DNA of 64,000 bases from Candidatus Woesearchaeota archaeon. Its GTDB lineage: Archaea > Nanobdellota > Nanobdellia > Woesearchaeales > GCA-2686295. The position numbers and the translations under genes were made by a program. The stretch spans positions 35,653 to 99,652 of the forward strand of contig JADHVI010000002.1 in the NCBI GenBank assembly GCA_016784125.1, read 5' to 3'. How positions within the stretch are numbered: the first letter of the stretch is position 1; each line of letters starts with the position of its first letter. This document shows, piece by piece, positions 1-64,000 of the stretch. The notes beneath the pieces are model-generated. The model did no database searches. It worked only from the letters and a program-made list of their open reading frames with translations, and was not told the origin of the DNA.

Positions 1-1
1 C

Positions 2-550
2 ATTGATGGACCTGCGACAATTCACAATAAAATAAGAGGGGTGAAAGTTTTTGATAAGGTTATGAAGAACATTAAAGATGATAAAAGAATTATTTTAACG
101 CCAACTCTTACAACAACTAATTACAAATATATTGATGCACTTGTTAAAATTGCAAGGAATAGTGGAGTAGAAGGCATTACTTTCAGCACATACACATCTC
201 ATTCCAAAGGAAAAGATTCACTTCTTCTACAAGGCAAACAACTTGATGAAGCTATGAATAGTTTGTTGAAGGTTTGGAAGAAAAATAAAGACATTGTTTA
301 CTTAACACCTAAAATTATCAAAATTCTAAAAACAAAGGCTCATTACAAAACATGTTTCTTTTTAGGAAATGACTTTGTTTCTTACGACGCGACTATGAAT
401 ATTAAGAAACCATGTGTTATTGGAGAGGATGTAAATTGTAGCACTTGTGGTTGTATTGTTCCCATAGTTACTCACGCTTTGAAACTCGCAGACGTCAGAG
501 CATGGTTTATGTTTGATAGGTTATTTCCTGAAAAATACTATAAAATATAG
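2..550 (+). CDS. radical SAM/SPASM-like protein, C-terminal fragment (5' end outside window)
   Basis: The frame is open from base 2 (IDGPATIHNKIRGVKVFDKV...) upstream of the listed Met at 41. A C-terminal Cys cluster (CVIGEDVNCSTCGC) resembles an auxiliary Fe-S/SPASM region. Confidence 0.5.
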   Translation: MDGPATIHNKIRGVKVFDKVMKNIKDDKRIILTPTLTTTNYKYIDALVKIARNSGVEGITFSTYTSHSKGKDSLLLQGKQLDEAMNSLLKVWKKNKDIVYLTPKIIKILKTKAHYKTCFFLGNDFVSYDATMNIKKPCVIGEDVNCSTCGCIVPIVTHALKLADVRAWFMFDRLFPEKYYKI

Positions 551-633
551 TTTTTCTTAAAAAAGAGTTACTTTTGCCCCTTACAAGTAGTTAATACCGA
601 AAGATTTAAATACTAGTACCACTATATAGTGGT

Positions 634-692
634 TATGAGGCGGGCGTGAAGAGTGGCTATTTACGTTTCTTAGCAGCCAAACACCTCATACA
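634..692 (+). ncRNA. candidate small structured RNA (H/ACA-like hairpin followed by ACA)
   Basis: A locally GC-rich stretch lies in an AT-rich convergent spacer. ATGAGG (635-640) pairs with CCTCAT (684-689) and is followed directly by ACA (690-692). There is an inner TGGCT/AGCCA helix. A TTTAAATA box at 605-612 sits about 25 nt upstream. Confidence 0.15.
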
Positions 693-751
693 CCCCTTTA
701 ACTCTTCATAGCCCAAACTCATACTTTCTACAAACAATAAAAAAGAACTAG

Positions 752-2107
752 TTAAAACTTCATTCCCATCTTGCCGCCCATTTTCTGCATCATCTTGTCC
801 ATATTCTTCTCAGAACCACCTTTCATCATCTTGACAAGTTTCTTGGACTGTTTATACTGCTTCAATAAAGAACGGACATCACTGGCAACCAAGCCAGCAC
901 CCTTTGCAACTCTTTCAACGCGAGCACCGTTCATAATAGTAGGATCTTCAAGTTCTTCCTTAGTCATGCTATCCATAACAAAACGCCATTTCTCAATATT
1001 ACCTTCTTGAGCTTGCAAAGCCTCTTTAGGAATCTTCAATTGGCTCATGCCAGGAACCATTTGCATAATTTTACTCATAGAACCCATTTTTTTCATAGCT
1101 TTCATCTGATCATACAAATCAATAAGATTATAATCACCTTTCAGGAATCTCTGACCAAGGTCTTCAGCCTCTTCTTCAGTCATGGCTTCTCTAGCTTTTT
1201 CAAGCAAAGCTTCAATATCACCCATTCCAAGCAAACGACCGACAAAGCCTTCTGGTTTGAATTCTTCAATATCATTTATTGCTTCACCCACACCTATAAA
1301 TTTTACATGTGCACCAGTAACAGAACAAGCAGTCAAAGCACCACCACCTTTAGCAGTACCATCAAGTTTTGTAATTACAACACCAGACACACCACAAGTT
1401 TCATGGAATGCAGCAGCTTGTTTCTCAGCTGCTTGACCAATATCTGCGCTGATGACTAATAAGTTTTCATCTGCTTCAACTTCCTTATTGAGTTTGTTCA
1501 ACTCATCAATCAATTCATCGCTGAGAGCATCTCTTCCAGCACTATCAATAATAACAATGTCAAAGGTTGATAATTCTTTTTTGTGAGCCTTATAAATCTT
1601 AACAGGGTCCTTCTCTTTAGCATCCCCAAAAAATGAAACTTGCGCTTTTTCAGCTAGTTGCTTCAATTGTTCGTGTGCAGCAGGTCTCCAAGTATCTGTT
1701 TGAATAATTGCAACTTTGTGACCTCGAGTTTTATAGAATTTTCCAAGTTTACCTGCCAAAGTCGTTTTTCCACTTCCAAACAAGCCAACAAGCATAATTT
1801 TGAATGGTTTTTTCTTCTTAATTTCAATTTTTGAACCAGCACCGCCCAAGAATTCAACCAATTCGTCGTAAACTATCTTTACAAGTTGTTCTTTCTTTGA
1901 AATTGCTGATGGCTCAGCCTCTTTTAGAGCACGCTCTTTGATTTTTTTGGTGAGCTCAAATACTAATTTTACATTTACGTCGGATTGAAGCAAAGCACGT
2001 TGTATATCTTTAACTAATTCGTTGACTAGTTTCTCGTCCACAAACATCGCTTTCGTTACCTTTTGTAAGGTGTTTTTCAGTGAGTCTGAAAGCTTGTCCA
2101 ATACCAT
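752..2107 (-). CDS. srp54: signal recognition particle protein SRP54 (archaeal type)
   Basis: 451 aa with an MVLDKLSDSL N-terminus, GTPase P-loop GLFGSGKTT, DTWRPAA and TKLDGTAKGG motifs, and a Met-rich C-terminal M domain. Confidence 0.96.
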   Translation of the reverse strand: MVLDKLSDSLKNTLQKVTKAMFVDEKLVNELVKDIQRALLQSDVNVKLVFELTKKIKERALKEAEPSAISKKEQLVKIVYDELVEFLGGAGSKIEIKKKKPFKIMLVGLFGSGKTTLAGKLGKFYKTRGHKVAIIQTDTWRPAAHEQLKQLAEKAQVSFFGDAKEKDPVKIYKAHKKELSTFDIVIIDSAGRDALSDELIDELNKLNKEVEADENLLVISADIGQAAEKQAAAFHETCGVSGVVITKLDGTAKGGGALTACSVTGAHVKFIGVGEAINDIEEFKPEGFVGRLLGMGDIEALLEKAREAMTEEEAEDLGQRFLKGDYNLIDLYDQMKAMKKMGSMSKIMQMVPGMSQLKIPKEALQAQEGNIEKWRFVMDSMTKEELEDPTIMNGARVERVAKGAGLVASDVRSLLKQYKQSKKLVKMMKGGSEKNMDKMMQKMGGKMGMKF

Positions 2108-2181
2108 GTGACGAGAAAATAATGGATGGTTTATAAATATTTAGGAATGTTTATATATGTCAACTTCCTAGTTTAGTCAGG

Positions 2182-2376
2182 GTGAGCGTTATGCATAGAC
2201 ATGAAAAAATCAGCATTTTATTGAAAAGCATTATTTCTGAAATTCACAACTTAGAGAGAAAAGATTTTGATGACGAGAGAAAAAGATCTAATGCTTGTGA
2301 AAAAATCAACGACGAGCTGCACAAAGCGTACTCAATGATTAACGAATTGAAAAAAGAGTTTCAGGAAAAACTTTAG
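2182..2376 (+). CDS. hypothetical small coiled-coil protein
   Basis: 64-aa ORF with a GTG start and charged helical composition. No recognisable family. Confidence 0.3.
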   Translation: MSVMHRHEKISILLKSIISEIHNLERKDFDDERKRSNACEKINDELHKAYSMINELKKEFQEKL

Positions 2377-2669
2377 ATACCTAATTCCATTCTAGCCTGA
2401 TCGGACATTTTCTTAGGAGTCCAAGGCGGATCAAATATAAATTCCACTTTAGCTTTCTTAATACCTTTAATTTTCATTATCGCAGCCTCTGATTCTGACA
2501 TTAATTGAGGTGCAATCGGGCAGCCAGGAGATGTTAATGTCATTTTCACTTCAGCCATATCATTCTTGATATAAACAGCATATACCAATCCCAAATCAAC
2601 TATGTTAATACCTAATTCAGGGTCGATAACTTTTTTCAAAGCTTTCATAACATCTTCTTTATTGACCAT
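2373..2669 (-). CDS. DUF59/MIP18-family Fe-S assembly protein (SufT/PaaD-like)
   Basis: MVNKEDVMKALKKVIDPELGINIVDLGLVY...TLTSPGCP is the classic DUF59 signature. I moved the start to the internal Met at 2669 because the upstream 42 codons are hydrophobic junk that overlaps the divergent HAD gene. Confidence 0.8.
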   Translation of the reverse strand: MVNKEDVMKALKKVIDPELGINIVDLGLVYAVYIKNDMAEVKMTLTSPGCPIAPQLMSESEAAIMKIKGIKKAKVEFIFDPPWTPKKMSDQARMELGI

Positions 2670-2741
2670 GATAATAAAATTGGTTATGGGGTATATAAAG
2701 ATTACGATTAGCTTTTTATAAATATCTTTGTTCCTAATAGT

Positions 2742-3332
2742 ATGACATATGTGATTTTCGACGTAGGAAATGTTATTATTGAAGCAAATCATCAAATTAC
2801 GTTTGAAGCTTTGAAGAATTTGGGCGTTTCTCCAGAAAAAGCAGTGGATTTCTACACCATTCCTGAATATTCAGAGTTTTCCAGGGGAAATATCACTGAA
2901 GAACAATTCCACATGGCACTAATCCAACATTTTGGAATGGATTTATCCTTGGATCAAGTCAGACAAGCTCATGACTCTCATATATATGCGTTGGTTGATA
3001 GAATAAAGGACACATTAGATTATGCCAAAGCACATGCAAATATTGGTTTTCTGACAAACACAAATATATGGCAAACTGCACGTGAAAAACAATTTATAGA
3101 TTTAGAGCTATATGGAGGACCAGTCCTAAGATCGCACGAATTACACCTACTAAAATCAGACCAAGGATTATTTGAAAAAGCCACAGAAATAATTGGTGCT
3201 TCAGAAGAAGATATTATTCTTGTAGATGATTTAACAAATAATTGTTTGGAAGCAAGACGGTATGGGTGGGATTTTATCCAATTTAAAGATGCACGCCAGA
3301 CTTATGATGCATTAATAAAAAAACTCAATTAG
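2742..3332 (+). CDS. HAD-superfamily hydrolase
   Basis: N-terminal VIFDVGNVII (HAD motif I-like) and C-terminal ILVDDLTNN (motif IV-like). 196 aa. Confidence 0.65.
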   Translation: MTYVIFDVGNVIIEANHQITFEALKNLGVSPEKAVDFYTIPEYSEFSRGNITEEQFHMALIQHFGMDLSLDQVRQAHDSHIYALVDRIKDTLDYAKAHANIGFLTNTNIWQTAREKQFIDLELYGGPVLRSHELHLLKSDQGLFEKATEIIGASEEDIILVDDLTNNCLEARRYGWDFIQFKDARQTYDALIKKLN

Positions 3333-3865
3333 GCATGACCATCTAGAACATCTTTCATTCTGTGTTTTTCTGTGTATTGCGCCTGTGTTTTTAGTTGGAA
3401 TGATCTCAGAACTTCTTGAACACGCTCCATCTTCTTTGCAGGTTCGTCCATTCGTTTCATTTTAAGTTCTTTGGCACCTTGTCTACTAAGGTCTAGTATG
3501 ATTGTACCTGTTCCAAAGTATCGATTAAAAAAACCCGTATTATCATATGATATCTGAGAAATGTTCTGATACGAAACATTCTTTGTTTTTTTGAAGAGAA
3601 ATAATATACTATTGCAAGCCTTCAATTTATCATCAAAAAATGCATATTGAACTTTCTTTGCAGCTATTTGACTAAGAAGCAAGATTATTAATCCAATTAT
3701 GACAATGGTTATAATCAGCCAATGCAAAGGTGCTATCGTGTGCAAAATTGTCGTTGTGAATTCAAGTATTATCAAAATGATTATTACAATGACTATAGTT
3801 GTTAGCATCTTCAAGAAATTCATTAACAACACTTTGTGAGTGTTTGGCCGGAATACAGTAGGCAT
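3329..3865 (-). CDS. membrane protein with bacterial PH (bPH_2/DUF304-like) domain
   Basis: Two long hydrophobic helices are followed by YAFFDDKL...ISYDNTGFFNRYFGTGTIILD, which resembles YdbS/YdbT-type PH domains. Confidence 0.5.
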   Translation of the reverse strand: MPTVFRPNTHKVLLMNFLKMLTTIVIVIIILIILEFTTTILHTIAPLHWLIITIVIIGLIILLLSQIAAKKVQYAFFDDKLKACNSILFLFKKTKNVSYQNISQISYDNTGFFNRYFGTGTIILDLSRQGAKELKMKRMDEPAKKMERVQEVLRSFQLKTQAQYTEKHRMKDVLDGHA

Positions 3866-3978
3866 ATATCCATTTATGATATTTGAAATTAATATATTTT
3901 TCGTTAAAACGTAAAAAACTACTTAACAGTAATGAAAATACTAACCTTTATATGCTGCTTTCTACTCCTGATTGAAAA

Positions 3979-4791
3979 ATGAATGATGAAGGATTGATTT
4001 TCCCATGGGAACAAATTGAAGTTGGGTCAAAACACAAGTTAGCTCCATTTTTTCAAGGTTACAAACATGTATTTGCAAAACTCATTGAATTGGATAGAAT
4101 ACCCCTATCCTCAGCAGAGTACATGTCTCGAATTGTTGAATTAAGATCAAAAGATTCCAAATTACGTAAAAAACTAAAAATTGAGTGGCAAAACTATTTT
4201 AGCGCAGAAGATGAAGTCAGAGAACATCTTCGAACTGTACAAAATGAATGGACACATGGTCCGGGATTGAGCGGCTATCGAACTCAAGACATTCTACTTC
4301 GTAACGGTAAAGGTGATGCATTAATCGTTTTTTTGTATGACAACCAAAACAATCTAACAAAAGAAGGTGTCACATTGATAAATGCAATGGGTGATAGTCG
4401 AACAGTTTTTACCGCAGGAACGAATGGTTTGTATGAAGCATTAGAGGATGGCAACAGCATTCATATTCCAGCATCTTCTATGCTAGAAGAAAACATCGCA
4501 AATCTACTTCCCATTCTAGCAAGACACTCAGATTTTGTTCCTCCTGAATTCTCAGTTGATCCTCATTTAGTTTCAGAATTTAGAGAGCATTATGGTAGTG
4601 AAAAGCCCATAACTATAAGTACAGATCAAGCAGACTCAGAAGGATGTTTAAGAATTTGGAATATGCAGCCAGGAGGATATCATTTCAAAGCAATAAAAGA
4701 ACTTTTTTGCAAATACATAATTAGTGTAACAAAACCAAGTTCATATGAACAAAGACAAACTCAAATAAGTCTTACTTTAGATGAAAGATAA
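3979..4791 (+). CDS. hypothetical protein
   Basis: 270-aa ORF filling an otherwise empty gap. No family recognised. Confidence 0.5.
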   Translation: MNDEGLIFPWEQIEVGSKHKLAPFFQGYKHVFAKLIELDRIPLSSAEYMSRIVELRSKDSKLRKKLKIEWQNYFSAEDEVREHLRTVQNEWTHGPGLSGYRTQDILLRNGKGDALIVFLYDNQNNLTKEGVTLINAMGDSRTVFTAGTNGLYEALEDGNSIHIPASSMLEENIANLLPILARHSDFVPPEFSVDPHLVSEFREHYGSEKPITISTDQADSEGCLRIWNMQPGGYHFKAIKELFCKYIISVTKPSSYEQRQTQISLTLDER

Positions 4792-5553
4792 TAATTCTGT
4801 TGCAGTAAAAGTCACACGTTTCTTCTTCGCTTTCTCACCTGCATCTCCACACAACCATGCAGAATTAATTGCAGATTGCAAAGGAGATAATTTCTGCGCC
4901 AAAAAACCAACACACAGACCTGCAAGGATATCACCAGTCCCACCAACAGTCATTTCTGGCACGCCCGTCTCGTTGATGTAAATCTTCTTTCCAGTTAAAA
5001 TTTTATCCTTATTTCCTTTTAACAAAATAATTTTTTCTTCAGAAAGATATTTCTCCTGGTATTTACAATTAACACGCATAACTTCATACTCTCGATGATG
5101 AGGTGTACATATAAAATTTGTTTTCATTTTTCCAATGTTAACTGCGTGCAAAGCATCTGCATCTATAACTAACGGTTTTTTGATTTTTTCAAGCAATGTT
5201 CTCATAAAAGACAATTTCTGTTTTGATCTTCCAATCCCATTACCAATCAAAACTGCATCAGCTTTATTTACAAATTTCATAATTGCAGGTATCTGTGCGC
5301 TAGAGAATTCTCTGCATTTAAGTTTATGAGTTATAATATTAGGGTTGTAGGTATTTATCGCCCACGCAACTTTTTGTGGTGCAACAACTTCAACTAAATC
5401 CACGCCTGCCTTAAAAGCAGCAATCGCAGCAAGTATTGGCGCACCAACAAATTCTTCAGAACCACCAATAATCAATACTCTGCCTGAATCTCCTTTATGA
5501 GAAGTGAGTTTTCTTTTTGGAAATTTACAGTTTTTCTTTGAAACAAGCATCAT
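4777..5553 (-). CDS. nnrD: ADP-dependent NAD(P)H-hydrate dehydratase (YjeF C-terminal/carbohydrate kinase family)
   Basis: HKGDSGRVLIIGGSEEFVGAP near the N-terminus and GGTGDILAG near the C-terminus are the family signatures. Confidence 0.85.
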   Translation of the reverse strand: MMLVSKKNCKFPKRKLTSHKGDSGRVLIIGGSEEFVGAPILAAIAAFKAGVDLVEVVAPQKVAWAINTYNPNIITHKLKCREFSSAQIPAIMKFVNKADAVLIGNGIGRSKQKLSFMRTLLEKIKKPLVIDADALHAVNIGKMKTNFICTPHHREYEVMRVNCKYQEKYLSEEKIILLKGNKDKILTGKKIYINETGVPEMTVGGTGDILAGLCVGFLAQKLSPLQSAINSAWLCGDAGEKAKKKRVTFTATELLSFI

Positions 5554-5556
5554 GAA

Positions 5557-6780
5557 TTATTTCTTAAGCTTTTCTTCAATTCTTAATAACCGATTGTATT
5601 TTGCAGTTCTTTCCCCTCTACATGTCGCACCGGTTTTTATTTGACCAGTTCCTAATGCAACTGCCAAATCCGCAATGAAAGTATCTTCTGTTTCACCGCT
5701 TCTATGACTAACCATTACTTTCCAATCATTTCTAAAAGCGAGTTCTGCAGCTTTGATTGCCTCTAACAGCGTTCCTATTTGATTAACCTTCAACAATAGC
5801 GCATTACATGCGCCCACATCCATGGCTTTTCTAATTCTATCAACATTTGTAACCAATAAATCATCACCTACAACTTGTATCTTGTCTCGGTTCTCCTTTG
5901 TGAATTTTGCAAATGCAGCAAAATCCTCTTCATCAAAAGGATCCTCTATTGAAATAATAGGATATTTCTTTATTAGCTTGCAATATAAATCTGATAATTC
6001 GTCAGAAGTTAATTCTTTTCCTTCAACAGTATATTTTCCTTTGTTATAGAAATCTGATGCAGCAATATCCATCGCGATTTTTACTTTTCCTTGATAACCA
6101 AGTTCTTTTACAGCTTCAAGTATTAATTTGATTGGTTCTTCATAGCTTTCCAAATCTGGTGCAAACCCACCTTCATCACCAACACCTGTTGACAAGTTTT
6201 TTTGTTTCAAAACTTTTTTCAGTTGTTGATACACTTCAGCGCCAATTCTAAGAGATTCTGCAAAGGTCTTTCCTTGAGGAACTATCATGTATTCTTGGAA
6301 ATCCAAAGCATTATCCGCATGCATACCACCATTGATAATATTCATGTAAGGTGTTGGTAAACACATGTCTCTATTAGTTAGCGTTTGTAAATATTCAAAG
6401 AGTTCCATGCCTTTCTCTTTGGCTGCGACTCTTGCACAAGCCATACTAACAGCTAAGATTGCATTTGCACCTAGCACAGTTTTTTCATCTGTGCCATCTA
6501 GTTGTATCATCATGAAGTCAATCTCTTTTTGATTGGTAACATCTTTTCCAGTTAGCATTTTTCCAATCCTTGTCACATTTTCAAGTGCTTTCGTAACTCC
6601 TTGTCCGTGATATTCTTTACCGCCGTCTCTTAACTCCAACGCTTCGTGTGTGCCTGTGCTTGTTCCACTAGGAACAATTGCTCTAGCAGAATAGTTTTCT
6701 GTAAACACTTCTGCTTCTACTGTGGGATTTCCCCTTGAATCAAGAACTTGTCTTCCGAGAATTTTTGTGATTTTTGCCAT
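5557..6780 (-). CDS. eno: enolase (phosphopyruvate hydratase)
   Basis: 407 aa with ILGRQVLDSRGNPTVEAEV, SGETEDTFIADLAV and IKTGATCRGERTAKYN motifs. Confidence 0.97.
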   Translation of the reverse strand: MAKITKILGRQVLDSRGNPTVEAEVFTENYSARAIVPSGTSTGTHEALELRDGGKEYHGQGVTKALENVTRIGKMLTGKDVTNQKEIDFMMIQLDGTDEKTVLGANAILAVSMACARVAAKEKGMELFEYLQTLTNRDMCLPTPYMNIINGGMHADNALDFQEYMIVPQGKTFAESLRIGAEVYQQLKKVLKQKNLSTGVGDEGGFAPDLESYEEPIKLILEAVKELGYQGKVKIAMDIAASDFYNKGKYTVEGKELTSDELSDLYCKLIKKYPIISIEDPFDEEDFAAFAKFTKENRDKIQVVGDDLLVTNVDRIRKAMDVGACNALLLKVNQIGTLLEAIKAAELAFRNDWKVMVSHRSGETEDTFIADLAVALGTGQIKTGATCRGERTAKYNRLLRIEEKLKK

Positions 6781-6878
6781 ATTAAAACGAACACGTCTTT
6801 CTATAAAAAAGTTGTGGTAGAAAAAAAGAGAAGCTTTTTATATGCTCCTATCATTGCAAGGTTTGTAGGTGAGCATGG

Positions 6879-7517
6879 GTGAGAACTAGCATAATCACAT
6901 TATTGGTTATTATTGTAATTTCTATATTAGTAAGTTTCTACTTCTTACCACATTTGCCTGATGAAGTTGCAAGTCACTGGAATTCACAGGGAGAAGTTGA
7001 TGGTCACATGTCAAAATTTTGGGGTGCATTTTTAATGCCCATAGTTTCGATTGCATTATTCTTATTATTTGTATATCTTCCAAGAACAGATCCACTAAAA
7101 GGTAACTTAGAAAAATTTCGAAAATATTTTGATGTATTCATAATATTAATTTTCCTATTTTTATTATATATTCATGTCCTAACATTGATATGGAATTCAG
7201 GGATAATTTTTGATATGGGTAAAGCAGTTGTACCAGCAGTCGGAGTTTTGATTTTATATATTGGTTTCTTGCTAGAAAAATCTAAGAGAAACTGGTTTGT
7301 TGGTATTAGAACTCCTTGGACTCTTAGCAGCGACAAGGTTTGGAAGAAAACACATCATTTAGGCGGCAGACTTTTCAAGGTACTCGGAGTAATTTTCATC
7401 TTGAGTCCGTTCGTATTTGAGCAATTCATAGCTATAATGATTGCAATTATCATAATAATAGTTATCTATTTATTCCTCTATTCTTATCTAGAATACAAGA
7501 AAGAAAAAAGACGTTAA
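6879..7517 (+). CDS. SdpI/YhfL-family membrane protein (DUF1648 + SdpI)
   Basis: HWNSQGEVDGHMSKFWG (DUF1648-like) and NWFVGIRTPWTLSSDKVWKKTH (SdpI-like), with multiple TM helices. Confidence 0.7.
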   Translation: MRTSIITLLVIIVISILVSFYFLPHLPDEVASHWNSQGEVDGHMSKFWGAFLMPIVSIALFLLFVYLPRTDPLKGNLEKFRKYFDVFIILIFLFLLYIHVLTLIWNSGIIFDMGKAVVPAVGVLILYIGFLLEKSKRNWFVGIRTPWTLSSDKVWKKTHHLGGRLFKVLGVIFILSPFVFEQFIAIMIAIIIIIVIYLFLYSYLEYKKEKRR

Positions 7518-9922
7518 ATTCCTAATTTTTTCTCTAGTTCTGCAATTGCAAGTGTTGTTTTAATGACGGTGTCTGGATTCAAACTCATGGTTTGTATACC
7601 GCATTCAACAACGAATTCTGCAAACTCCAAGTAATCAGATGGTGCTTGTCCGCAAATTCCAATATATTTTCCTTTTGCATTACAAACTTCAATGACTTGC
7701 TTCACCAATTTTTTGACTGCAGGATTTCTCTCATCGTATACATGCGCAACTAATTCAGAATCTCTATCAACCCCTAGTGTTAGCTGTGTCAAATCATTTG
7801 TTCCTATACTAAAACCATCAACTACCTCTAAGAATTCTTCTGCTAAAATAACATTACTTGGAATTTCACACATCCCAATAACTTTCAATCCGTTTTCTCC
7901 TTTTTTCAAACCAAACTCGGCCATTGTATCAATAACTTTTTTTGTTTCTTCAACAGTTCTTGGAAATGGAATCATGACTTCAACGTTTGTTAGTCCCATT
8001 TCATTTCGAACTTTTAAAAAAGCTCTACATTCAAGACCAAATGCTGCTTTGTAATTTTTATCATAATACCTTGATGCGCCTCTCCAACCAATCATTGGGT
8101 TGTCTTCGACGGGTTCAAATTGCCTTCCACCAACAAGGTTTGCGTATTCATTTGATTTAAAATCTGACAATCTGACAATAACTTTCTTTGGATAAAAAGC
8201 CGCTGCGATTGTACCAATTCCTTCTGCTAATTTATCTACAAAGTATTGTCCTTTGTCTTTATACCCATAAGTGAGTTCTTCAATTTCTTTCTTGACAGTT
8301 TCATCTTTTAACTCATCAAACCTTAGCAATGCTAATGGATGTACTTTGATATAAGAATTAATTATAAATTCTTCTCTTGCAAGACCAACACCTTCATTTG
8401 GTATAAAACTTGTTTCAAATGCTTGATCTGGCGCTCCAAGATTCATCATTATCTTGGTTTTTGTCTTTGGTATATTATCAAGTTTTGTTTCAATAATATC
8501 AAATTCTAGTTTTCCTCTAAAAACGTGGCCTTCTGCTCCTTGCGAACAATCAACTGTTACATCTTCTCCTTGCATAATTTCTTCAGTTCCAGTTTTTGTT
8601 CCAACAACGCAGGGTATTCCAAGTTCTCTTGAAATAATTGCCGCGTGACAAGTTCGTCCACCTCTATTAGTCACAATTGCAGAAGCTATTTTCATTATTG
8701 GCTCCCAATCCGGATCAGTCATATCTGTTATAAGAACTTCTCCTTCTTTGAAATCATGAATTTTATGAACTTCTTTTATGACATTTGCACTCCCAGAACC
8801 AATTTTTGAACCAACCGATTTTCCGGTGATTAATAATGCTCCAGATTGTTTTAACTTATAATTTTGAAGTACGTTTTGATCTTTTTGACTTTGAACTGTT
8901 TCAGGCCTGGCTTGTACAATAAAAATTTCGCCAGTTTGGCCATCTTTTGCCCATTCCATATCCATTGGTTTGAAATGGCCTGCTTTTTCTGAATAATGAT
9001 CTTCAATGGTCTGCGCCATTTTTGCAAGTTCTAATACTTCGCAATCGTTTATAGATAGAATTTTTCTATCGGCTTCTAGCACATCTATATTCTTTGTTGG
9101 GTTTTTGCTATCATGCGTATAAATCATCTTGATAGCTTTTCTTCCAATTCGTTTCATAATAATTGGTTTAAAACCTTTTCTTAAGGTTGGTTTATGAACA
9201 TAGAATTCATCTGGGTTCACTGCTCCTTGAACTATGTTTTCTCCAAGGCCATAAGCAGAGGTTATGAATATTGCATCTTTAAAACCTGACTCTGTATCAA
9301 TAGAAAACATTACTCCAGAACAAGCAAGATCTGAACGAACCATTTTTTGCACTCCAATACTTAATGCAATAGAAAAATGATCAAAGTTCTTATCTACTCT
9401 ATAACTAATCGCTCTATTTGTAAAAAGACTTGCAAAACATTTTTTACAAGCGTCAATTATTTCTTCGTATCCATGAATATTTAAGTATGTTTCTTGTTGT
9501 CCTGCAAAACTTGCATCTGGTAAATCTTCCGCAGTAGCACTACTTCTAACTGCAACATCTGTATTTGCACCATATTGTTTTTCTAAATGCTTATAAGAAT
9601 CTATAATAGCTTCTTTTAATTCTGGTGGGAATTCTAGATTTCTAATTAATCTTCTGACTTTTTCTCCTCGTTCCTGTAAATTATGAAGATCTGAAGTGTT
9701 TAAGTCTGATAATATGTCAACAATTTTTTCTTTGGCGGCTGTTTTTTCAAGTAAATATCTATAAGCATATGCTGAGACTGCAAAACCATTTGGAACCTTA
9801 ACACCTTTCTTTGTTAAGTTTTGATACATTTCCCCAAGAGAAGCATTCTTTCCACCTACTATTGGTACATCTTCAATTCCTAATTGGTCAAACCACAGAA
9901 TAAACTCTTTTTCTTCGCTCAA
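7514..9922 (-). CDS. ppsA: phosphoenolpyruvate synthase (pyruvate, water dikinase)
   Basis: 802 aa with an ATP-grasp N-terminus (GGKNASLGEM), swivel-domain catalytic His (GGRTCHAAIISRELGIPCVVG), and a PEP-utilising C-terminal TIM barrel (FSIGTNDLTQ). Confidence 0.95.
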   Translation of the reverse strand: MSEEKEFILWFDQLGIEDVPIVGGKNASLGEMYQNLTKKGVKVPNGFAVSAYAYRYLLEKTAAKEKIVDILSDLNTSDLHNLQERGEKVRRLIRNLEFPPELKEAIIDSYKHLEKQYGANTDVAVRSSATAEDLPDASFAGQQETYLNIHGYEEIIDACKKCFASLFTNRAISYRVDKNFDHFSIALSIGVQKMVRSDLACSGVMFSIDTESGFKDAIFITSAYGLGENIVQGAVNPDEFYVHKPTLRKGFKPIIMKRIGRKAIKMIYTHDSKNPTKNIDVLEADRKILSINDCEVLELAKMAQTIEDHYSEKAGHFKPMDMEWAKDGQTGEIFIVQARPETVQSQKDQNVLQNYKLKQSGALLITGKSVGSKIGSGSANVIKEVHKIHDFKEGEVLITDMTDPDWEPIMKIASAIVTNRGGRTCHAAIISRELGIPCVVGTKTGTEEIMQGEDVTVDCSQGAEGHVFRGKLEFDIIETKLDNIPKTKTKIMMNLGAPDQAFETSFIPNEGVGLAREEFIINSYIKVHPLALLRFDELKDETVKKEIEELTYGYKDKGQYFVDKLAEGIGTIAAAFYPKKVIVRLSDFKSNEYANLVGGRQFEPVEDNPMIGWRGASRYYDKNYKAAFGLECRAFLKVRNEMGLTNVEVMIPFPRTVEETKKVIDTMAEFGLKKGENGLKVIGMCEIPSNVILAEEFLEVVDGFSIGTNDLTQLTLGVDRDSELVAHVYDERNPAVKKLVKQVIEVCNAKGKYIGICGQAPSDYLEFAEFVVECGIQTMSLNPDTVIKTTLAIAELEKKLGI

Positions 9923-9969
9923 AAAATCACCTCTCTTCTTAACAATACCTTAACACCAGTCATATATAA

Positions 9970-10069
9970 AGCTTACTATATTTCTACAAAATACAGAAAT
10001 TAAAAAACTTTAGTCTTCTAGCTTACTATATTCTTACAAAATGTAGAAGTTCAAAAACTTTAGTTTTTG
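9970..10069. repeat. imperfect 2 x 50-bp tandem direct repeat in the ppsA/HIT divergent intergenic region
   Basis: Unit 1 (9970-10019) and unit 2 (10020-10069) align without gaps with 41/50 identities by hand count. Each unit carries a TTCTACA-N3-TGTAGAA-like imperfect inverted repeat. Confidence 0.8.
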
Positions 10070-10120
10070 TAACTTTTGAAAAAGAAAATGTTTTTATAAG
10101 AAAATATTTTCTGAAAATTC

Positions 10121-10528
10121 ATGGATTGTGAATTATGTAAAGCAATTAATGAAACTGACAGAATCATTTTTGAAACAGAGCTTTCTTTTTGTATTATTCC
10201 AAAGTGGCCTTTGAAAACAGGTCATGTTATGGTTCTTCCAAAAAGGCATGTTGTTGATTGGAGTGAGCTTAACAAAGAAGAAGCAAAAGACTTAATAGAC
10301 TTAATTGATAAAATGAAGTTTACTTTGTTAAAAGGATTTGAAGAAGATTGTTTAATTTTGAATCATGCAGGCAAACTACGTTCTCAACAGCATTTGCATG
10401 CGCACATTGTGCCTTCTAAAAAAGCCATGAGGGATTTTTTCCTTCTAACAGAAAATATTCCCAAATATGAAGATGTTCCTGAGAAAGTAATGATTGAGAT
10501 GTGCGAACATGTCAAGAAATTACTCTAA
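10121..10528 (+). CDS. HIT-family (histidine triad) nucleotide hydrolase/transferase
   Basis: The histidine triad HLHAHIVP is at the expected position. 135 aa. Confidence 0.85.
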   Translation: MDCELCKAINETDRIIFETELSFCIIPKWPLKTGHVMVLPKRHVVDWSELNKEEAKDLIDLIDKMKFTLLKGFEEDCLILNHAGKLRSQQHLHAHIVPSKKAMRDFFLLTENIPKYEDVPEKVMIEMCEHVKKLL

Positions 10529-10780
10529 TTCTATTACCCAATGACCATTTTTTTCGATTTCTTTTGCAGAATGATAATCTGTTAGTTTAACTTTATTCAG
10601 ATTTTTAACTTTCTTCTTCAAAACTCGTCCAGTGTACTTCTTTGTCTTTGGATCATATTCTTCTAGAACTAATGTATCTCCTTCTGCAATGTCAAAATCT
10701 GCTAATCTTAAATCAGTTGTTTTTTTACCTTCAACAATTCTTTGAAATAAATCCGGCCAAGTCTTTTTTTTGATTTCCAT
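10520..10780 (-). CDS. ASCH/DUF3850-like small PUA-fold protein
   Basis: 86 aa. KKTWPDLFQRIVEGKKTTDLRLADFDIAEGDTLVLEEY resembles DUF3850/ASCH N-termini. Confidence 0.45.
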   Translation of the reverse strand: MEIKKKTWPDLFQRIVEGKKTTDLRLADFDIAEGDTLVLEEYDPKTKKYTGRVLKKKVKNLNKVKLTDYHSAKEIEKNGHWVIELE

Positions 10781-10855
10781 AATAATTCAAAGTTTTAGAA
10801 GTATAAAAAAGTTTCTTATAAAAGTTTGACTTTTGAAAATCTTAAAAATAAAGAT

Positions 10856-11716
10856 TTAACAAAACTTATCCATTAGTTTCTTTATAGAAATGTTATCAAT
10901 TTTCTGTTTGACTAAGGGTGTTCGTTTTAATACAGGGTGCTCTTCTTCATACAATGGTTTTTCTTCTTTGTAGAAAACTCCGATTGGTATTTTATCCCAT
11001 CCTTCTAATGATTTTTTAAATGCCTTCTCCTGATTATCTGGCTTGTAGCCTTTTTTCTGTAAGTCATAGATTCTTTCTTTGAACCATGGGAATGTATTAT
11101 GTTTGTTGAAGCTAACACATACCTGGAATATATCTACAAATGCAAATCCTTTGAACGCAATTGCATCCGCAATTGTGTTTGTCAAATGATCCATATCTCC
11201 TGAGAAACTCCTAGCAACATAAGATGTTCTTTGCGCAACCGCCAAAGCTATTGGATTAATTGGATCATCCATATTGCCGCCTGGTGAAGAACTTGTTTTG
11301 TCTCCATGCATGGTTGTTGGTGATGTTTGCCCTTTTGTCAAACCGTAAATCTGATTATCATGAACTAATAATGTAACATTTATGTTTTTTCGGAGTGAAT
11401 GTATGAAATGATTCATTCCCTCTCCAAAAACATCTCCGTCCCCACCTATAACTATAACGTGTAATTTTTTGTTCGCGATTTTCGCACCCATTCCAACAGG
11501 CAATCCTCGTCCATGTACTCCGTGAAATCCGAATGTGTTTATCCATTGAGGTAGTTTTGATGAACATCCAATGCCTGCTACAACAAGTACATCTTTTGGA
11601 TTCAGTTTTAGTTGTACTAATGCTCTTTTTAGTGCTGTCAATATGCCAAAGTTTCCGCATCCCGGACACCAATCAGGTGAGTATCCACTCGTATTCAAAT
11701 CTCTCAGCTCAGTCAT
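10856..11716 (-). CDS. korB: 2-oxoacid:ferredoxin oxidoreductase, beta (TPP-binding) subunit
   Basis: WCPGCGNFGIL and GGDGDVFGEGMNHF TPP-binding motifs. It overlaps the alpha subunit gene by 8 nt. Confidence 0.92.
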   Translation of the reverse strand: MTELRDLNTSGYSPDWCPGCGNFGILTALKRALVQLKLNPKDVLVVAGIGCSSKLPQWINTFGFHGVHGRGLPVGMGAKIANKKLHVIVIGGDGDVFGEGMNHFIHSLRKNINVTLLVHDNQIYGLTKGQTSPTTMHGDKTSSSPGGNMDDPINPIALAVAQRTSYVARSFSGDMDHLTNTIADAIAFKGFAFVDIFQVCVSFNKHNTFPWFKERIYDLQKKGYKPDNQEKAFKKSLEGWDKIPIGVFYKEEKPLYEEEHPVLKRTPLVKQKIDNISIKKLMDKFC

Positions 11717-13469
11717 TGTACACCTTTTTTATTCCATCATAAATTTCGCTTGGATAGAGCGTTCTTCCATTATGCTTCAATACTTTATGTTTAATTTTAA
11801 AACCTGTAAATTCTCTTATTATTCCTGCTAGTTGTGCAGTAACATTTTCTTCTACATTCACAACTTTCTTCGCGTTTTTCAAAAATCTCTTTACATAATC
11901 TACATGCATAGGATAAATATAAACAAAGTGCAAGAAGTTTGCTTTAATACCATCTTCTTTCAAATACTTCATCGCTTCTAGTATGGCTCCTTTTGTTGAT
12001 CCCCAACCAACAATTGTTACGTCAGCGTTTTGAGGACCATAAAGTTTTGGTAATGGAATTTCTGATAATGCAGTGTCCAGTTTTCTGAATCGTTTACCAT
12101 CTTGTATTAGTCTATTATCAGGGTTTTCGCAAATGTTTCCATATTCATTATGTTCATCACTGCTTGATCTGAATAGAGTTTTTTGTCCAGGAATCGCTCT
12201 TGGTGAAACTCCTGAATCTGTGTTCATGAATCGTTTGTAATCAACCCATTGATTGGCTTCTTCATCTGAAAGTAACCATCCTCTATCTATTTTCAAGTTT
12301 TTCGTATCAAATTCTTTGACAGATTTATATGATGCTGCTAAGTGTTTATCAGAAACTATAAACACTGGTAATTGATATTTATCTGCTAAGTTAAATGCAT
12401 TGAATGTTTCGTAGAAGCATTCTTCTGCATCTCCTGGTGCGATTAGAATACGAGGAAATTCTCCGTGCCCTATATTTAAAACAAATTTTAAATCTCCTTG
12501 GCCTTGTCTTGTTGGCAATCCAGTTGCAGGTCCTGGTCTTTGAACATTAACTATTACTAATGGTACTTCACTTATTCCTACTAAGCTTGTTGTTTCAGTC
12601 ATCAATGCTAATCCACCACCACTAGTTGCAGTCATTGATCTCACACCTGCAAATGATGCTCCAAGTGCCATGTTAATAGCAGTAATTTCATCGTCAGCTT
12701 GTTTCATCACAACTTTTGCTTCTTTTTCTTTTCTTACAAAGTAACCCATTATTGATGACGCAGGAGTCATTGGATATGCGGACATAAATTTACAACCTGC
12801 TTTTATTGCTCCTAAAGCAATTGCTTCATTTCCTCTAATCAACATTTTCTTTGTTCGCGGTCTTTTCTCTAACTTTATTTCGAAATCATTTTGAAAATTT
12901 TTCTTGATATAATCATATCCTTTCTTTGCAATATGAACATTTATCTCTGCAATCTTGGATCCTTTTAATCTCCTATTATTTACTCCTCTAATGGCCTCTG
13001 CCAAACATGTGAAATCATAATCAAGAATGGCCATTGATGCTCCTACTGCAACAGAGTTTCTCATGACTCTTATACCACCTTTTGTTTCGTTGACTAATTT
13101 CATTAAGGGAACATCATATAATTTGATGTCAGATCTAATCTCTCCTTCTTGTAGTTTTATTTCACTTGCATCATATACTATTCCACCACCAGCTGTTAAA
13201 AAGTCTTTGTGTCTATTAATAGTATCTTTGTTTAAAGCTACAATAAGATTATACATTAATATTGGACAAGTAACTTCATCTTCTTCAACTCTTACGCCGA
13301 ATGAATTATGACCTCCTCGAATCAATGAAGGATACTCTACATGCGTATGGATGTTCAATCCGCCTTGCACCATTGCACGAGCAAATTTTTCACCTGCAGT
13401 CATTATTCCATAACCAGCTTCCCCGCCTATCAACCAAGAAAGCCTATTTATGTCTAGGGCCATACTCAA
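11709..13469 (-). CDS. korA: 2-oxoacid:ferredoxin oxidoreductase, alpha (fused gamma-alpha) subunit
   Basis: 586 aa with an N-terminal gamma-like domain (GGEAGYGIMTAGE) fused to an alpha domain (AYPMTPASSI, GGLALMTE). This matches the two-subunit archaeal OFOR layout. Confidence 0.92.
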   Translation of the reverse strand: MSMALDINRLSWLIGGEAGYGIMTAGEKFARAMVQGGLNIHTHVEYPSLIRGGHNSFGVRVEEDEVTCPILMYNLIVALNKDTINRHKDFLTAGGGIVYDASEIKLQEGEIRSDIKLYDVPLMKLVNETKGGIRVMRNSVAVGASMAILDYDFTCLAEAIRGVNNRRLKGSKIAEINVHIAKKGYDYIKKNFQNDFEIKLEKRPRTKKMLIRGNEAIALGAIKAGCKFMSAYPMTPASSIMGYFVRKEKEAKVVMKQADDEITAINMALGASFAGVRSMTATSGGGLALMTETTSLVGISEVPLVIVNVQRPGPATGLPTRQGQGDLKFVLNIGHGEFPRILIAPGDAEECFYETFNAFNLADKYQLPVFIVSDKHLAASYKSVKEFDTKNLKIDRGWLLSDEEANQWVDYKRFMNTDSGVSPRAIPGQKTLFRSSSDEHNEYGNICENPDNRLIQDGKRFRKLDTALSEIPLPKLYGPQNADVTIVGWGSTKGAILEAMKYLKEDGIKANFLHFVYIYPMHVDYVKRFLKNAKKVVNVEENVTAQLAGIIREFTGFKIKHKVLKHNGRTLYPSEIYDGIKKVYND

Positions 13470-13507
13470 AAAGTAAAGAACACAGTATTTAAACTTGTTT
13501 GAGCATT

Positions 13508-14191
13508 CTAAAGTGAAAAAAATCTTTGTCCATCAACCGATTGGTTCAAGTATTTTGTTTTGCTACGCTTGAAATTCACATTCATAGTCACTGTTTTTAA
13601 TCTGTTATAACCAAAATCCAACTGTGCTCTTCGAAGATATCTTGATCTTGGAAAATAAACAGTCATTTTTCCTCCAATCTTAGAAATATATTTGGGATCA
13701 ACAATAGCATCACCTATGCTAATACCTTGAGGCTCTTCAAAAAGAATAGGTGGTAATAATCCTCTGTTACTTGGAGGTATAAAGCCAATCGTATACGTTA
13801 AATCGCTTAAATCTCCATTCGAGTTGATAACTGTTTCAAATAAATTTCCATTTCGAGAAAAATTATCCAATGATAAAACTAGTGCACCTCTCCCAAAATA
13901 ATCATCTTCTTGAATATATGCTCTTAACAAATAACAATCCTTAAATTTTTTAGGGATAACTGTTTTTTGTGGAATTTCTTCAGGCAATTCAGTCCAAGTA
14001 AGAATTTTTCTTGCTTTAAAATCAAAAGATTCTCTCACCAAATGCGCGATTGGTGCTTCCTCCTTAAAAAGCAACAACATTTCAACATAGTCATGCATCA
14101 AGCCTTGTATTGTTTCAAAAGATGTTTCACTAATAAAATCATACATGGACCTTATGGATACTTCAAGAGTCTTAACATTAATTAGTTTCAT
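13508..14191 (-). CDS. hypothetical protein
   Basis: 227-aa ORF downstream of the OFOR genes on the same strand. No family recognised. Confidence 0.5.
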   Translation of the reverse strand: MKLINVKTLEVSIRSMYDFISETSFETIQGLMHDYVEMLLLFKEEAPIAHLVRESFDFKARKILTWTELPEEIPQKTVIPKKFKDCYLLRAYIQEDDYFGRGALVLSLDNFSRNGNLFETVINSNGDLSDLTYTIGFIPPSNRGLLPPILFEEPQGISIGDAIVDPKYISKIGGKMTVYFPRSRYLRRAQLDFGYNRLKTVTMNVNFKRSKTKYLNQSVDGQRFFSL

Positions 14192-14275
14192 CGAGTACGA
14201 GAATTAGAATTTTTATATAAATATATAGCTCATATTCGATAAATTTTATAAATATAGCAGGATTAAAACTAGAAA

Positions 14276-15028
14276 ATGGAAGAGATTTCTTTTGAAAATA
14301 GATATGGTGAAAAGCTAGCAGGAGTAATTTCAAAGAATAATGATTCTGATATAATAGTAGTTATATGTCACGGATTTGTAGGCAATATGAATATTAATTT
14401 CTTCCAAGAATTACTTGAAAATCTGAATGAAAATAATTTTAACGTTTTGAAGTTCGATTTTGCAGGCAATGGAGAAAGTGAAGGAGAAATTGGTGATGCA
14501 TCATATCTTAAAGAACGCGAAGATTTGGATTCTGTCTTGAACCAATTAGAAGAAAAAGGTTTTAAGAAATTCTGCTTGGTCGGTCATAGTATGGGTGGTG
14601 GTGTTTCAATCATGACTGCTTCTGAAGATCAAAGAGTTAAATGGATTGTAGATATTGCAGCACCAGCCTATCCTAATAGAATTAAAGATTATTGGTTTGG
14701 CGAAGAGAAGGTTAAGGAAGCTTTGACAAAAGGGCAAACAACTATTAAGACAAAAAGATATGAATTCATTTTCAACAAAAAATTCTTTGTTGATTTAGAA
14801 AAAGCAGATATTAAAGGATCTATCAAAAAAGTAAAAGTTCCATTGTTAATAATTCAAGGAACTAGTGATGAAAGAGTTTCTTTGGAAGAGTCTGAAGAAC
14901 TTTTCATCCTTGCAAATAATCCTAAGACGATGCAGATTATTAGCGGCGCAGATCATTGCTTTATTGGTAAGGAAGGAGATCTTTTTGCAACAATTATTAA
15001 TTGGTGTTTAAAATGGATAAAAGAATAA
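14276..15028 (+). CDS. alpha/beta-fold hydrolase
   Basis: Nucleophile elbow GHSMGG, an HG oxyanion region (CHGFVGN), and a C-terminal GADHCF His motif. Confidence 0.8.
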   Translation: MEEISFENRYGEKLAGVISKNNDSDIIVVICHGFVGNMNINFFQELLENLNENNFNVLKFDFAGNGESEGEIGDASYLKEREDLDSVLNQLEEKGFKKFCLVGHSMGGGVSIMTASEDQRVKWIVDIAAPAYPNRIKDYWFGEEKVKEALTKGQTTIKTKRYEFIFNKKFFVDLEKADIKGSIKKVKVPLLIIQGTSDERVSLEESEELFILANNPKTMQIISGADHCFIGKEGDLFATIINWCLKWIKE

Positions 15029-15447
15029 TTATACTTGGATTATTTGTTTTACTGACTGCTTGCTCTACGCAGGAAACCACAAATTATGAACATAGAGATG
15101 TTATCATTAATGATATCAACATTGACGTTGAAATTGCAGATAGTTTCTCAGTACAAATGCAAGGACTAATGTATCGCGAAGAACTTGGCGAATACAGTGG
15201 CATGTTATTTATTTTTCCTGATGAAATAGAACGAACTTTCTGGATGAAAAACACATTGATTCCTCTGGATATGATATTCATTGATTCCAATATGAAAATT
15301 GTCAAGATTGTTCAGGCCAAACCTTGTATCAAAGATCCATGCGAGCATTACCCTTCAGAAAGAGCAGCCATGTATGTTTTAGAAGTTAACAAAGGTTTTA
15401 GTGAGAGTCACGGTATTAAAGAAGGCAATATAGTTTTAATACGTTAA
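15013..15447 (+). CDS. DUF192-domain secreted/lipoprotein
   Basis: Lipobox-like LLTAC and the DUF192 core MLFIFPDE...FWMKNTLIPLDMIFID. I prefer the ATG at 15013 to the listed TTG at 15001. Confidence 0.75.
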   Translation: MDKRIIILGLFVLLTACSTQETTNYEHRDVIINDINIDVEIADSFSVQMQGLMYREELGEYSGMLFIFPDEIERTFWMKNTLIPLDMIFIDSNMKIVKIVQAKPCIKDPCEHYPSERAAMYVLEVNKGFSESHGIKEGNIVLIR

Positions 15448-15478
15448 TTTTTTATATTCATATTAATAACTAAATGTT

Positions 15479-15901
15479 ATGTCAATCAAATTATTTACGG
15501 CCACAAAAGCATTTATTATTCATAACAGTAAAGTGCTTGTTGTTAGGGAATCTTCTAAGTATGAGGATGGCGCGAATGCAGGCAGATTTGATGTTGTTGG
15601 TGGGAGAGTTGAACCTGGTGAGAGATTTGATGATAGTCTTCTAAGAGAAATCAAGGAAGAGACAAGTTTGGATGTGAGTATTGGTAAGCCTTTCTTTGTC
15701 AATGAATGGAGACCTGTTGTTCGTGATGAACAGTGGCAAATAATTGGTGTTTTCTTTGAATGCAAAACCAACTCTGATAAAGTTATTCTCAGTCAAGATC
15801 ATTCAGAATATAAATGGATTAATCCAGCAAATTATAAAGAAGAAAATTTAATTTCTAATTTGTATCCTGCTTTTGAAGCCTTTATAGAAAAATTAAATTA
15901 A
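15479..15901 (+). CDS. NUDIX hydrolase
   Basis: Nudix box GGRVEPGERFDDSLLREIKEETSL. Confidence 0.88.
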   Translation: MSIKLFTATKAFIIHNSKVLVVRESSKYEDGANAGRFDVVGGRVEPGERFDDSLLREIKEETSLDVSIGKPFFVNEWRPVVRDEQWQIIGVFFECKTNSDKVILSQDHSEYKWINPANYKEENLISNLYPAFEAFIEKLN

Positions 15902-17062
15902 TGTGTAAACTTCTTTTGCAATCTCTAGTTCTTCATCTGTTGGTATAACATAGAGTTTTATTTTTGAGTCATCAGTTGATATTATTATTTCGTTGTTCTT
16001 GTTTTTTGTTTTATCATATTTTAAATCCAGACCTTTCAAATGATTGAAAACTTTTTCACGTACAAACCATGCATTTTCACCGATACCTCCTGAGAAAACA
16101 ATACATTCTGCTCCGCCGAGTATTGCATGATAGCTTCCAATGTACAAAGCGATTTTGTAAGCCAACATATCTAAAGCCAACCCCGCTTTGTCATCTCCTT
16201 TATCTGATAATTCCTTCAATTCTCTTATATCCGATGTCTCTTTGCTTATTCCTAGTAATCCTGATTTTCTATTCAAAATGGTCTCTATATCTGTTGCTGT
16301 ATAATGTTTTTTCTTAATTAAATATAGTGGAATATCTGGATCTAAATCACCAGAGCGTGTACCCATCATTAGTCCATCCATTGGAGTAAAACCCATTGTT
16401 GTGTCAACTGATTTTCCATCTTTGATTGCCGTAATGGATGATCCGTTTCCTAAATGACAGGTTATCATCTTGGCATTTCGTTTGCCTAATAATTTTCCTG
16501 CTTGGTAGCTCAAATATTTATGACTAATTCCATGGAATCCATATTTTCTGATATGATATTTCACGTAGAATTCATATGGAATTCCATACATGAATGCTTC
16601 TCGTGGAATTGTTTGGTGAAATGCTGTGTCAAAGACTGCAAATTGTTCTGTGTGTGGCAATATTTTCTTGCATGTTAGTATGCCTGCAAGGTTTGGTGGA
16701 TTATGCAACGGTGCTAATTCTGATAATCGTTTTATGTTCTTAATGACTGTTGAATCTATTTTTACCGGTGCTTTGTAGAATTCACCACCATGTACAACTC
16801 TGTGACCGACGACTTTTATTTCATTAAATGTTTTTATGAGTTTATTCTTTTTCAATGAATCTAAAGCAAGAACTACTGCCTCAACATGATCATTCACAAT
16901 TTTTTTTTGTTCCTTAATTTCTCCATCTATTTCTAGCACTAATTTGCATCTTTTTAGTCCAATTGCATCTACATGTCCTCGCAAAATGGTTTGTTTTTTA
17001 GGCATATCTATGAGTCCATATCTCAAAGAACTACTTCCAGCATTAATTACTAGTATTTTCAT
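15893..17062 (-). CDS. ackA: acetate kinase
   Basis: MKILVINAGSSSLRY N-terminus, GHRVVHGG, HLGNGSS and FSGGIGEN motifs. Confidence 0.94.
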   Translation of the reverse strand: MKILVINAGSSSLRYGLIDMPKKQTILRGHVDAIGLKRCKLVLEIDGEIKEQKKIVNDHVEAVVLALDSLKKNKLIKTFNEIKVVGHRVVHGGEFYKAPVKIDSTVIKNIKRLSELAPLHNPPNLAGILTCKKILPHTEQFAVFDTAFHQTIPREAFMYGIPYEFYVKYHIRKYGFHGISHKYLSYQAGKLLGKRNAKMITCHLGNGSSITAIKDGKSVDTTMGFTPMDGLMMGTRSGDLDPDIPLYLIKKKHYTATDIETILNRKSGLLGISKETSDIRELKELSDKGDDKAGLALDMLAYKIALYIGSYHAILGGAECIVFSGGIGENAWFVREKVFNHLKGLDLKYDKTKNKNNEIIISTDDSKIKLYVIPTDEELEIAKEVYTLI

Positions 17063-18068
17063 GAATTTCCCTCTGCGCTTGTATGGCAGTTATGATTGTT
17101 ATGTCAACAATGTCTTGAACCGAGCATCCTCTACTTAAGTCATTGACAGGTTTTGTTAATCCTTGTTGTATTGGTCCAACCGCATGTGCTTTTGCTAATC
17201 TTTCTACTAATTTGTAGGCAATGTTTCCAGCGTTTAAAGTTGGGAATATTAATATATTTGCATCTCCTTTCAATGGTGAATGAGGACATTTTTTTATCGC
17301 AACTTCTGGAACCAAAGCCGCATCAACTTGCAAATCACCATCTACTATTAGCTCAGTACATTCATATTTCACTATTTTAGTTGCTTCAATTACTTTGCTT
17401 ACTAGCGAATGTTTTGCTGAGCCATAAGTCGAGAACGATAACATTGCAATCTTTGGTTCAAATCCGAATTCTTTTGCTGTTTTTGCTGTGTCCATTGCAA
17501 TTTGAGCGAGGTCTTTTGCGTCAGGATTTATTTGTGTTGAACAGTCTGCGAAAAATAACAATCTTCTATTTTCTGGCCAAATCATCATAAACACTCCACT
17601 TACCTTGTGAAAGTGCTCCTTTGTCTTCACAATTTCAAATGCTGGGCGAAATGGTTTTGTTTCTGCTCTTGTTCCAGATATCATTCCATCTGCATGTCCT
17701 TTATGCAGCATCATGGCTGCAAAGTAATGTGGGAGGAGCATTTTTTCTCTTGCTTGTTCTTTCGACACATTTTTTTCTTTTCGAAGTTCCATATATTCAT
17801 TTACATATTCTGCAAAGTACACGTCATATTTTGGGTCCCTAATTTTCACGCCATCTATATTTAGCCCTAATTCAGAGGCTTTGCTTTCAATTCTTGGTCT
17901 ATCACCTATCAAATATGGAACTACAATACCTCTCTCCAGTATGATTTCAACCGCTCTTAAGACTCTTTCTTCGTCAGATTCTGGAAAAACTATTCTCTTC
18001 AAATCTTTCTTTGCTTCGGCTTCCCATCTATCTAAAAATACCCTCATAGCTTTATACGAGGGAGGCAC
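17043..18068 (-). CDS. pta: phosphate acetyltransferase (short, PTA_PTB-only type)
   Basis: 341 aa with RIVFPESDEERVLRA, LKGDANILIFPTLNAGNIAYK and SRGCSVQDIV motifs. It overlaps ackA by 20 nt. Confidence 0.93.
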   Translation of the reverse strand: MPPSYKAMRVFLDRWEAEAKKDLKRIVFPESDEERVLRAVEIILERGIVVPYLIGDRPRIESKASELGLNIDGVKIRDPKYDVYFAEYVNEYMELRKEKNVSKEQAREKMLLPHYFAAMMLHKGHADGMISGTRAETKPFRPAFEIVKTKEHFHKVSGVFMMIWPENRRLLFFADCSTQINPDAKDLAQIAMDTAKTAKEFGFEPKIAMLSFSTYGSAKHSLVSKVIEATKIVKYECTELIVDGDLQVDAALVPEVAIKKCPHSPLKGDANILIFPTLNAGNIAYKLVERLAKAHAVGPIQQGLTKPVNDLSRGCSVQDIVDITIITAIQAQREIHENTSN

Positions 18069-18135
18069 GTATTTAAACTTTTATTATCACTTGATAAAAA
18101 GAAATATTTATAATTGTTTGATGATTTGTAATACT

Positions 18136-18703
18136 ATGAGGGATGTTCAACATAATATTGACGATATTTTTCCTAATAGGTGGTCTCCTAGGTCTTTGAT
18201 TGGAGAGATGACTAAGGATAATCTATATATATATATTATTAGAAGCTGCTCGATGGGCTCCTTCTGCCAGGAATGAACAACCTTGGAGATTTATTTATGG
18301 ATTGAAGGGTTCTCCTGAATGGGATGAATTATTTGATCTATTAGTTGAAGGTAATAAGGTTTGGGCCAAGAATTCTAGTGTTTTAATCTTACTTGTTTCA
18401 AAAAAAATCTATGACCATCAAGATAAACCAAATATTAATCATTCTTTCGATGCGGGTGCTGCCTGGGAAAACCTCGCCCTACAAGCCAGTATGAATGGTT
18501 TCTATGCTCATGCAATGGCTGGTTTTGATCATGATATTGACATTCCAGAAAAATATAATCCCGAGATCATGATTGCTATTGGAAAAATCGGGAAAAAAGA
18601 ACTTCTTTCGGAGGATTTGCAAGCCAGGGAGAAACCCAGTGATCGCTTGACAGTAGAAGATTTTTCTTTTAATGGTTTAGAAAATTTTAAAAAACATTTT
18701 TAG
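18136..18703 (+). pseudogene. nitroreductase-family gene interrupted by a frameshift in a (TA)n run
   Basis: The N-terminal piece (MRDVQHNIDDIFPNRWSPRS...MTKDNL) is in frame 1. The rest (LLEAARWAPSARNEQPWRFIYG...) is in frame 2. The switch lies in TATATATATATAT at 18224-18236. Confidence 0.7.
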
Positions 18704-18792
18704 AAACCTCAGTTAATGAACAAGTCATACTTGAATTATTTTGTAGATCTGGAGTAAATCGAAACATTTATATATTAATAACAGTTCTTAAT

Positions 18793-18804
18793 TAATAATT
18801 ATTA
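18793..18804. promoter_or_regulatory. perfect 12-bp palindrome TAATAATTATTA (Fur/PerR-box-like) upstream of the Fur-family gene
   Basis: The palindrome is seen directly and ends 18 nt upstream of the ATG at 18822. It resembles AT-rich Fur-box half-site architecture, but the genome is AT-rich, so chance is possible. Confidence 0.3.
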
Positions 18805-18821
18805 CTAATAAGGGATTTTTT

Positions 18822-19205
18822 ATGGTAACAAGAAATACATTTCAAAGACAAAAAATACTTGAATATCTTAGCAGTGTAAAAACTCATCCTACAGCAGAAA
18901 TGGTTTACAAAGAAGTCTTAAAAGACATTCCAACAATTACACTAGCAACTGTATACAGAAACCTAAACTTGTTAGCTAAACAAGGGGTAATACTCAGATT
19001 AGAAGTAAATAAAGAATATCACTATGATGGGTGTACTGAAGAACACCAACACGGTGTGTGTCAGAAATGCGGAAATATAATGGATTTTATGAACGAAGAA
19101 TTGTCACAATATGTCATAACACACTTGAAACAAAAAGATTTTAAACCTTCAACAGTCAACATAATCTTTCAAGGGACTTGCGAAAGTTGCAATGAGGTGC
19201 TTTAA
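18822..19205 (+). CDS. Fur-family metalloregulator (PerR/Fur-like)
   Basis: 127 aa with a winged-helix N-terminus (ATVYRNLNLLAKQG), an HHG-containing metal site (EEHQHGVCQKCG) and a second CxxC (CESC). Confidence 0.85.
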   Translation: MVTRNTFQRQKILEYLSSVKTHPTAEMVYKEVLKDIPTITLATVYRNLNLLAKQGVILRLEVNKEYHYDGCTEEHQHGVCQKCGNIMDFMNEELSQYVITHLKQKDFKPSTVNIIFQGTCESCNEVL

Positions 19206-19264
19206 TGGGATGTTGTAAAAAGAAAACAGACACTAAAACCAAGAAAAAGTCTTGTAAAGAATAA
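19205..19264 (+). CDS. candidate 19-aa Cys/Lys-rich micro-ORF (MGCCKKKTDTKTKKKSCKE)
   Basis: Its ATG overlaps the Fur stop codon (TAATG). It lies between the regulator and the peroxiredoxin gene. It is not in the ORF track because it is under 60 aa. Confidence 0.2.
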   Translation: MGCCKKKTDTKTKKKSCKE

Positions 19265-19329
19265 TGCTCAAATCTTTAAAAAAAAGTAATAGAACTAGCT
19301 CAAGCTATATTCTAAAGGAGGAAAACAAA

Positions 19330-19926
19330 ATGAAAAACGAAGAAAATTGTGATTGCTATGAAGTTGCAGACATAAATAAACCAGCGCCTGCATTCACAGC
19401 AGAAGCATTCCACAAAGAACAAATAAAAAAAATTAATTTAGAAGATTACAAAGGAAAATGGGTTGTACTATACTTCTACCCAGCAGACTTCACATTTATC
19501 TGCCCAACTGAATTAGGAGATATGGCAGATCACTACGAAGAATTAAAAAAGATGAATGTAGAAGTATTATCAGTATCAACCGATACAGTTTTTGTTCATA
19601 AAGCATGGCATGATGATTCAGAAACCATCAACAAAATCAAATTTCCAATGGTTGCAGACCCAACAGGATTTATCTGCAGAAGTTACGGAACAATGATTGA
19701 AGAAGAAGGATTATCTTTAAGAGGAACATTCATTATCAATCCTGAAGGAGTATTGAAAGCATTCGAAATACACGATAATTCAATCGGAAGATCAGCAAAG
19801 GAATTAATAAGAAAAATACAAGCAGCTCAATACGTCGAAACTCATGGCGGAGAAGTATGCCCTGCAAATTGGAAGCCAGGAGAAAAAACACTGAAACCAA
19901 GTCTCGAACTTGTTGGAAAAATATAG
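19330..19926 (+). CDS. ahpC: typical 2-Cys peroxiredoxin (AhpC/Prx1 type)
   Basis: FYPADFTFICPTE peroxidatic Cys motif and GEVCPANW resolving Cys motif. I chose the ATG at 19330 because AAGGAGG lies 8 nt upstream. Confidence 0.92.
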   Translation: MKNEENCDCYEVADINKPAPAFTAEAFHKEQIKKINLEDYKGKWVVLYFYPADFTFICPTELGDMADHYEELKKMNVEVLSVSTDTVFVHKAWHDDSETINKIKFPMVADPTGFICRSYGTMIEEEGLSLRGTFIINPEGVLKAFEIHDNSIGRSAKELIRKIQAAQYVETHGGEVCPANWKPGEKTLKPSLELVGKI

Positions 19927-20322
19927 GTGATACAAATGTTAGAACAAAATGAAATTTATAAATGTCCACTCTGTGGCAATGTAATTTCAGCACAAGAAGC
20001 TAATGGACCAATCCCAGTTTGTTGCGGACAAACCATGAAGAAGATGCCTGAAATAACAGTCAAAGAGGAAGGCACAGAAAAACACAAACCAGTTGTAAGC
20101 ATTAAAGGCGATAAAGTTATTGTCAATGTTGGCTCAATCGACCACCCAATGGACGAAGATCATTGGATTGAATTCATACAGATCTTAAAAGACGGTAAGG
20201 TTATTGCTGAGAAGAAGCTATATCCAGGTGATAAGCCTAGAGCAGAATTCTTAGTTGAAGATTCAAATAACATTAGATCAAGAGCATATTGCAACATGCA
20301 CGGTTTATGGACAAACGATTAA
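19927..20322 (+). CDS. dfx: desulfoferrodoxin (2Fe superoxide reductase)
   Basis: N-terminal desulforedoxin-type CPLCGN...CCG and a C-terminal SOR site (KHKPV...CNMHGLW). An alternative start is the ATG at 19936. Confidence 0.9.
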   Translation: MIQMLEQNEIYKCPLCGNVISAQEANGPIPVCCGQTMKKMPEITVKEEGTEKHKPVVSIKGDKVIVNVGSIDHPMDEDHWIEFIQILKDGKVIAEKKLYPGDKPRAEFLVEDSNNIRSRAYCNMHGLWTND

Positions 20323-20373
20323 TTTTTTATTTTATTTTAAAGATATTCTGGAGATAATAGAACAATTTCAGCA

Positions 20374-20730
20374 CTAAAAAGCACAATATTTACAATTAGT
20401 TTTCTTGCATGTTTCATTATTACCATGCCACTTCAAAGCCCAGATTTTCATGCTTTTTATAACACTAATAAAAGCTAATCCTTTATCTGTTAGAATGTAC
20501 TGACAAGTAATTGGAAATGCAGAAGTGTCTATATTCTTTTGAACAATATCTAGCTTCTCAAGTTCTTTTAGTCTTGAAGACAATAATTTTGGCGTAATAC
20601 CTGGAATTGAGCGTTTGAGTTCAGAGAATCTTTTGTTAGATGTTCCCTTATATAACTCTTGTAAAATCAACAAAGTCCATTTTTTCCCTATGAAATCAGC
20701 AACTTCATAGATAGTGCATTCTGGTTTCAT
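20374..20730 (-). CDS. HxlR-family winged-helix transcriptional regulator
   Basis: C-x-I-x-x-V-x-D-x-IGKKWTLLILQEL ... FSELKRSIPGITPKLLSSRLKELE is the canonical HxlR pattern. Confidence 0.85.
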   Translation of the reverse strand: MKPECTIYEVADFIGKKWTLLILQELYKGTSNKRFSELKRSIPGITPKLLSSRLKELEKLDIVQKNIDTSAFPITCQYILTDKGLAFISVIKSMKIWALKWHGNNETCKKTNCKYCAF

Positions 20731-20807
20731 TTTGTATAGTAAAGTATTTGTTATTTAAATAAGTATCCTTTTTATAGCTAGTATTATAAAGATATTAATT
20801 CAGTAAG

Positions 20808-21815
20808 TTAAGGCTTATTTTTCTTATGTCTCATCCATAAAAACATTCCCACTATTAAAATAAAAATCAAAAACAATATAATGCTCAAAAGATTCGCATA
20901 CTGCCAACCAATAAGTGCATTCTGAATTGAATAAAAGTATTGCTTTGTACCAAAGACATCCCATGAATTAAATACACTCGTACCCTTAAATATCAGAAGT
21001 ATAAAACCTATGAATAAGAACAAAATACCAGCTATAAAATTAGTTGAATGAATGTGATAAGTTTTATCATCTATCTTAAACTTAAACATTTTACCTTTAA
21101 TAAATCTGCTTTTAGACAAATCAAATTTATCATAAAGCATAGATAAGACAAATAAAGGCACAAGATTGCCAATAGAATAAAACAGCAGAAGCATAGCAGA
21201 ATAAAAAATATTATGAAGCAAAGCACCAATACCAAGAATTCCTGCAAGTATAGGACCTAAGCAAGCAGTCCAACCAATAGCAAAAAATACTCCGAATAAT
21301 AAAGTTCCAGGAATATCATTATTGAATTTTCTATTAGGCTTTATAAAAGAAGCAAAACCTTTGCCAGAGATTGAAACAAGACCCATCAGAATCAAAAAAA
21401 CTCCTGCAAGTGTTACTAACCAATTACTCTGTAATATTGAAAGTGATCGTTCACCAATAAAGCCCGCAATAATACCCATCACTACAAATACTGCTGCAAA
21501 GCCTACAAAAAATACGAGAGTCATCTTAGTGATATTCTTCTTCTCTTTGAATGTATAAGAGAAGTAAGCAGGTAAGAATGGTAAGATACAAGGAGATAAT
21601 ATACCTAAAATACCAGCAACAAAAGCTATGAAAAAAGAGATTTTGACAGAGAAGTCAAGGGTTTGTTGTTGATTTGATTCTATTATCTTCTGTAAACCAA
21701 TAGGTAATTCTGAAGAGTTATCTCCATCATGACTATGATTTTCATGTGCAGTTACAATCGAAGCAAAAGCTACTAAGAAAATCAATAATAACAAAACTGA
21801 AAATAATCTCTTCAT
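20808..21815 (-). CDS. ccdA: CcdA/DsbD-family transmembrane thiol:disulfide electron transporter with His-rich N-terminal segment and C-terminal TM extension
   Basis: A signal peptide is followed by AHENHSHDGDNSS. TM1 motif SPCILPFLPAYFSY and a second Cys helix (GWTACLGPILAG) are typical of CcdA. About 100 extra hydrophobic residues follow at the C-terminus. Confidence 0.8.
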   Translation of the reverse strand: MKRLFSVLLLLIFLVAFASIVTAHENHSHDGDNSSELPIGLQKIIESNQQQTLDFSVKISFFIAFVAGILGILSPCILPFLPAYFSYTFKEKKNITKMTLVFFVGFAAVFVVMGIIAGFIGERSLSILQSNWLVTLAGVFLILMGLVSISGKGFASFIKPNRKFNNDIPGTLLFGVFFAIGWTACLGPILAGILGIGALLHNIFYSAMLLLFYSIGNLVPLFVLSMLYDKFDLSKSRFIKGKMFKFKIDDKTYHIHSTNFIAGILFLFIGFILLIFKGTSVFNSWDVFGTKQYFYSIQNALIGWQYANLLSIILFLIFILIVGMFLWMRHKKNKP

Positions 21816-21820
21816 CTTAT

Positions 21821-22261
21821 TTACTCAACTATTAATTGTCCTCTCATACTACCATGACCAGCTCCACAAGGAACATTACAAAAAAATGTAAATGTTCCAG
21901 TTTTATCGGCTATAAAGTTTACATTCACTTCTTGTCCTGGTTCTAACATTTCATTCACACCGAATTGTGAAAGCATAAAGCCATGAGTTACATCGACACT
22001 CTTTATGTGTAATTCCACGTTATCACCAAGATTCACTCTAATCTCAGAAGGTTCAAAGTTCCAATTTCTGGCAATGAGATCAAATTCTCTCACTTCACCT
22101 GAGAACTTGTCATCTCCATTAGCAACATCAGTTGCTTGAGAGTCAATTGTTTGTTGATTACAAGCAACTAGCAATAATAGACTGGCAAGTAATAATATTA
22201 ATTTTTTGTTTTGCAATTTTGTCACCTCATTAAAAAAAATAAAAAAATTATGGTTGAACAA
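21821..22261 (-). CDS. stand-alone cupredoxin lipoprotein with CuA-type metal site
   Basis: Lipobox LLLVAC. The spacing H-x34-C-x3-C-x3-H-x2-M (THGF...FFCNVPCGAGHGSM), counted by hand, matches the binuclear CuA consensus. Confidence 0.75.
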   Translation of the reverse strand: MFNHNFFIFFNEVTKLQNKKLILLLASLLLLVACNQQTIDSQATDVANGDDKFSGEVREFDLIARNWNFEPSEIRVNLGDNVELHIKSVDVTHGFMLSQFGVNEMLEPGQEVNVNFIADKTGTFTFFCNVPCGAGHGSMRGQLIVE

Positions 22262-23399
22262 TTTCTCCTGTCGTCAAGTCCTTATATGGTTGTCTAGAAA
22301 CGTCCACTAACCTAAATACATAAGTACCATCAGTTTCTACTGTGCCAACATCCTTCCACGCGCTAACAATAACAGAATAAGCACCAACATCACCTTCCAA
22401 TATAATCGTAGGAACTTTTACAATGTTATATTTTTCAATTAATGCTTGACCTTCTGAAGTAGAAATATCAACTGATTTTTCCTCTCCGAAAACAGCACCC
22501 ATATTTACCAAAATTGGTTTATGAAAACTATTTGGATCATAACATTCAGTACATGTTTCATCTGTTATGACAGTCATTGAAAGCAAACCAACAACTCTAT
22601 TCTCGGTTAAATCAACATAAGGAGGAGTTAATAATCTAGTCACATAATAACCGTTTGATTCCACACTTCCCAGTTGATTCCAACTACCAGTAATACCTGA
22701 ACCATAAATTTCCAAATCACTTGACAATATTAAAGTTGGAATTGTTTGTATGTTATATTGAGATATTAACACTTGACCTTCAACACTGTTCATTTCAATC
22801 GTACGCTCATCAGTAATAACTACTCCAGATTGTTTCACACTATTTAACAAAACATCCAAATTATAACAATTGTCGCACGAAGAATCTTGAACTAATATTG
22901 TTAATACTCTTCCTTGTAATTCGCCAGAAACTGCATCAGTATATGGCGGTATGAGCGATCTAAAGACTAAAGCATCATCCTGAAGTTCCATATTTCTAAT
23001 AGAAGTCTTGTTAATTTGACCAAACAATAATACACTTGGAATCTTTTCTATTCCATATTCAGAAATCAGTTCTTTTGCTTCTTCTGAATCAAAGTTTAAA
23101 GATTGTTCTTGTGTTATATTTACGTGAGACTTCTTGATAGTATCAATAATTGGTTGAATATCAAAACAATCATTGCAACTATAATCCGTTATAGTTATCA
23201 TTTGTAGCTCAGCAGGTTTGGTTGCTTCTTTTACCACTGCAAGTCTCTCATCAAGCAAACTATCAAAAGAAGATGTTTGCACAATATTAAATATGGCTAC
23301 CAGTATCAAAACGATTCCCAATACTAAATAGTAATTTTTATGAGAGTTGACTTGTTTGCTGGTTTTTTTAGCGTTTTTCTTATTTTCCATTAACATCAC
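22248..23399 (-). CDS. membrane-anchored protein with three tandem thioredoxin-like CxxC repeats
   Basis: A basic N-tail and one TM are followed by three repeats of about 100 aa. Each repeat has ITD-x-x-CxxC(F/Y) (CNDC, CDNC, CTEC) and a downstream (I/V)P(S/T)(V/L/I)(L/I)L cis-Pro-like element. Confidence 0.7.
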   Translation of the reverse strand: MMLMENKKNAKKTSKQVNSHKNYYLVLGIVLILVAIFNIVQTSSFDSLLDERLAVVKEATKPAELQMITITDYSCNDCFDIQPIIDTIKKSHVNITQEQSLNFDSEEAKELISEYGIEKIPSVLLFGQINKTSIRNMELQDDALVFRSLIPPYTDAVSGELQGRVLTILVQDSSCDNCYNLDVLLNSVKQSGVVITDERTIEMNSVEGQVLISQYNIQTIPTLILSSDLEIYGSGITGSWNQLGSVESNGYYVTRLLTPPYVDLTENRVVGLLSMTVITDETCTECYDPNSFHKPILVNMGAVFGEEKSVDISTSEGQALIEKYNIVKVPTIILEGDVGAYSVIVSAWKDVGTVETDGTYVFRLVDVSRQPYKDLTTGEIVQP

Positions 23400-23422
23400 C
23401 TGGTTTAGTTAAAAAAATTATT

Positions 23423-23647
23423 TTAACAACCGCCCACCATTGTTGGTAGATTTTGTATGCTTGTTGGCAAAGCTGCGGGTTGACTACCGCTGCCTCCTGA
23501 TGATAACGGCGTTGTGCTAGTTGAAGAGCCAATTGATAGATCTTCATTAGCGATTTCTGATTTTAAATTGTTTAATTGAACTGCTTGAACGATTGACAGC
23601 ACCACAAGTACTACCATCACCACAGTTACTATTGTTGTTGATTTCAT
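23423..23647 (-). CDS. small membrane-anchored protein ending in NLPTMVGGC-COOH
   Basis: 74 aa with a GAGGTG SD 7 nt upstream. It has an N-terminal TM, a Ser/Thr/Gly linker, and a C-terminal tail shared with the 258-aa protein. Confidence 0.6.
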   Translation of the reverse strand: MKSTTIVTVVMVVLVVLSIVQAVQLNNLKSEIANEDLSIGSSTSTTPLSSGGSGSQPAALPTSIQNLPTMVGGC

Positions 23648-23661
23648 TTTTTTACACCTCG

Positions 23662-24105
23662 TTAGTATTCACATCCTGTAAGCTCAGCCAATCTTTCAAA
23701 AGATTGAACACGCTCATATTCCTGACCATCTATTACCCATGTTGGTCTTAGATTAAGGTCTTCTTCAATTTCATAATTAATATATTTGAATGATTTACCA
23801 AACATCTGTTTTTGACCATTCGTATATTGACACCAATCTTCACCATACATCACAGCGCCCTTCTCTGTTAAACATTTAGCAAAGTTATCCCAGTTACCAG
23901 GTTTTTGGCTTGAATAAACACCGAATATTACTAATAAAATAACTATTGCCAAAGAAACAAAACCAATTGTTTTATTTCTTCTACTTCTGGAAACTTTGTT
24001 AGTTTTGAAAAGTTTATCTCGCTGTTTCCTATTAGATTCCACCTGTTCACTGGCAGCCTTCTGATTCTCTAATCGACGTTTTCTTCTCTCATTTTTTGAC
24101 ACCAT
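23662..24105 (-). CDS. membrane-anchored thioredoxin-like protein with a single active-site Cys (VKOR-associated Trx-domain type)
   Basis: GAVMYGEDWCQYTNGQKQMFG ... RPTWVIDGQEY ... LAELTGC resembles the Trx-like domain fused to VKOR homologues (YGA-WC-x-HC-x-x-QK), but CxxC is reduced to C-Q-Y-T. Confidence 0.6.
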   Translation of the reverse strand: MVSKNERRKRRLENQKAASEQVESNRKQRDKLFKTNKVSRSRRNKTIGFVSLAIVILLVIFGVYSSQKPGNWDNFAKCLTEKGAVMYGEDWCQYTNGQKQMFGKSFKYINYEIEEDLNLRPTWVIDGQEYERVQSFERLAELTGCEY

Positions 24106-24125
24106 TTTTTATGCGTTTTATGCGT

Positions 24126-24299
24126 TTATCCGCAGCCCCCTCCGACGTAATCTGAACTTGGCGGTGGTATAGTGTTTGGGTCTCCCGAAGAACATCCCAC
24201 TACTACTAAGGCTAAGATTACTAACAAAGCCACTACAAATAACATTTTGTTTCTTGCGTATAACAATTTCAAAGAATTGTATATTACACCTATATTCAT
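24126..24299 (-). CDS. small anchored/lipoprotein-like protein ending in YVGGGCG-COOH (not in ORF track)
   Basis: 57 aa: MNIGVIYNSLKLLYARNKMLFVVALLVILALVVVGCSSGDPNTIPPPSSDYVGGGCG. Its ATG is 1 nt after the upstream stop, with GGAGG 8 nt upstream. An alternative start at 24245 gives a 39-aa lipobox (VVGC) form. Confidence 0.45.
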   Translation of the reverse strand: MNIGVIYNSLKLLYARNKMLFVVALLVILALVVVGCSSGDPNTIPPPSSDYVGGGCG

Positions 24300-24300
24300 T

Positions 24301-25077
24301 TTAACAACCTCCTACCATTCCTGGTAAATTATCCAAAGCAGATGTATCTCCACCCGCAACAGTCATTCCTAACTCAATCATGTTCTTTGGAAAGAATAGT
24401 GTCTTCCACTTTATTACTTCTCGCAATATTTCTCCATCATTGTAATCAGTGTAAGCTGTTAAGTAAAGAGTCACTGATAGAAGAGCAGGGTTATGTTGAC
24501 AACCACATTTAGAGTTGCCGTTCTTGTCAGCGCCTGCAGGGCCAATTCCACAACAATATTCACATGAAACTCCATATGGATTTGAAGCGAGATTTATGTA
24601 TCTCTGGAATGCTTCTGGATTACTTTGTTTTACTTCTGATTTCAATCCTTCAAACATCCTTGCCAGAGTTGCTAATGAAGTAACTGGATCATCAAAGTTT
24701 ACTCCTAACGCATCTCCATACTCAGGTGTTCCTGTTGGAAATAAAATAGCCATTGCATCTTCTGCAGTGTATATATTCTCTACAGGAAAAACTGCCGCAA
24801 TAGCATGACCTGTTGATGTTATCTTTGATAAGTCAAGATCTAAAAGATCAGTTCCGCCAGCATTAATTGATCTTGCACTAACAGAATTTAAATCACCAGA
24901 GATACTGTTTATTTGTGTTTGATTAAAAATCATTACTACAAGTACTAAGACAAACAAACCAATGATTGGCATTGTAAGTGCGTTCTCTGTCTTTTTCGTT
25001 TTGGCTTTTGTTGTTTTAGTTGTCGTTTTAGCTTTAGTTTTCGTTTCCGCTTTTATTTTTGTTTTTCCTTTTTCCAT
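24301..25077 (-). CDS. membrane-anchored Cys-rich protein ending in NLPGMVGGC-COOH
   Basis: 258 aa with a Lys/Thr-rich cytoplasmic tail, one TM, the Cys cluster SCEYCCGIGPAGADKNGNSKCGCQHNP, and the same C-terminal tail as the 74-aa protein. Confidence 0.65.
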   Translation of the reverse strand: MEKGKTKIKAETKTKAKTTTKTTKAKTKKTENALTMPIIGLFVLVLVVMIFNQTQINSISGDLNSVSARSINAGGTDLLDLDLSKITSTGHAIAAVFPVENIYTAEDAMAILFPTGTPEYGDALGVNFDDPVTSLATLARMFEGLKSEVKQSNPEAFQRYINLASNPYGVSCEYCCGIGPAGADKNGNSKCGCQHNPALLSVTLYLTAYTDYNDGEILREVIKWKTLFFPKNMIELGMTVAGGDTSALDNLPGMVGGC

Positions 25078-25196
25078 TTTTTTAAATCCTCTACCCGTTT
25101 TAAAAATGTCTTAAATAGTTAAAAAGTCATCTTATATTTAAAAAGAATGCAATATTAGTGAAAAAATAGGGAAAATTTATAAATCACTTTTAGGTT

Positions 25197-26963
25197 TTGG
25201 AACTTCAGGGGGAAAAAATAGTGAAAATTAATCGACCATTTGTAATCCTATTAATATCATTAATAATGTTAGTTATAATAGGCGTAGTTGTATTTACTAA
25301 TGTTCTCTCATTCAGAAATATAGAATCAGTTCTAATAAATCAGTTAAAAGAAAATCAGTTGACTCAAACAGAGTTTGCAGCTTCTCAAATAGAAGATTAT
25401 GTACTCCAAGTAAAAAACGAGTTGATAACACTAAGCAAGTTTCCAGACATAGATTCCTTCAATATGAATGAATGCAATGGCGATATGTCCATAGTTCATG
25501 GGGATATAGAAGGAAAAATAAATAATCTATTAAGAGTTGAAAAAGATGGAACCGTAATTGAATGTTCATCACCAATTTATTCTAATTTTGTCGGTTTGAA
25601 CATACAAAATAAGGATTATTTTCGGATCCCTAAAGAAACAAATGAGCCGTTCATAGATAGTTCTATTAGACAAGGAAACATGAGACAGATAATCATCGCA
25701 GCACCTCTTTTTGAAACAACAGAGTATACTCCTTATCCAAATTTTCTTGGTCGGTTTGAAGGTTTACTGTTGAGTATCATCGAAGTTAATACACTTTACA
25801 ATATGTACATACACCCAATAGCAGATCCTGAAAAAAGCTCTTTCTTATTAATCAGTTTGGAGACTGGCGAGACTATTCTTAAAAGTAATAATATGGCAGA
25901 ATACTCTGAGATCAAGAATGATATTCCAATAAAAAGCAGACAGTTGAGTGCAATCAGTAATTTTAATGGTTTCGGAGAAACAATCTTTACTTCATCAGAT
26001 ATGATTCTAGGCTCTGAAACTTGGAGATTAATTGTTTTAACACCTCTGGAAAATATAGAGGAAAATGTGGGGAGTGTTCAAAAAAGACATTTTTTCATTC
26101 TAGGATTTGTAATAGTTGTAATCATTGCATTGTTCTTTTTTATGATAACACTTTACAAGTCAAAAGAAAAAGTACAACTAAAATTAGATAGAGCCAATGT
26201 AACCTTAGAACAGTTAGGCATCAATATTGAAACTGAAACAGACAAATACAATCAAGCAGATATAACTCTTGAACCAAAAAAAATATACTTAATAAAAGAA
26301 GACGACGAAAATCATGCACATGAATTGTTTATAGATTCTCTTAATAAGGGATTTGCAGGTCTTGGAATTGTAAGAGAAAATCCACGCGAGCTTAGAAAAA
26401 AGTACAATTTACAAAAAACTTCTTTCATATGGATGACAGATACTAAAACTGTAGATATTCCTACAGAAATGAAGATAGATAACTTGTACAGGTTAATCTC
26501 AGAGTTTGTCAAGAAGAGCAAAAAGTGTGTCATTCTAATAGATAGACTTGATTATATTTTATCCGAGAACAGCTTCGAAGATGTCATAAAGAGAATTCAT
26601 TCTTTGAAAGATTTGGCATTATCAAATAATTGCATAATAATAATCTCTGTTAATCCAGAACTGGTTCCTGATGTTCAGCTTAAAGCAGTAGAAACTGAGA
26701 CAATCGATTTGTATGGAAAACATCTAAGTGATAAAGTGAATCTTTCTGAGATGGAGTTTGAAATGCTAAAACTTGTGAATGAATATAATACTACAAATAA
26801 GCTAATATCTTACAAAGACATTACAAGTAAATTCAATATTACAAAGCCAACAACAAGAGCAAAGATTAACAACTTGCAAAATCTTAGTTTAATACAAGTA
26901 GAACAGAGAGGAAGGTTTAAATCTCTTAAAATCACGTCGACAGGAAGAAGAATTATAGGTTAA
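25197..26963 (+). CDS. membrane-bound one-component sensor/regulator: extracytoplasmic sensor domain - TM - DUF835 - winged helix
   Basis: Two TM segments flank an external domain of about 260 aa. The DUF835-like core is GLGIVRENPRELRKKY...FIWMTD...CVILIDRLDYIL. A C-terminal wHTH follows (ISYKDITSKFNITKPTTRAKINNLQNLSLI). An alternative start is the GTG at 25221, 8 nt after GGGGG. Confidence 0.7.
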   Translation: MELQGEKIVKINRPFVILLISLIMLVIIGVVVFTNVLSFRNIESVLINQLKENQLTQTEFAASQIEDYVLQVKNELITLSKFPDIDSFNMNECNGDMSIVHGDIEGKINNLLRVEKDGTVIECSSPIYSNFVGLNIQNKDYFRIPKETNEPFIDSSIRQGNMRQIIIAAPLFETTEYTPYPNFLGRFEGLLLSIIEVNTLYNMYIHPIADPEKSSFLLISLETGETILKSNNMAEYSEIKNDIPIKSRQLSAISNFNGFGETIFTSSDMILGSETWRLIVLTPLENIEENVGSVQKRHFFILGFVIVVIIALFFFMITLYKSKEKVQLKLDRANVTLEQLGINIETETDKYNQADITLEPKKIYLIKEDDENHAHELFIDSLNKGFAGLGIVRENPRELRKKYNLQKTSFIWMTDTKTVDIPTEMKIDNLYRLISEFVKKSKKCVILIDRLDYILSENSFEDVIKRIHSLKDLALSNNCIIIISVNPELVPDVQLKAVETETIDLYGKHLSDKVNLSEMEFEMLKLVNEYNTTNKLISYKDITSKFNITKPTTRAKINNLQNLSLIQVEQRGRFKSLKITSTGRRIIG

Positions 26964-26967
26964 AAGC

Positions 26968-26991
26968 TTTCACTAATTTTTCACTATTTTT
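26968..26991 (+). promoter_or_regulatory. two 11-bp-phased direct repeats TTTCACTA(A/T)TTTT upstream of the copper-island promoter
   Basis: 26968-26980 and 26979-26991 differ at one base. A third TCACTAT at 27014-27020 lies just beyond the TATTTATATAT box. The same 10-mer occurs inverted at 25154-25163, in the sensor gene promoter. Confidence 0.25.
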
Positions 26992-27041
26992 TATTCTAGT
27001 ATTTATATATGAATCACTATTATTCTATTAGGTGAAACAAA

Positions 27042-27431
27042 ATGTATGGATATAATAAACAAACAAACGCTTCATTTGAAGAAACAATTGAAAAAACAAA
27101 AGAAGAATTACAAAAAGAAGGTTTTGGTGTTTTAACTGAAATCGATGTCAAAGCAACGTTTAAAAAAAAACTAGGTGTTGAGTTTGACAAATACATCATA
27201 TTAGGTGCTTGCAACCCACCATTTGCATACAAAGCTTTACAGGTAGAAAAGGAGATAGGTTTGATGTTACCTTGCAATGTAATCGTGTATGAACAAGAAG
27301 GCAAAACAGTTGTCTCAACAATATTACCTACCGTTGCTATGAGCATGGTTGGGAATGAAAATCTGAAAGCCATAGCAGAAGAGATTGAAGAAAAACTGAA
27401 GAGAGTTGTAGATAATATATCTGAGAATTAA
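27042..27431 (+). CDS. DUF302-domain protein
   Basis: FEETIEKTKEELQKEGFGVLTEIDV...YIILGACNPPFAYKAL...LPCNVIVYE matches the DUF302 pattern. Confidence 0.85.
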   Translation: MYGYNKQTNASFEETIEKTKEELQKEGFGVLTEIDVKATFKKKLGVEFDKYIILGACNPPFAYKALQVEKEIGLMLPCNVIVYEQEGKTVVSTILPTVAMSMVGNENLKAIAEEIEEKLKRVVDNISEN

Positions 27432-27443
27432 TGGAGGTAAAAA

Positions 27444-27617
27444 ATGGTATTTGGTTTATTTAAAAAAACAGATCCCATATGTGGGATGAAGGAAGAAAAA
27501 GGTAAAGGTATTACAAAACACGGACAATGGTTTTGTAATGAAAGCTGCTTGAGAAAATATGAAGCAGGAGAAGAAAAAGATGAGAAGAAACATGAAGGAT
27601 CATGTTGTTGTCATTAG
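27444..27617 (+). CDS. YHS/TRASH-type metal-binding mini-protein with CCCH C-terminus (not in ORF track)
   Basis: 57 aa: MVFGLFKKTDPICGMKEEKGKGITKHGQWFCNESCLRKYEAGEEKDEKKHEGSCCCH. DP-x-CGM...FC-x-x-x-C is the YHS/TRASH signature. GGAGGT lies 5 nt upstream. Confidence 0.65.
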   Translation: MVFGLFKKTDPICGMKEEKGKGITKHGQWFCNESCLRKYEAGEEKDEKKHEGSCCCH

Positions 27618-27626
27618 GAGATACAC

Positions 27627-28049
27627 ATGTTTAACAATGTAAAAGAACGGATTATAGGAACAACAGGGAGTATTTCCGGATTTGCAAGTGTACTTGGTTC
27701 TTGGCAAATATGTCACAATGTTTGTCTGGGATTAATAGCTTTGTTAAGTGTTATAGGAATAACTGTGACAGGTATGCCTCTAATGTTTCTGACAAAGCTA
27801 GCAATTCCTCTTTGGACAGCGGCAGTTATACTATTAGGAATAACTACTTGGTTTTTCGTTAAGAAGAAGTGTATTTCTGGAAAACTCATAATGATAAACT
27901 CTGGCTTGATAATTGCAGGCATTCCTTTTCAAGCACTTCAAAGATTCTCAATAATTTTCTGGATTGTTGGTGGAATCATAGCTGCAACAGGAATTGGTTT
28001 TTTTATCAAGGATAAGATTCAAAAACAAAAGATGAAGGTGAAAAAATGA
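27627..28049 (+). CDS. four-TM membrane protein with intramembrane CxxxC (CHNVC)
   Basis: 140 aa, hydrophobic, with the Cys pair at the start of TM1. It overlaps the next gene by 4 nt. Confidence 0.6.
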   Translation: MFNNVKERIIGTTGSISGFASVLGSWQICHNVCLGLIALLSVIGITVTGMPLMFLTKLAIPLWTAAVILLGITTWFFVKKKCISGKLIMINSGLIIAGIPFQALQRFSIIFWIVGGIIAATGIGFFIKDKIQKQKMKVKK

Positions 28050-28516
28050 ATAAAAACGTTGAGAAATATTTTTTATATGGATTTCTTGTTTTAGCAGCTT
28101 TCGGTTTAATATTGGCTTTCACTGGTTTTACGTTTGATAGTGTAAGCGCAGAAAAAACAGTTGATAACAAACAGAACATAGAAACGAGTGAAGAATCATT
28201 TAAGTTAATTTCTTCGGGAAGTACAGATTCTGGTGACGTTTCAGTTGATTTGAAACCTCACAAAGTAGTTAATGGAAAATTAGAAGTGGATATTTCTGTA
28301 AATACTCATAGTGTTAGTTTAGAAGGATTTGATTTGAAAGAGTTAACAACTTTGGAGTTTAATGGTAAATTCATCAAACCAACTTTAGCACCATCATTAA
28401 CAGGACATCATAATTCTGGAACATTAACTTTTGATGTTAATGAAAATATTGATAGTTTTACAATAAAAATAATTGGAATTCCAAAAGTTGAGGAAAGAAT
28501 TTTTGAGTGGAGGTAA
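28046..28516 (+). CDS. secreted/anchored beta-rich protein of copper island
   Basis: N-terminal TM. VDISVNTHSVSLEGFDL...LTGHHNSGTLTFDV resembles proteins seen next to metal-resistance genes. No family name is assigned with confidence. Confidence 0.55.
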   Translation: MNKNVEKYFLYGFLVLAAFGLILAFTGFTFDSVSAEKTVDNKQNIETSEESFKLISSGSTDSGDVSVDLKPHKVVNGKLEVDISVNTHSVSLEGFDLKELTTLEFNGKFIKPTLAPSLTGHHNSGTLTFDVNENIDSFTIKIIGIPKVEERIFEWR

Positions 28517-28518
28517 AA

Positions 28519-29001
28519 ATGAAAAAAAATAGTTTAATTATAATTAGTTTGTTGCTTATCAGCATATTTTTGATTTCAGCTTGCAGCCCAAACAACAGTA
28601 AATATTTTGATAATGAGGGAAATGGTGAATTTTCTGACACAAAAATATCTGCTTACAAATCACGATATTGTGGTTGTTGTGTAGGTTATGTTGCTGAATT
28701 GGAGAAATATAGCTTCGACATTGAAACTATTGAAATGGAGGATCTGACATCTATAAAGAATCAACATAATATTCCTCAAAGCCTACAGAGTTGTCATACA
28801 TCTGTTGTTGGAGAATATTTCATTGAAGGACATGTTCCTATAGAAGCAGTTAGAAAGCTTCTTGAAGAAAAACCAGACATAGATGGAATTGGATTAGCCG
28901 GTATGCCTTCTGGAACTCCTGGTATGCCTGGTGCAAAAAGAGAAGCATGGCACATATATGCTCTGAAGGATGGAATACAGTCAGAATTTATGACTATATG
29001 A
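28519..29001 (+). CDS. copG: DUF411/CopG-family periplasmic metal-binding protein
   Basis: Lipobox LISAC, the CGCCxxY motif (YCGCCVGYV), CHTSVVGEYFIEGHVP and GMPSGTPGMPG. I chose the ATG at 28519, 5 nt after GGAGG. Confidence 0.85.
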   Translation: MKKNSLIIISLLLISIFLISACSPNNSKYFDNEGNGEFSDTKISAYKSRYCGCCVGYVAELEKYSFDIETIEMEDLTSIKNQHNIPQSLQSCHTSVVGEYFIEGHVPIEAVRKLLEEKPDIDGIGLAGMPSGTPGMPGAKREAWHIYALKDGIQSEFMTI

Positions 29002-29011
29002 GGTGATAAAT

Positions 29012-29503
29012 ATGAAAAGAAAAAATTATCATGAACAAACAGTATTAGGAATGGGAATTGCACTGATAGTAATAGCAGTTTTGGTAGTTACAATAATTCC
29101 GGGTCGTTATATGTATGGACACCATATGAGTATGGACGGTCACATGAGTAATCACATGGATAATGATCATATGAATATGGATGAGAAAATGAGCTCATTC
29201 ATGTTCCTAAGAGATGATATGAGACATGAATTGATAACAGATGGCAATTACAAATGTTGTTTAGAAACCTCTTGCACTTACTGTCTTGCAAAACATGGCG
29301 AATGTGATTGTTTAGAAGATATTTATAATGGAAAACATCCTTGTGGTGAATGCATTGGTGAAATATTGGAAGGACATGGCAATATTTTTGTAGCAAAATA
29401 TTTTGCAACTGCCATAGCAGAGAAAGTTGGAGAAAATCATTTAGATTCTCTCAAACAAATCATCTCTGAAAAGTATAATATAACTGTAGAAGAACAGGTT
29501 TAG
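29012..29503 (+). CDS. membrane-anchored His/Met-rich, Cys-rich putative copper-binding protein
   Basis: YGHHMSMDGHMSNHMDNDHMNMDEKM is followed by KCCLETSCTYCLAKHGECDCLEDIYNGKHPCGECIGE. I chose the ATG at 29012, 6 nt after GAGGTG. Confidence 0.65.
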   Translation: MKRKNYHEQTVLGMGIALIVIAVLVVTIIPGRYMYGHHMSMDGHMSNHMDNDHMNMDEKMSSFMFLRDDMRHELITDGNYKCCLETSCTYCLAKHGECDCLEDIYNGKHPCGECIGEILEGHGNIFVAKYFATAIAEKVGENHLDSLKQIISEKYNITVEEQV

Positions 29504-29507
29504 AAAA

Positions 29508-29960
29508 ATGATGAAAAAATACTTGGTGCTAATAATTTTTTTTGTTTTGTTATTAAACGCATGTTCTGAACAAACAGAAGAAACAACAACGCAAGAAAAT
29601 GAAACAAAACTTGAAATGGTTGATTCAAATTATATCTTGGAAAGTGTAGATAATTCGAATGTGGTTTTACTAGATGTAAGAACAGAAAAAGAATTTAGTG
29701 AAGGACATATTCCAAATGCTGTCATGGTAGACAGGTACTCTGCACTAAATGAAAATGGTGATCTTAAAAGTGTTGGAGAACTAGAATTTTTATTTAGCAA
29801 TGTGGATAAAAACAAAGAAATCATTGTTTACTGTCGATCTGGAAGAAGAGCAGGTCTTGCTGCGGAAGCTATGACAAAAAAACTTGGATTTGAAAATGTC
29901 AAGATTTACCAAGGTTCTATGAATGATTGGAATAGTAAGAACTTGACTATAGAACAATGA
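29508..29960 (+). CDS. rhodanese-domain lipoprotein (sulfurtransferase)
   Basis: Lipobox LLNAC, GHIPNAV, and the active-site loop YCRSGRRAG. Confidence 0.85.
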
Positions 29961-32173
29961 AAGAAAATAGCAAAACAACTATACAAATAGAGGGCATGAG
30001 TTGTGCTAGTTGTGTTGCAACTATAGAACATGCATTAAAAAAAAAGAAGGGCGTGAATAATGCTTCTGTAAATCTGGCAACAAAGAAATCAACTATTGAG
30101 TTTAATTCAATTCAAATTTCTGAAGAAGAACTCAAAAAAACCATTGAAAATGCTGGTTACAAAATTTTCTTAAAGTCAGAAAATAAAGATGAAGAGAAAA
30201 AAGTACGTGACAAAGAAACAAGAAATCTCAAATACAGAGTAATTGCATCAATTATTTTAGCTCTACCACTACTATATTTTGCCATGGGACCTCACATAGG
30301 TTTATCCATTAGTTCTTTTATTACAAATCACATGGCTTTAATACAATTCTTGATAACCACACCCATAATAATAGTTGGTTATGAATTCTATTATAAGGGT
30401 TTTAAATCAGTTATAAAGGCCAAAACTGCTAATATGGACACTTTGGTTGCTATTGGTACTGGTTCTGCGTATATCTACAGTATTTTTGCAGCTATTAATG
30501 GTAATGTTGAACACTTATACTTCGAAGTTGCTGGAATATTAATCGCATTCATTCTTCTTGGACGTTATTTAGAAGCAAAAGCAAAAGGAAAAACAGGTGA
30601 AGCAATAAAGAAACTAATGGGTTTATCAGCAAAAACTGCGCTTGTGATAAGAAATGGAAAAGAGATGGAAGTCTTAATTGATGAAGTCATTGTAGGAGAC
30701 ATCGTTATTGTTAAACCAGGACAAAAAATACCTGTTGATGGAATAATAACAAAGGGATATTCAAGTGTTGATGAAAGCATGATTAGTGGTGAAAGTATGC
30801 CAGTTGAAAAAACCATTGGAAATAAAGTTATAGGTGCAAGCATGAATAAAACTGGCAGCTTCAATTTCAAAGCTACAAAAATTGGTTCTGAAACTGTTTT
30901 GGCTCAGATAATTAAGATGGTCGAAGATGCGCAAGGAAGCAAAGCACCAATTCAGAAAATTGCAGATGTTGTTGCATCATATTTTGTTCCAGTAGTTGTA
31001 AGCATCGCAATTATTTCCGGTATAGCATGGTATTTCTTTGGAGGGTTTGCATTCGCCTTAAGTATATTTGTTGCAGTACTAATAATTGCTTGTCCTTGCG
31101 CTCTAGGACTGGCGACGCCCACTGCCATAATGGTTGGTACTGGAAAAGGTGCAGAAAATGGTATATTGTTCAAAAACGCCCAAAGTCTTCAGTTGGCACA
31201 AAAAATAAATACTGTTGTATTCGACAAAACAGGCACATTAACTAAAGGCAAACCTCAAGTCACAGATATAATAAGTTTTTCAAAATACAAAGATAGAGAT
31301 TTGTTATTATACGCTGCAGTTGCAGAAAAAAATTCAGAACATCCATTGGGTGAAGCAATAGTTAACTATGCAAAAGAAAAAAAATTGTCTTTAAAGAATC
31401 CTGAAAAGTTCAATTCAATAACTGGAAAAGGAATTGAAGTCCAATACAATGGTCTCCTTATTGATTTAGGAAATCGAAAGTTAATGGAAGAAAAAAATAT
31501 TAGTTACAACAATGCCTTAAAAGATCTCAGAACACTTGAAACCGAGGGAAAAACGGTTATGTTAATAGCCATAAACAAAGAATTAGCAGGCATAGTCGTG
31601 GTTGCAGATACATTAAAAGAACATTCAATAGAAGCCATAATAGCATTAAAGAGTATGGGTGTTGAATCTATAATGATAACAGGAGATAATAAAAGAACAG
31701 CAGAAGCAATTGCAAAACAATTAGGAATAAAAAGATTGCTTGCAGAAGTACTGCCACAAGATAAAGCCATTAATGTAAAAATATTACAAGAAGAAGGGAA
31801 AAAAGTGGCGATGGTTGGTGATGGAATAAACGACGCACCTGCACTTACACAAGCAGATATTGGAATTGCAATAGGAAGCGGCACAGATGTAGCCATTGAA
31901 TCAGGAGATATAGTTTTGATAAAAGAAGATTTACGTGATGTGGTGGTAGCAATGGACTTGTCAAGATACACCATGAAAAAAATTAAGCAAAATCTATTCT
32001 GGGCATTCTTCTATAATAGCATTGGTATTCCTTTAGCAGCAGGTCTTTTGTATCCTTTCTCAGGTTTTTTGTTAAGTCCAATCATAGCTGGAGCAGCAAT
32101 GGCATTTAGTAGTGTAAGTGTAGTTACAAATTCATTGTCCATGAAAAGATATAAAGCAAAAATGAGTTTATAA
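29957..32173 (+). CDS. copA: copper-translocating P1B-type ATPase
   Basis: N-terminal HMA domain GMSCASC, TGES, the transmembrane CPC motif ([11 protein letters not shown]), DKTGTLT and GDGINDAP. Confidence 0.96.
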
Positions 32174-32187
32174 TCCACTTAATTGAT

Positions 32188-33474
32188 TTATTTTTCTTCC
32201 CAATTCACTTTTAAGAAATGTGCTGAACAGCTAAAGCATGGATCATAAGCTCTTATTAACTTCTCAATTTCCAGTGTGATATAATCTTTACTTTTATTTT
32301 TCTGTAGCATTTGTTCAACGTATACTTGTATGTGTTCTTCCATTCCGCGCAGGTTCTGTACTGTGGGAGTTATAATATTACACTTAGTTACGTTTCCATC
32401 TGCATCAAATTGGTATTCATGAAATAAAACTCCTCTTGGTACTTCTGTCACTGCACGACCCGTGCCTGGCCGTATCTCAAACTGTAATGGTTCTTCTAAT
32501 TTGAATTCATTTTCTTCCAGAATTTTCACCCCATTATTTAACCAGTGTACGAGTTCTGCTGCTTGAGCAATATTATTGTAGAAAATGTTCTTGCTCGGAA
32601 ACAATATGTGATGTTCTGATAATATTCTTTTGATATCTGGAGTTATATTTTTATAGTTAAGATTGAATCTTGCCAATGCACCTGTTATGAATCCTTTTCC
32701 TTTTCTTACAGCGAATTTCGCAGTTGAATATTTTACTATGTATTCACTTATGAAATCTGTGTAATCATGAGATACTGTTTTTAATCCTTTATCTGAAATG
32801 ATTGGTCCTTCCAATAATGGTTGTCCTTCTTGTGCATAAATAGCAACGTGTTCAGAATCAAGTTCTAGTTTTGGATACTTAAGCTTACAAAACAACTTCA
32901 ATGTATCCATTGCATCATGCTTGCTTTCTTTTAATAGATCAAGTAAATACTGCACGTCTTCTTGTGAAGGAACATGAGTAAATCCTCCAACTACTGAAGA
33001 TACTGGGTGCATTTGTCTCCCACCAACTTTAGCGACTATTTCATTACCTGCTTTCATGAGTTTCATGGCTTTTTCAATTTCCCTCTTGTATTTGGGAGCC
33101 ATTTCTATAGCTGATTCATAACCAAGATAATCTGGCAAGGCTAAGAAATATAAATGTGTAGCATGGCTTCTAATTCTCTCACCGATAGACATGAGTTCTC
33201 GTAGTAGTTTTGTCTGCTCTGTGACTTCAATTCCAAAAGCATTTTCAGTCGCTTTAAGAGATGTCATACTATGACCTACACTGCAGATACCACAAATTCG
33301 TGAAGTAATTTCTTTTATGTCATCATATTTCCTTCCAACAACAAGACCTTCAAAAAATCTTGCACCTTCTACCGCACCCAACTCACATTTCGTCAGGTTT
33401 CCATTTTCTATTTCAACATCCAGATTTGCATGTCCTTCAACTTTCGTGATATGATTCAAAGTAATTTTTGTCAT
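32188..33474 (-). CDS. hydA: [NiFe]-hydrogenase large subunit, group 3b (sulfhydrogenase alpha)
   Basis: N-terminal RICGICSVGH (RxCGxC) and C-terminal DPCFSCSAH followed by a short cleavable extension. Confidence 0.93.
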   Translation of the reverse strand: MTKITLNHITKVEGHANLDVEIENGNLTKCELGAVEGARFFEGLVVGRKYDDIKEITSRICGICSVGHSMTSLKATENAFGIEVTEQTKLLRELMSIGERIRSHATHLYFLALPDYLGYESAIEMAPKYKREIEKAMKLMKAGNEIVAKVGGRQMHPVSSVVGGFTHVPSQEDVQYLLDLLKESKHDAMDTLKLFCKLKYPKLELDSEHVAIYAQEGQPLLEGPIISDKGLKTVSHDYTDFISEYIVKYSTAKFAVRKGKGFITGALARFNLNYKNITPDIKRILSEHHILFPSKNIFYNNIAQAAELVHWLNNGVKILEENEFKLEEPLQFEIRPGTGRAVTEVPRGVLFHEYQFDADGNVTKCNIITPTVQNLRGMEEHIQVYVEQMLQKNKSKDYITLEIEKLIRAYDPCFSCSAHFLKVNWEEK

Positions 33475-34268
33475 CTTAATTCAGTCCCTAACTCTTCAAA
33501 CTTCAAGCCAGCATATTTTTGCAGTCTTTGTTTGATGAGTTCTTTTGAAATCCCATTTCTTTCTAATAATTTTATTACTTGTGGAATATTTGCATCTTCC
33601 AATGGTCCATGACAACCTGTGCATGGATGATTTATATTTGGACATAGTGCGTTGCAACCACCTCTAATCATTGGTCCTAAACATTCTTTTCCATCGTCCA
33701 ATAAACAAAGATTCTCGTTCAATGTACATTCAACACAAACAGGTTCATTGTATACTCTCGGCTTCATTCCCATTAGGAAATGCTGCATCATTCGCATGAA
33801 TTCTATTTCAGCAGGTGGACAACCACTTATGCTGAAATCAACTTTGACGTGTTGCTCTATCGGCGTTGGTTTGACAGGTTTATTTTTCCCTGTTAGATTT
33901 GATTTATTATCATAAACAGTATTTTCAACTTTTTCATCATCTTCAAATATTTTTATGCCTGGTACATTTCCATGTGTTGCACAAGTTCCCCATGCAACTA
34001 AAATTTTTGATTCTTCTCGCCATTTTTTTAGGTGTTCCAAATCTTGTTCACTTGCAACCATTCCTTCTACAATACAAATATCATATGGTCCTGGTTGATT
34101 TTTTCCTTTTATCATAGGTGCTGAAACAAGATCTATTTCTCCTAATATTTCTAATAGCTTGTCTCTAATGAAATAAATAACTAGTTGGCAACCAGCGCAT
34201 CCAGTAATAGAATGTATGGCCACTTTCGGTTTAGGTTTCTCTTCCTTCTTTTTGAAAAAGTTACTCAT
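33471..34268 (-). CDS. hydD: [NiFe]-hydrogenase small subunit, group 3b (delta)
   Basis: ITGCAGCQ proximal-cluster motif and further Cys clusters (GGCNALCP, CTGCHGP). It overlaps hydA by 4 nt. Confidence 0.9.
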   Translation of the reverse strand: MSNFFKKKEEKPKPKVAIHSITGCAGCQLVIYFIRDKLLEILGEIDLVSAPMIKGKNQPGPYDICIVEGMVASEQDLEHLKKWREESKILVAWGTCATHGNVPGIKIFEDDEKVENTVYDNKSNLTGKNKPVKPTPIEQHVKVDFSISGCPPAEIEFMRMMQHFLMGMKPRVYNEPVCVECTLNENLCLLDDGKECLGPMIRGGCNALCPNINHPCTGCHGPLEDANIPQVIKLLERNGISKELIKQRLQKYAGLKFEELGTELR

Positions 34269-35052
34269 CTATACTCTTCACCTCATCATATCGAAATACT
34301 GGTCCGTCAGAACAAACATATTTTCCATTAATCATGCAATGTCCACATTTTCCTGTACAACATTTCATATGTCTTTCTAAACTAACCCATATTTGTTCAT
34401 CTGTAAATCCTTTTTGTTTTATAATTTCTATACTCTTATCTATCATAATTGGTGGTCCACACATTAATACAGAAGAATTTTCATTTGAGATATTGACTCG
34501 TTCTAAAATTTGTGTTACAAACCCTACGGGGCAATGAAATAAATTTTCTTCAGGTGCTTTGTCTACTGACAAGTTCAAATTATATCTTTTTGACCATTCC
34601 AACACTTCATTTTTGAAAAGAACATCTGATGGAGTTCTGAATCCAAAGAAGAGTTCTACATGTTTGTAATCTTCTCTATGTTTATCTATATATTCAATTA
34701 TGCCTCTAAGTGGAGCAACACCGCAACCACCACCTACAAGTATGAGATTTTGTCCTTTGAATTTCTCCATCGGGTAACCATTTCCATAAGGCCCTCGCAA
34801 ATATACTTTATCACCTTTCTTAAATTTGTTTAGAGCCTCAGTTACACTTCCAACAACTCGAAAATTTAAATCTAATTCTTTCTTATTATAAGATGCACTT
34901 GAAATAGGAGCTTCTCCAATTCCTGGTATGCTTACTTGTACAAACTGACCTGGTATAGGATTTAAGTTTGTCTGAATCCTAATCATGGTGTTATCATTTG
35001 TTTGTTTGATAACATCTTTGATTAAATATTTCTTTAGTTTGTATAAACTCAT
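34261..35052 (-). CDS. hydG: sulfhydrogenase gamma subunit (FAD/NAD(P)-binding, 2Fe-2S)
   Basis: Ferredoxin-reductase-type fold (RGPYGNGY, LVGGGCGVAP) and a C-terminal CCTGKCGHCMINGKYVCSDGPVF cluster. Confidence 0.88.
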   Translation of the reverse strand: MSLYKLKKYLIKDVIKQTNDNTMIRIQTNLNPIPGQFVQVSIPGIGEAPISSASYNKKELDLNFRVVGSVTEALNKFKKGDKVYLRGPYGNGYPMEKFKGQNLILVGGGCGVAPLRGIIEYIDKHREDYKHVELFFGFRTPSDVLFKNEVLEWSKRYNLNLSVDKAPEENLFHCPVGFVTQILERVNISNENSSVLMCGPPIMIDKSIEIIKQKGFTDEQIWVSLERHMKCCTGKCGHCMINGKYVCSDGPVFRYDEVKSIDE

Positions 35053-35999
35053 TGGAAGTCCTCATTAATTGTTTTTACAAAGTCTATCTTCGAGTGACAG
35101 TATTCTATACATCTACCGCAACCCGTACACATGCTTCTCTTGAATTTGTCTTGGAAAAACTGTGTTTTATGAAGTACTCTATGTCTATATCTCTTCAATC
35201 TTGTATCTCGAAATACATGCCCACCAGCTACTTGTGTAAAATCTTTTGAATGGCATGAATCAATTGTTCTGACTCTATCTCCATTTTTTGTTCTTGGATT
35301 TATTTCATCTTGTAAATCAAAGCAAAAACATGTAGGACAAAGTATGGTGCATCTTTGACATGAAACACATTGTTCTGAATCTTTTTCCCAAAAGTTATCT
35401 GCAAAGAATGGTTTCAAATCTTTTCTGTCCAAGTGTTTTTTTGTTTTTGGTAATGGGATATCCACTTCTGCTTCTGGCAAATGTCTAACTAGTTTTGCAC
35501 CATTGTCAGTTAAAACATCAATGAAATAGTTATGTTCTCGCTTGTGCAAAAGCAAGTCATACCCTTCTTTTTTTAGATCCATTGATTCACAGAAGCAATA
35601 CTTTGAAGGAGGAGTATGACAATTAATTCCTATTATAATAATACTATCTCTTCTCTTTTTGTAAGCTTCATCAGCATACTCATGGTTTAAGAATAGTTCA
35701 TCCAAAATAGCTATACCATTAATATCACATAATCTTGCGCCAAATATGAGTTTTTTCTTTTCTACTTTGTCAACTGATTTGGTTTCACCACTTCTTATTT
35801 TCAGTAATGCTTCTTTATTTGGCAAGAAATATTTCTTTATTGGAAAAAATGGATTTCCACTATTTAAATCTATATCACGGATGTTTTTAACAGTCTCAAA
35901 TCTAACCATTTTTGTCGTGACTGGAGCTATAAGCTCTCCTTCATCTTTCAAATGCTGGAGAAACTTGTTGTAATCCTCTTTTTTCAACACCCTTCCCAT
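35049..35999 (-). CDS. hydB: sulfhydrogenase beta subunit (AsrA-like 4Fe-4S protein)
   Basis: CVSCQRCTILCPTCFCFD and CTGCGRCIEYC ferredoxin-type motifs. First gene of the hydBGDA order. Confidence 0.85.
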   Translation of the reverse strand: MGRVLKKEDYNKFLQHLKDEGELIAPVTTKMVRFETVKNIRDIDLNSGNPFFPIKKYFLPNKEALLKIRSGETKSVDKVEKKKLIFGARLCDINGIAILDELFLNHEYADEAYKKRRDSIIIIGINCHTPPSKYCFCESMDLKKEGYDLLLHKREHNYFIDVLTDNGAKLVRHLPEAEVDIPLPKTKKHLDRKDLKPFFADNFWEKDSEQCVSCQRCTILCPTCFCFDLQDEINPRTKNGDRVRTIDSCHSKDFTQVAGGHVFRDTRLKRYRHRVLHKTQFFQDKFKRSMCTGCGRCIEYCHSKIDFVKTINEDFQ

Positions 36000-36034
36000 T
36001 AAGAATTTTAATAGTAAGGATTATATAAATATTA

Positions 36035-37210
36035 TCATTTCTTTCCAAGATAGATTCTTTCAACCTTTTCTTTTTTTGCGAATCTTCTTAGGATTTCTTC
36101 TATTTCTTCGTAGAACTCGTTGTTACCAAATGATTTTTCTAATTTGAAACTGTCTAATCTTGAGAACTCATTCCACAAACCAATTTTTTTAATCATATCT
36201 ACAAAGTCTTGGTAGTTCATATCAGTTGTTTTTGGAAACTTGTAAACTTCTTTACTCCAAATCTTTGCTTTCTGTTCTGTGCCAAAAACAGCGCTTGCAC
36301 CTTCTTTTTCTGCAAATGACATTATCCTGTCTCTTAAAATCTCAAGTTTTTTCTGTATTGCATTTTCTTCTGCTTTGAGTTTTGAGAATTCATCCACTAG
36401 TTTCACACCATCATCATCTTTGAACTCTTGTTCAGTCTTTTTTTCAAGCTCATATTGATGTTTCCATTCAGGACATATTGGCTTGAACTCACACCAGCCA
36501 CATAAAGCTGATTTTTTTGGTGGAAAGTCTTTGCATGATTCTATATCCTCTATCTTAGCAACGATATCATTTTGGAGTTGTTGCAATTGCGCCTCAGTTC
36601 TTTCAGAAGTGACTTCTTTGTCAAAAGCAAGCATATGCCATTTCAAAACAACTTTTTTTGCATCGGAAAAATTATTTTTAACCCAGATGGAATACATGGC
36701 TAGCTGTTTGTCAGAATCAGCTTCATTCTGATCTTTCATAGTATTATTAGTTTTGTAGTCAGTCACATAGTAAGTTGTTCCATCAACTTCTAACCGGTCA
36801 ATTCTAATATGATACTTGTTCCCGTCCGAAAGTTTCATCAAATCTTGCGTTTCCAAACCAATTATTTTTGTCTCATTAAATGGTTTATAATGTTCATAAT
36901 AATCTGAGATATATTTTTCTCCCATTTTACAATAATTTTCCTGTGTAAGACCTTCTCTTACTATAACAATATCATCAGTCCATTCTTTTTTCCATAAATC
37001 ATTGAAGAAAGAAAGAATTTCTTCTTTAGAATTAAGTTTTTGGAATTTTAAGTCTTTGTATAGTTTTTCCAAAGTTCTATGAACAAGATCTCCTAAGAAT
37101 AATTCAACGGATTTTTCGATTTCAGTTTTTACCTTATCTATATAATGGTATTTAAACTTCAGTTTACACTGTTCAAACGTCGATATTCTAGAATGCGAAT
37201 AAGTCGTCAT
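36035..37210 (-). CDS. PD-(D/E)XK nuclease (Cas4/RecB/AddB-nuclease-like) with Cys cluster and C-terminal coiled-coil extension
   Basis: SHSRISTFEQCKLKFKYHYIDK N-terminus, DRLEVDG...YYVTDYKT core, and CGWCEFKPICPEW. I moved the start to the Met at 37210 to avoid overlap with the protease gene. Confidence 0.75.
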   Translation of the reverse strand: MTTYSHSRISTFEQCKLKFKYHYIDKVKTEIEKSVELFLGDLVHRTLEKLYKDLKFQKLNSKEEILSFFNDLWKKEWTDDIVIVREGLTQENYCKMGEKYISDYYEHYKPFNETKIIGLETQDLMKLSDGNKYHIRIDRLEVDGTTYYVTDYKTNNTMKDQNEADSDKQLAMYSIWVKNNFSDAKKVVLKWHMLAFDKEVTSERTEAQLQQLQNDIVAKIEDIESCKDFPPKKSALCGWCEFKPICPEWKHQYELEKKTEQEFKDDDGVKLVDEFSKLKAEENAIQKKLEILRDRIMSFAEKEGASAVFGTEQKAKIWSKEVYKFPKTTDMNYQDFVDMIKKIGLWNEFSRLDSFKLEKSFGNNEFYEEIEEILRRFAKKEKVERIYLGKK

Positions 37211-37250
37211 TATTACTAGTAAATAAGAATGTCTTTTTATGTTTAACGCG

Positions 37251-37613
37251 TCAATGTCCAGTGAGAAGTTCTTTGACTTTATTTTTGGCTTTTTCTTTGT
37301 CATAACCAATTGGTATGCCAATTATTTTTACCTGATCAATTTTTCCTAGTTTTTCCATTAATCCGAGAAAGAATGTAACATCAAAGTCATGCAGTGAGAA
37401 CATTCTGTGTGGGTTAAGCAACTTCAGGTTATCAAAAACTTTTATTTCATCAATACCTTCTACGGCGTCCATTATGTAATCAAATTTTTCTTCCATTATC
37501 TGCTCTGGTGAAGTACAAATTACAAAATCTGCCTCGTCTTTTAATTCATTAGCTATTTCAACCGCTAAAGAGTCATATTCCAAGTATGGATTTCCAAAGA
37601 CAAGTATTCTCAT
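37251..37613 (-). CDS. hydrogenase maturation endopeptidase (HycI/HybD family)
   Basis: MRILVFGNPYLEYDSLAVEIANEL, DAV and SLHDFDV motifs match the metal-binding D/D/H pattern of the family. Confidence 0.8.
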   Translation of the reverse strand: MRILVFGNPYLEYDSLAVEIANELKDEADFVICTSPEQIMEEKFDYIMDAVEGIDEIKVFDNLKLLNPHRMFSLHDFDVTFFLGLMEKLGKIDQVKIIGIPIGYDKEKAKNKVKELLTGH

Positions 37614-37651
37614 AGTAAAATATATAAAAGAATTCAGTTTTAAATCTTCCT

Positions 37652-38557
37652 ATGAAGAAGGGGTTATGGCTGGTCTTTTTTACAGCAATCATATCTGGAA
37701 TTAGTATTTTCATCAATGCTTTTGGAGTCCAAGGTATCAATCCTTTTGTTTTTACTGGTGCTAAGAATCTCGTTGTGGGAATATTATTGCTATCAATCAT
37801 TTTCTTTGCTAAAGATTTTAAGAGTTTGAAGAAGTTAAAAGTCAGGGATTGGCGTAACTTGTCTTTGATTGGTTTAGTTGGTGGCAGCATACCATTCTTA
37901 TTATTCTTCAAAGGATTGCAACTGGCCACACCTGCTCAAGGATCTTTTGTTCACAAGACCATGATTGTTTGGGTTGCGATTTTTGCATTGTTCTTCTTAA
38001 AGGAGAAATTGAATTTCAAGATTGTCATTGGAGCAATTGCTTTGTTGGCTGGAAACTTCTTACTTTTGAAACTTTCATCCTTTGATTTAACACTTGGTAT
38101 CTGGTTAATTTTCCTTGCAACATTATTCTGGACTGCAGAGATTATAATATCAAAGAGAGTATTAACAACGTTATCTGGCAATACAGTTGCTTTTGGTAGA
38201 ATGTTTTTTGGTTCTGTGTTCATAATGATTTTCTTGTTAGCAACTAATCAGTTTTCCATTGCGTTCACTCTTTCATCCACCCAATTTATTTGGATTTTCG
38301 TCACGTCTGCTTTCTTGCTAGGTTATGTCTTAACTTTCTACAACGGTTTGAAAACTGTAAATGCCAGCACCGCAGTTGCTATTTTAGCAGTTGGTTCTGT
38401 CGTAACGACATTGCTTAACCTAATATTTTTGGATAAGCTAATTACACTATCTCAAATTGCAGGTTTAATTTTATTAGTGGTTGGAGTGCTTGCATTCACA
38501 CTCAACGTAGAAACTTTCAAGAAACTTTATTCTAATTTTTCAACTGCAAAACCTTGA
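37652..38557 (+). CDS. EamA/DMT-family transporter
   Basis: 301 aa, about ten TM helices in two similar halves. Confidence 0.8.
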   Translation: MKKGLWLVFFTAIISGISIFINAFGVQGINPFVFTGAKNLVVGILLLSIIFFAKDFKSLKKLKVRDWRNLSLIGLVGGSIPFLLFFKGLQLATPAQGSFVHKTMIVWVAIFALFFLKEKLNFKIVIGAIALLAGNFLLLKLSSFDLTLGIWLIFLATLFWTAEIIISKRVLTTLSGNTVAFGRMFFGSVFIMIFLLATNQFSIAFTLSSTQFIWIFVTSAFLLGYVLTFYNGLKTVNASTAVAILAVGSVVTTLLNLIFLDKLITLSQIAGLILLVVGVLAFTLNVETFKKLYSNFSTAKP

Positions 38558-39063
38558 TGTATAGTCACATCATCACCAATTTCTGCATCTGGTAAAATGT
38601 CTGATAGGACATTTCTCACTCGTTCACCATACTGCACTATTAGAATGTCTTCTTCTTTACCAATAACTTTTCCTTTGTAGACCTTGCAAAAGTCACAAAA
38701 GTGTGATCCGAATTGTTTATAATTTCCATCTCTTTTTTCAATATAATCATTATGTTGCTCAAAAAAATATTTTTTTATAACATCCAAATCCCAAATATCC
38801 TTCTTCATCTTGGTTGCGACTTCTGAAATTCTTCTAAATGCAGATGGAAATATAATCATCAATTCTCCTCGATCCATTTGTTTATTATTAAGCACATTTT
38901 GTCTTAGTTCTTCAAATTTTTTCTCATCAATGCTTCCCATTTCTAGTAAGACGTGTGCGCATGGAAATGAATATCGTAAGAAATATTGCTCAGGAGTCAT
39001 CTGCTCCATAATTCTCTTACCAGAATCATGGGGCGTCAAATGCTTAGCATTTATCTGTTTCAT
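38527..39063 (-). CDS. HypC/HupF-like domain protein with about 124-aa N-terminal extension
   Basis: The C-terminal 54 aa (CKVYKGKVIGKEEDILIVQYGERVRNVL...IGDDVTIHQGFAVEKL) align without gaps to the adjacent HypC (CLSVPGKITNIKGETAIVDYQGEKREAS...VGDYVIVNAKFVMEKI). Confidence 0.6.
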   Translation of the reverse strand: MKQINAKHLTPHDSGKRIMEQMTPEQYFLRYSFPCAHVLLEMGSIDEKKFEELRQNVLNNKQMDRGELMIIFPSAFRRISEVATKMKKDIWDLDVIKKYFFEQHNDYIEKRDGNYKQFGSHFCDFCKVYKGKVIGKEEDILIVQYGERVRNVLSDILPDAEIGDDVTIHQGFAVEKLE

Positions 39064-39259
39064 TCCAAATCTCCAAAGCTTTCTTTGCTTCCTCTTCAGG
39101 AATCTTTTCCATTACAAATTTTGCGTTAACAATAACATAATCACCTACTTTAACATCTTTTTTTAATTTTAATGAAGCTTCTCTTTTTTCTCCTTGGTAA
39201 TCTACTATAGCTGTTTCTCCTTTAATATTAGTTATTTTTCCAGGGACTGATAAACACAT
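39044..39259 (-). CDS. hypC: hydrogenase maturation chaperone HypC
   Basis: MCLSVPGKI N-terminus with the essential Cys2. 71 aa. Confidence 0.92.
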   Translation of the reverse strand: MCLSVPGKITNIKGETAIVDYQGEKREASLKLKKDVKVGDYVIVNAKFVMEKIPEEEAKKALEIWNETDKC

Positions 39260-39586
39260 TTATTCTACCTCTATTTCTTTAAGTATTATATCTTTTCCAT
39301 CAATAATTGTTGGCATCATGGCCTTGCACTGTGAACATTTGAACACATTGTGATCATGACCTTTTTCAAGTATTTCTGGTTCTCCTTCATAACCACATTC
39401 TTCACATTTAACAGTTGCTTTTTTCTTTGTGATTTTAACTTCCCAATCTGTCAAGGTAGTAAGTACTTCTTCCATTTCATGAGCAGGTAAGTGTCCAAGA
39501 TCTCCAACTTCAACAACTATCTTTCTCACTTTACCATGCTTTGTTGCTTTGTCTATTATTGCTTTTGCAATTGTTTGTTCATGCAT
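39260..39586 (-). CDS. hypA: hydrogenase nickel-insertion protein HypA
   Basis: MHE N-terminal Ni site and a zinc site of two CxxC pairs (CEECGY, CSQC). Confidence 0.92.
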   Translation of the reverse strand: MHEQTIAKAIIDKATKHGKVRKIVVEVGDLGHLPAHEMEEVLTTLTDWEVKITKKKATVKCEECGYEGEPEILEKGHDHNVFKCSQCKAMMPTIIDGKDIILKEIEVE

Positions 39587-39608
39587 TTTCTCTGTTTATT
39601 GTTGTCTT

Positions 39609-40805
39609 TTATAGAAGTGTGCTGACTTTCTTGAGACTCTTTATGAAATGATCAACCTCTTCTTCTGTGTTGTAAAAATATACTGAAGCCCGGACAGTTC
39701 CAGGTGACTTATGCTTGTTAAACCATGAATGTACACAGTGGGTTCCGCTTCTCACCATTACATTTGCTGAGTTATCTAGTAGCAAAGCTATTTGATGTGG
39801 ATCATTTTTTCCAAGATTAAAACTGGTTATTCCGCCTCTCTGCTCTGGTCCTGGCCCAAGAATGTTAATATTATCAAATGATTCTAATCCCTTTGTTAGT
39901 TTTGTTGTAAGCATTAATTCTTGTTTTTCAATGTTTTTCAAACCGATCTTCTGCAAGTATCTTGCTGCTTCAGCCAAACCAATTATGCCAGCGTAGTTTT
40001 GCAAACCTGCTTCAAATCTTTCTGGTACATCTTCCCATGTTCTTGAAGTATAAGTTGAATCTTTAACTGTTTCTCCACCTACCATGAACGGATGCAAATT
40101 TTCCAATAACGCTTTTTGTCCATACAAAATACCCATACCTGAAGGTCCGAGCATTTTATGACCTGAAAAAGCTAAGAAGTCAACACCTAATTTTCTCACA
40201 TCAACATCTTTGTGAGGTACTGATTGTGCAGCGTCCAACATTACAAGTGCACCGTTTCTATGCGCAATTTTTATAATTTCTTTTGCAGGGTTGGTAACCC
40301 CATCCATATTTGAAGTGTGTACAATAGAAACAAGTTTCACATCTCTGACCTCTCGTTTGAATGCTTCCATGTTAAAAGTATTATCTTCTTTTGAACCAAG
40401 AACTTTTAATTTGATTAATCCTTGTTCAGCTAGTAATTGCCAAGGTAACAAGTTCGAGTTATGCTCCTTGTCTGTTATTAGCACTTTATCTCCTTGTTTA
40501 AACTTGAATGAGTTAGCCACTAAATTAATAGCTTCAGTTGTATTCCTTGTGAATATGATTTCTTCTTTTCTCTTTGCATTGATGAATTTCCTCATGGTTT
40601 CTCTTGACTTCGCGACTTCATCCGTTATCTTGTTGCCTAGACGATGCATACTTCTTCCAGCACAAGCAGGAAACTCGTAGTAATACTTGTTCATAGCTTC
40701 AACTACTTGTTTTGGTTTAAGTGTAACACAGGAATTATCAAAGTACACTATTCCTTTGTCAAGAATTGGAAAATCCTTCCTTACTTTATCAACCCTTAGC
40801 CCCAT
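39609..40805 (-). CDS. cysteine desulfurase (class V aminotransferase, SufS/Csd-like)
   Basis: PLP-Lys region FSGHKMLGPSGMGILYG and catalytic Cys loop RSGTHCV. Confidence 0.9.
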   Translation of the reverse strand: MGLRVDKVRKDFPILDKGIVYFDNSCVTLKPKQVVEAMNKYYYEFPACAGRSMHRLGNKITDEVAKSRETMRKFINAKRKEEIIFTRNTTEAINLVANSFKFKQGDKVLITDKEHNSNLLPWQLLAEQGLIKLKVLGSKEDNTFNMEAFKREVRDVKLVSIVHTSNMDGVTNPAKEIIKIAHRNGALVMLDAAQSVPHKDVDVRKLGVDFLAFSGHKMLGPSGMGILYGQKALLENLHPFMVGGETVKDSTYTSRTWEDVPERFEAGLQNYAGIIGLAEAARYLQKIGLKNIEKQELMLTTKLTKGLESFDNINILGPGPEQRGGITSFNLGKNDPHQIALLLDNSANVMVRSGTHCVHSWFNKHKSPGTVRASVYFYNTEEEVDHFIKSLKKVSTLL

Positions 40806-40837
40806 GAAGAGAATTAACTATTGTTTGTTTATATAGT

Positions 40838-41548
40838 TTACTGTGACCATAGCATATTAAAATAGTTTTGATGAGATTTGGTAATTTCTTTGTTTTGTAT
40901 TTTTATTACTAAAGGTTCCTTATCCCATAGAATGAACAAAGCATTGTTTCCATAAATTATTGTAGTGCTCGGATTAACATTTTCTACAAATTTATATTCT
41001 AATAAGTCTCTTTTTTTTAGTTTTGATTTTAGTGATTTTGGAAAGATCGACCTTTGTTTTATTCTGTTTTCAATTCTTTTCTTATGCCATAACTCAAAAT
41101 ATGAACCAAACACTTCTCTGAACTCCAGATTTGCTGCGATAAGAGAAATTGGTTTCTTGGCGTACAGTATTTCTTCAAAAACAGCTCTCAAACCTTTCTT
41201 TCCGGTAAAGATATTTGCATCCAAAGAATTATCAGAGTTAACATCAATGTTCTTGATCTCTTTTGAAAGACTCGTTTCAATTTTTTTCAACTCGTCTTCT
41301 TTTATTTTAACTAAAGATAAAACTAGTTTTGGATCTCTTGCCTCATACCATTTAACTTTATTTTTTATTATGAAAGCAACTACGCCTTTTGCAACTAATC
41401 TACTTAGTGCTTCATAGATATTTGTCCTGTTGATATTTGTTTCAGAACTGATTTTATTAGGATAACTAGCACTCTGTTTAAGTAAATGCAAATAAACTTT
41501 AATCTCAGATGGACTAAAGCCAATCTTTGAAAGATTTTCTTCTAACAT
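40838..41548 (-). CDS. TrmB-family transcriptional regulator
   Basis: N-terminal wHTH LSKIGFSPSEIKVYLHLLKQSASYPNKISSETNINRTNIYEALSRLVAKGVV. Confidence 0.8.
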   Translation of the reverse strand: MLEENLSKIGFSPSEIKVYLHLLKQSASYPNKISSETNINRTNIYEALSRLVAKGVVAFIIKNKVKWYEARDPKLVLSLVKIKEDELKKIETSLSKEIKNIDVNSDNSLDANIFTGKKGLRAVFEEILYAKKPISLIAANLEFREVFGSYFELWHKKRIENRIKQRSIFPKSLKSKLKKRDLLEYKFVENVNPSTTIIYGNNALFILWDKEPLVIKIQNKEITKSHQNYFNMLWSQ

Positions 41549-41636
41549 ACATAATGGGAATTAAAATTTGTTTAAATAGTTGTGGTATAGAACAACAACT
41601 TAAATTATTATCATACTATAAAATTACTAAATAGAC

Positions 41637-42407
41637 ATGACTAAAATTAAAGAACCAATATGGGTTATTGGTTGTAATAATAGTGGAACAACAATTCTTA
41701 GAAATACAATTCTATCACACAAAAATGTTTGTGGACCAACAATAGACGGACAAGAGCTTCCCGGAATGCCAAAAATAATGACCCACTATCTAGGAGATAT
41801 GTTTTCTAGATTGTGGACTCATCCAAATACCAAGTTAAATTATTATGTTGACGAAAGTTTTTACAATGAAGAAATAAAATGCGAAATTATAAACGCCTAC
41901 AAACCTTATCTTAAACCAGGAAAAACATTCATTTCAAAAAGTCCTACCGATGTAATTAGAACTCGGTTCATTCAAGCTTGTTTTCCAGATACAAAGTTTA
42001 TTGGAATTGTCAGAAATGGATATGCGGTTTCAGAAGGAACTATTAGAAAAAGAAAAGAAGATCCTGATAGACATTTTCTCAAAGGGCTTTTCACATCTAT
42101 AGATCAAGCAGCAGAACATTGGTTTAGGGCAAATGTTATGATTCTATCAAATCAAACGCATCTTAACAATTATCTAATAATTCAATATGAAGATTTAGTA
42201 GAAAAGCCAAAAGAAACTCTTCATCAAGTTCTAGATTTCTGTAGCTTGGAAAAAGAAGGATTTCAAATTCCAACATTTCAAACAAATCTTAACAAAATAC
42301 AAATATCTACCTTAAATGAATATGAACTAGAAACAGTAACAAGGATCGCTCAACCAATGTTAATTCATTTTGGATATGAAATTCTAGGGCCAGATTTCAA
42401 ATGGTAG
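41637..42407 (+). CDS. sulfotransferase-family protein
   Basis: N-terminal PAPS 5'-phosphosulfate-binding-like loop WVIGCNNSGTTIL and an internal RNGYAVSEG (3'-PB-like). Confidence 0.6.
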   Translation: MTKIKEPIWVIGCNNSGTTILRNTILSHKNVCGPTIDGQELPGMPKIMTHYLGDMFSRLWTHPNTKLNYYVDESFYNEEIKCEIINAYKPYLKPGKTFISKSPTDVIRTRFIQACFPDTKFIGIVRNGYAVSEGTIRKRKEDPDRHFLKGLFTSIDQAAEHWFRANVMILSNQTHLNNYLIIQYEDLVEKPKETLHQVLDFCSLEKEGFQIPTFQTNLNKIQISTLNEYELETVTRIAQPMLIHFGYEILGPDFKW

Positions 42408-43678
42408 TTGTTCAATTAATTCAGCCTGAAAGAAGTCCGGGTTATGCTGACAATTCAAGGTCTGGTTGTTACGTGCCACTTGGATTGGTTTCAATTGCCA
42501 CATATATAAAACAAGAAGTTTCGTTTTCAGAAGTTGAAGTCATAGATGGAGAACTTCTTTCTAATCAAGAAATTATAGCCAGGTTAAAGCCCGGAGCATA
42601 TATTGGCATTGATACAAAAACTCCAAACTATTTTTCTGCTTTACAAATTGCCAGATATGCAAAGAAAAAAGGCTGTAAAGTAATTCTTGGAGGAGTTTAT
42701 GCTTCTGCAATCCCACACACAATAACAAAGCATAGTTCAGATTTAATAGATCATATAGTTGTAGGATACGGAGAAAAAGCATTTGCAGATATAATCAATG
42801 GGAAAAAGGATAAAATAATTGAAGTTCCAATATCTTCATTTGATGAATTACCCATTCCTGATAGAAATCTAGTCAATTTTGAAAAATACATACAACATTT
42901 CAAAGAACAACACCCAACTTGGAATTGGAGAGGAACAAATATTTTCACACATACTGGTTGCAAATATGACTGTCTTTTTTGTTCAAGAACAGGAACTAAA
43001 AAAATAGTTTATAGAAATCCTGAACTAATCTGGAGTGAAGTTCGCTCGCTTGTCGAAGATCATGGAATAGAATACTTAGTTGATTTCAGCGATACAATTA
43101 CTCAAATACCTTCAGCTTTAAGAGCGATAGTAGAATCTAAGCCAAAAGATTTAAACCCTTTATTTCATGTTTTCTCAACTGCCGATGGAATTAATCAAGA
43201 AACAATTGAGCTTTTGAAAAGATTAAACACAAAACATGTTTTTGTAGGTGCTGAAACCGGAGACAAAGTTCTTGCAAAAACCATTGAAAAAGGAAGAAAC
43301 TATTCTCCAAACTTAAGCTTAGAAGCAATAACTCTTCTTAGCAAAGAGGGAATTGATGTAACTCCTTCTTTCGTTCTTGGTTTGCCTGGAGAAACAGAAC
43401 AAAGCTTGAACAATACTCTTGAATTTGTAAAAAAAATAAAAGATGTTTCTAACTTTGAAGAAATATTTTGCTCTGCATTTATTCCTTTTCCCGGATCACC
43501 AGCTTTTAAAATTTTAGAAGAAAGAAAACTTCTTCCTGACACAGACATTTTTGATCCTGAAGAATTAAAGAAAATATGGATTAAAGAATCATGCGAAGTA
43601 GACTATGAAACAATAATAGAATGTGTTGATAAAATATTAGAATTAGCTAGTTATAAAATAACAATAAAAAAAAATTAA
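42401..43678 (+). CDS. B12-binding-domain radical SAM protein
   Basis: N-terminal cobalamin-binding-like Rossmann segment and the CxxxCxxC motif (GCKYDCLFCS). It overlaps the sulfotransferase gene by 7 nt (ATGGTAG). Confidence 0.8.
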   Translation: MVVVQLIQPERSPGYADNSRSGCYVPLGLVSIATYIKQEVSFSEVEVIDGELLSNQEIIARLKPGAYIGIDTKTPNYFSALQIARYAKKKGCKVILGGVYASAIPHTITKHSSDLIDHIVVGYGEKAFADIINGKKDKIIEVPISSFDELPIPDRNLVNFEKYIQHFKEQHPTWNWRGTNIFTHTGCKYDCLFCSRTGTKKIVYRNPELIWSEVRSLVEDHGIEYLVDFSDTITQIPSALRAIVESKPKDLNPLFHVFSTADGINQETIELLKRLNTKHVFVGAETGDKVLAKTIEKGRNYSPNLSLEAITLLSKEGIDVTPSFVLGLPGETEQSLNNTLEFVKKIKDVSNFEEIFCSAFIPFPGSPAFKILEERKLLPDTDIFDPEELKKIWIKESCEVDYETIIECVDKILELASYKITIKKN

Positions 43679-43695
43679 AAAAATTAAAATTCAAC

Positions 43696-45462
43696 TTAGC
43701 AAGATCCGCCTGCTGAAGGTGCTTGTGTTGGCGCTGGAGCTATTGGAATTACTTCACCACATTCTTCTGGTGCTTCATCAAATTCCAAACACAAAGCATT
43801 CTTGATACTTTCTGCATCTCTGCCCGTCATAAAGGTCTTTCCGTTTACTAAGAAAGTTGGTGAGACTTGCGGTGGTATTAAAGTTATTTGTCCATTTTGA
43901 GGATATTCTCTTACGAGTCCTTGAACCAACCTGTCTTCTTCTGCAGCAATTGTTAATTTATCATTTGCTTCGCAGTTCCTGATAACTTCTTTATCTATTC
44001 CAACTGCATCTGCTGCGGTTTCCCAACAAGTATCCGCATTTCTTGAGTCACACATCTCATTCACTTTTACTGTGAATTTAAAGAAAGATTCATATCCAAG
44101 TTCTCTTAAAGCACATAGCTCTCTTACTCCTTGGTTTCCTTCTTGTTCACCGTGCAAAGATCCAACTGTGTCGCCTGCAACATTTATGATGTAATGTGGT
44201 ACTATGTCAACTTTATCTCCTAATACTTGGTATACACCATATGCTGCTTCATCTGCAGGGTTTCCATATGGACAGAATGACATCACAAAGTAATCCAATC
44301 TTGGCTTGGCTGGTTTCTCATTAAAGCCAAGAAATGCTAGATTATCATCAACATATCCTAATATTTGTTCTTGTTGTGCTTCGAGTTGTCTTTGCATTTC
44401 TGCTTCATATGCTACTCTTGCTTCATCATCTATAAACCAGTTTGCACCGATTGCTTCATCTCTCAATCTGAATCCATTTCCTGATTCCATAAATGAACTT
44501 CTAAGCTCTGGATTGTTTTCCCAAGTAAACGTTTCTTCTAAGGATTTTTCAAAGATGAATGCTGGCAAGAATACAAGTCCATTTTCTTCCACTAATGCTT
44601 GTCCTTCTGCATCATCAACATCTACTTTTCTGATGTTTGCTCCTGGAAAAAACTGTGTTGTTACCGATTCAATATTTGCAGTATTGCAGGTTGAACAATC
44701 ATTATCTGTTAGAACTACAACTTCCAATTTTACTGATTCAAAACATGCTTCATGTTCACCACCAAGTGCTTCGCAAATCGCTGTTATGTAGCTTATCTCT
44801 AATCTTCCACCATTGTATGACTTCCCATTCAAATATACTGTTGGACTTGCGCTAGCACCTACTTTATTTGTTTCTACTTCACATGCTTTTAATAGTTCAA
44901 CACCATCATTTACAACGCAACTAGCAATTGCTTCTGTATCGATTGATAATTGATTTGCGCAGTTAGCATATTGTGCTTGTCCTGCTTGGTAATTTTGATT
45001 GAAGCATAACAGGTAATCATAGTGTTTCTCAGGAAAGAGTTTCTCAACACATAACTGCCTCATATTCTCATCTACTTCTGGCTGTCCATGTAAGCTTTGA
45101 AAATTATCTCCTTGTGAATTAACGATATAGTTAATGTTTAAATCAACATCACCATCAAATCTTTGTACCGCTTTTACGAGTTGTGTTTCAGCTTGTGTTC
45201 CTGGCGGACATTGACTCATTACGTATAAGTCAAATACAGCTTCACCTGCTGGTGCGCTTTCGTTCAATGCAAAAACTGATACTAATATAACTGCTATTAA
45301 CACTACAATCAAAGCTGCCAAACTTTTTTTGCCTAAAGGTTGACATCCGCATGAATCATCTTTGCAAACTTCTCCTACTTTATTCTTAATAGGTTTTTTA
45401 GAACTAGGCTTCTTTTTTGTCACTTTTTTTTTAGTTAATTTTTTTGCTGGCATAAATACCAC
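43696..45462 (-). CDS. membrane-anchored multi-domain thiol-redox-like protein (two GILT/DsbA-like modules + one Trx-like CxxC module) ending in GGSC-COOH
   Basis: Lys-rich tail with CKDDSCGC, then one TM. Two similar modules follow (YVMSQCPPG...SLHGQPEVDEN...LC and YFVMSFCPYG...SLHGEQEGNQG...LC). The central VVVLTDNDCSTCN...EGQALVEENGL module resembles the repeats of the 383-aa protein. Confidence 0.65.
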   Translation of the reverse strand: MVFMPAKKLTKKKVTKKKPSSKKPIKNKVGEVCKDDSCGCQPLGKKSLAALIVVLIAVILVSVFALNESAPAGEAVFDLYVMSQCPPGTQAETQLVKAVQRFDGDVDLNINYIVNSQGDNFQSLHGQPEVDENMRQLCVEKLFPEKHYDYLLCFNQNYQAGQAQYANCANQLSIDTEAIASCVVNDGVELLKACEVETNKVGASASPTVYLNGKSYNGGRLEISYITAICEALGGEHEACFESVKLEVVVLTDNDCSTCNTANIESVTTQFFPGANIRKVDVDDAEGQALVEENGLVFLPAFIFEKSLEETFTWENNPELRSSFMESGNGFRLRDEAIGANWFIDDEARVAYEAEMQRQLEAQQEQILGYVDDNLAFLGFNEKPAKPRLDYFVMSFCPYGNPADEAAYGVYQVLGDKVDIVPHYIINVAGDTVGSLHGEQEGNQGVRELCALRELGYESFFKFTVKVNEMCDSRNADTCWETAADAVGIDKEVIRNCEANDKLTIAAEEDRLVQGLVREYPQNGQITLIPPQVSPTFLVNGKTFMTGRDAESIKNALCLEFDEAPEECGEVIPIAPAPTQAPSAGGSC

Positions 45463-45486
45463 CCCTCATTCTTTAAATAAATTTAA

Positions 45487-46413
45487 TTATTCTTTTAGTT
45501 TTCTATCAATAATTTTTTTGAATTCTTTATAAGATTTTGGTCCTACTAATGATTCTTCTCCGTTTATGAAGAATGTTGGCGTTCCATAAATGCCTGCGAG
45601 ATGTCCATCCGCATAGTCATTGTTTAATTCATCATCATATTTCTGGGACAAAACACACTCATCATATTGTTCCATATTAATTCCCAAAGGAAGTACGAGT
45701 TCTCTAATTGTACTATCATTTAGAATTTCTTGGTTTTCAAATAGTGCAAAATAATAATCCCAATAGCCTTCTCGACTTTGTTCATAAACACATTGTGCAC
45801 TTAATGATGGCTCATGAGCGTGTTCGTGAATACTCAACGGAAAATCTCTGAAAACAAAAAGAATTTCATCTTGATTATTTTCATAAAGCTTTTTTACGGC
45901 TCCAAGAGCTGCTTCTCTAGAGTATTGACATTTGAAACAACCAAACTCTATAATAGTCACTTTTGCATCAGGATTACCAAACCATGGATCATCATCAACA
46001 CCCACTATTCCCGGATTCAACTCTGCCTTGTCTGCGATGCCACTAATACCATTTGATCCAGTTCCACCAGGATTAAAAGGACAAAAACCAGTTGCATCTT
46101 CACCATTGCAGTTCTGATAAAGAGCTAAGTAGTATATTCCTTGAATAGAGTAAACAATGCTAATAATAAACAATATTAGAAATATCCAAGAAATTATTTC
46201 AAAATGTCTGTAAATAAATCTTCCACCTACTGGACAACGCTTCATAAGTTTGCCTGTGATTTGTGCTTTTAACCTCTTGTCAAGACCCGTATCACATTTT
46301 CTCAAGGTAACTCTTTTGAACATACAATCCAATGCTTCCTTAGCAATAATTCTATGAGTGCTGCTAAATATTCCTAGAATTCCAAAGACGATGAGTGCTA
46401 TGATACATATCAT
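45487..46413 (-). CDS. DsbA-like thiol:disulfide oxidoreductase fused to an N-terminal Cys-rich two-TM domain
   Basis: DsbA domain with TIIEFGCFKCQYS (CxxC) and GTPTFFING. The N-terminal roughly 115 aa have two TM helices with Cys residues on both flanks (C-x10-C, RCP, NCNGEDATGFCP). Confidence 0.75.
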   Translation of the reverse strand: MICIIALIVFGILGIFSSTHRIIAKEALDCMFKRVTLRKCDTGLDKRLKAQITGKLMKRCPVGGRFIYRHFEIISWIFLILFIISIVYSIQGIYYLALYQNCNGEDATGFCPFNPGGTGSNGISGIADKAELNPGIVGVDDDPWFGNPDAKVTIIEFGCFKCQYSREAALGAVKKLYENNQDEILFVFRDFPLSIHEHAHEPSLSAQCVYEQSREGYWDYYFALFENQEILNDSTIRELVLPLGINMEQYDECVLSQKYDDELNNDYADGHLAGIYGTPTFFINGEESLVGPKSYKEFKKIIDRKLKE

Positions 46414-46540
46414 ATTTCTATAGCAAAAAAGGTATTTCTTTTAAAGTTTGTGATAAGTGCAAAACAAATAGAAAGTATATACTAGCTAAATATTAAAAAA
46501 AAAAATTGGATAAAACAGTTTGATTTCCAGGACTATTCAG

Positions 46541-46753
46541 TTAATGTTTGTTTTTCTGAAAGCAATCTCTACAATATACTGGTCTGTCTTCTCTTGGTTT
46601 AAAAGGAACTTCACATTCCTGCTTACATTCTGCGCAAGTAGCTTTATGCATTTCTCTTGGACCTTGGTTAAAACCTCCTCTGTTAAAACCTCCTCCATCA
46701 TTCCTACTGTTGAAACCTCCTCGGTTTCCACGGTCATTATTTTCTCGTTTCAT
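46541..46753 (-). CDS. small RGG-rich protein with CxxC-x17-CxxC zinc ribbon
   Basis: MKRENNDRGNRGGFNSRNDGGGFNRGGFNQG... then CAEC-x17-CRDC. I set the start at the Met at 46753 because the listed longer ORF runs into the tRNA gene. Confidence 0.7.
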   Translation of the reverse strand: MKRENNDRGNRGGFNSRNDGGGFNRGGFNQGPREMHKATCAECKQECEVPFKPREDRPVYCRDCFQKNKH

Positions 46754-46788
46754 TTTTTTATTTCCTCGTTGTTTTTTTTTATTAACTA

Positions 46789-46906
46789 TGCGCCGGCTGG
46801 GATTCGAACCCAGATAAGCGGCTTGGAAGGCCGCTGTCATTTACAGCACGCTGTGCCGAAACCAGATGATCCTGATTCTAGCGTGTAGCCGTTAGACCAC
46901 CGGCGC
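46789..46906 (-). tRNA. tRNA-Gly(UCC) with about 46-nt intron in the D-loop region
   Basis: Hand-folded. Acceptor GCGCCGG/CCGGCGC plus discriminator A. T arm CTGGG-TTCGAAT-CCCAG. Anticodon arm GCGGC-CTTCCAA-GCCGC. D arm GTC...GAC split by an insert at about 46840-46885 carrying a CACGCT/AGCGTG helix. Confidence 0.8.
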
Positions 46907-46970
46907 AGTAGATATTAGAGTAGAAGTTTGTTTTATAAAATTTTCGAAGATTACTATAAACTAATATTTT

Positions 46971-47969
46971 TTACAAAATTATTCTTTGTGCTTCTTGTGG
47001 ATTGTACAAGTCAAAGACAAGAATTGCCAGATTATTAGTTCTGGGAGAATTTCCTGCAGTCATAGAAATAGTATTACCAATATTGGTTTTATATTCTCCT
47101 GTTCTTTTAACAGTTGAATGAATATGACCATGTAAAGTTAAAAATGGTTGAGTTTTTTCAATGTATTCAAGCATTGCAACACTGCCTGCATGTATTAGTC
47201 GATCTTTTATTGGTTTTGCAAAAAGTCCACCACCATTAGAAGTTCTTGCAACATCCAAATGACCATATGGTGGTGCATGTGCAACAAAAATTGTTTTTTC
47301 AGGATTTTGAAGGTAAATTGGACTTTGTAAATCAAAACTTATTGATCCTTTATGTAACAAGTCTTGTTTACCAACTCTTATTAATTTAAATTTCTCTTTT
47401 TCTCCTTTCGAAACATCTTTTGATTCAAAACCACTCGTTCTAATTCCATAATCCATTCGTTCCAAGTTCATTTCAATTAATCTCTGATCACTAATATCAA
47501 CAACTTTTCCGTAATCAAATTTATCCCAATCTTTTAAACCCCAAGGAGACATTGGAACATAAGAATAGCCAACTATTTCTAAACCATCCGCAATAGGAAG
47601 TCTTTTTCCATGAATTGCAGTATAAGGCTCAATTTCATCCGCTACAAACAAATCATGATTTGCTTTAGCATCATCGTTTCCAAACAACACATATATTCCA
47701 GTATTTGGTAAATCATTTTTAAGATTAGAAAACATTCTTGATAAATCCTGAATTAAAAAATCTCTTTGAGAAACAATCAAATCTAATCCTCTCGCAGTTT
47801 TAGGCGTTATATCTCCTCCTAAAATAATTTGATCAGCTTTTATTTTCTTAGCATAAGCTAATAATTTCTTGTATTGGGGTATAACTCCGTGAATATCCGC
47901 TGTAAAAATAGTTTGATGTGATTTCTCTGATTGTTTTCTTGAGAATATGTTCATTGTTCTTTTCTCCAT
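46971..47969 (-). CDS. calcineurin-like metallophosphoesterase
   Basis: Motifs DIHG, GGDI, GNDD and GHIH in the canonical order. Confidence 0.8.
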   Translation of the reverse strand: MEKRTMNIFSRKQSEKSHQTIFTADIHGVIPQYKKLLAYAKKIKADQIILGGDITPKTARGLDLIVSQRDFLIQDLSRMFSNLKNDLPNTGIYVLFGNDDAKANHDLFVADEIEPYTAIHGKRLPIADGLEIVGYSYVPMSPWGLKDWDKFDYGKVVDISDQRLIEMNLERMDYGIRTSGFESKDVSKGEKEKFKLIRVGKQDLLHKGSISFDLQSPIYLQNPEKTIFVAHAPPYGHLDVARTSNGGGLFAKPIKDRLIHAGSVAMLEYIEKTQPFLTLHGHIHSTVKRTGEYKTNIGNTISMTAGNSPRTNNLAILVFDLYNPQEAQRIIL

Positions 47970-48901
47970 AAATTTGCAGAGTATGAATCTATCTCATTAT
48001 CATCAAACACTGTTAAAGCAGTTAGTCTTCCTGTGTATAATCTATTTAATCCTGGTATTTCTTCTTGAACAACAATATCTGATTCTAAGAAGTATCCACC
48101 AACAGATAGTCTATCAAGATATTTTAAGGCACTCGCAGTTCTAGAAGTTTTCTTTACTATTAAGCCTGAGAATTTAGCAGGTAATTTGGCTTTTGTTGCT
48201 TGTATGTCAGTAAAATCTCCTGCCATAAAGTGTATTTTTATATCATTAAATTCCATTACTGTTTCTTCATCAGATATTATTTCAGCTTTGATTTTACCAA
48301 CCTTAGTTTGTAATCCCTTCCGAATTTTTTCCATAACTTCAGATTTACTGTATTCTTGATCAACAAAATAATATTCTTTTCCAGGTAAAAGAAGTGTCGA
48401 TCCTACATCACCATGTGCTCCTAAGTAAATAATTGGATCTTCTTTTAGAGATGCGTGATTGTGACCTATCTTGTCTAAAATTGTTAATTGGTCATCTACA
48501 CAATCTTCGTCTTGAAACATGAATACTAAATCTGTTAGAAATCTATTGTGATTATACTTTTCATCAATTCTTTGTATTCCTGCACGTAATCTTTTTCTTG
48601 AAGCTGTAAAATCATTTTCAAATTCAGAAGCTGTGTACTTAGAAATTAAATCGAGCCCCACATTACTCATATAATGATATCCATTAAATCGTTTTATTGC
48701 TTTTTCCTTAACCAACAATTCAAGACGTGGAGAAATATCTCTGCCTGTAAAACTCGCCGGAACTAACGGACCATTGACCGTTTCAATTTTTTCACAGTAA
48801 AGATCTAATAATAAATTCATTAGAGGATTTCGTTTATTTTGAAGCACCATAGTAAAACTATGCGCAAATCGTTTATAAAGTTTTCTATTTTTACCACTCA
48901 T
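47951..48901 (-). CDS. hypothetical protein (C-terminal half weakly Rossmann/methyltransferase-like)
   Basis: 316-aa ORF overlapping the downstream phosphoesterase gene by 19 nt. IYLGAHGDVGS...YYFVDQ is only weakly MTase-like. Confidence 0.5.
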   Translation of the reverse strand: MSGKNRKLYKRFAHSFTMVLQNKRNPLMNLLLDLYCEKIETVNGPLVPASFTGRDISPRLELLVKEKAIKRFNGYHYMSNVGLDLISKYTASEFENDFTASRKRLRAGIQRIDEKYNHNRFLTDLVFMFQDEDCVDDQLTILDKIGHNHASLKEDPIIYLGAHGDVGSTLLLPGKEYYFVDQEYSKSEVMEKIRKGLQTKVGKIKAEIISDEETVMEFNDIKIHFMAGDFTDIQATKAKLPAKFSGLIVKKTSRTASALKYLDRLSVGGYFLESDIVVQEEIPGLNRLYTGRLTALTVFDDNEIDSYSANLWRKEQ

Positions 48902-48966
48902 AAGTAACTATTATTACACACATTCAAGCACAAACTTTAATAAAACCCTCGCGTTATAGAGCAGTA

Positions 48967-49623
48967 ATGAACAAAAACATACTCATAATAGCAGCTCACT
49001 CCGACGACCAAACACTTGGAACAGCCGGAACAGCCGCAAAATATGCGAAAGAAGGATTCGAAGTCAGAACAGTCATCTTCTCATGGGGTGAAGTATCATA
49101 TCCACATTTCAAAGAGAATGTCATAGTTAACACTAGAGAACGAGAATCTCTAAGAGCAGATAAGATAATAGGTGGAAAAGGAGTAAACTTTCTCAAAGTC
49201 CCTGAAAAAAAGATCAAAAATGAAGTGGAAATCTTCAAAGCAAAGAAAAAACTTGAAAGAATCATACGGAATTTAAGACCTGTCAAAGTGTTCACTCACT
49301 CACAACAAGATCCTCACCCAGTTCACAGAGTAACATCACAAGTAACTTTAGAAGTCATTGACAGCTTACCATGGAAAACAGAAGTTTACACATTCGACAT
49401 TTGGAATCCTTTCAGATTCAGCTTTGATAAACACCCAAAACTATTCATAGACACATCAGACACATTTGAGTTGAAGATTAAAGCTCTGAAATGTTTCAAA
49501 AGCCAGTTTAGCTTACACGGATTATTAAATTTCTTACCATTAATATCAACTTACGTCAAAAACTTTATAGATGGGAAAAAAATAAATAAGAAGTATGCGG
49601 AAGTATTTCGAAGGATAAGATGA
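48967..49623 (+). CDS. PIG-L/LmbE-family N-acetylglucosaminyl deacetylase
   Basis: ILIIAAHSDDQTLGTAG (AHPDDE-type motif) and HPVH downstream. Confidence 0.85.
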   Translation: MNKNILIIAAHSDDQTLGTAGTAAKYAKEGFEVRTVIFSWGEVSYPHFKENVIVNTRERESLRADKIIGGKGVNFLKVPEKKIKNEVEIFKAKKKLERIIRNLRPVKVFTHSQQDPHPVHRVTSQVTLEVIDSLPWKTEVYTFDIWNPFRFSFDKHPKLFIDTSDTFELKIKALKCFKSQFSLHGLLNFLPLISTYVKNFIDGKKINKKYAEVFRRIR

Positions 49624-50744
49624 AAAAGTTAGTGATTGCAACAGATAATTACGCACCAAGATGGGATGGCATATCAAGATTCCTATCAGAAATAGTTCCA
49701 AGACTATCAGACCAATTTGATATTACAATTATTGCACCGGATTACGGAAAGACGAAACAAAAAGGTTACAAAGTAAAGAAAATTCCTTTGAAGAATATAA
49801 TCGTGGGAGATTTCCAACCACCACAACGTAAATATGGGGAAATTAAACAGATAATAAAGGACGCAGACATTGTTTTTACACAAACCCAAGGGTTCATTGG
49901 AATGCCAACATTCATTGCTGCTTCTTTCAAACGTAAGCCCTTAGTTGCATTCATCCACAATATTGAATGGGAGTTAGTGCCAAAATCCATTTCTATTAAA
50001 ATTGCGAAGAAATTCTTGTATCCTTTTACTAAAATGGTGACTCGTTTTGTATATAATAACTATGACTTGCTAATTGTTCCCTCACATAACATATCCGAAA
50101 TACTCAGATGGGAAAAAATAATGACTCCTAAAAAAGTCGTCCATTTAGGAGTGGATACCAAAAAATTCGTTAAAGGAAATAAAGAACGCGCGAAGAAAAA
50201 AATTGGATTAAAAACCGAAGATTTTGTAATTGGTTATCATGGCAGATTAGGAAGAGAAAAAGACCTTAAGACTTTGATGAGAGCATTTGTAAGACTAAAA
50301 TCAGAGTATAAAAATATTAAATTACTAATCGTAGGTTCAGGAACAAGTGAAATCGAAGATCTTTTCAAAAACAAGGAAGGAGTCATTTATCCAGGTCCAA
50401 AAGAAGATGTAGTTCCATGGATACAAGCAATGGATGTTTTTGTTTTAACATCATTAACAGAAACAACTTCTTTATCTACACTAGAAGCAATGTCTTGTGG
50501 AACACCAGTTATCGCTACCCGAGTTGGCTTTGTCAATGACTACATAAAAGACGGAGAAAATGGTCTATTCTTCAAAAAAAGCGATCCATTTGATTTATCA
50601 AAAAAATTGAAAATTCTTATTGAAGACTCTAAACTTAGAGAACAATTCGGACAAAGAGGTAGACACGCAATTCTTGAAGAATTCAGCTGGGACATAACCG
50701 CAAAAAGAATCGGAGAAGCCATAGAAAAAGTTTCTAATAAATAA
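49620..50744 (+). CDS. glycosyltransferase family 4 (GT-B)
   Basis: C-terminal E-x7-E region (TETTSLSTLEAMSCGTPVIAT). It overlaps the deacetylase gene by 4 nt. Confidence 0.88.
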   Translation: MKKLVIATDNYAPRWDGISRFLSEIVPRLSDQFDITIIAPDYGKTKQKGYKVKKIPLKNIIVGDFQPPQRKYGEIKQIIKDADIVFTQTQGFIGMPTFIAASFKRKPLVAFIHNIEWELVPKSISIKIAKKFLYPFTKMVTRFVYNNYDLLIVPSHNISEILRWEKIMTPKKVVHLGVDTKKFVKGNKERAKKKIGLKTEDFVIGYHGRLGREKDLKTLMRAFVRLKSEYKNIKLLIVGSGTSEIEDLFKNKEGVIYPGPKEDVVPWIQAMDVFVLTSLTETTSLSTLEAMSCGTPVIATRVGFVNDYIKDGENGLFFKKSDPFDLSKKLKILIEDSKLREQFGQRGRHAILEEFSWDITAKRIGEAIEKVSNK

Positions 50745-53700
50745 TTATATCTTTAAGCTGGTAACCTTGCTCATCCCATGTTGATTCATACTTACGCCAA
50801 ACAAATTCTCAGCAGCAGTAATTAAACCATCATTATGACTTATAATTACATACTGTGCGTTTGATGAATAATCATGAATTAGCTCTGCTAGCTTTTCAGA
50901 GTTTTTCTTATCAAGAGCCGCGTCCACTTCATCAAGTATATAAAAAGAAGCAGGATCATGTTCTTGAACTGCAAAGATAAATGATAGTGCAGTCATAGTT
51001 TTCTCTCCACCGCTTAGACTTCTTATATCCATGAATTTTTTACCTGTGATTCTAACTTTGATTTCGACTCCACCCATGAAAGGATCATTTTCATCTTCTA
51101 ACTTCATAAATGCTTCTCCTTTGGTTGAAAGTGTCAAAAATATTCTTTGAAAATTTTTGTTTAAAATATCAAATGTTTTCATGAATAATTCTTTTTTCTT
51201 GCTGTCAATTTCATTTATCATTATGAGAATGTCTCCTCTTTCCTCTGTTAATTTCTCTTTTTTCTGCGTCAAAGAATCGTATTCTGCAGCTGCCTGATCG
51301 TATATTTCCAGAGCTTTCATGTTGACAGCACCAATGTCTTCAACCATTCTCTCAAACTGTTTGATTTCTCGTAGAATATCTTGTTCAGACTTGTTTTTGA
51401 ATAGCGGCACACCTTCAAATTGTTTGAATTCTTCTGCCAAGCCTTCAAGCTCGCCAATTATTCTTGCTCGTTCAAGAGAAATAGTATTATTCTTATGTTC
51501 AACATTTCTTATGCTTTCTTGCTTGTTAGAAAGTGCATTCTCGGCATTAGATACTTCTTCACCTAACTTAGTTCTTTTATTATACAAGTCTTTGTATTGT
51601 GAATAGAATTTTTTCTCTTTCTTCTCTTTTTCAGCCAAATCTTTTATTTGTTGTTTGATTAATTCCTCAAGCTTTTTCTTCTCCAAAGTAAATTCTTCTT
51701 TCTCTTTTATTTGGTTTTTTAGAATTTTATCGATGTTCTCTTGTTCTGGCAAAAGAATGTTTGTAATTTCAGAATCAACATTTTTCAACTCACCTTTCAG
51801 TTCAGAAATCTCTTCTTTTAATTCTTGTCTTTTCTGGTCAAAGGTGTTCATTTCGGCTAGGACAACAGGATTTCTCATTTGAGTCATTTTCTCTCGAAAC
51901 ATCTGCTTATCTGATTTTAATTGCGCAAGTTCACGGTTCTTAATAGATATTTTTTCAGTTGTTTCCTCTGTTCTTTTTTCAAGAGCCAATACTTCTTCTG
52001 ACAATTTCTTCTTCTCATCTCTCGTGGCTGATAAATCATCCGAATCCAAGTGTAATAATTTCTCTGTTTTCAGAATCTCTGTTTCCAACTCCGCCTTTTG
52101 ACTTCGAAGCTCAGAAATTCTTGTCTGGTTAGTTCTCTTTTTTGAATCTAATTTTTCAATAACGCTTTCTAAATCTTTAACTTCTGATTCCAACGCACTA
52201 ATTTGTTTGGTGACTTCTTCTTCTTGGAAGCTCATCTCAGGTGTTTTATGTCTGTAGCCTCCTTGCATTGCGCCACTGGTTTCTATTAAATCACCGGTAA
52301 GAGTAACCATTCGCACTTTTCCAATTCCAATTCTTCTGGCAATATCAACATCTTGTACAACCAAAGTATTCCCAAACACGTATTGGAAAACTTTTTCGTA
52401 TTTAGGATCATATTTCACTAAATCCATTGCCATACCAATTATTCCTTGTCCTTTCAAAGATCTATACTCTGTCTTAACGATTGGTGGTTTTAATTTGTTC
52501 AATGGTAAGAACGTGGCTGTTCCAAGTCTGTTTTCTTTCAAATGTTTGATGCAATTAGAAGCAATTTGATCATTGTCTACAACAACACTCTTGATTCTTG
52601 CACCTGCAGCAACTCCTAAAGCGAGTGAATGTTCTGTGCTCACATTTCCTAGTTGGCTCACCACGCCATATACTCCTTGGAATTTGGATTTGTTTTCCAA
52701 AATTGATTTTACTCCTCTATTGCTCGCCAATTGTTCTCTGACACCAGCATTCCTAATATTTAATCGTGATAACTCTTCTTTTCTTGATAGAAGTTTTGAT
52801 TGTGCGTTGTCTAATTGTGCTGAAATGGATGATTCATCTTCAAGTCTCGTATTCAATTCACTTGTTGCCTCTTTGAATTTCTGCTTGTTTTTCTTAAGTT
52901 CTGTAATGGCACTCTTATTTTCTTTCTCCACACACAAGACCTTATCAATCTTAGCATCAATACCTTGTAATATGATTTCATACTTGTCTTTTTCTCTGAA
53001 CATATTCTGCTGTTCCTCTCGCAACTTATCGATTTCTTCTTGTATAACTTCAGCCTTATGATCTATTTCTTCAACTTGTTTATCCATACTCTGGGCATCG
53101 CCAAGGTTATGTTTCTTCTTAAATTCCACTAGCTTAGCGTCTATCTTATTAATCTCGCTCTCTTTTAGTTGTATTGATCTCTCAGCATCTTGTTTGTTCT
53201 TTTTCAATAAGTTAATTTTACCTCCAAGATCATTCTCGCTTCGCTCCAACTCATCTTTTCTGTCAGAAATTTTTACAAGTTCTTGAGTCACCGTTTCAAT
53301 TCTTTGTTTGTTCAAAGCGAAATCAACTTTTATCTGTTCAACATCCCTATGAAGCTCAACTTGTTCTTTTTCTCCTTTTTCTTCTATTTCCCTGTTAATT
53401 GCGTTAATATCTTCTTTCTTCTTCTCAATTTTTTCTTTTAATTCAGAGACTTTATTTTGCAATGATTCGATTTGCTTTTCGTTTCCAGAAATTTGTTTGT
53501 CAAGCTCATTTTCTTTTGTTTTTCGCTCTTTGATTTGACCAGCTAAAACAGTTGCCTTGTTTCTTTTGATATCTGTATCTAACTCTTTGAATTTGAGAGC
53601 TTGATTCCTTTCATTTTTTAGTTCTCTTAAGAATCCTTTTCTTTCTGTAAGTATGATTTCAGCTTCATTGAGTCTTTCTTCAACTCTGTTCAATTCTCTC

Positions 53701-54242
53701 AAAGCTTTTTCTTTCTTATCTTCATAAACAGATATGCCTGCAATCTCTTCAATTACTTGTCTTCTTTCAACTAAAGACATTTCAACTAACCTAACAATAT
53801 CTCCTTGTAGAATTATATTGTAACCACTAGGATCAATTCTTGCTATGCTTAGAAAATCTATAATTTGTTGTCTCGTTCTTTTCTCTTCATTAATTTTGTA
53901 AACAGATTGGCCAGACGGTTTAATAATTCTTGTTAGTTTCATAAGTGTTGAATCAACAGGGAATATTTTGCTTGCGTTATCAAAATAAATAGAAACTTCG
54001 CCGTGCTTTGCAGGCTTCTTGCTTTTCCCCCCATTATAAATTAAATTAGCTGACTTCTCAGCTCTTAAACCTTTTGCTGACGATTTTCCAAGAACAAAAC
54101 ATAGTGCGTCAAGAACATTACTCTTTCCGGATCCATTCGGTCCGAGAATGACATTGAACTTGTCACCAAAGGGGATCTCTGTTTTCATCGCAAAAGACTT
54201 AAAGCCTTTCATCTCTAATTTCACTATTCTAGTCATGGGCAC
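50745..54242 (-). CDS. smc: chromosome segregation protein SMC
   Basis: 1165 aa with Walker A GPNGSGKSN, long coiled coils, a central hinge, signature LSGGEKT and Walker B YILDEVDAALD. Confidence 0.96.
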   Translation of the reverse strand: MPMTRIVKLEMKGFKSFAMKTEIPFGDKFNVILGPNGSGKSNVLDALCFVLGKSSAKGLRAEKSANLIYNGGKSKKPAKHGEVSIYFDNASKIFPVDSTLMKLTRIIKPSGQSVYKINEEKRTRQQIIDFLSIARIDPSGYNIILQGDIVRLVEMSLVERRQVIEEIAGISVYEDKKEKALRELNRVEERLNEAEIILTERKGFLRELKNERNQALKFKELDTDIKRNKATVLAGQIKERKTKENELDKQISGNEKQIESLQNKVSELKEKIEKKKEDINAINREIEEKGEKEQVELHRDVEQIKVDFALNKQRIETVTQELVKISDRKDELERSENDLGGKINLLKKNKQDAERSIQLKESEINKIDAKLVEFKKKHNLGDAQSMDKQVEEIDHKAEVIQEEIDKLREEQQNMFREKDKYEIILQGIDAKIDKVLCVEKENKSAITELKKNKQKFKEATSELNTRLEDESSISAQLDNAQSKLLSRKEELSRLNIRNAGVREQLASNRGVKSILENKSKFQGVYGVVSQLGNVSTEHSLALGVAAGARIKSVVVDNDQIASNCIKHLKENRLGTATFLPLNKLKPPIVKTEYRSLKGQGIIGMAMDLVKYDPKYEKVFQYVFGNTLVVQDVDIARRIGIGKVRMVTLTGDLIETSGAMQGGYRHKTPEMSFQEEEVTKQISALESEVKDLESVIEKLDSKKRTNQTRISELRSQKAELETEILKTEKLLHLDSDDLSATRDEKKKLSEEVLALEKRTEETTEKISIKNRELAQLKSDKQMFREKMTQMRNPVVLAEMNTFDQKRQELKEEISELKGELKNVDSEITNILLPEQENIDKILKNQIKEKEEFTLEKKKLEELIKQQIKDLAEKEKKEKKFYSQYKDLYNKRTKLGEEVSNAENALSNKQESIRNVEHKNNTISLERARIIGELEGLAEEFKQFEGVPLFKNKSEQDILREIKQFERMVEDIGAVNMKALEIYDQAAAEYDSLTQKKEKLTEERGDILIMINEIDSKKKELFMKTFDILNKNFQRIFLTLSTKGEAFMKLEDENDPFMGGVEIKVRITGKKFMDIRSLSGGEKTMTALSFIFAVQEHDPASFYILDEVDAALDKKNSEKLAELIHDYSSNAQYVIISHNDGLITAAENLFGVSMNQHGMSKVTSLKI

Positions 54243-54386
54243 CCTCTTTTTCTAGCTATTTACAATTAACACACATTTATTATATAAACTTTGTGAAAAG
54301 TTTTTATTCAAAAATATTTTTATTTTTGTTATATACAGCCTACTGTAAACAGCAAGATTATAGAACTACAAACAAAGACTCTGATT

Positions 54387-55895
54387 TTACTCAAAACCAT
54401 TTGTTAGGCTTTCAACATCTAATTCATAATTATCTATTACTAGAACATCTTCTATTTTGTTTTTGTACAAATCACGAATATTAATTCCTGTTATTTTATG
54501 AGCACATATGAGACCCGCAACCATTGCGCCAACAATGTTTCCTGAATTACCTGCACCATCACCAATCGCGTATAAATTATTTATACCATTAACAGCCGTC
54601 TTGTCAGTTTTGATTATGAGATTTCTGCCAAATTTTATTTCCGGCCAAACAATAATTCCTTTGTCAATAATACCTTCCATTATTTCTTTATTATCCAATT
54701 TGACGAACGCTTCCTTGAAATCTTCGATTATTTCCCCACCATAACTTTCATCCACACATCCAAGAGTATAATCAATATCTAAATGATCAATTACTTCTTG
54801 TGGCAACCCTGACAGAGTAGTTGTTTTCTGACCTTTGACAAGGTCGGATATTTTCTGAACAATTGGTTTACCATCTCCGAGTTTGAATGTACTCAACGCC
54901 AAGTCACGTGCATATTCAAACACATCCCCATTCACTTCTTCTGGTGATGTTAATCTTAAAAATGCAAAGTTTCCAATTTTAGAAGCATAATCATGATCAC
55001 TTGACCCATTAACACAAGCATATGGTCCTAGCTCTTTATCAACATAATTTTCAACAGCTACTTTTCCACCTTTTAGACAAGGACAGAAACTTCTCAAACG
55101 ATGTCCTGATTTTGTTGCGAGTAAAAAAACGAATTCGTACATCATATCAGCATATTGCAAAGCGATTTCTTTTGGGAAGGCCACTCTTCCTCCTATCAAG
55201 ACGTTTCGTGATTTAGTATCAATACTATGTTTTTTTACAATTGAAGGTATCAGAGTTGTGGCTCCGCTTCTACCCACACCCAGAACTACTTTTTTGCAGA
55301 TAATTTTTTCACCTGAACTTAACAAAACACCTTTACAAGTTCCATTTCCAATTATTATATCGGTGACTTCTGAATTGAATCGAAATTCTCCTCCCTTCTC
55401 AGTTATGTTTTGCATGAATCCTTCTACAAATCGTGGTAGTTTGTTACTTCCCACATGTCTGCATCTTCTAAGAAAGAGATTAACATCATGTTTTTGAAAT
55501 AAACTTATAACAGGGATAATGGCTTTGGGATTAGTGGGAGTATAACCAACATCCAATTGTCCTATTCGTAAACAATATTTTTCTGCCAAGTTAAGGTATA
55601 AATCATAGTACTTCTTTTCTTTTTCAGGAAGTAAGTCTTTTGTGTAATAATGTGATAATGCTTGTGAGAAATGGAATTTTCCATCAGAAAATGTTCCTGC
55701 GCCCCCGGCACCAGTCATAACATCAAAATCATTGATTCTTCCTTGAGCAACGAGTTCCTCTTTGCAGCGCACTCTTTCTTGTAAACCTTTTCCCTGCTCT
55801 AGAATTAGTATTTTTTTACTAGAATCTCTCTTTAGAATTTCAACGGCACCAGCCAAGACCGATGGTCCACTTCCGACGAATACTACATCATACAT
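54387..55895 (-). CDS. FAD-dependent oxidoreductase (COG2509-like uncharacterised dehydrogenase)
   Basis: N-terminal dinucleotide fold VVFVGSGPSVLAGA and a C-terminal GDGAGNSGNIVGA motif. Confidence 0.7.
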   Translation of the reverse strand: MYDVVFVGSGPSVLAGAVEILKRDSSKKILILEQGKGLQERVRCKEELVAQGRINDFDVMTGAGGAGTFSDGKFHFSQALSHYYTKDLLPEKEKKYYDLYLNLAEKYCLRIGQLDVGYTPTNPKAIIPVISLFQKHDVNLFLRRCRHVGSNKLPRFVEGFMQNITEKGGEFRFNSEVTDIIIGNGTCKGVLLSSGEKIICKKVVLGVGRSGATTLIPSIVKKHSIDTKSRNVLIGGRVAFPKEIALQYADMMYEFVFLLATKSGHRLRSFCPCLKGGKVAVENYVDKELGPYACVNGSSDHDYASKIGNFAFLRLTSPEEVNGDVFEYARDLALSTFKLGDGKPIVQKISDLVKGQKTTTLSGLPQEVIDHLDIDYTLGCVDESYGGEIIEDFKEAFVKLDNKEIMEGIIDKGIIVWPEIKFGRNLIIKTDKTAVNGINNLYAIGDGAGNSGNIVGAMVAGLICAHKITGINIRDLYKNKIEDVLVIDNYELDVESLTNGFE

Positions 55896-55952
55896 GCCGT
55901 TAGTTATAAATATAAAATAATGTTTATATAATTTGCGGTGCTATAGAATACA

Positions 55953-56741
55953 CTACAAAGCATTCTTCACATTTGAGAAATTCATCTTAACAAATTCTTC
56001 TGGTTTAAGTCTTTTTTCTTTTAGTTTTTTTAGGCCAAAACTCACATGCGTGCTACCTTTTGGAACAATGAATCCCGCCCTCGCACTCAACTCATTAAAT
56101 TGTTTTATGGCAACTTCTCTAGCGATTATTGAAGCAGCTGCAACCTCCAAGTATTTTGATTCTGCTTTTTCTTCCATTACATCTCCAACTTTACATCCCG
56201 GATACTTGTCTACAACATGAATGGTTTCTTTTGTTTTCAGAGCTTCGTAAACTTGTCGGTGCAAGTCATTCAAAATAACTGTTGAGTTCTCAATCTTTAT
56301 TCTCTCATTATACTCATCAGGAAATAGTTCTGTTATGAAATAGTTCTTTGGAAATTCTTTTCTGAGATTTCTTGCAATAAATAGTATTTGTCCGTCATCA
56401 AGATTTTTGGAGTCTTGCACATTTAAGTCTTGTAATTTTGCCCTTTCTTCGTTATTGGCTCTAAAGCCTGCTACAACCAAGCCACCAAATGTATCACCCT
56501 TCATTGTTTCATCGCTACCAACAATTACTTCTGAAAGCAAGGTTTGTTTTTCTTCAACTTTCATGCCAAGCTCTTTTTTTACAATATTCACAGCTTCTTC
56601 TTTTCCTTGAATATTCAGTTTACTTGTTGTGTAAAGAATAATTGTACAAGGCCCTTTCATCCTAGCTATTTCATACTTGGATGTTGGTTCTACAAAATAA
56701 AATCCTTTTTTCTCTAACTTTTTCAAGTCTGCAAGTTCCAT
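55953..56741 (-). CDS. rnhC: ribonuclease HIII-like protein
   Basis: N-terminal TBP-like/DUF3378 pattern (IILYTTSKLNIQGKE). Catalytic GSDETMKGDTFGGLVVAG, VQDSKNLDDGQILFIARNL, KAESKYLEVAAASIIAR and IVPKGSTHV parallel Bacillus RNase HIII motifs from memory. Confidence 0.75.
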   Translation of the reverse strand: MELADLKKLEKKGFYFVEPTSKYEIARMKGPCTIILYTTSKLNIQGKEEAVNIVKKELGMKVEEKQTLLSEVIVGSDETMKGDTFGGLVVAGFRANNEERAKLQDLNVQDSKNLDDGQILFIARNLRKEFPKNYFITELFPDEYNERIKIENSTVILNDLHRQVYEALKTKETIHVVDKYPGCKVGDVMEEKAESKYLEVAAASIIAREVAIKQFNELSARAGFIVPKGSTHVSFGLKKLKEKRLKPEEFVKMNFSNVKNAL

Positions 56742-57398
56742 CTAGAATGCTCCTAAAGAGGTTTGTGCTTTTTGATTATGATGTTTTTGCCAGGTATCCC
56801 ACGACTTACGCATATGTACAGAATATTTTTTGTTATTCCAGTACTTCTCGATAAATGCTTGTGTTTTTGGATCAGAAGGATATCCAGAGCCAAAATCTTT
56901 CCCAATTTCTTTCTTTATTTTTTCAATCTCTTCATCGCGAGCAACCTTTGCAACTATACTCGCAGCTCCAACTATTAAGTGGTTTAAATCTGCTTTATGC
57001 TCAACTTTAATCTTCACTTTTTTATTCTTTACTTGGTTCTTGATATAATCTTTATATGATACTAAGTTTGTGCTTGGACAATCCAATATTACTTCATTAC
57101 ATGGAATTCTATCTATTAGTTGTGCTGCTTTTCTGGCTTCCAACCAGTTAAGATTGTCTGAAGATGATTTGACTGCTTCGTCAATTTCATCAGGCCAGAC
57201 TTTTATAAAAGCTGTTCTGCAAACTTCTTTTAATACTATTAGAATCTCATTTCTTTTTTTTTCTGATAGTAACTTAGAATCTTTAACACCCATAGCTTGT
57301 AGCTTGAACTCGTCCTCTTTCCTAATTGAAGCAATGGCCATTACCATTGGACCAATAACCGGTCCTCTGCCAGCTTCGTCAACGCCCCCAATATGCAT
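56742..57398 (-). CDS. rnhB: ribonuclease HII
   Basis: GVDEAGRGPVIGPMV, VKDSKLLS and AASIVAKVARD motifs. Confidence 0.93.
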   Translation of the reverse strand: MHIGGVDEAGRGPVIGPMVMAIASIRKEDEFKLQAMGVKDSKLLSEKKRNEILIVLKEVCRTAFIKVWPDEIDEAVKSSSDNLNWLEARKAAQLIDRIPCNEVILDCPSTNLVSYKDYIKNQVKNKKVKIKVEHKADLNHLIVGAASIVAKVARDEEIEKIKKEIGKDFGSGYPSDPKTQAFIEKYWNNKKYSVHMRKSWDTWQKHHNQKAQTSLGAF

Positions 57399-57452
57399 AA
57401 TAGAAGTTAATGCGTTGGAATTTTTAAGGTTTTTGGAAAAAAAGGAAAAAAA

Positions 57453-57974
57453 TTATTTTTTTATTTGCCCTAAAGCTTTTTTTCCTATGTAGATATTATG
57501 GTTTTCAAGGTAAGTATCCAAGCCCTTATACGCGATTTTTAGTTTGTCTCGCCTATTGCTTTCATAAAGACCAGAACCTATTAATCCACCTAACACAACT
57601 CCGAAAATGTGTTTAGAGATTAAACCCACTACCACTGCACCTCCAGCTACATACGCAAACACTTCTTTTATTTTTCTTTGTTGTATTTCTTTCACATCAA
57701 CCATGCCTGTATCGTATCTGTTGATAATATCCTCAATTGCAGTTTGCTCTTCCTTTTCATCATGAAGTTTCTGAAAAGTCTCCGTAGTAATAACTTCACA
57801 ACAATCACTAACATAAGCAACTTTTAGTATAGAATCACTTTCTTTAACATACATTCTCCAAATTCGGTTGTTAGCGGTCAAAGAATATTTTTGCTCATAA
57901 TCTGCAGCTAATACTTTTGTTACTAAGTCTCCAAGCGTTGCACCTTTTATTTTCATTTCAGTCATATTTTTCAC
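57453..57974 (-). CDS. hypothetical protein with C-terminal glycine-zipper membrane segment
   Basis: 173 aa. AYVAGGAVVVGLISKHIFGVVLGGLIGSGL suggests a membrane-associated helix pair. Confidence 0.5.
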   Translation of the reverse strand: MKNMTEMKIKGATLGDLVTKVLAADYEQKYSLTANNRIWRMYVKESDSILKVAYVSDCCEVITTETFQKLHDEKEEQTAIEDIINRYDTGMVDVKEIQQRKIKEVFAYVAGGAVVVGLISKHIFGVVLGGLIGSGLYESNRRDKLKIAYKGLDTYLENHNIYIGKKALGQIKK

Positions 57975-58011
57975 CTTTTGATTTGCTCTTAATTGTAATT
58001 AAGGAAAATAA

Positions 58012-58028
58012 CTGCGTCGGTGACGCAG
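58012..58028 (-). terminator. GC-rich hairpin (CTGCGTC-GGT-GACGCAG) followed on the minus strand by TTATTTT
   Basis: Perfect 7-bp stem with a 3-nt loop, read directly. It lies 43 nt downstream of the 34-aa micro-ORF stop. Confidence 0.4.
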
Positions 58029-58070
58029 CATTTCTTCCCAGGGGTGAGCCCTTTTGTCCAGATTTAATTA

Positions 58071-58175
58071 TTACCAGTGAAGTAAGTGTAGTTGTAGCTG
58101 ATCAACGAACTCAGGATCAAGCTCGTTGATCTCATCATCGCTGTATTTCCGACCGTATACATCTTCGTATACCAT
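58071..58175 (-). CDS. candidate 34-aa acidic micro-protein (MVYEDVYGRKYSDDEINELDPEFVDQLQLHLLHW)
   Basis: Its ATG is 1 nt after the upstream micro-ORF stop, with a GAGGAAG SD-like element. It lies in a locally GC-richer patch and is followed by a hairpin terminator. Confidence 0.3.
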   Translation of the reverse strand: MVYEDVYGRKYSDDEINELDPEFVDQLQLHLLHW

Positions 58176-58176
58176 C

Positions 58177-58230
58177 CTATTCTTCCTCATCTTCGTAGAG
58201 GAAACCGTTGTTGTCTATTTTCCAACTCAT
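58177..58230 (-). CDS. candidate 17-aa acidic micro-ORF (MSWKIDNNGFLYEDEEE)
   Basis: A strong GAGGTGG SD (58237-58243) lies 6 nt upstream of the ATG at 58230. The listed 81-aa ORF extends upstream into the divergent regulator gene and looks artefactual. Confidence 0.3.
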   Translation of the reverse strand: MSWKIDNNGFLYEDEEE

Positions 58231-58337
58231 GTTTAACCACCTCATTATTATATGGAAAACTAAATATAAGAAAGTTATTGTTGAAAAGTACGGTTTTTCC
58301 GAAAAATATTTAAGTTTATTATCGTAAAAAAGCAAAT

Positions 58338-59357
58338 ATGCATAACACAATCGGAAGAATCGACTATGAAAGCATGGAGAAAAAAGTAAAGATAGATTTG
58401 AAAGATAGGAGAATTCTCTCACTATTAGACGATGATTCTAGAACCCCACTCACACAAATTGCAAAGAAAGTCCAGCTCTCCAGAGACGCTGTAGACTATA
58501 GAATTAAGAGGTTACAGAAAAAAGGAGTTATTCTAAGATTTGTTCCAAGTCTGAACTATGAAAAATTAGGTTTTCAAATATTTCACGTATTCTTACTCGT
58601 AGACGAATTTGATAAGGCAAAACAACAGGATTTGATAGATTATTTAAAAAATCACCAAAATATTTTCAGCATCATTGAATATAGTGATCGTTGGGATTTA
58701 GAGATCGTAATAATTGCTAAAAGCTTATTGGAGTTTGATAAAATAATATCTGATATAGCAGAGCACTCTCCAGATATCATTCTTGAAAAGGAAAAATTAG
58801 AAATTATCAGAAGATATAATTCAAACTATGTACCTCCATTAATCAAAGAGGAGCATGACAAAGAGAAGATTAAGCATGAGAAAGAATTTCCTGCCAAGCT
58901 TGATGAAACTGATTTCAAATTATTAAAACTTCTGGCAGGTAATTGCAGACAATCAACTTATGCTATTGGCAAGGAACTTGGTTTATCTGGCGATGCCATT
59001 AGTTATAGAATTAAGAAGTTGCAATTAGAAGATGTAATCAAAAAATTTACTATCCTAGTTAATTTCTCCTTATTACAATATCATTGGTACACTTTCAGTA
59101 TTGAAATGAAACTCTTCAACCTTCAAAACGAGAAGAAGTTTGAAACTTTCTTAGATCAGAATCCAAATATTATGAGATCTGCAAAGACTTTGGGTTCATG
59201 GGATTTGCTTCTATATGTCATTGTTGAGAATAGACAAGAATTTCATAGAATTGTTAAAGATATGAAAAACGTTTTTGCTAACATAATAAGAAATTATCAG
59301 ACATGGATTGCTTACAAAGAACATAAATTTGAAATTATGAGTGATGCGATAAAATGA
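58338..59357 (+). CDS. tandem (duplicated) Lrp/AsnC-type regulator, two HTH + two ligand-domain halves
   Basis: Two HTH_AsnC-like segments (KDRRILSLLDDDSRTPLTQIAKKVQLSRDAVDYRIKRLQKKGVI and TDFKLLKLLAGNCRQSTYAIGKELGLSGDAISYRIKKLQLEDVI), each followed by an alpha/beta half. Confidence 0.8.
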   Translation: MHNTIGRIDYESMEKKVKIDLKDRRILSLLDDDSRTPLTQIAKKVQLSRDAVDYRIKRLQKKGVILRFVPSLNYEKLGFQIFHVFLLVDEFDKAKQQDLIDYLKNHQNIFSIIEYSDRWDLEIVIIAKSLLEFDKIISDIAEHSPDIILEKEKLEIIRRYNSNYVPPLIKEEHDKEKIKHEKEFPAKLDETDFKLLKLLAGNCRQSTYAIGKELGLSGDAISYRIKKLQLEDVIKKFTILVNFSLLQYHWYTFSIEMKLFNLQNEKKFETFLDQNPNIMRSAKTLGSWDLLLYVIVENRQEFHRIVKDMKNVFANIIRNYQTWIAYKEHKFEIMSDAIK

Positions 59358-59374
59358 AACTTAAAATCTCTTTA

Positions 59375-60187
59375 TTAAATAGTCGCAGTCTTCCATTTTG
59401 ATTCAAAGAATTTCTTATAAGAATCTGTAATTGGTTTACTTTCAATCACTATTGCGGTTGGAACTTCATCCCAGTCCCAAGTTATTAATTTATTGGCATA
59501 AATAACAACTCCTGTTGGAGCAAAGTCATTAATGAACTTAACTTCTGATAATTTAATACCTTTAAAGATATCTCTAATTATTTCTTTGCTTTCAATAGTC
59601 GTCAATCCTTTTACTTTAATTCCTTTTTCTGCTCTTTTTAGGTGATAACTACGAAAAAATATCACTAAGTTTTCATAGAATAATTTCTTTTTAGGAGCGG
59701 TGAAGAAATAATAGGCATCTCCTTTTTTTAGAGTGGTCAAAATATCATAAAAAGCTGTTTTCAATCCGTTTATTCCTTCATATACTTTTGCTGTTTGTGT
59801 CTGATTAGCCATTAATTGCTTCTCTTTAAGGCTTGGTAGGAGTTCAGCGAACTTTCTTTTTTTATCTTCAAGATTGGATAAGAATATTTCTGGATCTTCT
59901 GCTTGAAAATATTTGGTTTTGCCTTTCAAGACATAGCTAATCAAACCTTTTTCCATCAGAGATCCTAAAAGATGATATACAGTACTGCTTTGAAGCTTTG
60001 TTTTATAGATAATTTTTCCTGAGGTTGTAGACCCTAATTCCAATAAAGCAAGGTATATTCTTGCTTCTGCATTTGAAAGACCCATATCTTCCAGTATTGA
60101 TGTATCCATAGTTTTGGGAATGACCTCAAAGATATAAAGCTTTCCAATATTGGAGAGTAAACCTTTATCATTGTCGTTTGATTCCAT
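59375..60187 (-). CDS. TrmB-family transcriptional regulator
   Basis: LEDMGLSNAEARIYLALLELGSTTSGKIIYKTKLQSSTVYHLLGSLMEKGLISYV wHTH. The true start may be the internal Met (MDTSILEDMG). Confidence 0.8.
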   Translation of the reverse strand: MESNDNDKGLLSNIGKLYIFEVIPKTMDTSILEDMGLSNAEARIYLALLELGSTTSGKIIYKTKLQSSTVYHLLGSLMEKGLISYVLKGKTKYFQAEDPEIFLSNLEDKKRKFAELLPSLKEKQLMANQTQTAKVYEGINGLKTAFYDILTTLKKGDAYYFFTAPKKKLFYENLVIFFRSYHLKRAEKGIKVKGLTTIESKEIIRDIFKGIKLSEVKFINDFAPTGVVIYANKLITWDWDEVPTAIVIESKPITDSYKKFFESKWKTATI

Positions 60188-60193
60188 TTTACA

Positions 60194-60883
60194 ATGGATA
60201 AATCTCTTGTGAAAATCGAATCAGATGAGTTTCAAGACACTATACTTAGAGCAATAAACCATCACAAAGGTCCGTATTTTATCGAAGTTTTAGGAATAAA
60301 TTATTGGATGTTTGAAGATTGTTTTAATCCAGCATATGCAAAAGCATCACTTTTGTTGATGCAAAATCAAGGAGTGAAGAAAGGCGACACAGTGCTAGTT
60401 CAATTCTCAGGACCAGGTCTGGACGCACGATTGGCTTATGAGAATGGTGCTTTCAAAGTTGTATCTGTTGAAAAATTTGAAATCCCCTATTTATGTGCAA
60501 AGTACAATACCCTCGTATCAGGATTGAATCATAAAATTGACAATAGAATAGGTGATTTATTCGACCCGATTGACAAAAACGAAAAGTTTGATTTAATTTT
60601 GGCCAACCCACCGTTTAGAAAAATGATTCCTAAAGGCAAAGTTGAATCAGCCATCAGAGATAATAATTACAATACCTTGAAAAGGTTTTGGAGTCAGGTT
60701 TCAAGTCATCTTAAATCAAATGGCAGAGTTAGAGCAGTATTTGCAGACGTAGGAGATATGAAGTTATTCGAAGAACTTGCCAAAAAAAATGGATTTAGGT
60801 CTAAAATTATTGCAACTAGTAAATACGCATCAAGCGTGAGAATTAAGGTATTCGAGTTTAAAATAGAATTTAAAAAAAAGTAA
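60194..60883 (+). CDS. SAM-dependent methyltransferase with NPPF motif (HemK/PrmC- or N6-MTase-like)
   Basis: Motif I-like VLVQFSGPGLD and motif IV ILANPPF. Confidence 0.7.
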   Translation: MDKSLVKIESDEFQDTILRAINHHKGPYFIEVLGINYWMFEDCFNPAYAKASLLLMQNQGVKKGDTVLVQFSGPGLDARLAYENGAFKVVSVEKFEIPYLCAKYNTLVSGLNHKIDNRIGDLFDPIDKNEKFDLILANPPFRKMIPKGKVESAIRDNNYNTLKRFWSQVSSHLKSNGRVRAVFADVGDMKLFEELAKKNGFRSKIIATSKYASSVRIKVFEFKIEFKKK

Positions 60884-60937
60884 AAAAATCTTAATACTCA
60901 AAAACAAAATTTTTTGGTACGAGAAATTTTCAATTTC

Positions 60938-62359
60938 TCAGTATCTATAGTGTTCAGATTTGTATGGTCCTTCTACTTTCACACCAATATAATCTGCTTG
61001 TTCTTTAGATAAAACAGTTAGTTTTGCACCTAGTTGGACTAAGTGTAGACGAGCAACTTCTTCGTCAAGCTCTTTTGGAAGCATGTAAACTCCTAGTTCA
61101 TAATCTTTTGTCCAAAGTTCAATTTGAGCAAGAACTTGATTTGCAAATGAGTTACTCATTACAAAACTCGGGTGTCCAGTAGCACATCCTAAGTTTACAA
61201 GTCTGCCTTCAGCTAAAATATATATGCTGTGTCCATCAGGAAATGTGTATCTGTGAACAGGACATTCTGAACCTTTGATTTCTTCTTTTTGAATTCCAGG
61301 CCATTTTTCAAGTTCAGCCATTTGAATTTCATTATCAAAGTGTCCAATGTTACAAACAATTGCTTGATCTTTCATTTTGCTCATATGTTCTGCAGTTATA
61401 ATGCCACAGTTACCAGTTGTTGTCACATAGATGTCTGCGTGTGGTAATGCATCTTCAACTGTGCATACTGTTAACCCAGTCATGCAAGCTTGCAATGCGC
61501 AGATAGGATCAATTTCAGAAACCATGACTTTCGCTTTTTCGTTAGATAATGATTCAGCGCAGCCTTTTCCAACATCTCCATATCCACAAATCATAGCTGT
61601 TTTTCCAGATATTAAAACATCCATTGCCCTCTTAATTCCGTCAACCAGGCTGTGTCTACAACCATAAACATTATCAAATTTTGATTTTGTTACAGAATCA
61701 TTTACGTTAATTGCAGGAAATAATAATTCCCCTTTATCTAACATTTGATATAATCTATGAACACCAGTTGTTGTTTCTTCACTCACACCTTTGACTTCTT
61801 TTGCAACTGCAGTCCAAACATCTTGTTTTTTTTCATATAGTTTTTTTAGAATATTTATTAATTCTTGATAATCTTCTCCTTCCAAACTATAATCTTTTTC
61901 TAGTAAACTTGGATCTTTTTCTATGTCTACACCTTTGTGTATCATCATAGTTGCATCTCCACCATCATCAACTATTAATTGTGGACCTTTCCAATCACCA
62001 AAATCTAGTGCTTTCATTGTGCACCACCAATATTCAGCAAGACTTTCACCTTTCCATGCAAATACTGGAACGCCTGATTTTGCAATTGCTGCTGCCGCAT
62101 GATCTTGTGTTGAAAAAATATTACATGAAGCCCATCTAACATTTGCGCCTAAATCAACTAATGTTTCTATTAAAACAGCGGTTTGTATAGTCATGTGCAA
62201 ACTTCCCATTATCCTTACGTCTTTTAATGGTTTCTTTGCACCAAATTTTCTCCTTACAGCCATCAAACCTGGCATTTCCTTCTCAGCTATTCCAATTTCT
62301 TTTCTTCCGAAATCTGCTAGCGAGATATCTCTAATCTTATAATTTTCATTTTCATCCAT
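60938..62359 (-). CDS. ahcY: adenosylhomocysteinase (long form with about 40-aa insertion)
   Basis: 473 aa with [21 protein letters not shown], the NAD-binding GYGDVGKG and HFDNEI. An insertion lies between DDGGD and SEETTTG, as in long-type SAHH. Confidence 0.95.
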
Positions 62360-62570
62360 AAATATCGCCTCCCGTGATATTTATGGCGTCCCAAAAATTT
62401 TGAATTTTTGATATATCCATAATTATCACCTAATAAAGTGTAAAAGTAAATATTTTATATAGTTTTCCCAATAAAACAAGTACTTTGTCCAACAATTTAA
62501 ACTATTTATGGACAAAAATCAGAAACTTTAAATATTAGTGGGACATTTATACAACTATAACACGATAAAG

Positions 62571-62646
62571 ATTGGCTCTCTTAAAGCAGTAGTTAATCCC
62601 CCAAGAGTTCCTACAGTGCTTAGAATTCTGAAGGGGGCCAATTTTT
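62571..62646 (+). ncRNA. candidate structured leader/sRNA with pseudoknot potential and 3' U-tract, upstream of the Lrp/AsnC gene
   Basis: Helices ATTGGC (62571-76)/GCCAAT (62637-42), CTCTT (62578-82)/AAGAG (62603-07) and CCCC (62598-602)/GGGG (62633-36) interleave. TTTTT follows at 62642-46. A CTTTAAATATT box at 62526-36 is a possible promoter. Confidence 0.25.
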
Positions 62647-62662
62647 ACTACGACAGAAGAAC

Positions 62663-63085
62663 ATGAGCATTGACAACAAAGACAAACAAATAATTGAAGA
62701 ACTTAAGAAAGACAGCAGGACAAGCATAAGGGACATTGCAAAGACTACTGGGATTAGACCAAGTACGGTTCACCAAAGAATCCACAAACTAAAGACTTCA
62801 GGAGTTATTGAGCGATTCACGTTAAAACTTAATAACAACTTAGTCGGCGAAAACTTCATAGTATTTATGTTCGTCTCTACAGAAAAAGACATCTCCCCTG
62901 CTGTCTTCAAAAATTCTCACATAAAAGAAGTCTTTGGCATAACAGGAGAATACGATCTTTTATTCAAACTTAAATTCAAAGACGTTGAAGAATTCAACGA
63001 TTTTGTTCTGGAATTTCGAAAACATACAGGCATTAAGAAAACCATAACTATGGTTGGAACAATTACACTGAAAGAAGAGATATAA
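62663..63085 (+). CDS. Lrp/AsnC-family transcriptional regulator
   Basis: IDNKDKQIIEELKKDSRTSIRDIAKTTGIRPSTVHQRIHKLKTSGVIE HTH plus a C-terminal RAM/ASNC domain. 140 aa. Confidence 0.9.
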   Translation: MSIDNKDKQIIEELKKDSRTSIRDIAKTTGIRPSTVHQRIHKLKTSGVIERFTLKLNNNLVGENFIVFMFVSTEKDISPAVFKNSHIKEVFGITGEYDLLFKLKFKDVEEFNDFVLEFRKHTGIKKTITMVGTITLKEEI

Positions 63086-63102
63086 ACAACGAGGTAAAAA
63101 AA

Positions 63103-64000
63103 ATGACTTTTAAACCAACAGAGAAAGAACTAGAAAGATACGCAAAAGTCCTGATCAATTTTGCACTAAATGACTGCAAAGGACTAAAAAAAGGAGAAAC
63201 AGTCCTAATTCAAGTACCAGAATGTGCTAAGCCAATGCTTATACATTTAAGGAGAGCAGTGCTAAAATCAGGCGGTCACGTAATAGCACAATACTTACCA
63301 GATGATATGGCCAGAGAAACATATGAAATTTCATCTGACGAACAATTATCATTCTTCCCTAGAAATTATCTAAAAGGATTGGTAGATTCCATAGATCATT
63401 CTGTGTACATCATCGCAGACACAGACAAAAAAGAATTGGAAGGAATTGATCCTAAGAAAATAATGCTGAGACAAAAATCCTTCAAACCAGCAATGAAATG
63501 GCGAGAAGACAAAGAAAATGCAGGCAAATTTACTTGGACAATGGGTATGTATCCAACAAAACAAATGGCTAAAGAAGTTGGGATGAGCGTAGAAGAATAT
63601 TGGAAGCAAATTTCTAAAGCATGCTTTCTAGATAAAAAAGATCCGATAAAGAAATGGCAGGAAGTCTACAATGAAATGGACAGGATAAGAAAAGCTCTAA
63701 ACAAACTTAAAATAGAAGAAGTTCATGTAAAATCTAAGTCCACAGATATGAAAGTACAATTCGGAAAGAAAAGAAAGTGGCTTGGCGGATCAGGTCGAAA
63801 CATACCAAGTTTTGAACTATTTATATCACCTGATTGGAGAGGAACAGAAGGAACATATGTTTTCACCGAACCACTTTACAGATATGGAACGCTAATAAAA
63901 GGCGGAAAACTAGAATTCAAAAAAGGAAAAGTTGTGAAAGCAACCGCGAAGAAAGGTGAACACATACTAAAAGAAATGATTGCGCAAAAAAATGCAGATA
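63103..64000 (+). CDS. aminopeptidase, M29 (AmpS/PepS) family, N-terminal part (3' end outside window)
   Basis: The frame is open from the ATG at 63103 (GAGGT 7 nt upstream) to the window end. LERYAKVLINFALNDCKGLKKGETVLIQ and the later FELFISPDW region resemble thermophilic M29 aminopeptidases. It is absent from the ORF track because it has no stop. Confidence 0.7.
   Translation, partial: MTFKPTEKELERYAKVLINFALNDCKGLKKGETVLIQVPECAKPMLIHLRRAVLKSGGHVIAQYLPDDMARETYEISSDEQLSFFPRNYLKGLVDSIDHSVYIIADTDKKELEGIDPKKIMLRQKSFKPAMKWREDKENAGKFTWTMGMYPTKQMAKEVGMSVEEYWKQISKACFLDKKDPIKKWQEVYNEMDRIRKALNKLKIEEVHVKSKSTDMKVQFGKKRKWLGGSGRNIPSFELFISPDWRGTEGTYVFTEPLYRYGTLIKGGKLEFKKGKVVKATAKKGEHILKEMIAQKNAD

Follow-up and report, generated by a model that had tools for sequence, protein, structure and literature searches.

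Seven minus-strand genes, g1 to g7, spanning positions 20808–25077 of the 64 kb stretch of DNA analysed here (the window), form a real operon that is conserved in tiny DPANN archaea, and the g1 and g4 products are its new part, being surface proteins without an earlier description. With a confidence somewhat short of even, we propose that the products make up a stress-inducible relay, running from CcdA through a triple thioredoxin to terminal-cysteine arms, which would handle Cu(I) and thiol stress outside the membrane.

Organization and conservation of the operon

All seven ORFs lie precisely where the original prediction had placed them. Between the longest ORFs the successive spacings from g1 to g7 are 1, 20, 14, 23, −14 and 5 nt, in agreement with the earlier description; gene callers chose later starts on identical public contigs (380 aa for g5 and 131 aa for g6), giving gaps of approx. 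31–32 nt, and the packing is tight with either set of starts. As had been claimed, every product carries a membrane anchor, a lipobox (VVGC in g2 and LVAC in g6) or several TM helices; all have a hydrophobic segment near the N-terminus, which is preceded by 12 K/R residues in g1, 16 in g3 and five in g5.

Gene-neighbourhood comparison showed that the operon recurs in 80 independent DPANN loci, a recurrence that places the arrangement far beyond chance. The core in these loci is g1-g4-g5-g7, the g2-g3 pair and the cupredoxin g6 being optional; where enough flanking sequence was available, g5 was present in 51 of 62 loci and g7 in 37 of 47. The order g1, g4-like gene and triple thioredoxin is preserved around a distant g1 homologue (P0154, 147 bits against the g1 profile), and the complete genome AR15 (L052) has the order DUF411-g1-g4-rhodanese-DUF302, with Trx and CcdA not nearby. 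Because both the synteny and the small ORFs (g4 most strongly) are conserved across DPANN, the original prediction withstands this comparison.

The g5 product (22248–23399, 383 aa) is membrane-anchored and contains three thioredoxin-fold repeats with the motifs CNDC, CDNC and CTEC. Its identity as a triple-CxxC protein was confirmed by a Pfam Thioredoxin match of 35.2 bits (cut-off 23.5) and by the presence of exactly three CxxC motifs in 49/49 orthologues, six Cys and three cis-Pro residues being invariant. Similarly, g7 (20808–21815, 335 aa) was borne out as a CcdA-type membrane thiol-disulfide transporter by a DsbD_TM match of 51.8 bits (cut-off 27.1), by many hydrophobic segments in a multi-TM profile and by retention of both transfer cysteines, C76 and C185, in 46/46 orthologues. 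The His-rich head ascribed to g7 does exist in this protein, but it is lineage-specific and occurs in only approx. three of 46 orthologues.

The optional pair comprises g2 (24126–24299), a 57-aa lipoprotein ending in YVGGGCG, and g3 (23662–24105, 147 aa), a membrane-anchored VKOR-associated Trx-like domain that matches PDB 4nv6/3kp9 (VKOR Trx-like domain) with an E-value of 2e-9. The active site of g3 is the monothiol WCQYT, CxxT replacing CxxC; WCxYT is kept among orthologues, and paralogues have WCxHC. Orthologues of the g2 mini-protein, which end in PPSGP[IV]GGGC(G)(G), precede 13 of the 22 CxxT-type g3 genes and never the CxxC paralogues. The description of g3 as a single-Cys protein thus holds for its CxxT active site, but not for the whole protein, which has three cysteines. 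The likeness to the VKOR-fused domain of Synechococcus (PDB 3kp9/4nv6) includes the preceding TM linker, whereas g3 has no VKOR, carries CxxT rather than CxxC and is paired with a GGGC-tailed lipoprotein.

Terminal cysteine arms of g1 and g4

A basic N-tail and a single TM helix anchor the g1 product (24301–25077, 258 aa) in type-II orientation, and they are followed by a novel all-α ectodomain and a C-terminal arm ending in LPGMVGGC-COOH. Profile searches gave no Pfam or NCBIfam match for it, and a homologue search found 955 homologues, all of them in DPANN. Six columns are invariant (C172, C175, C176, C191, C193 and H195) and constitute a Cys5His centre, SCEYCCG...CGCQHNP. The AF2 model is confidently all-α (pLDDT of 77) with a disordered C-terminal tail (pLDDT <50), and comparison with the PDB by fold and by sequence returned no match and no resemblance to known copper proteins. 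The proposal of an extracytoplasmic thiol module made partly of unrecognizable parts is supported.

The g4 product (23423–23647, 74 aa) has a conserved TM/signal helix at its N-terminus, which a Ser/Gly/Thr linker connects to the terminal SIQNLPTMVGGC-COOH. By phmmer, g4 was found after g1 in 68 of the 77 loci with enough flanking sequence, and one extra copy missed by phmmer was recovered with a regex scan. The LPxMVGGC-COOH tail is present in 81/81 g1 proteins and, including close variants, in 75/75 g4 proteins, with VGGC invariant, and it is also retained by distant and bacterial members. The Cys tails themselves had been noticed before and are confirmed here (LPGMVGGC in g1, LPTMVGGC in g4 and VGGGCG in g2), these three being the only ORFs within the window with GGC-type ends. 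What the original prediction had overlooked is the most striking feature, namely that g1 and g4 have an invariant LPxMVGGC-COOH end in common.

Such a motif might be a C-terminal processing or anchoring signal, the terminal Cys being lipidated or otherwise covalently attached by a bacterial-type Lgt, for which the operon often carries a gene, and the Trx/CcdA pair doing no more than maintaining a free acceptor thiol. The lipobox pattern [LVI][ASTVIG][GAS]C, in which G at −2 is our own extension of the published consensus (PMC12462473), accommodates VGGC. Genes for Lgt (PF01790, 232.7 bits) adjoin g5 or g7 in 11 of 47 loci, and in L086 Lgt comes directly after a g5-like gene; however, ordinary N-terminal lipoproteins (g2, g6, CopG and rhodanese) already explain this proximity, and we found no Lgt gene in the 64 kb window. 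Other invariant terminal motifs (e.g. LPXTG and PGF-CTERM) act as sorting signals, but the hydrophobic h-region needed by Lgt substrates is missing before LPxMVGGC, and no lipobox comes near the strictness of an invariant eight-residue motif. For the protection of one thiol, three Trx domains and CcdA would also be heavy machinery, and we regard this anchoring role as improbable.

The optional cupredoxin and the copper neighbourhood

The prediction of g6 (21821–22261, 146 aa) as a CuA-motif cupredoxin lipoprotein was confirmed by Pfam matches to Cupredoxin_1 (43.3 bits) and COX2 (27.8 bits), both exceeding the cut-offs, and by the ligand set H93, C128, C132, H136 and M139, retained in 23–24 of 24 cases. 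It is a stand-alone, optional accessory protein that aligns with the CuA domains of NosZ and COX2, and no oxidase or NosZ partner for it was found in the window. An ORF with the CuA motif lies close to g1 in 20/80 loci, far more often than expected by chance, and within the operon in 6/31, and in L012 the cupredoxin is fused to g5 in a 489-aa protein. A CuA-only DPANN protein has previously been described as ‘nosZ-like’ (PMC10936187); such proteins share with g6 the motif CxxxCxxxH, the absence of CuZ, an extracytoplasmic location and hosts without respiratory chains, although that paper treats them as possible N2O-reductase relatives and covers neither the thiol operon nor the g1 and g4 families.

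The original prediction took CuA maturation as the core logic, with CcdA feeding a TlpA-like thioredoxin and g1 to g4 as unrecognizable Sco/PCuAC substitutes that reduce and metallate g6. The complete and conserved ligand set, the L012 fusion and the above-chance association with g1 all favour such a role, and Bradyrhizobium provides an established case of such logic with TlpA, ScoI and PCuAC (PMC7558416). This view of the core is not supported by the loci themselves, most of which have no cupredoxin and nonetheless keep g1-g4-g5-g7. In addition, profile searches gave no Sco1/SenC or PCuAC match among the seven products, and a superphylum-wide, sensor-inducible dedicated module would not be expected for an optional 15 kDa protein. 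We therefore consider CuA maturation very improbable.

A copper island (27042–32173, plus strand) lies next to a sensor gene and is divergent from the g1 operon. Its first part encodes DUF302, a YHS-like 57-aa protein, a 140-aa TM protein with CxxC and a 156-aa Ig-like protein, and its further genes DUF411/CopG (CGCC), a 166-aa His/Met/Cys-rich protein, a rhodanese lipoprotein and a CopA P-type ATPase (CPC). These genes recur in other loci, beside g1 or within the operon. Ten of the 31 full-flank loci have CopA no farther than 10 kb from g1, 17 have some copper-island gene in that range, and 14 have no recognizable copper gene there. CopG, which helps anaerobic copper resistance (PMC7558416), is encoded between g1 and g4 in L055, L059 and L080, directly after g1 in L077 and between g3 and g4 in L010. 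The connection with copper holds up, and its basis is gene neighbourhood, i.e. the divergent CopA/CopG operon, nearby CopA and inserted CopG.

The sensor gene (25197–26963, plus strand) encodes a membrane sensor-regulator with a dCache ectodomain, a TM helix, DUF835/iKaiC and a winged helix (Pfam DUF835 at 88 bits, dCache_1 and wHTH), DUF835 being an inactivated KaiC-like (iKaiC) domain (PMC5847659). We consider it a candidate regulator of both flanking operons. Of the 31 full-flank loci, 13 have a DUF835 sensor no more than 10 kb from g1, usually in divergent orientation immediately upstream, and across loci the inducible divergent upstream sensors are either DUF835 or a BlaI/BlaR-M48 pair. 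Between g1 and the sensor gene, the divergent promoter region (25078–25196) contains an A/T-rich TATA-like box ahead of g1, read from the sequence as TTTAAATA, together with a single copy of the motif TAGTGAAA; this motif is common to the g1 and copper-operon promoters, but it is weak evidence and not general across loci. An HxlR-type regulator gene (20374–20730, minus strand; Pfam HxlR at 77.9 bits) lies 77 nt downstream of g7 on the same strand, with its own TATA-like box ahead; it is found near g1 in only 2/31 loci and is lineage-local.

Directly downstream of the operon in the window are peroxiredoxin, desulfoferrodoxin, Fur and HxlR, neighbours that fit oxidative stress equally well. They favour a general extracytoplasmic thiol-repair/antioxidant module, like CcdA-Etrx-MsrAB or CcdA-ResA/StoA of Gram-positive bacteria, in which g1 would be a novel thiol-dependent reductase or isomerase with a C-terminal resolving or shuttle Cys recycled by g5, g4 would be a free-standing copy of the g1 arm, and copper genes would be nearby merely since copper causes disulfide stress. 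The recurrence of DsbA-like genes in related loci (cluster 15) and the 14 loci without a nearby copper gene point the same way, as do CxxC motifs with acidic dipeptides in g5 and CxxT in g3, features typical of reductases and mixed-disulfide-trapping enzymes. An FKBP (foldase)-g1 fusion in one bacterium might be added, but SlyD-type FKBPs are also metallochaperones, so this fusion cannot tell the two readings apart. In contrast, comparisons of g1 gave no match to a reductase family or fold, and thiol repair can hardly explain CopG within the operon or the AR15 g1-g4 pair among copper-type genes without Trx/CcdA; we judge it possible, although rather unlikely.

A proposed surface thiol relay and its relatives

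In the stress-inducible relay that we propose, g7 would move cytoplasmic reducing equivalents across the membrane and membrane-anchored g5 would take them up, both roles following from family membership. The g5 protein would in turn keep surface-tethered single-Cys arms reduced, namely the g1 and g4 tails (LPxMVGGC-COOH), joined in certain lineages by the GGGC terminus of g2 with monothiol g3. The reduced Met/Cys arms and the g1 Cys5His centre may then capture thiophilic Cu(I) at the cell surface and hand it on, and probably also quench oxidants there, acting beside CopA efflux and CopG under the putative control of the membrane sensor-regulator. The cupredoxin g6 would be an accessory client or copper sink, its cysteines likewise being reduced by g5.

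In MerA and in thioredoxin reductase/RNR R1, a flexible C-terminal Cys tail shuttles soft metal or reducing equivalents between a buried Cys centre and the solvent or a partner, and these swinging arms resemble the role proposed for the g1 and g4 tails. Those tails have two redox-active residues and belong to cytoplasmic flavoenzymes, whereas g1 and g4 have a single, extracellular terminal Cys, and g4 additionally encodes the tail as a separate tethered mini-protein.

Among systems outside the membrane, the CcdA/TlpA, ScoI and PCuAC line for CuA assembly of Bradyrhizobium and Thermus uses a membrane-anchored thioredoxin to reduce the CuA Cys pair (PMC7558416), and here too a CuA cupredoxin is in the same operon; the DPANN operon differs in having no Sco or PCuAC homologue, an optional cupredoxin and no oxidase/NosZ partner in the window. 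The Scs (ScsABCD) and DsbDEG systems of Proteobacteria share with the DPANN operon a membrane reductase of the DsbD superfamily that supplies a Trx-fold partner in the membrane or periplasm, and these systems are encoded or induced with copper defence, their reduced thiols sequestering Cu(I) (PMC11634996; bioRxiv 10.1101/2020.08.17.255257), a role that would apply here by analogy. In Scs, DsbD-like ScsB reduces ScsC, which sequesters copper (PMC11634996). The DPANN operon differs from both in its archaeal host, its minimal CcdA in place of ScsB or DsbD, its Trx partner, a single chain of three CxxC domains unlike DsbA or DsbG, and the absence of CueP; its clients g1, g4 and g2 have no Scs homologues and bear a terminal single-Cys arm. 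Our tentative assessment, just under evenly balanced, is that the relay may work along the lines of Scs or DsbDEG, its client proteins being new. Because copper genes are not recognizable within 10 kb in 14/31 full-flank loci, the thiol module may be general and recruited to copper islands in some lineages.

Operon layout and recurrence across DPANN genomes

All seven minus-strand ORFs named in the original prediction were recovered, with exactly its boundaries. In order of transcription they encode a 258-aa Cys5His protein (g1, 24301-25077), a 57-aa predicted lipoprotein (g2, 24126-24299), a CxxT thioredoxin-like protein (g3, 23662-24105), a 74-aa mini-protein (g4, 23423-23647), a triple-CxxC thioredoxin (g5, 22248-23399), a predicted CuA cupredoxin lipoprotein (g6, 21821-22261) and a predicted CcdA (g7, 20808-21815), and the spacings between successive genes, taken from the longest ORFs, are 1, 20, 14, 23, -14 and 5 nt. 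Gene calls on identical public contigs (DPANN-type MAG GCA_014384455.1) start g5 and g6 slightly later. The expectation that every product would carry a membrane or lipobox feature held for the whole set: each has an N-terminal hydrophobic segment, which in g1, g3 and g5 follows a basic tail, g2 and g6 possess lipoboxes and g7 is polytopic. The G+C content of the window is approximately 33%; the ten largest ORFs outside the operon include PFOR, PPDK, enolase and SMC, and the window further encodes Pta/AckA and a NiFe hydrogenase of the group-3 type.

When GTDB species genomes were scanned for the pattern of g1, 135 stretches encoding it emerged, of which the best 80 were analysed; the neighbourhood statistics refer to these 80 loci, picked by g1 sequence pattern and with ORFs called mechanically, and gene presence was scored by phmmer searches of six-frame ORFs against the window proteins in loci with enough room. 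By title, the hosts are Woese-, Nano-, Micr-, Aenigmat-, Iain- and Altiarchaeota. A few MAGs have other labels, and many contigs carrying the module (for example L010, L013, L016, L054 and L079) bear the title ‘uncultured Methanosarcinales archaeon’ or ‘Patescibacteria group bacterium’, which probably reflects a placeholder name or an artefact of binning. By phmmer, g4 follows g1 in 68/77 loci, g5 is present in 51/62 and g7 in 37/47, and of the 31 full-flank loci 13 have g3, nine have g2 and 11 have g6. The core is g1-g4-g5-g7, so that the unrecognised g1 and g4 belong to it, and g2, g3 and the cupredoxin are optional. The genes do co-occur across DPANN loci and the small g4 ORF is conserved; lack of co-occurrence and unconserved small ORFs, which the original prediction had named as counting against it, are therefore not what we found. 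A similar order (BlaI-like gene and divergent M48 protease, g1, g4-like gene, triple thioredoxin, Lgt) surrounds a distant g1 homologue, P0154, which scores 147 bits against the g1 profile. The module, or g1 by itself, occurs twice in some genomes, as in L006 and L046 from the same MAG (CALCXY01), and in L028 (10001-14537) a second g1 lies behind a rhodanese gene.

Thioredoxin, CcdA and cupredoxin components

The operon had been described as built from partly unrecognisable parts, and this applies to three of its products: g1, g2 and g4 gave nothing above curated Pfam or NCBIfam cut-offs and appear to belong to no described family, whereas g3, g5, g6 and g7 can be assigned to known superfamilies. 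For g7 we obtained a match to PF02683 (DsbD_TM) of 51.8 bits against a cut-off of 27.1, and both of its transfer cysteines (SPC76ILP and TAC185LGP) are kept in 46/46 orthologues, which identifies it by sequence as CcdA. The His-rich head that had been attributed to this transporter fared less well, as it is lineage-specific and its retention in only ~3/46 orthologues rules it out as a functional feature. Family membership supports the view that CcdA passes reducing equivalents outward to a thioredoxin-fold acceptor, which here would be g5, a role given to g5 only because the two are co-encoded.

The predicted triple CxxC repeat of g5 was borne out by a PF00085 (Thioredoxin) match of 35.2 bits (cut-off 23.5) and by exactly three CxxC motifs in 49/49 orthologues, in which the six cysteines and the cis-prolines P121, P221 and P330 are invariant and the CxxC dipeptides are in most cases acidic or polar. 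The TlpA-type thioredoxin logic did not stand: g5 matched none of the Redoxin, AhpC-TSA, TlpA or ResA models (PF08534, PF00578, NF047696 and NF002854), the sole match of that type being a cytoplasmic peroxiredoxin at 19264-19926, and it likewise lacked a DsbA-type match. We class g5 as a membrane-anchored chain of three thioredoxin repeats, of neither the TlpA nor the ResA type. The optional g3 matches the thioredoxin-like domain fused to cyanobacterial VKOR (PDB 4nv6 and 3kp9; E 2e-9 to 3e-9). Its active site is WCQYT, with WCxYT in all orthologues, and paralogues elsewhere in related loci retain WCxHC; no VKOR match was found among the seven operon products and the 13 neighbouring products scanned. 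By these comparisons g3 resembles a VKOR-associated domain but has neither the CxxC nor a VKOR partner.

The cupredoxin g6 scored above the respective cut-offs for PF13473 (43.3 bits) and PF00116 (27.8 bits), keeps the ligand set H...CxxxCxxxHxxM in 23-24 of 24 orthologues and lines up at every ligand position with the CuA domains of NosZ (PDB 5i5i) and COX2, which agrees with the CuA-motif lipoprotein that had been proposed; we classify it, on its sequence, as a lipoprotein with a single CuA cupredoxin domain. At 131-146 aa and with no propeller domain it is not COX2 or NosZ proper, and neither COX1 nor NosZ occurs among the ten largest other ORFs of the window, as the original prediction had it in reporting no oxidase subunit I there. 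COX1 and NosZ have been reported absent from comparable DPANN MAGs, and proteins of the g6 type are already known as DPANN ‘nosZ-like’ proteins without CuZ from MAGs lacking respiratory chains (PMC10936187). A CuA-motif search found such an ORF in 20/80 loci, in 10/31 with full flanks and within the operon in 6/31, and L012 encodes a 489-aa fusion of g5 and the cupredoxin. The originally favoured CuA-maturation pathway can draw on this cupredoxin; its Sco/PCuAC step found no counterpart, Sco1/SenC (PF02630) and PCuAC (PF04314) being unmatched by all seven products at E values up to 0.1, and we consider the pathway highly improbable.

An invariant terminal cysteine shared by g1 and g4

We found 955 homologues of g1, at 55-76% identity and falling into 277 clusters at 50% identity, and all named ones come from DPANN archaea (Woesearchaeota, Nanoarchaeota and others). 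Invariant positions in an alignment of the family include S171-C-E-Y-C-C-G177, C191-G-C-Q-H-N-P197 and the C-terminal octapeptide LPGMVGGC. The AlphaFold model of g1 is all-alpha, with 97 residues above pLDDT 90 and most of the ectodomain confident; it has no neighbour in the PDB by Foldseek (best E 3.4), and the g1 profile returned only noise against PDB sequences (best E 0.67). Model confidence is lower in the Cys-rich loop and the tail, as would be expected of metal-binding or mobile elements. Distant members keep the motifs PxGxPxYGxxLGVSFDDP, SCEYCC, CGCxH and WKxLFFP, and most of those inspected also keep the MVGGC end. Three archaeal loci (L067, 9323-10726; L077, 3669-5027; L080, 9320-10714) encode g1 fusions whose N-terminal part is a multi-TM domain of ~230 aa with a GCPxCG motif (GCPSCG) within a helix. 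A Desulfobacterales MAG (DRHF01000376.1; L088, 8001-9416) encodes a periplasmic fusion of a SlyD-like FKBP and a g1 domain, which ends ..MPNMVGGC and has no g4, thioredoxin or CcdA nearby. Heme binding by g1 was ruled out by the absence of a CxxCH motif, and an Erv/ALR-type sulfhydryl oxidase by the mismatch of fold and the implausibility of an exported FAD enzyme.

The mini-protein g4 has 65-92 aa across the loci; its N-terminal helix (..VLVLISVVQAFQLNxLK..) is conserved and is joined through a Ser/Gly/Thr linker to the end ..LPSSI[KQ][ND]LPxMVGGC, so that in its sequence it would be, in effect, g1 minus its domain. In the 80 loci, from species-representative genomes, 81/81 copies of g1 end xVGGC, 67 of them exactly LPGMVGGC, and 75/75 copies of g4 end LPxMVGGC or a close variant; one further g4 was recovered by motif alone. 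No other family in ~1.2 Mb of flanking DNA has an end of the LPxMVGGC type. Orthologues of g2 end PPSGP[IV]GGGC(G)(G), and g2 precedes only the CxxT-type g3 (13/22), never its CxxC paralogues. We rejected the tail as a ubiquitin-like or ThiS-type GG sulfur carrier, which would require cytoplasmic ATP-dependent activation, and as a sortase LPXTG signal, since neither a TM helix nor a basic tail follows the motif.

The tail could also be read as a C-terminal lipobox-like anchoring signal served by a co-located bacterial-type Lgt. The invariant VGGC of the g1 and g4 tails does fit [LVI][ASTVIG][GAS]C, and Lgt (PF01790, 232.7 bits) is present in 11/47 loci with enough downstream DNA; the full-length gene, often between g5 and g7 or just behind g7, adjoins g5 or g7 homologues in L010, L016, L019, L038, L046, L058, L063, L066, L075, L083 and L084, and in the separately fetched L086. 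However, the motif lies at the extreme C-terminus behind a polar Ser/Gly/Thr linker with no h-region, and it is far stricter than a lipobox; the window itself holds no Lgt. We regard the anchoring signal as quite improbable. Irrespective of the tail, a bacterial-type Lgt in these operons bears on the view that archaea are without Lgt, no archaeal homologues being known according to a 2025 paper (PMC12462473).

A precedent for a mobile C-terminal Cys exists in MerA and TrxR, whose arms shuttle metal or electrons. LPxMVGGC-COOH may, as a rather doubtful proposal, be a new kind of protein-borne thiol cofactor, with g4 as a ribosomally made, membrane-tethered swinging-arm cysteine, the free-standing version of the g1 arm, that would be recharged by CcdA through the triple thioredoxin and would service the Cys5His centre of g1. 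Searchable literature yielded only irrelevant papers for the MVGGC motif, and a DPANN protein-family paper makes no mention of thioredoxin, copper, cysteine or Lgt.

Copper and stress neighbours and a proposed thiol relay

Beyond the sensor gene that is divergent from g1 lies a plus-strand copper island of eight genes (27042-32173). Its first four genes encode a DUF302 protein, a protein of 57 aa that is YHS-like and ends in CCCH, a membrane protein of 140 aa with a CxxC motif, and an Ig-like protein of 156 aa. They are followed by genes for a DUF411/CopG protein (CGCC), a His/Met/Cys-rich protein of 166 aa, a rhodanese-type lipoprotein (CRSGRR) and a CopA of the CPC type. Half of the eight products could be assigned to no family. 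The 140-aa protein has 409 DPANN homologues, all unnamed and with no Pfam domain. As pairwise BLAST against the multi-TM GCPxCG domain of the g1 fusions was marginal (E 0.01) and phmmer gave no match, we do not claim homology between the two. The 156-aa neighbour has an invariant HH pair, and its candidature as a PCuAC-, CopC- or YcnI-like protein was dropped, the predicted structure being a generic Ig-like sandwich (best E 0.03).

Among the 31 full-flank loci, ten have CopA at most 10 kb from g1 and 17 have some gene of the copper island there, against a chance expectation for CopA of ~1/31, an estimate for ~1-Mb genomes with one or two CopA genes. CopG, which acts in anaerobic copper resistance (PMC7558416), separates g1 from g4 in L055, L059 and L080 and g3 from g4 in L010; in L077 it is the next gene after g1. 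The complete AR15 genome has the order DUF411-g1-g4-rhodanese-DUF302, with no thioredoxin or CcdA within 10 kb. Scs-type systems link a DsbD-family reductase and its thioredoxin partner to copper defence, and here g7 and g5 lie in one operon, near which copper genes occur in part of the loci. In Scs, the DsbD-like ScsB reduces ScsC, which sequesters copper (PMC11634996), and the Pseudomonas dsbDEG operon is copper-induced (bioRxiv 10.1101/2020.08.17.255257). We propose that the module works in a similar manner, yet it is not a member of Scs: g1-g5 gave no DSBA or Thioredoxin_4 match, the partners show no homology to ScsA or CueP, and g5 is not ScsC.

The sensor in the window has a dCache-TM-DUF835(iKaiC)-wHTH architecture. 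Of the full-flank loci, 13/31 have a DUF835 sensor no more than 10 kb from g1, in most cases immediately upstream and divergent. Where it is absent, a BlaI-like repressor (17 loci) and an M48/M56 membrane protease (15 loci) often hold the same site. The repressor is of the BlaI/CopY family and the protease BlaR1-like with a Cys-rich helix, for example in L046, L058, L066, L083 and L086, and the pair points to control of the module by a proteolytic signalling switch. The element TAGTGAAA occurs nine times in the window, and four copies flanking the sensor gene (25156, 25219, 26968 and 26979) sit in or beside the promoter regions of g1 and the copper operon; this weakly hints at a candidate shared operator and co-regulation of the two operons. 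The closest relative (L009) carries similar TTTCACT elements, and general enrichment of the motif type was not found across loci. Scanning for sigma-70 promoters, a method unsuited to archaea, gave chance-level results.

Downstream of g7, an oxidative-stress cluster (18822-20730) comprises a Fur-family regulator, an AhpC-type peroxiredoxin, desulfoferrodoxin and an HxlR-type regulator, the last on the same strand as g7, 77 nt beyond it and with its own TATA-like box. These neighbours may support an oxidative-stress reading. A general thiol repair or antioxidant function is a rival interpretation that we consider rather unlikely. A second extracytoplasmic thiol pair is encoded on the minus strand by the gene for a 588-aa GILT (lysosomal thiol reductase-like) domain protein (43696-45462) and its DsbA-like neighbour (45487-46413), which is homologous to DsbA genes recurring near g1 in other loci. 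On the same strand, 46789-46849 matches the Rfam tRNA model at threshold (29.1 against 29 bits), and ARAGORN finds no tRNA in the window.

We propose a copper-linked extracytoplasmic thiol relay, and regard the model as a whole as a real possibility, tentatively held. CcdA (g7) would export reducing equivalents to g5, which would keep reduced the single terminal Cys of g1, g4 and g2 and, where g6 is present, its Cys pair; the flexible Met-x-x-x-Cys arms and the Cys5His centre of g1 would bind and hand on Cu(I) coming from CopA export or from outside, with CopG acting in concert. Such a mode of action, an extracytoplasmic CcdA-thioredoxin reducing pathway tied to copper/thiol stress, would be of a known kind. 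What appears to be new is the invariant LPxMVGGC-COOH arm, its second occurrence as a tethered mini-protein in its own right and the triple thioredoxin formed by one chain, none of which was found in searchable literature.

DPANN archaea are ultra-small, mostly uncultured and surface-attached, and little is known of their envelope biology. With 955 g1 homologues and hits in 135 species-level genomes, the module ranks among the gene clusters that are conserved throughout their lineage. For its two central proteins the analysis found no assigned family, no matching fold and nothing in searchable literature, and the invariant eight-residue terminal motif offers a handle for proteomics and biochemistry. 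Under the relay model, the DPANN ‘nosZ-like’ CuA protein would be read in connection with copper and thiols instead of as an N2O reductase. If true, the model would show how surface cysteines are kept reduced and Cu(I) is handled without a periplasm or small-molecule thiols, and would have a bearing on the Pacearchaeota cells coated with Cu2O that have been reported from sulfide chimneys (PMC9209642), which offer an ecological setting for the module and nothing more. Should the swinging-arm proposal also hold, these small-genome archaea would own a self-contained extracellular thiol/Cu(I) relay that replaces low-molecular-weight thiols or periplasmic chaperones.

Follow-up and report, generated by a model that had tools for sequence, protein, structure and literature searches.

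A stand-alone CuA-type cupredoxin lipoprotein encoded beside thiol-relay and copper-export genes in a woesearchaeotal genome

To our knowledge, CuA centres described so far serve solely to bring electrons into oxidases, N2O reductases (N2OR) and some NO reductases. Because all of the CuA centres with a known function that we are aware of are built into terminal reductases, a conserved and widespread family of stand-alone CuA proteins is without a described function, and the family considered here is widespread in the organisms with the smallest known metabolisms. PmoD of methane and ammonia oxidisers is an exported cupredoxin that occurs outside oxidases and N2OR and can form a CuA-like site (PMC6189053). 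The site of PmoD forms between two monomers, whereas in the protein described below a single chain supplies all of the ligands.

The same family has been reported as the "DPANN nosZ-like protein" (Zhang et al., mBio 2024), which contains CuA only and is of unknown function (PMC10936187). It was presented as specific to ODZs, with acyl-carrier genes as neighbours and with N2O reduction as the suggested activity; it did not complement a P. aeruginosa nosZ deletion, and the MAGs that carry it contained no further respiratory genes (PMC10936187). The present protein is likewise short and exported, contains the C-x3-C-x3-H CuA motif but no CuZ, and comes from a Woesearchaeota/Nanoarchaeota-type genome of the kind that has no respiratory chain, and its score against the NosZ model (58.8 bits, 3e-16) falls within the range reported in that study. 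The difference is that thiol-relay, copper-export and oxidant-defence genes are found here as recurrent neighbours or fusion partners. The family is therefore not new, and what is added is a far wider range together with the thiol and copper neighbours and the fusions. A scan of genome contigs finds the family in no fewer than 550 species genomes, among them those of groundwater DPANN and CPR bacteria; it comprises about 875 clusters at 50% identity, and the closest named homologs are from Nanoarchaeota and Woesearchaeota. A reading of this DNA from its sequence alone (the sequence-only reading) had called a soluble CuA protein in this setting unexpected; the protein is real and has no oxidase context, but it is less unexpected than was supposed, since the family had already been reported (PMC10936187) and is very widespread.

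Several systems that are built from similar parts have been described. In Bradyrhizobium, the membrane-anchored thioredoxin TlpA must reduce the CuA cysteines of CoxB before copper insertion (PMC6669012), and the Scs (ScsBCD) thiol system of Salmonella cooperates with CueP in copper resistance (PMC10907172). CopG (DUF411, CxCC) and the cupredoxin CopI act in anaerobic copper tolerance, and Streptococcus pneumoniae CupA, which is encoded beside CopA, is a cupredoxin tethered to the membrane, with a binuclear copper site bridged by Cys (PMC7558416). In M. tuberculosis, DoxX, the rhodanese SseA and SodA form a membrane oxidoreductase complex that connects the detoxification of radicals to thiol homeostasis and has genetic interactions with a P-type ATPase (PMC6930017).

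The gene of the CuA-type cupredoxin lipoprotein occupies 21821-22216(-) of the window, i.e., the whole 64-kb stretch of DNA that was analysed, and encodes 131 aa. An enclosing ORF, 21821..22261(-), is present, the first 15 codons of which are an ORF extension: the start is almost certainly the TTG at 22214-22216, which has a GAGGTGA SD-like box 5 nt upstream, and the deposited ortholog P0001, with 99% identity to the window protein, is also 131 aa long. The length of 146 aa given previously thus includes 15 non-coding codons and is corrected to 131 aa. The protein begins with a signal peptide that consists of a K-rich n-region and a Leu-rich h-region, followed by the previously noted lipobox, LVAC, in which codon mapping places Cys19 at 22160-22162(-), and the cupredoxin domain covers residues ~41-131. 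The AlphaFold (AF2) model contains a single N-terminal helix (residues 5-18), which agrees with a single lipoprotein signal peptide in place of the two N-terminal TM helices of COX2, as had been proposed.

The His of DVTHGF is followed by 34 residues and then by CNVPCGAGHGSM, so that hand counting and a regular expression both give H-x34-C-x3-C-x3-H-x2-M, the spacing recognised in the sequence-only reading, which reads H78-x34-C113-x3-C117-x3-H121-x2-M124 in the numbering of the 131-aa protein. This motif is matched exactly once in the six-frame translation of the window, against a chance expectation of 1.5e-4. Alignment to the CuA ligands of NosZ and ba3 places the whole ligand set at 21845..21985 on the minus strand, with His78 (21983-21985), Cys113 (21878-21880), Cys117 (21866-21868), His121 (21854-21856) and Met124 (21845-21847) as the side-chain ligands and Val115 (21872-21874) at the backbone-carbonyl position. 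The five side-chain ligands are invariant in the homolog alignment A1, the 34/3/3/2 spacing is the same in 118 of 120 homologs, and the ligands match those of NosZ and ba3 residue for residue (HMMER against PDB CuA domains, E 1e-11 to 1e-9). The ligand offsets of the ba3 site, counted from the first His (+35 Cys, +37 carbonyl, +39 Cys, +43 His and +46 Met), are identical in the window protein.

The family models and the structure comparison agree with this assignment. The protein exceeds the thresholds of both Pfam Cupredoxin_1 (PF13473; 43.3 bits vs 27, E 4e-11) and the Pfam COX2 periplasmic domain (PF00116; 27.8 bits vs 22, E 2.5e-6), and the AF2 model has a pLDDT of 97-98 over the cupredoxin domain. 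In Foldseek, the model superposes on 2cua and 6pty with an rmsd of 1.0-1.1 Å over 91 columns (1.1 Å for the Thermus ba3 CuA domain) and matches the NosZ CuA domains with E about 1e-9. The window gene is thus a genuine CuA-type cupredoxin, with a predicted binuclear site in which the side chains of two Cys, two His and one Met would hold the copper together with one backbone carbonyl. The cupredoxin fold and the C-N-x-x-C-G-x-G-H-x-x-M loop type are shared with the COX2 CuA domain (ba3/aa3; PDB 2CUA), whereas the lipobox and the absence of a TM hairpin and of a COX1 partner set the window protein apart, and its score against the CoxB equivalog (TIGR02866) is 50.1 bits, below the cut-off of 147.7. 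The best sequence and structure matches are to the C-terminal CuA domain of clade II (Sec-type) NosZ (5i5i, 1.2e-11; best Foldseek E 6.6e-10), which is also Sec-exported; however, the window protein is one fifth the size of NosZ and lacks the seven-bladed CuZ propeller and the nos accessory genes, none of which are present in the window.

Other identities were considered and rejected. The NosZ equivalogs TIGR04246 and TIGR04244 score 58.8 bits (3e-16) and 52.5 bits against a cut-off of 625, and the match is limited to the last ~80 model positions, the 131-aa protein being without the N-terminal CuZ beta-propeller. A type 1 blue copper protein (PF00127; 20.8 bits vs a threshold of 21.2) is not indicated, as the second bridging Cys is present, and the nitrosocyanin model (TIGR03096) gives 38.5 bits, below its cut-off of 142.85. 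A CupA-type Cu(I) chaperone would have a cytoplasm-facing Cys...Cys-x-Met-x-Met site, whereas the window protein combines an export signal with the CuA ligand set (Cys2His2Met rather than the Cys2/Met2 of CupA).

No partner of the kind that normally accompanies CuA is encoded nearby, as the sequence-only reading had observed. Pfam searches of ~50 proteins from the larger ORFs across the 64 kb reveal no COX1, NosZ-propeller or heme-synthesis families, and phmmer searches with E. coli CyoB, CyoC and CyoE of the called ORFs (≥60 aa) of the window and of 91 loci with a member of the family (L001-L091) yield nothing significant (best CyoB E 0.18). The ten most TM-rich large ORFs are assigned by Pfam to flippases, Na/H antiporters, an MFS transporter, CopA and one NapH-cupredoxin fusion, with one lacking a match. 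COX1, heme-synthesis and NosZ-propeller genes are also absent within 10 kb of 79 homolog loci, and Sco and PCuAC homologs are not found in the window. A 640-aa protein with a C-terminal CuA domain in locus L056 has no nos_propeller match. A split COX2 or hidden oxidase is therefore excluded within the 64-kb window and within ±10 kb of the 79 homologs, as well as by the published MAG survey, and the window protein very probably does not serve a heme-copper oxidase or N2O reductase as a subunit. The published suggestion of N2O reduction finds no support in the gene context.

The CuA gene belongs to a seven-gene operon on the minus strand (20808-25077) with gaps of at most 31 nt. A CcdA/DsbD-type (DsbD_TM) transmembrane thiol-electron transporter with Cys76 and Cys185 (20808-21815) begins 5 nt downstream and carries a His-rich N-terminus (HENHSHDGD) behind its signal peptide, and a membrane-anchored protein with three thioredoxin-fold domains (CNDC, CDNC and CTEC; 22248-23399) is encoded directly upstream, with a gap of 31 nt. 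The earlier designation of this region as a thiol-relay operon is borne out by these same-strand neighbours and by the conserved synteny. The remaining genes, all on the minus strand, encode a 74-aa protein ending in LPTMVGGC (23423-23647), a 147-aa protein with a VKOR-type thioredoxin-like domain in which CxxC is degraded to CQYT (23662-24105), a 57-aa lipoprotein ending in GGGCG (24126-24299) and, as the first gene of the operon, a 258-aa protein with the Cys cluster SCEYCCG...CGCQHNP and a C-terminal LPGMVGGC (24301-25077). These four upstream genes (23423..25077) have no Pfam, NCBIfam or PDB-fold match, and the AF2 model of the 258-aa protein is all-helical (pLDDT 77) with no PDB fold match at E <5; they accompany the cupredoxin in 8-11 of the 79 loci. 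The co-transcribed CcdA and thioredoxin pair resembles the TlpA-ScoI-PcuC-CoxB system, with the differences that the window has no Sco or PCuAC and that its thioredoxin is a triple-domain protein. The fusion of thioredoxin to CuA in one relative suggests more than a maturation role.

A cop-like operon (27042-32173, plus strand) is divergent to the CuA operon and ~5 kb away; it had gone unmentioned in the sequence-only reading. It encodes DUF302 (27042-27431), a CxxxC membrane protein (27627-28049), a 156-aa exported protein (28046-28516), a DUF411/CopG-like lipoprotein with a CGCC motif of the CopG-type CxCC (28507-29001), a Met/His-rich protein with 8 Cys (29003-29503), a rhodanese lipoprotein with a CRSGRR active loop (29508-29960) and an HMA-CopA Cu(I) P1B-1 ATPase whose CPC, YN and MAFSS motifs form the Cu(I) signature (29957-32173). 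The counterpart of this rhodanese in relatives is fused to a CuA domain, and the copper-export operon is the best clue to the function of the CuA protein. Between the two divergent operons lies a membrane sensor/regulator with dCache, DUF835 and a C-terminal HTH (25197-26963, plus strand), which is the probable regulator of both and which is found at the same position in L005, L017, L022 and L078.

As in the Scs/CueP/CopA systems (PMC10907172, PMC7558416), a DsbD-type membrane reductase and thioredoxin-fold proteins are combined here with a Cu(I) ATPase and an exported copper protein that has Cys ligands, although the Scs proteins are homologous to the window proteins at the fold level only, CueP is no cupredoxin and the CopI site is mononuclear, whereas the window protein has the full CuA ligand set. 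On the other side of the CuA operon are oxidative-stress genes for a Fur/PerR-like regulator (18822-19205), a peroxiredoxin (19264-19926) and a desulfoferrodoxin-type superoxide reductase (19927-20322), all on the plus strand, and an HxlR regulator (20374-20730) on the minus strand. The partner types of the M. tuberculosis complex, DoxX, SOD and rhodanese, recur around the CuA family, but no cupredoxin is known in that complex, and DoxX and SOD are absent from the window. The gene content of the window, with PFOR, ACK/PTA, a group-3b-like NiFe hydrogenase and the superoxide reductase, is fermentative and of the anaerobe type, in line with the anaerobic archaeon that had been presumed; a tRNA scan finds no tRNA genes in the 64 kb.

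Neighbourhoods were counted within 6 kb of the family gene in 79 homolog loci, which are not phylogenetically independent. The recurrent neighbours are CcdA, the triple thioredoxin, a DsbA-like protein, DoxX, SOD and the Cu(I)-ATPase CopA, and the seven-gene operon is conserved in L005, L012, L017, L022, L024 and L052. Densities per 100 kb are higher near the gene than far from it for CcdA (1.94 vs 0.23), the DsbA-like CPFC protein (2.2 vs 0.47) and the CxxC membrane protein u190 (1.16 vs 0), whereas the enrichment of CopA over the immediate flanks is modest (2.07 vs 0.70); CopA is within 6 kb in 14 of the 79 loci and directly adjoins the gene in L001. DoxX (14 loci), SOD (10 loci) and u190 are seen only near the family gene and never in the flanks, and the order DsbA-like(CPFC) > u190 > CuA > DoxX recurs in about a dozen loci. 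In 28 of the 79 loci, the 6 kb around the gene contain no partner from thiol, copper or oxidant-defence systems, and in CPR genomes a cytoplasmic-looking SOD is the sole recurrent functional neighbour.

Fusions supply further associations. The triple-thioredoxin-CuA fusion is found once (L022/P0415) and is an isolated case, since none of 94 triple-thioredoxin homologs carries the cupredoxin domain (PF13473). Rhodanese-CuA fusions, of which P0049 is an example, adjoin DUF411 in all three contexts examined (L011, L093 and L094), each of which is collinear with the cop-like operon of the window; L011 and L093 also contain HMA or CopA genes, and in L094 an ArsP permease follows instead. In P0434, a NapH/NosH-like membrane Fe-S protein is fused to a CuA-motif cupredoxin; in L024, the fusion partner of such a protein is a T1 cupredoxin of the same cluster, and in L074 such a protein adjoins the CuA protein. 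CupA-like "C...CxMxM" cupredoxin paralogs, found by the same HMM, adjoin CopA in L038.

These associations suggest, with about an even chance in our estimation, that the protein acts as a CuA one-electron carrier in an envelope copper and thiol homeostasis island and not in respiration. The lipid anchor would tether it to the outer face of the membrane, where the P1B-1 ATPase CopA of the divergent operon may export Cu(I). By analogy with TlpA-CoxB and Scs-CueP, CcdA would hand cytoplasmic reducing equivalents to the co-transcribed triple thioredoxin, which would keep Cys113, Cys117 and other surface thiols reduced and so permit metallation. The holo-protein, with its presumed two copper ions, may then cycle between Cu(I)Cu(I) and Cu(1.5)Cu(1.5), passing single electrons between surface thiol/sulfur proteins and extracellular copper ions or oxidants; the putative physiological partners are the thioredoxin domains, rhodanese and, in relatives, DsbA-like proteins. 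In this way, a cell that has no quinones and no respiratory chain would handle exported Cu(I) without O2 and protect its exposed thiols. The copper link is supported by the Cu(I) signature of CopA, by DUF411 and the Met/His-rich protein in the same operon and by the rhodanese-CuA fusions; the thiol link by the conserved seven-gene operon, the triple-thioredoxin-CuA fusion and the enrichment of CcdA, DsbA-like proteins and u190; and the electron-transfer role by the fusions to and adjacency with NapH/NosH-like proteins. Weighing against this one-electron-carrier role are the 28 loci without an informative partner, the CPR genomes with SOD only, the modest enrichment of CopA and the rarity of the thioredoxin fusion. 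Moreover, CuA centres are kinetically inert electron-transfer sites rather than obvious copper buffers, and the thiol proteins could be maturation factors only.

That last point leads to the alternatives. If the neighbours are assembly factors only, with thioredoxins reducing the ligands and CopA supplying copper, the real redox partner would be unlinked, for example in surface electron exchange with the host of an episymbiont. TlpA and CopA2-type ATPases are indeed dedicated CuA or cuproprotein assembly factors in bacteria, the loci lacking informative neighbours would be accounted for, and the protein is predicted to be surface-exposed in lineages thought to be host-attached; yet the permanent fusions to rhodanese, thioredoxin and NapH-like proteins argue for stoichiometric partners over catalytic maturases, and the CopA operon of the window has the detoxification-type companions DUF411 and the Met/His-rich protein, so that we regard this as quite improbable. 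A non-redox copper chaperone or buffer, the Cys2His2Met site of which takes two Cu(I) from CopA and holds them or passes them on in the manner of CupA or CueP while CcdA and thioredoxin only keep the ligands reduced, is a possibility that we rate as rather low. The proximity of CopA and DUF411, the fusions inside cop-like operons and the CupA-like CxMxM paralogs beside CopA fit such a role, and there are precedents in CupA, a cupredoxin with a binuclear Cu site (PMC7558416), and in the Scs proteins, which reduce and load CueP (PMC10907172). However, the CuA ligands are invariant as a complete set at fixed spacing, the two His and the Met among them, whereas the sites of chaperones tend to be rich in Cys and Met and exposed to solvent. 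Moreover, copper is not released from known CuA sites, a lipoprotein that binds just two copper ions makes a poor buffer, and the NapH-like fusions point to electron flow.

The conserved order of DsbA-like protein, u190, CuA and DoxX, the presence of VKOR-type thioredoxin-like domains without VKOR and the confinement of DoxX, u190 and SOD to the vicinity of the gene could also reflect a copper-based electron sink for oxidative folding, in which, without quinones, DsbB or VKOR, CuA would re-oxidise DsbA-like or thioredoxin-like proteins, possibly via u190 or DoxX, with electrons going to O2 or another external oxidant. This seems unlikely to us, given that the partner in the window is CcdA, which normally imports electrons in a reductive pathway, that u190 and DoxX are absent from the window, that CuA reacts poorly with O2 and has no known terminal acceptor here, and that the organism looks anaerobic. 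Very unlikely is an electron-entry module of a cryptic or split N2O reductase or heme-copper oxidase, with a catalytic subunit located elsewhere or supplied by the host. Its basis is that the closest sequence relatives are the clade II NosZ CuA domains (TIGR04246 3e-16; PDB 5i5i 1e-11), that the NapH/NosH-like neighbours are reminiscent of the electron pathway in clade II nos systems and that P0345 joins two CuA domains with a propeller-like domain; it conflicts with the absence of a CuZ propeller, COX1 or heme-synthesis gene in the 64 kb or near the 79 homologs, with NosZ and CoxB scores far under the cut-offs and with the negative complementation and the lack of other respiratory genes in the MAGs (PMC10936187).

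The gene contexts redirect the question of function to envelope copper and thiol redox homeostasis and provide concrete partners. A role as a one-electron carrier in this homeostasis, if correct, accounts for the way in which episymbionts without quinones protect or manage their surface cysteines and the Cu(I) that they export when O2 is absent, and the family would offer a natural soluble CuA protein for bioinorganic study. A more speculative extension, to which we attach only a low likelihood, concerns DPANN archaea and CPR bacteria at large, which have no quinones, hemes or respiratory chains. In them, the stand-alone CuA would be the hub of a minimal heme- and quinone-free extracytoplasmic electron transfer, with reducing power from the cytoplasm passing via CcdA/thioredoxin or a NapH-like Fe-S protein to CuA and on to surface thiols or persulfides, to Cu(II)/Cu(I), to oxidants derived from O2 or perhaps to the host itself. 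Such a hub would be a new physiological role for CuA and could be the partner that disulfide chemistry in DPANN and CPR has been missing, whether for re-oxidation or for reduction.

Searches with the family profile also retrieve P0344, a 9-repeat protein with type 1 repeats rather than CuA, which is placed outside the family. P0345 has two CuA domains and a propeller-like domain, and the closed genome CP010425.1 (GW2011_AR15) carries a family gene.

The open reading frame at 21821..22261(-) encodes DVTHGF followed by 34 residues and then CNVPCGAGHGSM, and the six-frame translation of the window contains a single match to the resulting pattern H-x34-C-x3-C-x3-H-x2-M, as compared with 1.5e-4 expected from residue frequencies. 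The spacing described in the sequence-only reading is confirmed at exactly 34/3/3/2 in 118 of 120 database homologs, and the ligands H78, C113, C117, H121 and M124 are invariant in an alignment of 30 sequences. The length of 146 aa proposed in that reading requires correction: the annotated ortholog P0001 (99% identity) contains 131 aa and GAGGTGA precedes a TTG at 22214-22216, which places the CuA gene at 21821-22216 and leaves the first 15 codons as non-coding. The lipobox is also retained, as a classical LLLLVAC with Cys19, directly before the mature N-terminus, and a lipobox-like Cys is present in 72 of the 120 homologs.

The CuA site had been read from ligand spacing, with HMM searches against COX2 and cupredoxin families and a superposition on Thermus CuA domains proposed as checks, and both give positive results. 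The protein exceeds the Pfam thresholds of Cupredoxin_1 (4e-11) and the COX2 periplasmic domain (2.5e-6), and a PDB sequence search retrieves NosZ CuA domains (5i5i, 1.2e-11) and the Thermus ba3 CuA domain (2cua, 6.6e-10), with which the His, both Cys, the His and the Met all align. The AlphaFold2 model (pLDDT 97-98 for residues 41-131) finds its best structural matches in NosZ CuA domains, 2cua (rmsd 1.1 A over 91 columns) and 6pty (1.0 A). Among NCBIfam models, Sec-type NosZ (58.8 bits against a cut-off of 625) and CoxB (50.1 bits against 147.7) score best, each through its C-terminal end, and the relation to either model is at the level of the domain only. A bona fide CuA site is predicted with support from sequence and modeled fold as strong as computation allows, and we consider it highly probable that the site is real. 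In this protein the CuA domain occurs as a stand-alone variant.

A 'nosZ-like' gene was reported by Zhang et al. (mBio 2024; PMC10936187) in 21 of 33 ODZ DPANN MAGs that contain no other respiratory genes; its product has a CuA motif and a signal sequence without CuZ and branches between Cox2 and clade II NosZ in the published tree. The HMM scores of the window protein agree with the range reported for this group. The core observation of the sequence-only reading is therefore correct but not new, and the protein is a member of a family noticed recently without an explained function; what is added here to the earlier literature is the distribution, the neighborhoods, the fusions and the cop-like context of the rhodanese-CuA fusions. 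A pattern scan with one genome per species detects the family in at least 550 genomes, the best 80 of which belong to Woesearchaeota, Nanoarchaeota, Micrarchaeota, Aenigmatarchaeota and Undinarchaeales as well as the CPR bacteria Roizman-, Magasanik-, Kerfeld- and Parcubacteria, and a profile search of 1.84 billion representatives yields 875 clusters at E<=1e-30. That DPANN archaea share the family with CPR bacteria at 50-60% identity suggests a lateral transfer from one of these ultrasmall radiations to the other. Among the 'binchicken' MAGs with the gene, many carry the title 'uncultured Gammaproteobacteria' or 'Methanosarcinales' (e.g. L023, L026, L027, L032 and L041 among the fetched homolog loci); their synteny and gene content match CPR/DPANN relatives, so these labels are probably automatic mislabels.

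The reported absence of oxidase, NosZ and heme genes nearby holds more widely. Among the ~50 larger ORFs of the window annotated with Pfam, no respiratory or heme gene is found; the families present include SRP54, enolase, PEP synthase, PFOR, ACK/PTA, superoxide reductase, peroxiredoxin, Fur, cysteine desulfurase, SMC, RNase HII and AdoHcy hydrolase. E. coli CyoB, CyoC and CyoE, used as phmmer queries on all called ORFs of 60 aa or more from the window and from loci L001-L091 (91 loci, 79 non-redundant), return no homologs, with a best CyoB E-value of 0.18, and the large TM-rich ORFs are flippases, antiporters, MFS transporters and CopA. The GC content of the window is 33.7%, and the best homologs carry Nanoarchaeota or Woesearchaeota names.

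In agreement with the thiol-relay operon described earlier, seven genes separated by gaps of 1-31 nt run in one direction (25077 to 20808); the CuA gene is number six, and a triple thioredoxin (22248-23399(-)) and CcdA (20808-21815(-)) are among the others. Upstream lies a dCache-DUF835-HTH membrane regulator (25197-26963), beyond which a cop-like operon (27042-32173(+)) runs on the opposite strand, collinear with operons that bear rhodanese-CuA fusions. Its products are a DUF302 protein, a polytopic 140-aa membrane protein with a CxxxC motif, CHNVC (27627-28049(+)), a 156-aa exported protein with scattered His (28046-28516(+)), a DUF411 lipoprotein in which CGCC forms the CxCC motif of CopG, a Met/His-rich 166-aa protein (29003-29503(+)) with HHMSMDGHMSNHMDNDHMNMDEKM and then eight Cys, a rhodanese lipoprotein, and CopA with the Cu(I) P1B-1 signature (CPC, YN, MAFSS). 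The three proteins at 27627-28049, 28046-28516 and 29003-29503, which have no family models, look like copper-binding or transport components. With HxlR, superoxide reductase, peroxiredoxin and a Fur-family regulator on the other flank of the CuA operon, ~13 kb (18.8-32.2 kb) constitute a copper/thiol/oxidant-defense island. Directly after CopA, and on the other strand, four genes (32188-35999(-)) encode a NiFe hydrogenase (large, Oxidored_q6 small, NAD-binding/Fe-S and Fer4_22 subunits) that resembles the group 3b 'sulfhydrogenase'.

Two membrane-anchored families encoded in the CuA operon (~75 aa, 23423-23647(-); ~258 aa, 24301-25077(-)) end in a strictly conserved LP[GTSQ]MVGGC-COOH, and a 57-aa lipoprotein encoded between them (24126-24299(-)) ends in GGGCG. 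The former termini recall the C-terminal GGCGG of SoxY, a swinging-arm cysteine that is reactivated via the CcdA homolog SoxV and thioredoxins. The 258-aa family has at least 955 homologs (55-75% identity; those with a named source are DPANN) and an invariant cysteine cluster, SCE[YF]CCG...G.S.CGC.HNP; it has no counterpart among Pfam or NCBIfam models, and no PDB fold matches its AF2 model, which is all-helical. In CcdA, a cleavable-looking signal peptide precedes HENHSHDGD, and cleavage would expose an N-terminal His-rich tail that possibly binds copper. A 189-aa His-motif family (HWH...HTH[DE]), whose gene separates the CuA gene from CcdA in L012, L015 and L017, has similar AH..E/H-rich N-termini.

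Neighborhoods were counted within +-6 kb at the 79 non-redundant loci, which are not phylogenetically independent, have many short contigs and ORFs from a simple greedy caller. A thiol, copper or oxidant-defense partner is present in 51 of 79 loci. The recurrent neighbors are a DsbA-like CPFC protein in 17 (near/far densities of 2.2/0.47 per 100 kb), DoxX in 14 (1.94/0), HMA/P-type ATPase (CopA) in 14 (2.07/0.70), CcdA in 13 (1.94/0.23), the 258-aa family in 11, Fe/Mn-type SOD in 10 (1.29/0; one conserved CPR synteny block), the CxxC membrane protein u190 in 9 (1.16/0), and the triple thioredoxin and a VKOR-type thioredoxin-like domain in 8 each. Arrangement A, 258aa - Trx-like - 74aa - tripleTrx - CuA - (His-rich 189aa) - CcdA, occurs in the window, L005, L012, L017, L022, L024 and L052, and arrangement B is DsbA - u190 - CuA - DoxX - (Lit) - (CopA). 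Arrangement C, YidD< TrmD> CuA> SOD> GluRS> (L021, L028, L032, L033, L051, L071, L073 and L077), belongs to CPR/Patescibacteria where titles are informative, and its SOD is divergent and lacks a signal peptide; in arrangement D (L001), CuA is immediately upstream of the ATPase. The polytopic u190 (L015 9409-9915, L045 10848-11420, L018 8857-9516, L001 8446-9963) has no Pfam match, contains a conserved intramembrane G-x-C-x-x-C and a C-terminal Cys, and lies between the DsbA-like (CPFC) genes and the CuA gene, with none in the flanks; we regard it as a candidate DsbB/VKOR-like partner. The L001 version is joined to a domain similar to the 258-aa family (PCCN...C.H...GGGCGV), directly upstream of CuA and the ATPase.

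Rhodanese-CuA fusions, in which the active loop is CRSG, account for at least eight homologs, and three of these (~230 aa, TM anchor) were placed in context: P0049 (L011 7001-7696), P0085 (L093 8001-8693) and P0054 (L094 2678-3367). A DUF411 (CopG-like) gene adjoins the fusion in all three, HMA or CopA genes are also beside it in L011 and L093, an ArsP permease follows in L094, and the gene order is collinear with the rhodanese-CopA operon of the window. P0415 (L022) has the order TM - tripleTrx - linker - CuA. In P0434 a CuA-motif cupredoxin is joined to a NapH/NosH-like polytopic Fe-S protein, a NapH-like protein is fused to a type 1 cupredoxin within the CuA cluster of L024 (4431-5939), and another is encoded directly downstream of the CuA gene in L074 (6994-8214); all three have two CxxCP and two 4Fe-4S motifs. 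These fusions and this adjacency imply that in some lineages electrons may reach these cupredoxins by a route across the membrane.

Three established precedents together give the most economical reading. In TlpA-CoxB, a membrane thioredoxin must keep the CuA cysteines reduced ahead of metallation (PMC6669012); in Scs-CueP, DsbD-type reductases and thioredoxin-fold proteins work together with CopA and an exported, Cys-liganded copper protein in tolerance to copper (PMC10907172); and CopG with the cupredoxin CopI acts in copper tolerance at low O2, with CupA as a binuclear cupredoxin able to partner CopA (PMC7558416). By combination, CopA would supply Cu(I), CcdA and the triple thioredoxin would keep Cys113/Cys117 and other surface thiols reduced, and the holo CuA lipoprotein would carry single electrons between thiol/sulfur proteins at the surface and extracellular copper or oxidants. 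The genomic context speaks for a role in envelope copper/thiol redox homeostasis and not in respiration, and we give this function of the island about an even chance. DoxX, SOD and rhodanese, a trio that recurs around the family, are reminiscent of the membrane oxidoreductase complex of mycobacteria (PMC6930017).

A cryptic N2OR or oxidase module is disfavored, since every context argues against it and complementation of a P. aeruginosa nosZ deletion by the 'nosZ-like' gene was negative (PMC10936187). The protein might serve as a copper-based electron sink for oxidative folding in place of DsbB/quinone, which fits arrangement B best but this window more poorly. Further alternatives are a non-redox copper chaperone or buffer, and neighbors that are assembly factors only, with a redox partner that is unlinked or in a host; the fusions to rhodanese, thioredoxin and NapH-like domains favor a true redox partnership over mere maturation.

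Cupredoxin paralogs without the CuA His/Met set (L014 8968-9405, L038 6427-6843, L069 19897-20307) carry Cys...C-S-M-G-M-G, a CupA-like Cys/Met Cu(I) motif, and the one in L038 immediately precedes CopA. A second paralog subfamily, of true-CuA type (~155 aa, ICSIYCGFGHSTMKG) accompanies the main family in L005, L017, L068 and L078. P0345 (686 aa) has two N-terminal CuA domains and then a ~440-aa propeller-like domain, the reverse of the NosZ order, and the 382-aa lipoprotein P0335 has three CuA-like domains in tandem, with Gln replacing the axial Met in two of them. Homologs of Lit (PF07314, bacterial lipoprotein intramolecular transacylase) adjoin the CuA lipoprotein and DoxX genes in L016, L058, L060, L061 and L087, on contigs labeled Woesearchaeota or Nanoarchaeia; they are unexpected for archaea and possibly relevant to acylation of the lipobox proteins of the family. 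Elsewhere in the window, a second extracytoplasmic thiol pair (43696-46413(-)) consists of a 588-aa protein that carries a GILT-like thiol reductase domain and, next to it, a DsbA-like protein of 308 aa (Thioredoxin_4, CFKC), and two RNase HII paralogs (262 and 218 aa) are adjacent at 55953-57398(-).

Follow-up and report, generated by a model that had tools for sequence, protein, structure and literature searches.

The window analysed here is a stretch of 64,000 nucleotides from the genome of Candidatus Woesearchaeota, a tiny symbiotic (DPANN) archaeon. It carries an operon of seven same-strand genes, with gaps of -14 to about 30 nt between them:

20808..21815, minus strand: CcdA/DsbD-type thiol-disulfide transporter (Pfam DsbD_TM, E 9e-14)
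21821..22261, minus strand: CuA-type cupredoxin lipoprotein with an H...CxxxCxxxHxxM motif (Pfam Cupredoxin_1, E 4e-11; COX2)
22248..23399, minus strand: triple-thioredoxin (triple-Trx) gene, 383 aa as the longest ORF in the ORF list
23423..23647, minus strand: 74-aa anchored peptide ending NLPTMVGGC, directly upstream of the Trx gene
23662..24105, minus strand: 147-aa Trx-like protein, anchored, with a single active-site Cys in WCQYT (from the sequence)
24126..24299, minus strand: 57-aa lipoprotein-like peptide ending YVGGGCG (from a genome-wide C-terminal motif scan)
24301..25077, minus strand: 258-aa anchored, all-alpha Cys-knuckle protein with an NLPGMVGGC tail (from alignment and AF2)

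The cassette around the triple-Trx gene (tail-Cys proteins, cupredoxin and CcdA) was not seen by the initial annotation. The longest ORF of the cupredoxin overlaps the 3' end of the Trx gene by 14 nt, and CcdA, whose N-terminus is His-rich and external, starts 5 nt downstream of the cupredoxin gene. For the Trx gene itself, the listed GTG start is at 23399; the ATG at 23390 (residue M4), which gives 380 aa, is probably the true start because M4 is nearly invariant across the aligned homologues and P0001, a homologue of 94% identity, is 380 aa long. The homologues (n = 94) span 355–441 aa. The protein contains exactly six cysteines, all of them in three CxxC motifs beginning at residues 75, 175 and 283, and is laid out as follows:

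23280..23333, minus strand: single N-terminal transmembrane anchor, residues ~23–40, after a Lys-rich tail (from the sequence)
22920..23222, minus strand: module R1, residues 60–160 (repeat HMM domain E 2e-29); CNDC spans 23166-23177, and Pro121 of the cis-Pro loop spans 23037-23039
22596..22919, minus strand: module R2, residues 161–268 (repeat HMM domain E 2e-33); CDNC spans 22866-22877, and Pro221 of the cis-Pro loop spans 22737-22739
22251..22595, minus strand: module R3, residues 269–383 (repeat HMM domain E 2.5e-34); CTEC spans 22542-22553, and Pro330 of the cis-Pro loop spans 22410-22412

A stalk helix extends the anchor to residue ~60 (the AF2 helix covers residues 20–60). From the positive-inside rule we infer an N-in/C-out topology, which would place the modules outside the cell.

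Whole-protein self-BLAST of the triple-Trx protein returned the identity match only, and we therefore compared its segments pairwise by BLASTP (R1, residues 56–160; R2, residues 161–268; R3, residues 269–383). We found that R1 and R2 align over 96 aa (32% identity, E 2.4e-16), R1 and R3 over 110 aa (28% identity, E 3.1e-12), and R2 and R3 over 101 aa (37% identity, E 1.9e-22). Smith–Waterman z-scores for the pairs were 17–29, and the observed score was reached in 0 of 1000 shuffles. Thus, the internal triplication proposed in the initial annotation is borne out, and its ~105-aa segments share significant similarity (pairwise E 3e-12 to 2e-22). The sequence strings on which that proposal was built are also in place, both those around the CxxC motifs (ITITDYSCNDC, ILVQDSSCDNC, and TVITDETCTEC) and those of the following helices (SEEAKELISEYGIEKIPSVLL, VEGQVLISQYNIQTIPTLIL, and SEGQALIEKYNIVKVPTIIL).

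The initial annotation further read the order of CxxC and proline loop as that of a thioredoxin fold, and the Pfam match, the AF2 model, Foldseek and residue conservation all support this. The protein exceeds the Pfam cut-offs for Thioredoxin (35.2 bits versus 23.5) and Thioredoxin_3 (33.7 bits versus 24.8). In the AF2 model (pLDDT 93, pTM 0.80) each module has a beta-alpha-beta-alpha-beta-beta topology, and each CxxC lies between a strand (63–71, 165–171, and 272–279) and a helix (82–90, 182–190, and 289–299). The top Foldseek matches are all multi-Trx proteins (PDI, ERp44, ERdj5, PDO, and QSOX; probability 0.9–1.0), and among solved structures a single-repeat profile has its best relative in Pyrococcus PDO, by way of the N-terminal unit (E 2.5e-9). 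The proline that precedes strand beta-3 of the Trx fold, opposite the active site, is cis in solved structures; here P121, P221 and P330 directly precede strands 122–127, 222–225 and 331–336 of the model. These three prolines and all six active-site cysteines (C75, C78, C175, C178, C283, and C286) are invariant in 88 of 88 aligned homologues. We conclude that each of the three segments is a genuine thioredoxin-fold module; judged by fold and active-site conservation, all three CxxC modules in a chain are most likely catalytically competent. Their dipeptides follow module-specific patterns (CxDC, Cx[KQE]C, and Cx[ED]C, with hardly any Pro) that match no characterised reductase or oxidase, and the redox potential therefore cannot be read from the sequence.

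A further copy of the module was claimed to lie within a second protein of the window, of 588 aa (43696-45462), at the following position:

44527..44730, minus strand: fourth module, with CSTC at 44686-44697

This copy is real but more distant. Residues 245–312 of the 588-aa protein, which contain the CSTC, align with R3 over 63 aa (33% identity, E 2e-7, BLASTP) and match the single-repeat HMM over its core only (HMM positions 4–73, E 5.6e-7). The module is flanked by two GILT-like domains (Pfam GILT), and the protein's N-terminal half matches its C-terminal half (E 2e-19). The initial annotation had taken the fourth copy as a sign of a family expanded in this genome; the copy stands, but the repeat HMM has no further match across the 953 kb of the genome. 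With four modules in two proteins only, we reject a genome-specific expansion as an overstatement that is partly right.

The triplication is instead an ancient feature of a large DPANN/CPR family and is not particular to this genome. Repeats cluster by position across species, and module number varies among relatives, which include two-module forms (in CPR bacteria) and four-module forms. The family comprises about 720 clusters at 50% identity, none with a functional name: annotations are "hypothetical" or "thioredoxin family" only, and full-text literature searches on thioredoxin, CcdA or copper in DPANN or Woesearchaeota returned no description of it.

To place the gene in context, we used related loci (the L series) gathered with a 12-sequence alignment. 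The tightest gene linkage of the multi-Trx gene is to tail-Cys proteins, rather than to CcdA. A small tail-bearing ORF lies directly upstream in practically all related loci whose flank is long enough, and the Cys-knuckle protein, which shares the tail pattern LPxMVGGC with the 74-aa peptide, is present in nearly all related loci. It has an invariant CExCC...CxCxH knuckle (five invariant Cys plus a His); its AF2 model (pLDDT 82) found no match in the PDB (best E 0.5), and Pfam and NCBIfam searches were also empty. Homologues of the 147-aa protein occur in 13 related loci (among those listed, L006–L008, L010–L012, L014–L016, L021, and L022) and counterparts of the 57-aa peptide in L006, L007, L008, L011, L012, L014 and L016.

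CcdA is linked to the triple-Trx protein at the level of genomes as well as loci. Among the 201 genomes of the class, it is present in 15 of the 17 with three or more modules versus 34 of the 184 without triple-Trx (Fisher p 9e-9, odds ratio 33, phylogenetic relatedness ignored). It lies within about 4 kb of triple-Trx in 10 of those 17 genomes and directly downstream in L013, L014, L017, L018 and L020. In the present genome, which is 84% complete, the CcdA of the operon is the single match. Of four CPR genomes that carry the two-module form, three lack a PF02683 match, as does the genome of the three-module locus L019; these PF02683-negative genomes carry more distant, weakly scoring DsbD-superfamily proteins nearby.

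The link to copper includes a cupredoxin, which is adjacent or fused at a minority of loci. It adjoins the multi-Trx gene here and in L001, L006 and L007, and in other lineages a C-terminal cupredoxin is fused to triple-Trx (P0102, P0146, and P0157, the last with the full CuA motif). Copper-island genes of the window have homologues in 12 related loci, and the CPR locus L024 encodes an HMA–DsbD_2–cupredoxin fusion together with CopA. Cupredoxins of this kind have previously been noted as "nosZ-like" CuA proteins in DPANN of oxygen-deficient zones (PMC10936187). In bacteria, TlpA maintains the reduced state of the cysteines both in ScoI and in the CuA site of CoxB (PMC6669012), and trimeric ScsC isomerases bind Cu(I) within an Scs system that includes the DsbD-like ScsB (PMC5524982, PMC8900818, PMC10907172).

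The cassette points to a likely role for the triple-Trx protein. Within this cassette, which is particular to DPANN archaea and CPR bacteria, the multi-Trx protein most likely serves as the thiol-disulfide oxidoreductase. More specifically, and by analogy with TlpA and ScsC, we propose with about even confidence that it is an outward-facing, anchored reductase that would be fed by CcdA and would act on copper-site and tail cysteines. In the direction of electron flow that we infer, CcdA would import reducing equivalents from cytoplasmic thioredoxin and hand them to the Trx modules, which would in turn hold cysteines outside the cytoplasm in the reduced state. The candidates for such reduction are the two cysteines that bridge copper in the neighbouring CuA cupredoxin, the C-terminal cysteines of proteins with the LPxMVGGC tail and, perhaps, surface proteins damaged by copper. 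With three sites in a single chain, the protein would take the role of the ScsC homotrimer, and the functional parallels would be TlpA, which acts by reduction before CuA metalation, and the ScsB–ScsC copper-stress pathway.

Electrons could also run the other way. The protein may be a PDI-like catalyst of oxidative folding, or an isomerase, that forms or rearranges the disulfides of surface proteins and is re-oxidised by the Cys-knuckle protein through its flexible, Cys-ending tail, an arrangement that would substitute for DsbB/VKOR in quinone-poor organisms. The best fold matches are indeed PDI-family proteins, ERp44 and QSOX, and the most constant neighbours are the Cys-knuckle protein, with its conserved Cys/His set and a fold unmatched in the PDB, and the tail peptide. 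VKOR and DsbB were not detected in this genome (a provisional absence at 84% completeness), yet its products include a DsbA-like protein as well as surface proteins rich in Cys. We nevertheless consider this reading unlikely, if plausible: the Cys-knuckle protein carries no recognisable cofactor-binding or oxidase signature, the strong link to CcdA, an importer of reducing power, favours a reductase or isomerase over an oxidase, and the residue before the second Cys is acidic. An acidic residue at this position is atypical of strong oxidants. Still less probable, in our judgement, is that the protein is primarily a copper-binding or buffering protein or chaperone, whose three CxxC motifs would bind Cu(I) as in Sco, ScsC and CopZ-like sites and exchange it with the cupredoxin and the tail cysteines. 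The cupredoxin fusions in other lineages, the copper islands and CopA in many related loci, the conservation of a His seven residues past the R3 CxxC (66 of 88 sequences) and the subpicomolar Cu(I) affinity of ScsC (PMC8900818) are all consistent with copper binding. The invariance of the proline in the cis-Pro loop and an active site of classic Trx geometry, however, indicate thiol-disulfide exchange, and the CxxxC plus distant His of Sco-type sites (PMC6669012) is not found in the triple-Trx protein. The two activities are not mutually exclusive, and reductase activity and copper binding may coexist.

Two further roles, cytochrome c maturation as a ResA/CcmG-type reductase and a non-catalytic scaffold of the calsequestrin/ERp29 type, are largely refuted and very improbable. 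CcdA is a common partner of ResA and CcmG, but the Pfam matches of the protein include neither Redoxin nor AhpC-TSA; we rejected a part in cytochrome c maturation on the finding of no PF01578 (CcsA/CcmC/CcmF) gene in the genome, an absence that is provisional at 84% completeness. Calsequestrin, with three Trx-like domains, is among the fold matches, but all six active-site cysteines are invariant, which speaks against a scaffold without catalysis, and we rejected this role.

Beyond the CcdA-fed reductase, we postulate, as a speculative and rather doubtful extension, that the multi-Trx protein could be the redox hub of an undescribed extracytoplasmic thiol relay confined to the ultra-small DPANN archaea and CPR bacteria. 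The flexible, tethered ...LPxMVGGC peptides would serve as swinging single-cysteine arms, and disulfides or Cu(I) would be shuttled among the Cys-knuckle protein, the Trx sites, the cupredoxin and the DsbD-type transporter. If true, such a relay would be a quinone-independent stand-in for DsbB/VKOR and small-molecule thiols. Both DPANN archaea and CPR bacteria spend their lives on other cells, to which they attach, and quinone-based extracytoplasmic disulfide machinery is missing from many of them. The family offers a handle on their surface thiol and copper control, both through its predicted two to four active Trx sites per chain and through its genetic ties to CcdA, cupredoxins and Cys-tailed proteins; the cassette parts are small soluble domains open to direct in vitro study.

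Four known systems invite comparison. The eukaryotic PDI family (PDI, ERp57, ERp44, and ERdj5) shares the multi-Trx-domain build and provides the best whole-chain Foldseek matches (E about 1e-6, probability 0.9–0.98). TM-scores against the family are about 0.14, and the domain arrangement therefore differs: PDIs combine catalytic a with non-catalytic b domains (a-b-b'-a') and use CGHC sites, whereas every triple-Trx domain carries a CxxC and CGHC is absent. The closest solved relative by sequence is the archaeal/Aquificales PDO (1a8l, 1j08, and 2ayt; TIGR02187), likewise a single chain of tandem Trx-fold CxxC units, with the common motif ...EGKEL..KY.I...P and a Foldseek probability of 1.00. 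PDO is cytoplasmic, with two units in about 225 aa and no membrane anchor, whereas the triple-Trx protein has three units and an N-terminal anchor, would lie outside the cell, and adds a beta-hairpin and a PPY linker to each unit; its TIGR02187 score (36.3 bits) is below the cut-off of 185.

Like TlpA of Bradyrhizobium and the anchored reductases of the ResA/CcmG type, which are fed by CcdA/DsbD, the triple-Trx protein would be an outward, membrane-anchored Trx fold; it is encoded next to CcdA, and a CuA protein is its plausible client, as the CuA protein CoxB is a client of TlpA (PMC6669012). TlpA is a single-domain protein of the Redoxin/AhpC-TSA families with a CVPC site, whereas the triple-Trx protein has acidic CxxC dipeptides without Pro and no match to PF08534 or PF00578 at E<=0.1. 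The ScsC/ScsB systems of Proteus mirabilis and Caulobacter crescentus also display three Trx-fold CxxC sites on a helical stalk, with a DsbD-family membrane reductase as partner and a genetic tie to copper handling (PMC5524982, PMC8900818, PMC10907172). By sequence, phmmer matches to ScsC chains are marginal (E 0.18–0.27), over the stalk and first strand only, and neither DSBA nor Thioredoxin_4 is among the Pfam matches of the triple-Trx protein. The ScsC homotrimer is built from DsbA/DsbG-like subunits that each carry a helical insertion domain, whereas the triple-Trx sites are covalently linked, minimal Trx folds in which the AF2 model places short helices only, and no inserted helical domain, between beta-3 and beta-4.

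The minus-strand ORF at 22248–23399 encodes a 383-aa protein (the triple-Trx protein) with a Lys-rich N-terminus and a single hydrophobic anchor at residues ~23–40, from which we infer, by the positive-inside rule, an N-in/C-out topology. It has exactly six cysteines, in CNDC (75), CDNC (175), and CTEC (283). All sequence strings quoted in the initial annotation were found in it, and the internal triplication proposed there held up: pairwise comparison of residues 56–160 (R1), 161–268 (R2), and 269–383 (R3) gave identities of 32% for R1/R2 (E 2.4e-16), 28% for R1/R3 (E 3.1e-12), and 37% for R2/R3 (E 1.9e-22). Together with Smith-Waterman z-scores of 17–29 and observed scores reached by none of 1000 shuffles, these alignments place the triplication far beyond chance.

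The thioredoxin-like fold suggested for the segments was likewise borne out. The protein exceeded the Pfam thresholds for Thioredoxin (35.2 versus 23.5 bits) and Thioredoxin_3 (33.7 versus 24.8 bits), and its AlphaFold2 model (88 homologues as input; mean pLDDT 93.0, pTM 0.80) shows in every module the order strand, CxxC, helix, strand, helix, Pro, strand, beta-hairpin. The top Foldseek matches in the PDB were solely multi-thioredoxin proteins (ERdj5, ERp44, PDI, Pyrococcus PDO, QSOX, and the AhpF N-terminal domain; probability 0.9–1.0), with global TM-scores of ~0.14, which argues that the domain arrangement is peculiar to this protein. The best solved relative of the single-repeat profile was the N-terminal unit of Pyrococcus PDO (1j08, E 2.5e-9; 1a8l, E 1e-8), and a minority of single repeats matched Pfam Trx models at E≤0.001, each family being matched by at most 6 of 51. 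We place the triple-Trx protein in the thioredoxin-fold superfamily, all of whose testable defining features it shows; its module, judged by these profiles, represents a divergent subfamily.

A word-indexed search returned 94 homologues, mostly 355–441 aa, from Woesearchaeota and Nanoarchaeota (DPANN); any names given to them were "hypothetical protein" or "thioredoxin family protein." The invariant columns of an 88-sequence alignment (C75, C78, P121, G127, G163, C175, C178, P221, Y232, C283, C286, P330, and Y372) include every active-site cysteine and the cis-Pro-loop proline of each module, the pattern originally read in each segment. The active-site dipeptides are position-specific (R1 CxDC-F-D, R2 Cx(K/Q/E)C, and R3 Cx(E/D)C-Y-D) and unlike any classical GP, PH, GH, or PY site. 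In a maximum likelihood tree of 51 single repeats, clusters followed position and not species: R1 grouped with unit 1 of the two-unit proteins (support 100/99), R3 with their unit 2 (96/88), and R2 with itself (92/70), R2 and R3 being sister clades (100/99). Thus, the triplication is older than the spread of the family, and the two-unit form corresponds to R1+R3.

When the single-repeat profile was run exhaustively with HMMER against 1.84 billion representatives, it recovered 724 proteins (E≤1e-30). Of the best 150, almost all have three matched stretches, and a few have four (P0095–P0098; 482–502 aa, four intact CxxC apiece). Two-unit proteins (276–291 aa) lie on contigs L024, L025, L026, and L028; because L024 and L026 also carry bacterial GroEL (~800 bits), we assign these two to CPR bacteria and not to archaea. 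The comparison of copy number across related genomes thus recovered two-, three-, and four-unit forms. Occurrence in the class to which this genome belongs is patchy, with at least one module in 40 of 201 sampled genomes and three or more in 17. A decayed copy (L027:7911–10605) retains two modules, a frameshifted third, and a duplicated fragment.

The triple-Trx gene is the fifth of seven closely packed minus-strand genes:

24301–25077, minus: 258-aa anchored (Cys-knuckle) protein, C-terminus NLPGMVGGC
24126–24299, minus: 57-aa lipoprotein-like peptide, C-terminus YVGGGCG
third gene, minus: 147-aa anchored Trx-like protein with one active-site Cys
fourth gene, minus: 74-aa anchored peptide, C-terminus NLPTMVGGC
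22248–23399, minus: triple-Trx protein
21821–22261, minus: CuA-type cupredoxin lipoprotein
20808–21815, minus: CcdA, a DsbD_TM-type transporter

We compared this cassette with 28 related loci drawn from public assemblies. In virtually all loci whose flank was long enough, those of CPR bacteria among them, the gene immediately upstream of multi-Trx encodes a small peptide with the tail, and a member of the 258-aa family adjoins. L027 alone lacks the cassette; its own Trx gene is broken, and no tail-Cys genes lie near this decayed copy. The 258-aa family is invariant at C172, E173, C175, C176, C191, C193, and H195 (motif CExCC...CxCxH; tail LPGMVGGC); its AlphaFold2 model is all-alpha (pLDDT 82) and matched no PDB fold (best E 0.5), and its sequence matched nothing in Pfam or NCBIfam. 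The 57-aa ORF, shorter than the usual 60-aa cut-off, encodes a lipobox-like VVGC, a Pro-rich linker, and the YVGGGCG end, and seven related loci have counterparts ending GPIGGGCG. Divergent from the cassette, a membrane sensor with DUF835 and wHTH domains (25197–26963, plus strand) keeps its position in L001, L007, and L010–L014 at 38–72% identity and is therefore a likely cassette regulator.

Within the genome that holds the window, plausible proteins with a G(G/S)C C-terminus are confined to the cassette and the 588-aa protein (43696–45462, minus strand), which ends in SAGGSC, resembling the cassette tails. The initial annotation placed a fourth module copy in this protein and took the module for a family expanded in this genome. 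The copy is present: residues 245–312 align with R3 (33% over 63 aa, E 2e-7) and match the repeat HMM, core only (E 5.6e-7). The expansion was overstated, because the repeat HMM found no module in the 953-kb genome beyond these two proteins. The module lies between two GILT-like domains, and the halves of the protein match one another (E 2e-19). Other genomes of the class (G008, G073, and G101) also have ~600-aa reading frames that contain one module each. A 308-aa protein (45487–46413, minus strand) fuses a Cys-containing membrane N-terminus to a DsbA-like domain (Thioredoxin_4, E 1e-21); neither a DsbB nor a VKOR able to re-oxidise it was detectable in the genome (84% complete).

The cassette's CcdA is the one DsbD_TM gene in this genome. 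Across the 201-genome sample, CcdA was present in 15 of the 17 genomes that have at least three modules versus 34 of the 184 others (odds ratio 33, Fisher p 9e-9, in a test that ignores the genomes' kinship); it lies within ~4 kb of the multi-module gene in 10 of the 17 and is the next gene in L013, L014, L017, L018, and L020. The link is weaker in CPR, a PF02683 match being absent from three of four two-unit genomes, and the genome holding the three-module locus L019 also gave no PF02683 match. CPR loci carry more distant DsbD-superfamily proteins 2.5–4 kb downstream: that of L028 scored 26 bits, slightly below cut-off, and that of L024 is an HMA-DsbD_2-cupredoxin fusion followed by CopA. CPR cassettes (L024:8769–16316; L026 and L028:8850–12725) extend into genes for DUF1573 proteins, small membrane proteins, and the DsbD-superfamily protein. 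Cassette-type CcdA is long (about 320–350 aa), with a signal-like N-terminus and then a His-rich stretch (HENHSHDGDN in the window, HEGHDHND in L001) that may be an external metal-binding site.

The neighbouring cupredoxin, with the motif H...CxxxCxxxHxxM, is one of the "nosZ-like" CuA proteins, a group previously described for DPANN of oxygen-deficient zones (PMC10936187). Three long family members (P0102, P0146, and P0157) join triple-Trx to a C-terminal cupredoxin (Cupredoxin_1, E 1e-12 to 3e-13); P0157 has the CuA motif in full and is clearly homologous to the window's cupredoxin. The copper-island genes that lie downstream in the window, including a CopA ATPase and a YHS/TRASH mini-protein, have homologues in 12 related loci.

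What these data show is a chain, anchored at the cell surface and bearing three conserved Trx active sites, that is genetically coupled to Cys-tail proteins, a DsbD-family transporter, and cupredoxins. We give an even chance to a CcdA-fed surface reductase, in which CcdA would hand the reducing power of the cytoplasm to the Trx modules; these would hold cupredoxin copper-ligand cysteines and tail cysteines reduced and may mend copper-catalysed disulfides. There is precedent for this in TlpA, which maintains CoxB's CuA cysteines and ScoI's cysteines in reduced form (PMC6669012), and in the ScsB–ScsC system, whose trimeric Trx-fold isomerase binds Cu(I) (PMC5524982, PMC8900818, PMC10907172). We consider it unlikely, at perhaps half the weight of the surface reductase, that the role is oxidative or that of an isomerase and that the Cys-knuckle protein serves as oxidase via its tail; direct copper binding by the CxxC pairs is more doubtful still.

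Two other roles are essentially excluded: cytochrome c maturation, as the genome (84% complete) yielded no CcsA/CcmC/F family gene, and a non-catalytic scaffold, as all three CxxC sites are invariant in 88 sequences.

On its own, the internal triplication is of modest interest, which the cassette and the fusions to cupredoxin increase. Against named families, the triple-Trx protein scored 36 bits where PDO requires 185, lacked the Redoxin or AhpC-TSA match of TlpA/ResA, lacked the helical insertion domain of ScsC/DsbA (phmmer E ~0.2), and had neither the non-catalytic b domains nor the CGHC of PDI. It is best described as belonging to a family confined to DPANN and CPR whose members have two to four units, all predicted to be catalytic, a predicted cell-surface location, and a distinctive cassette.
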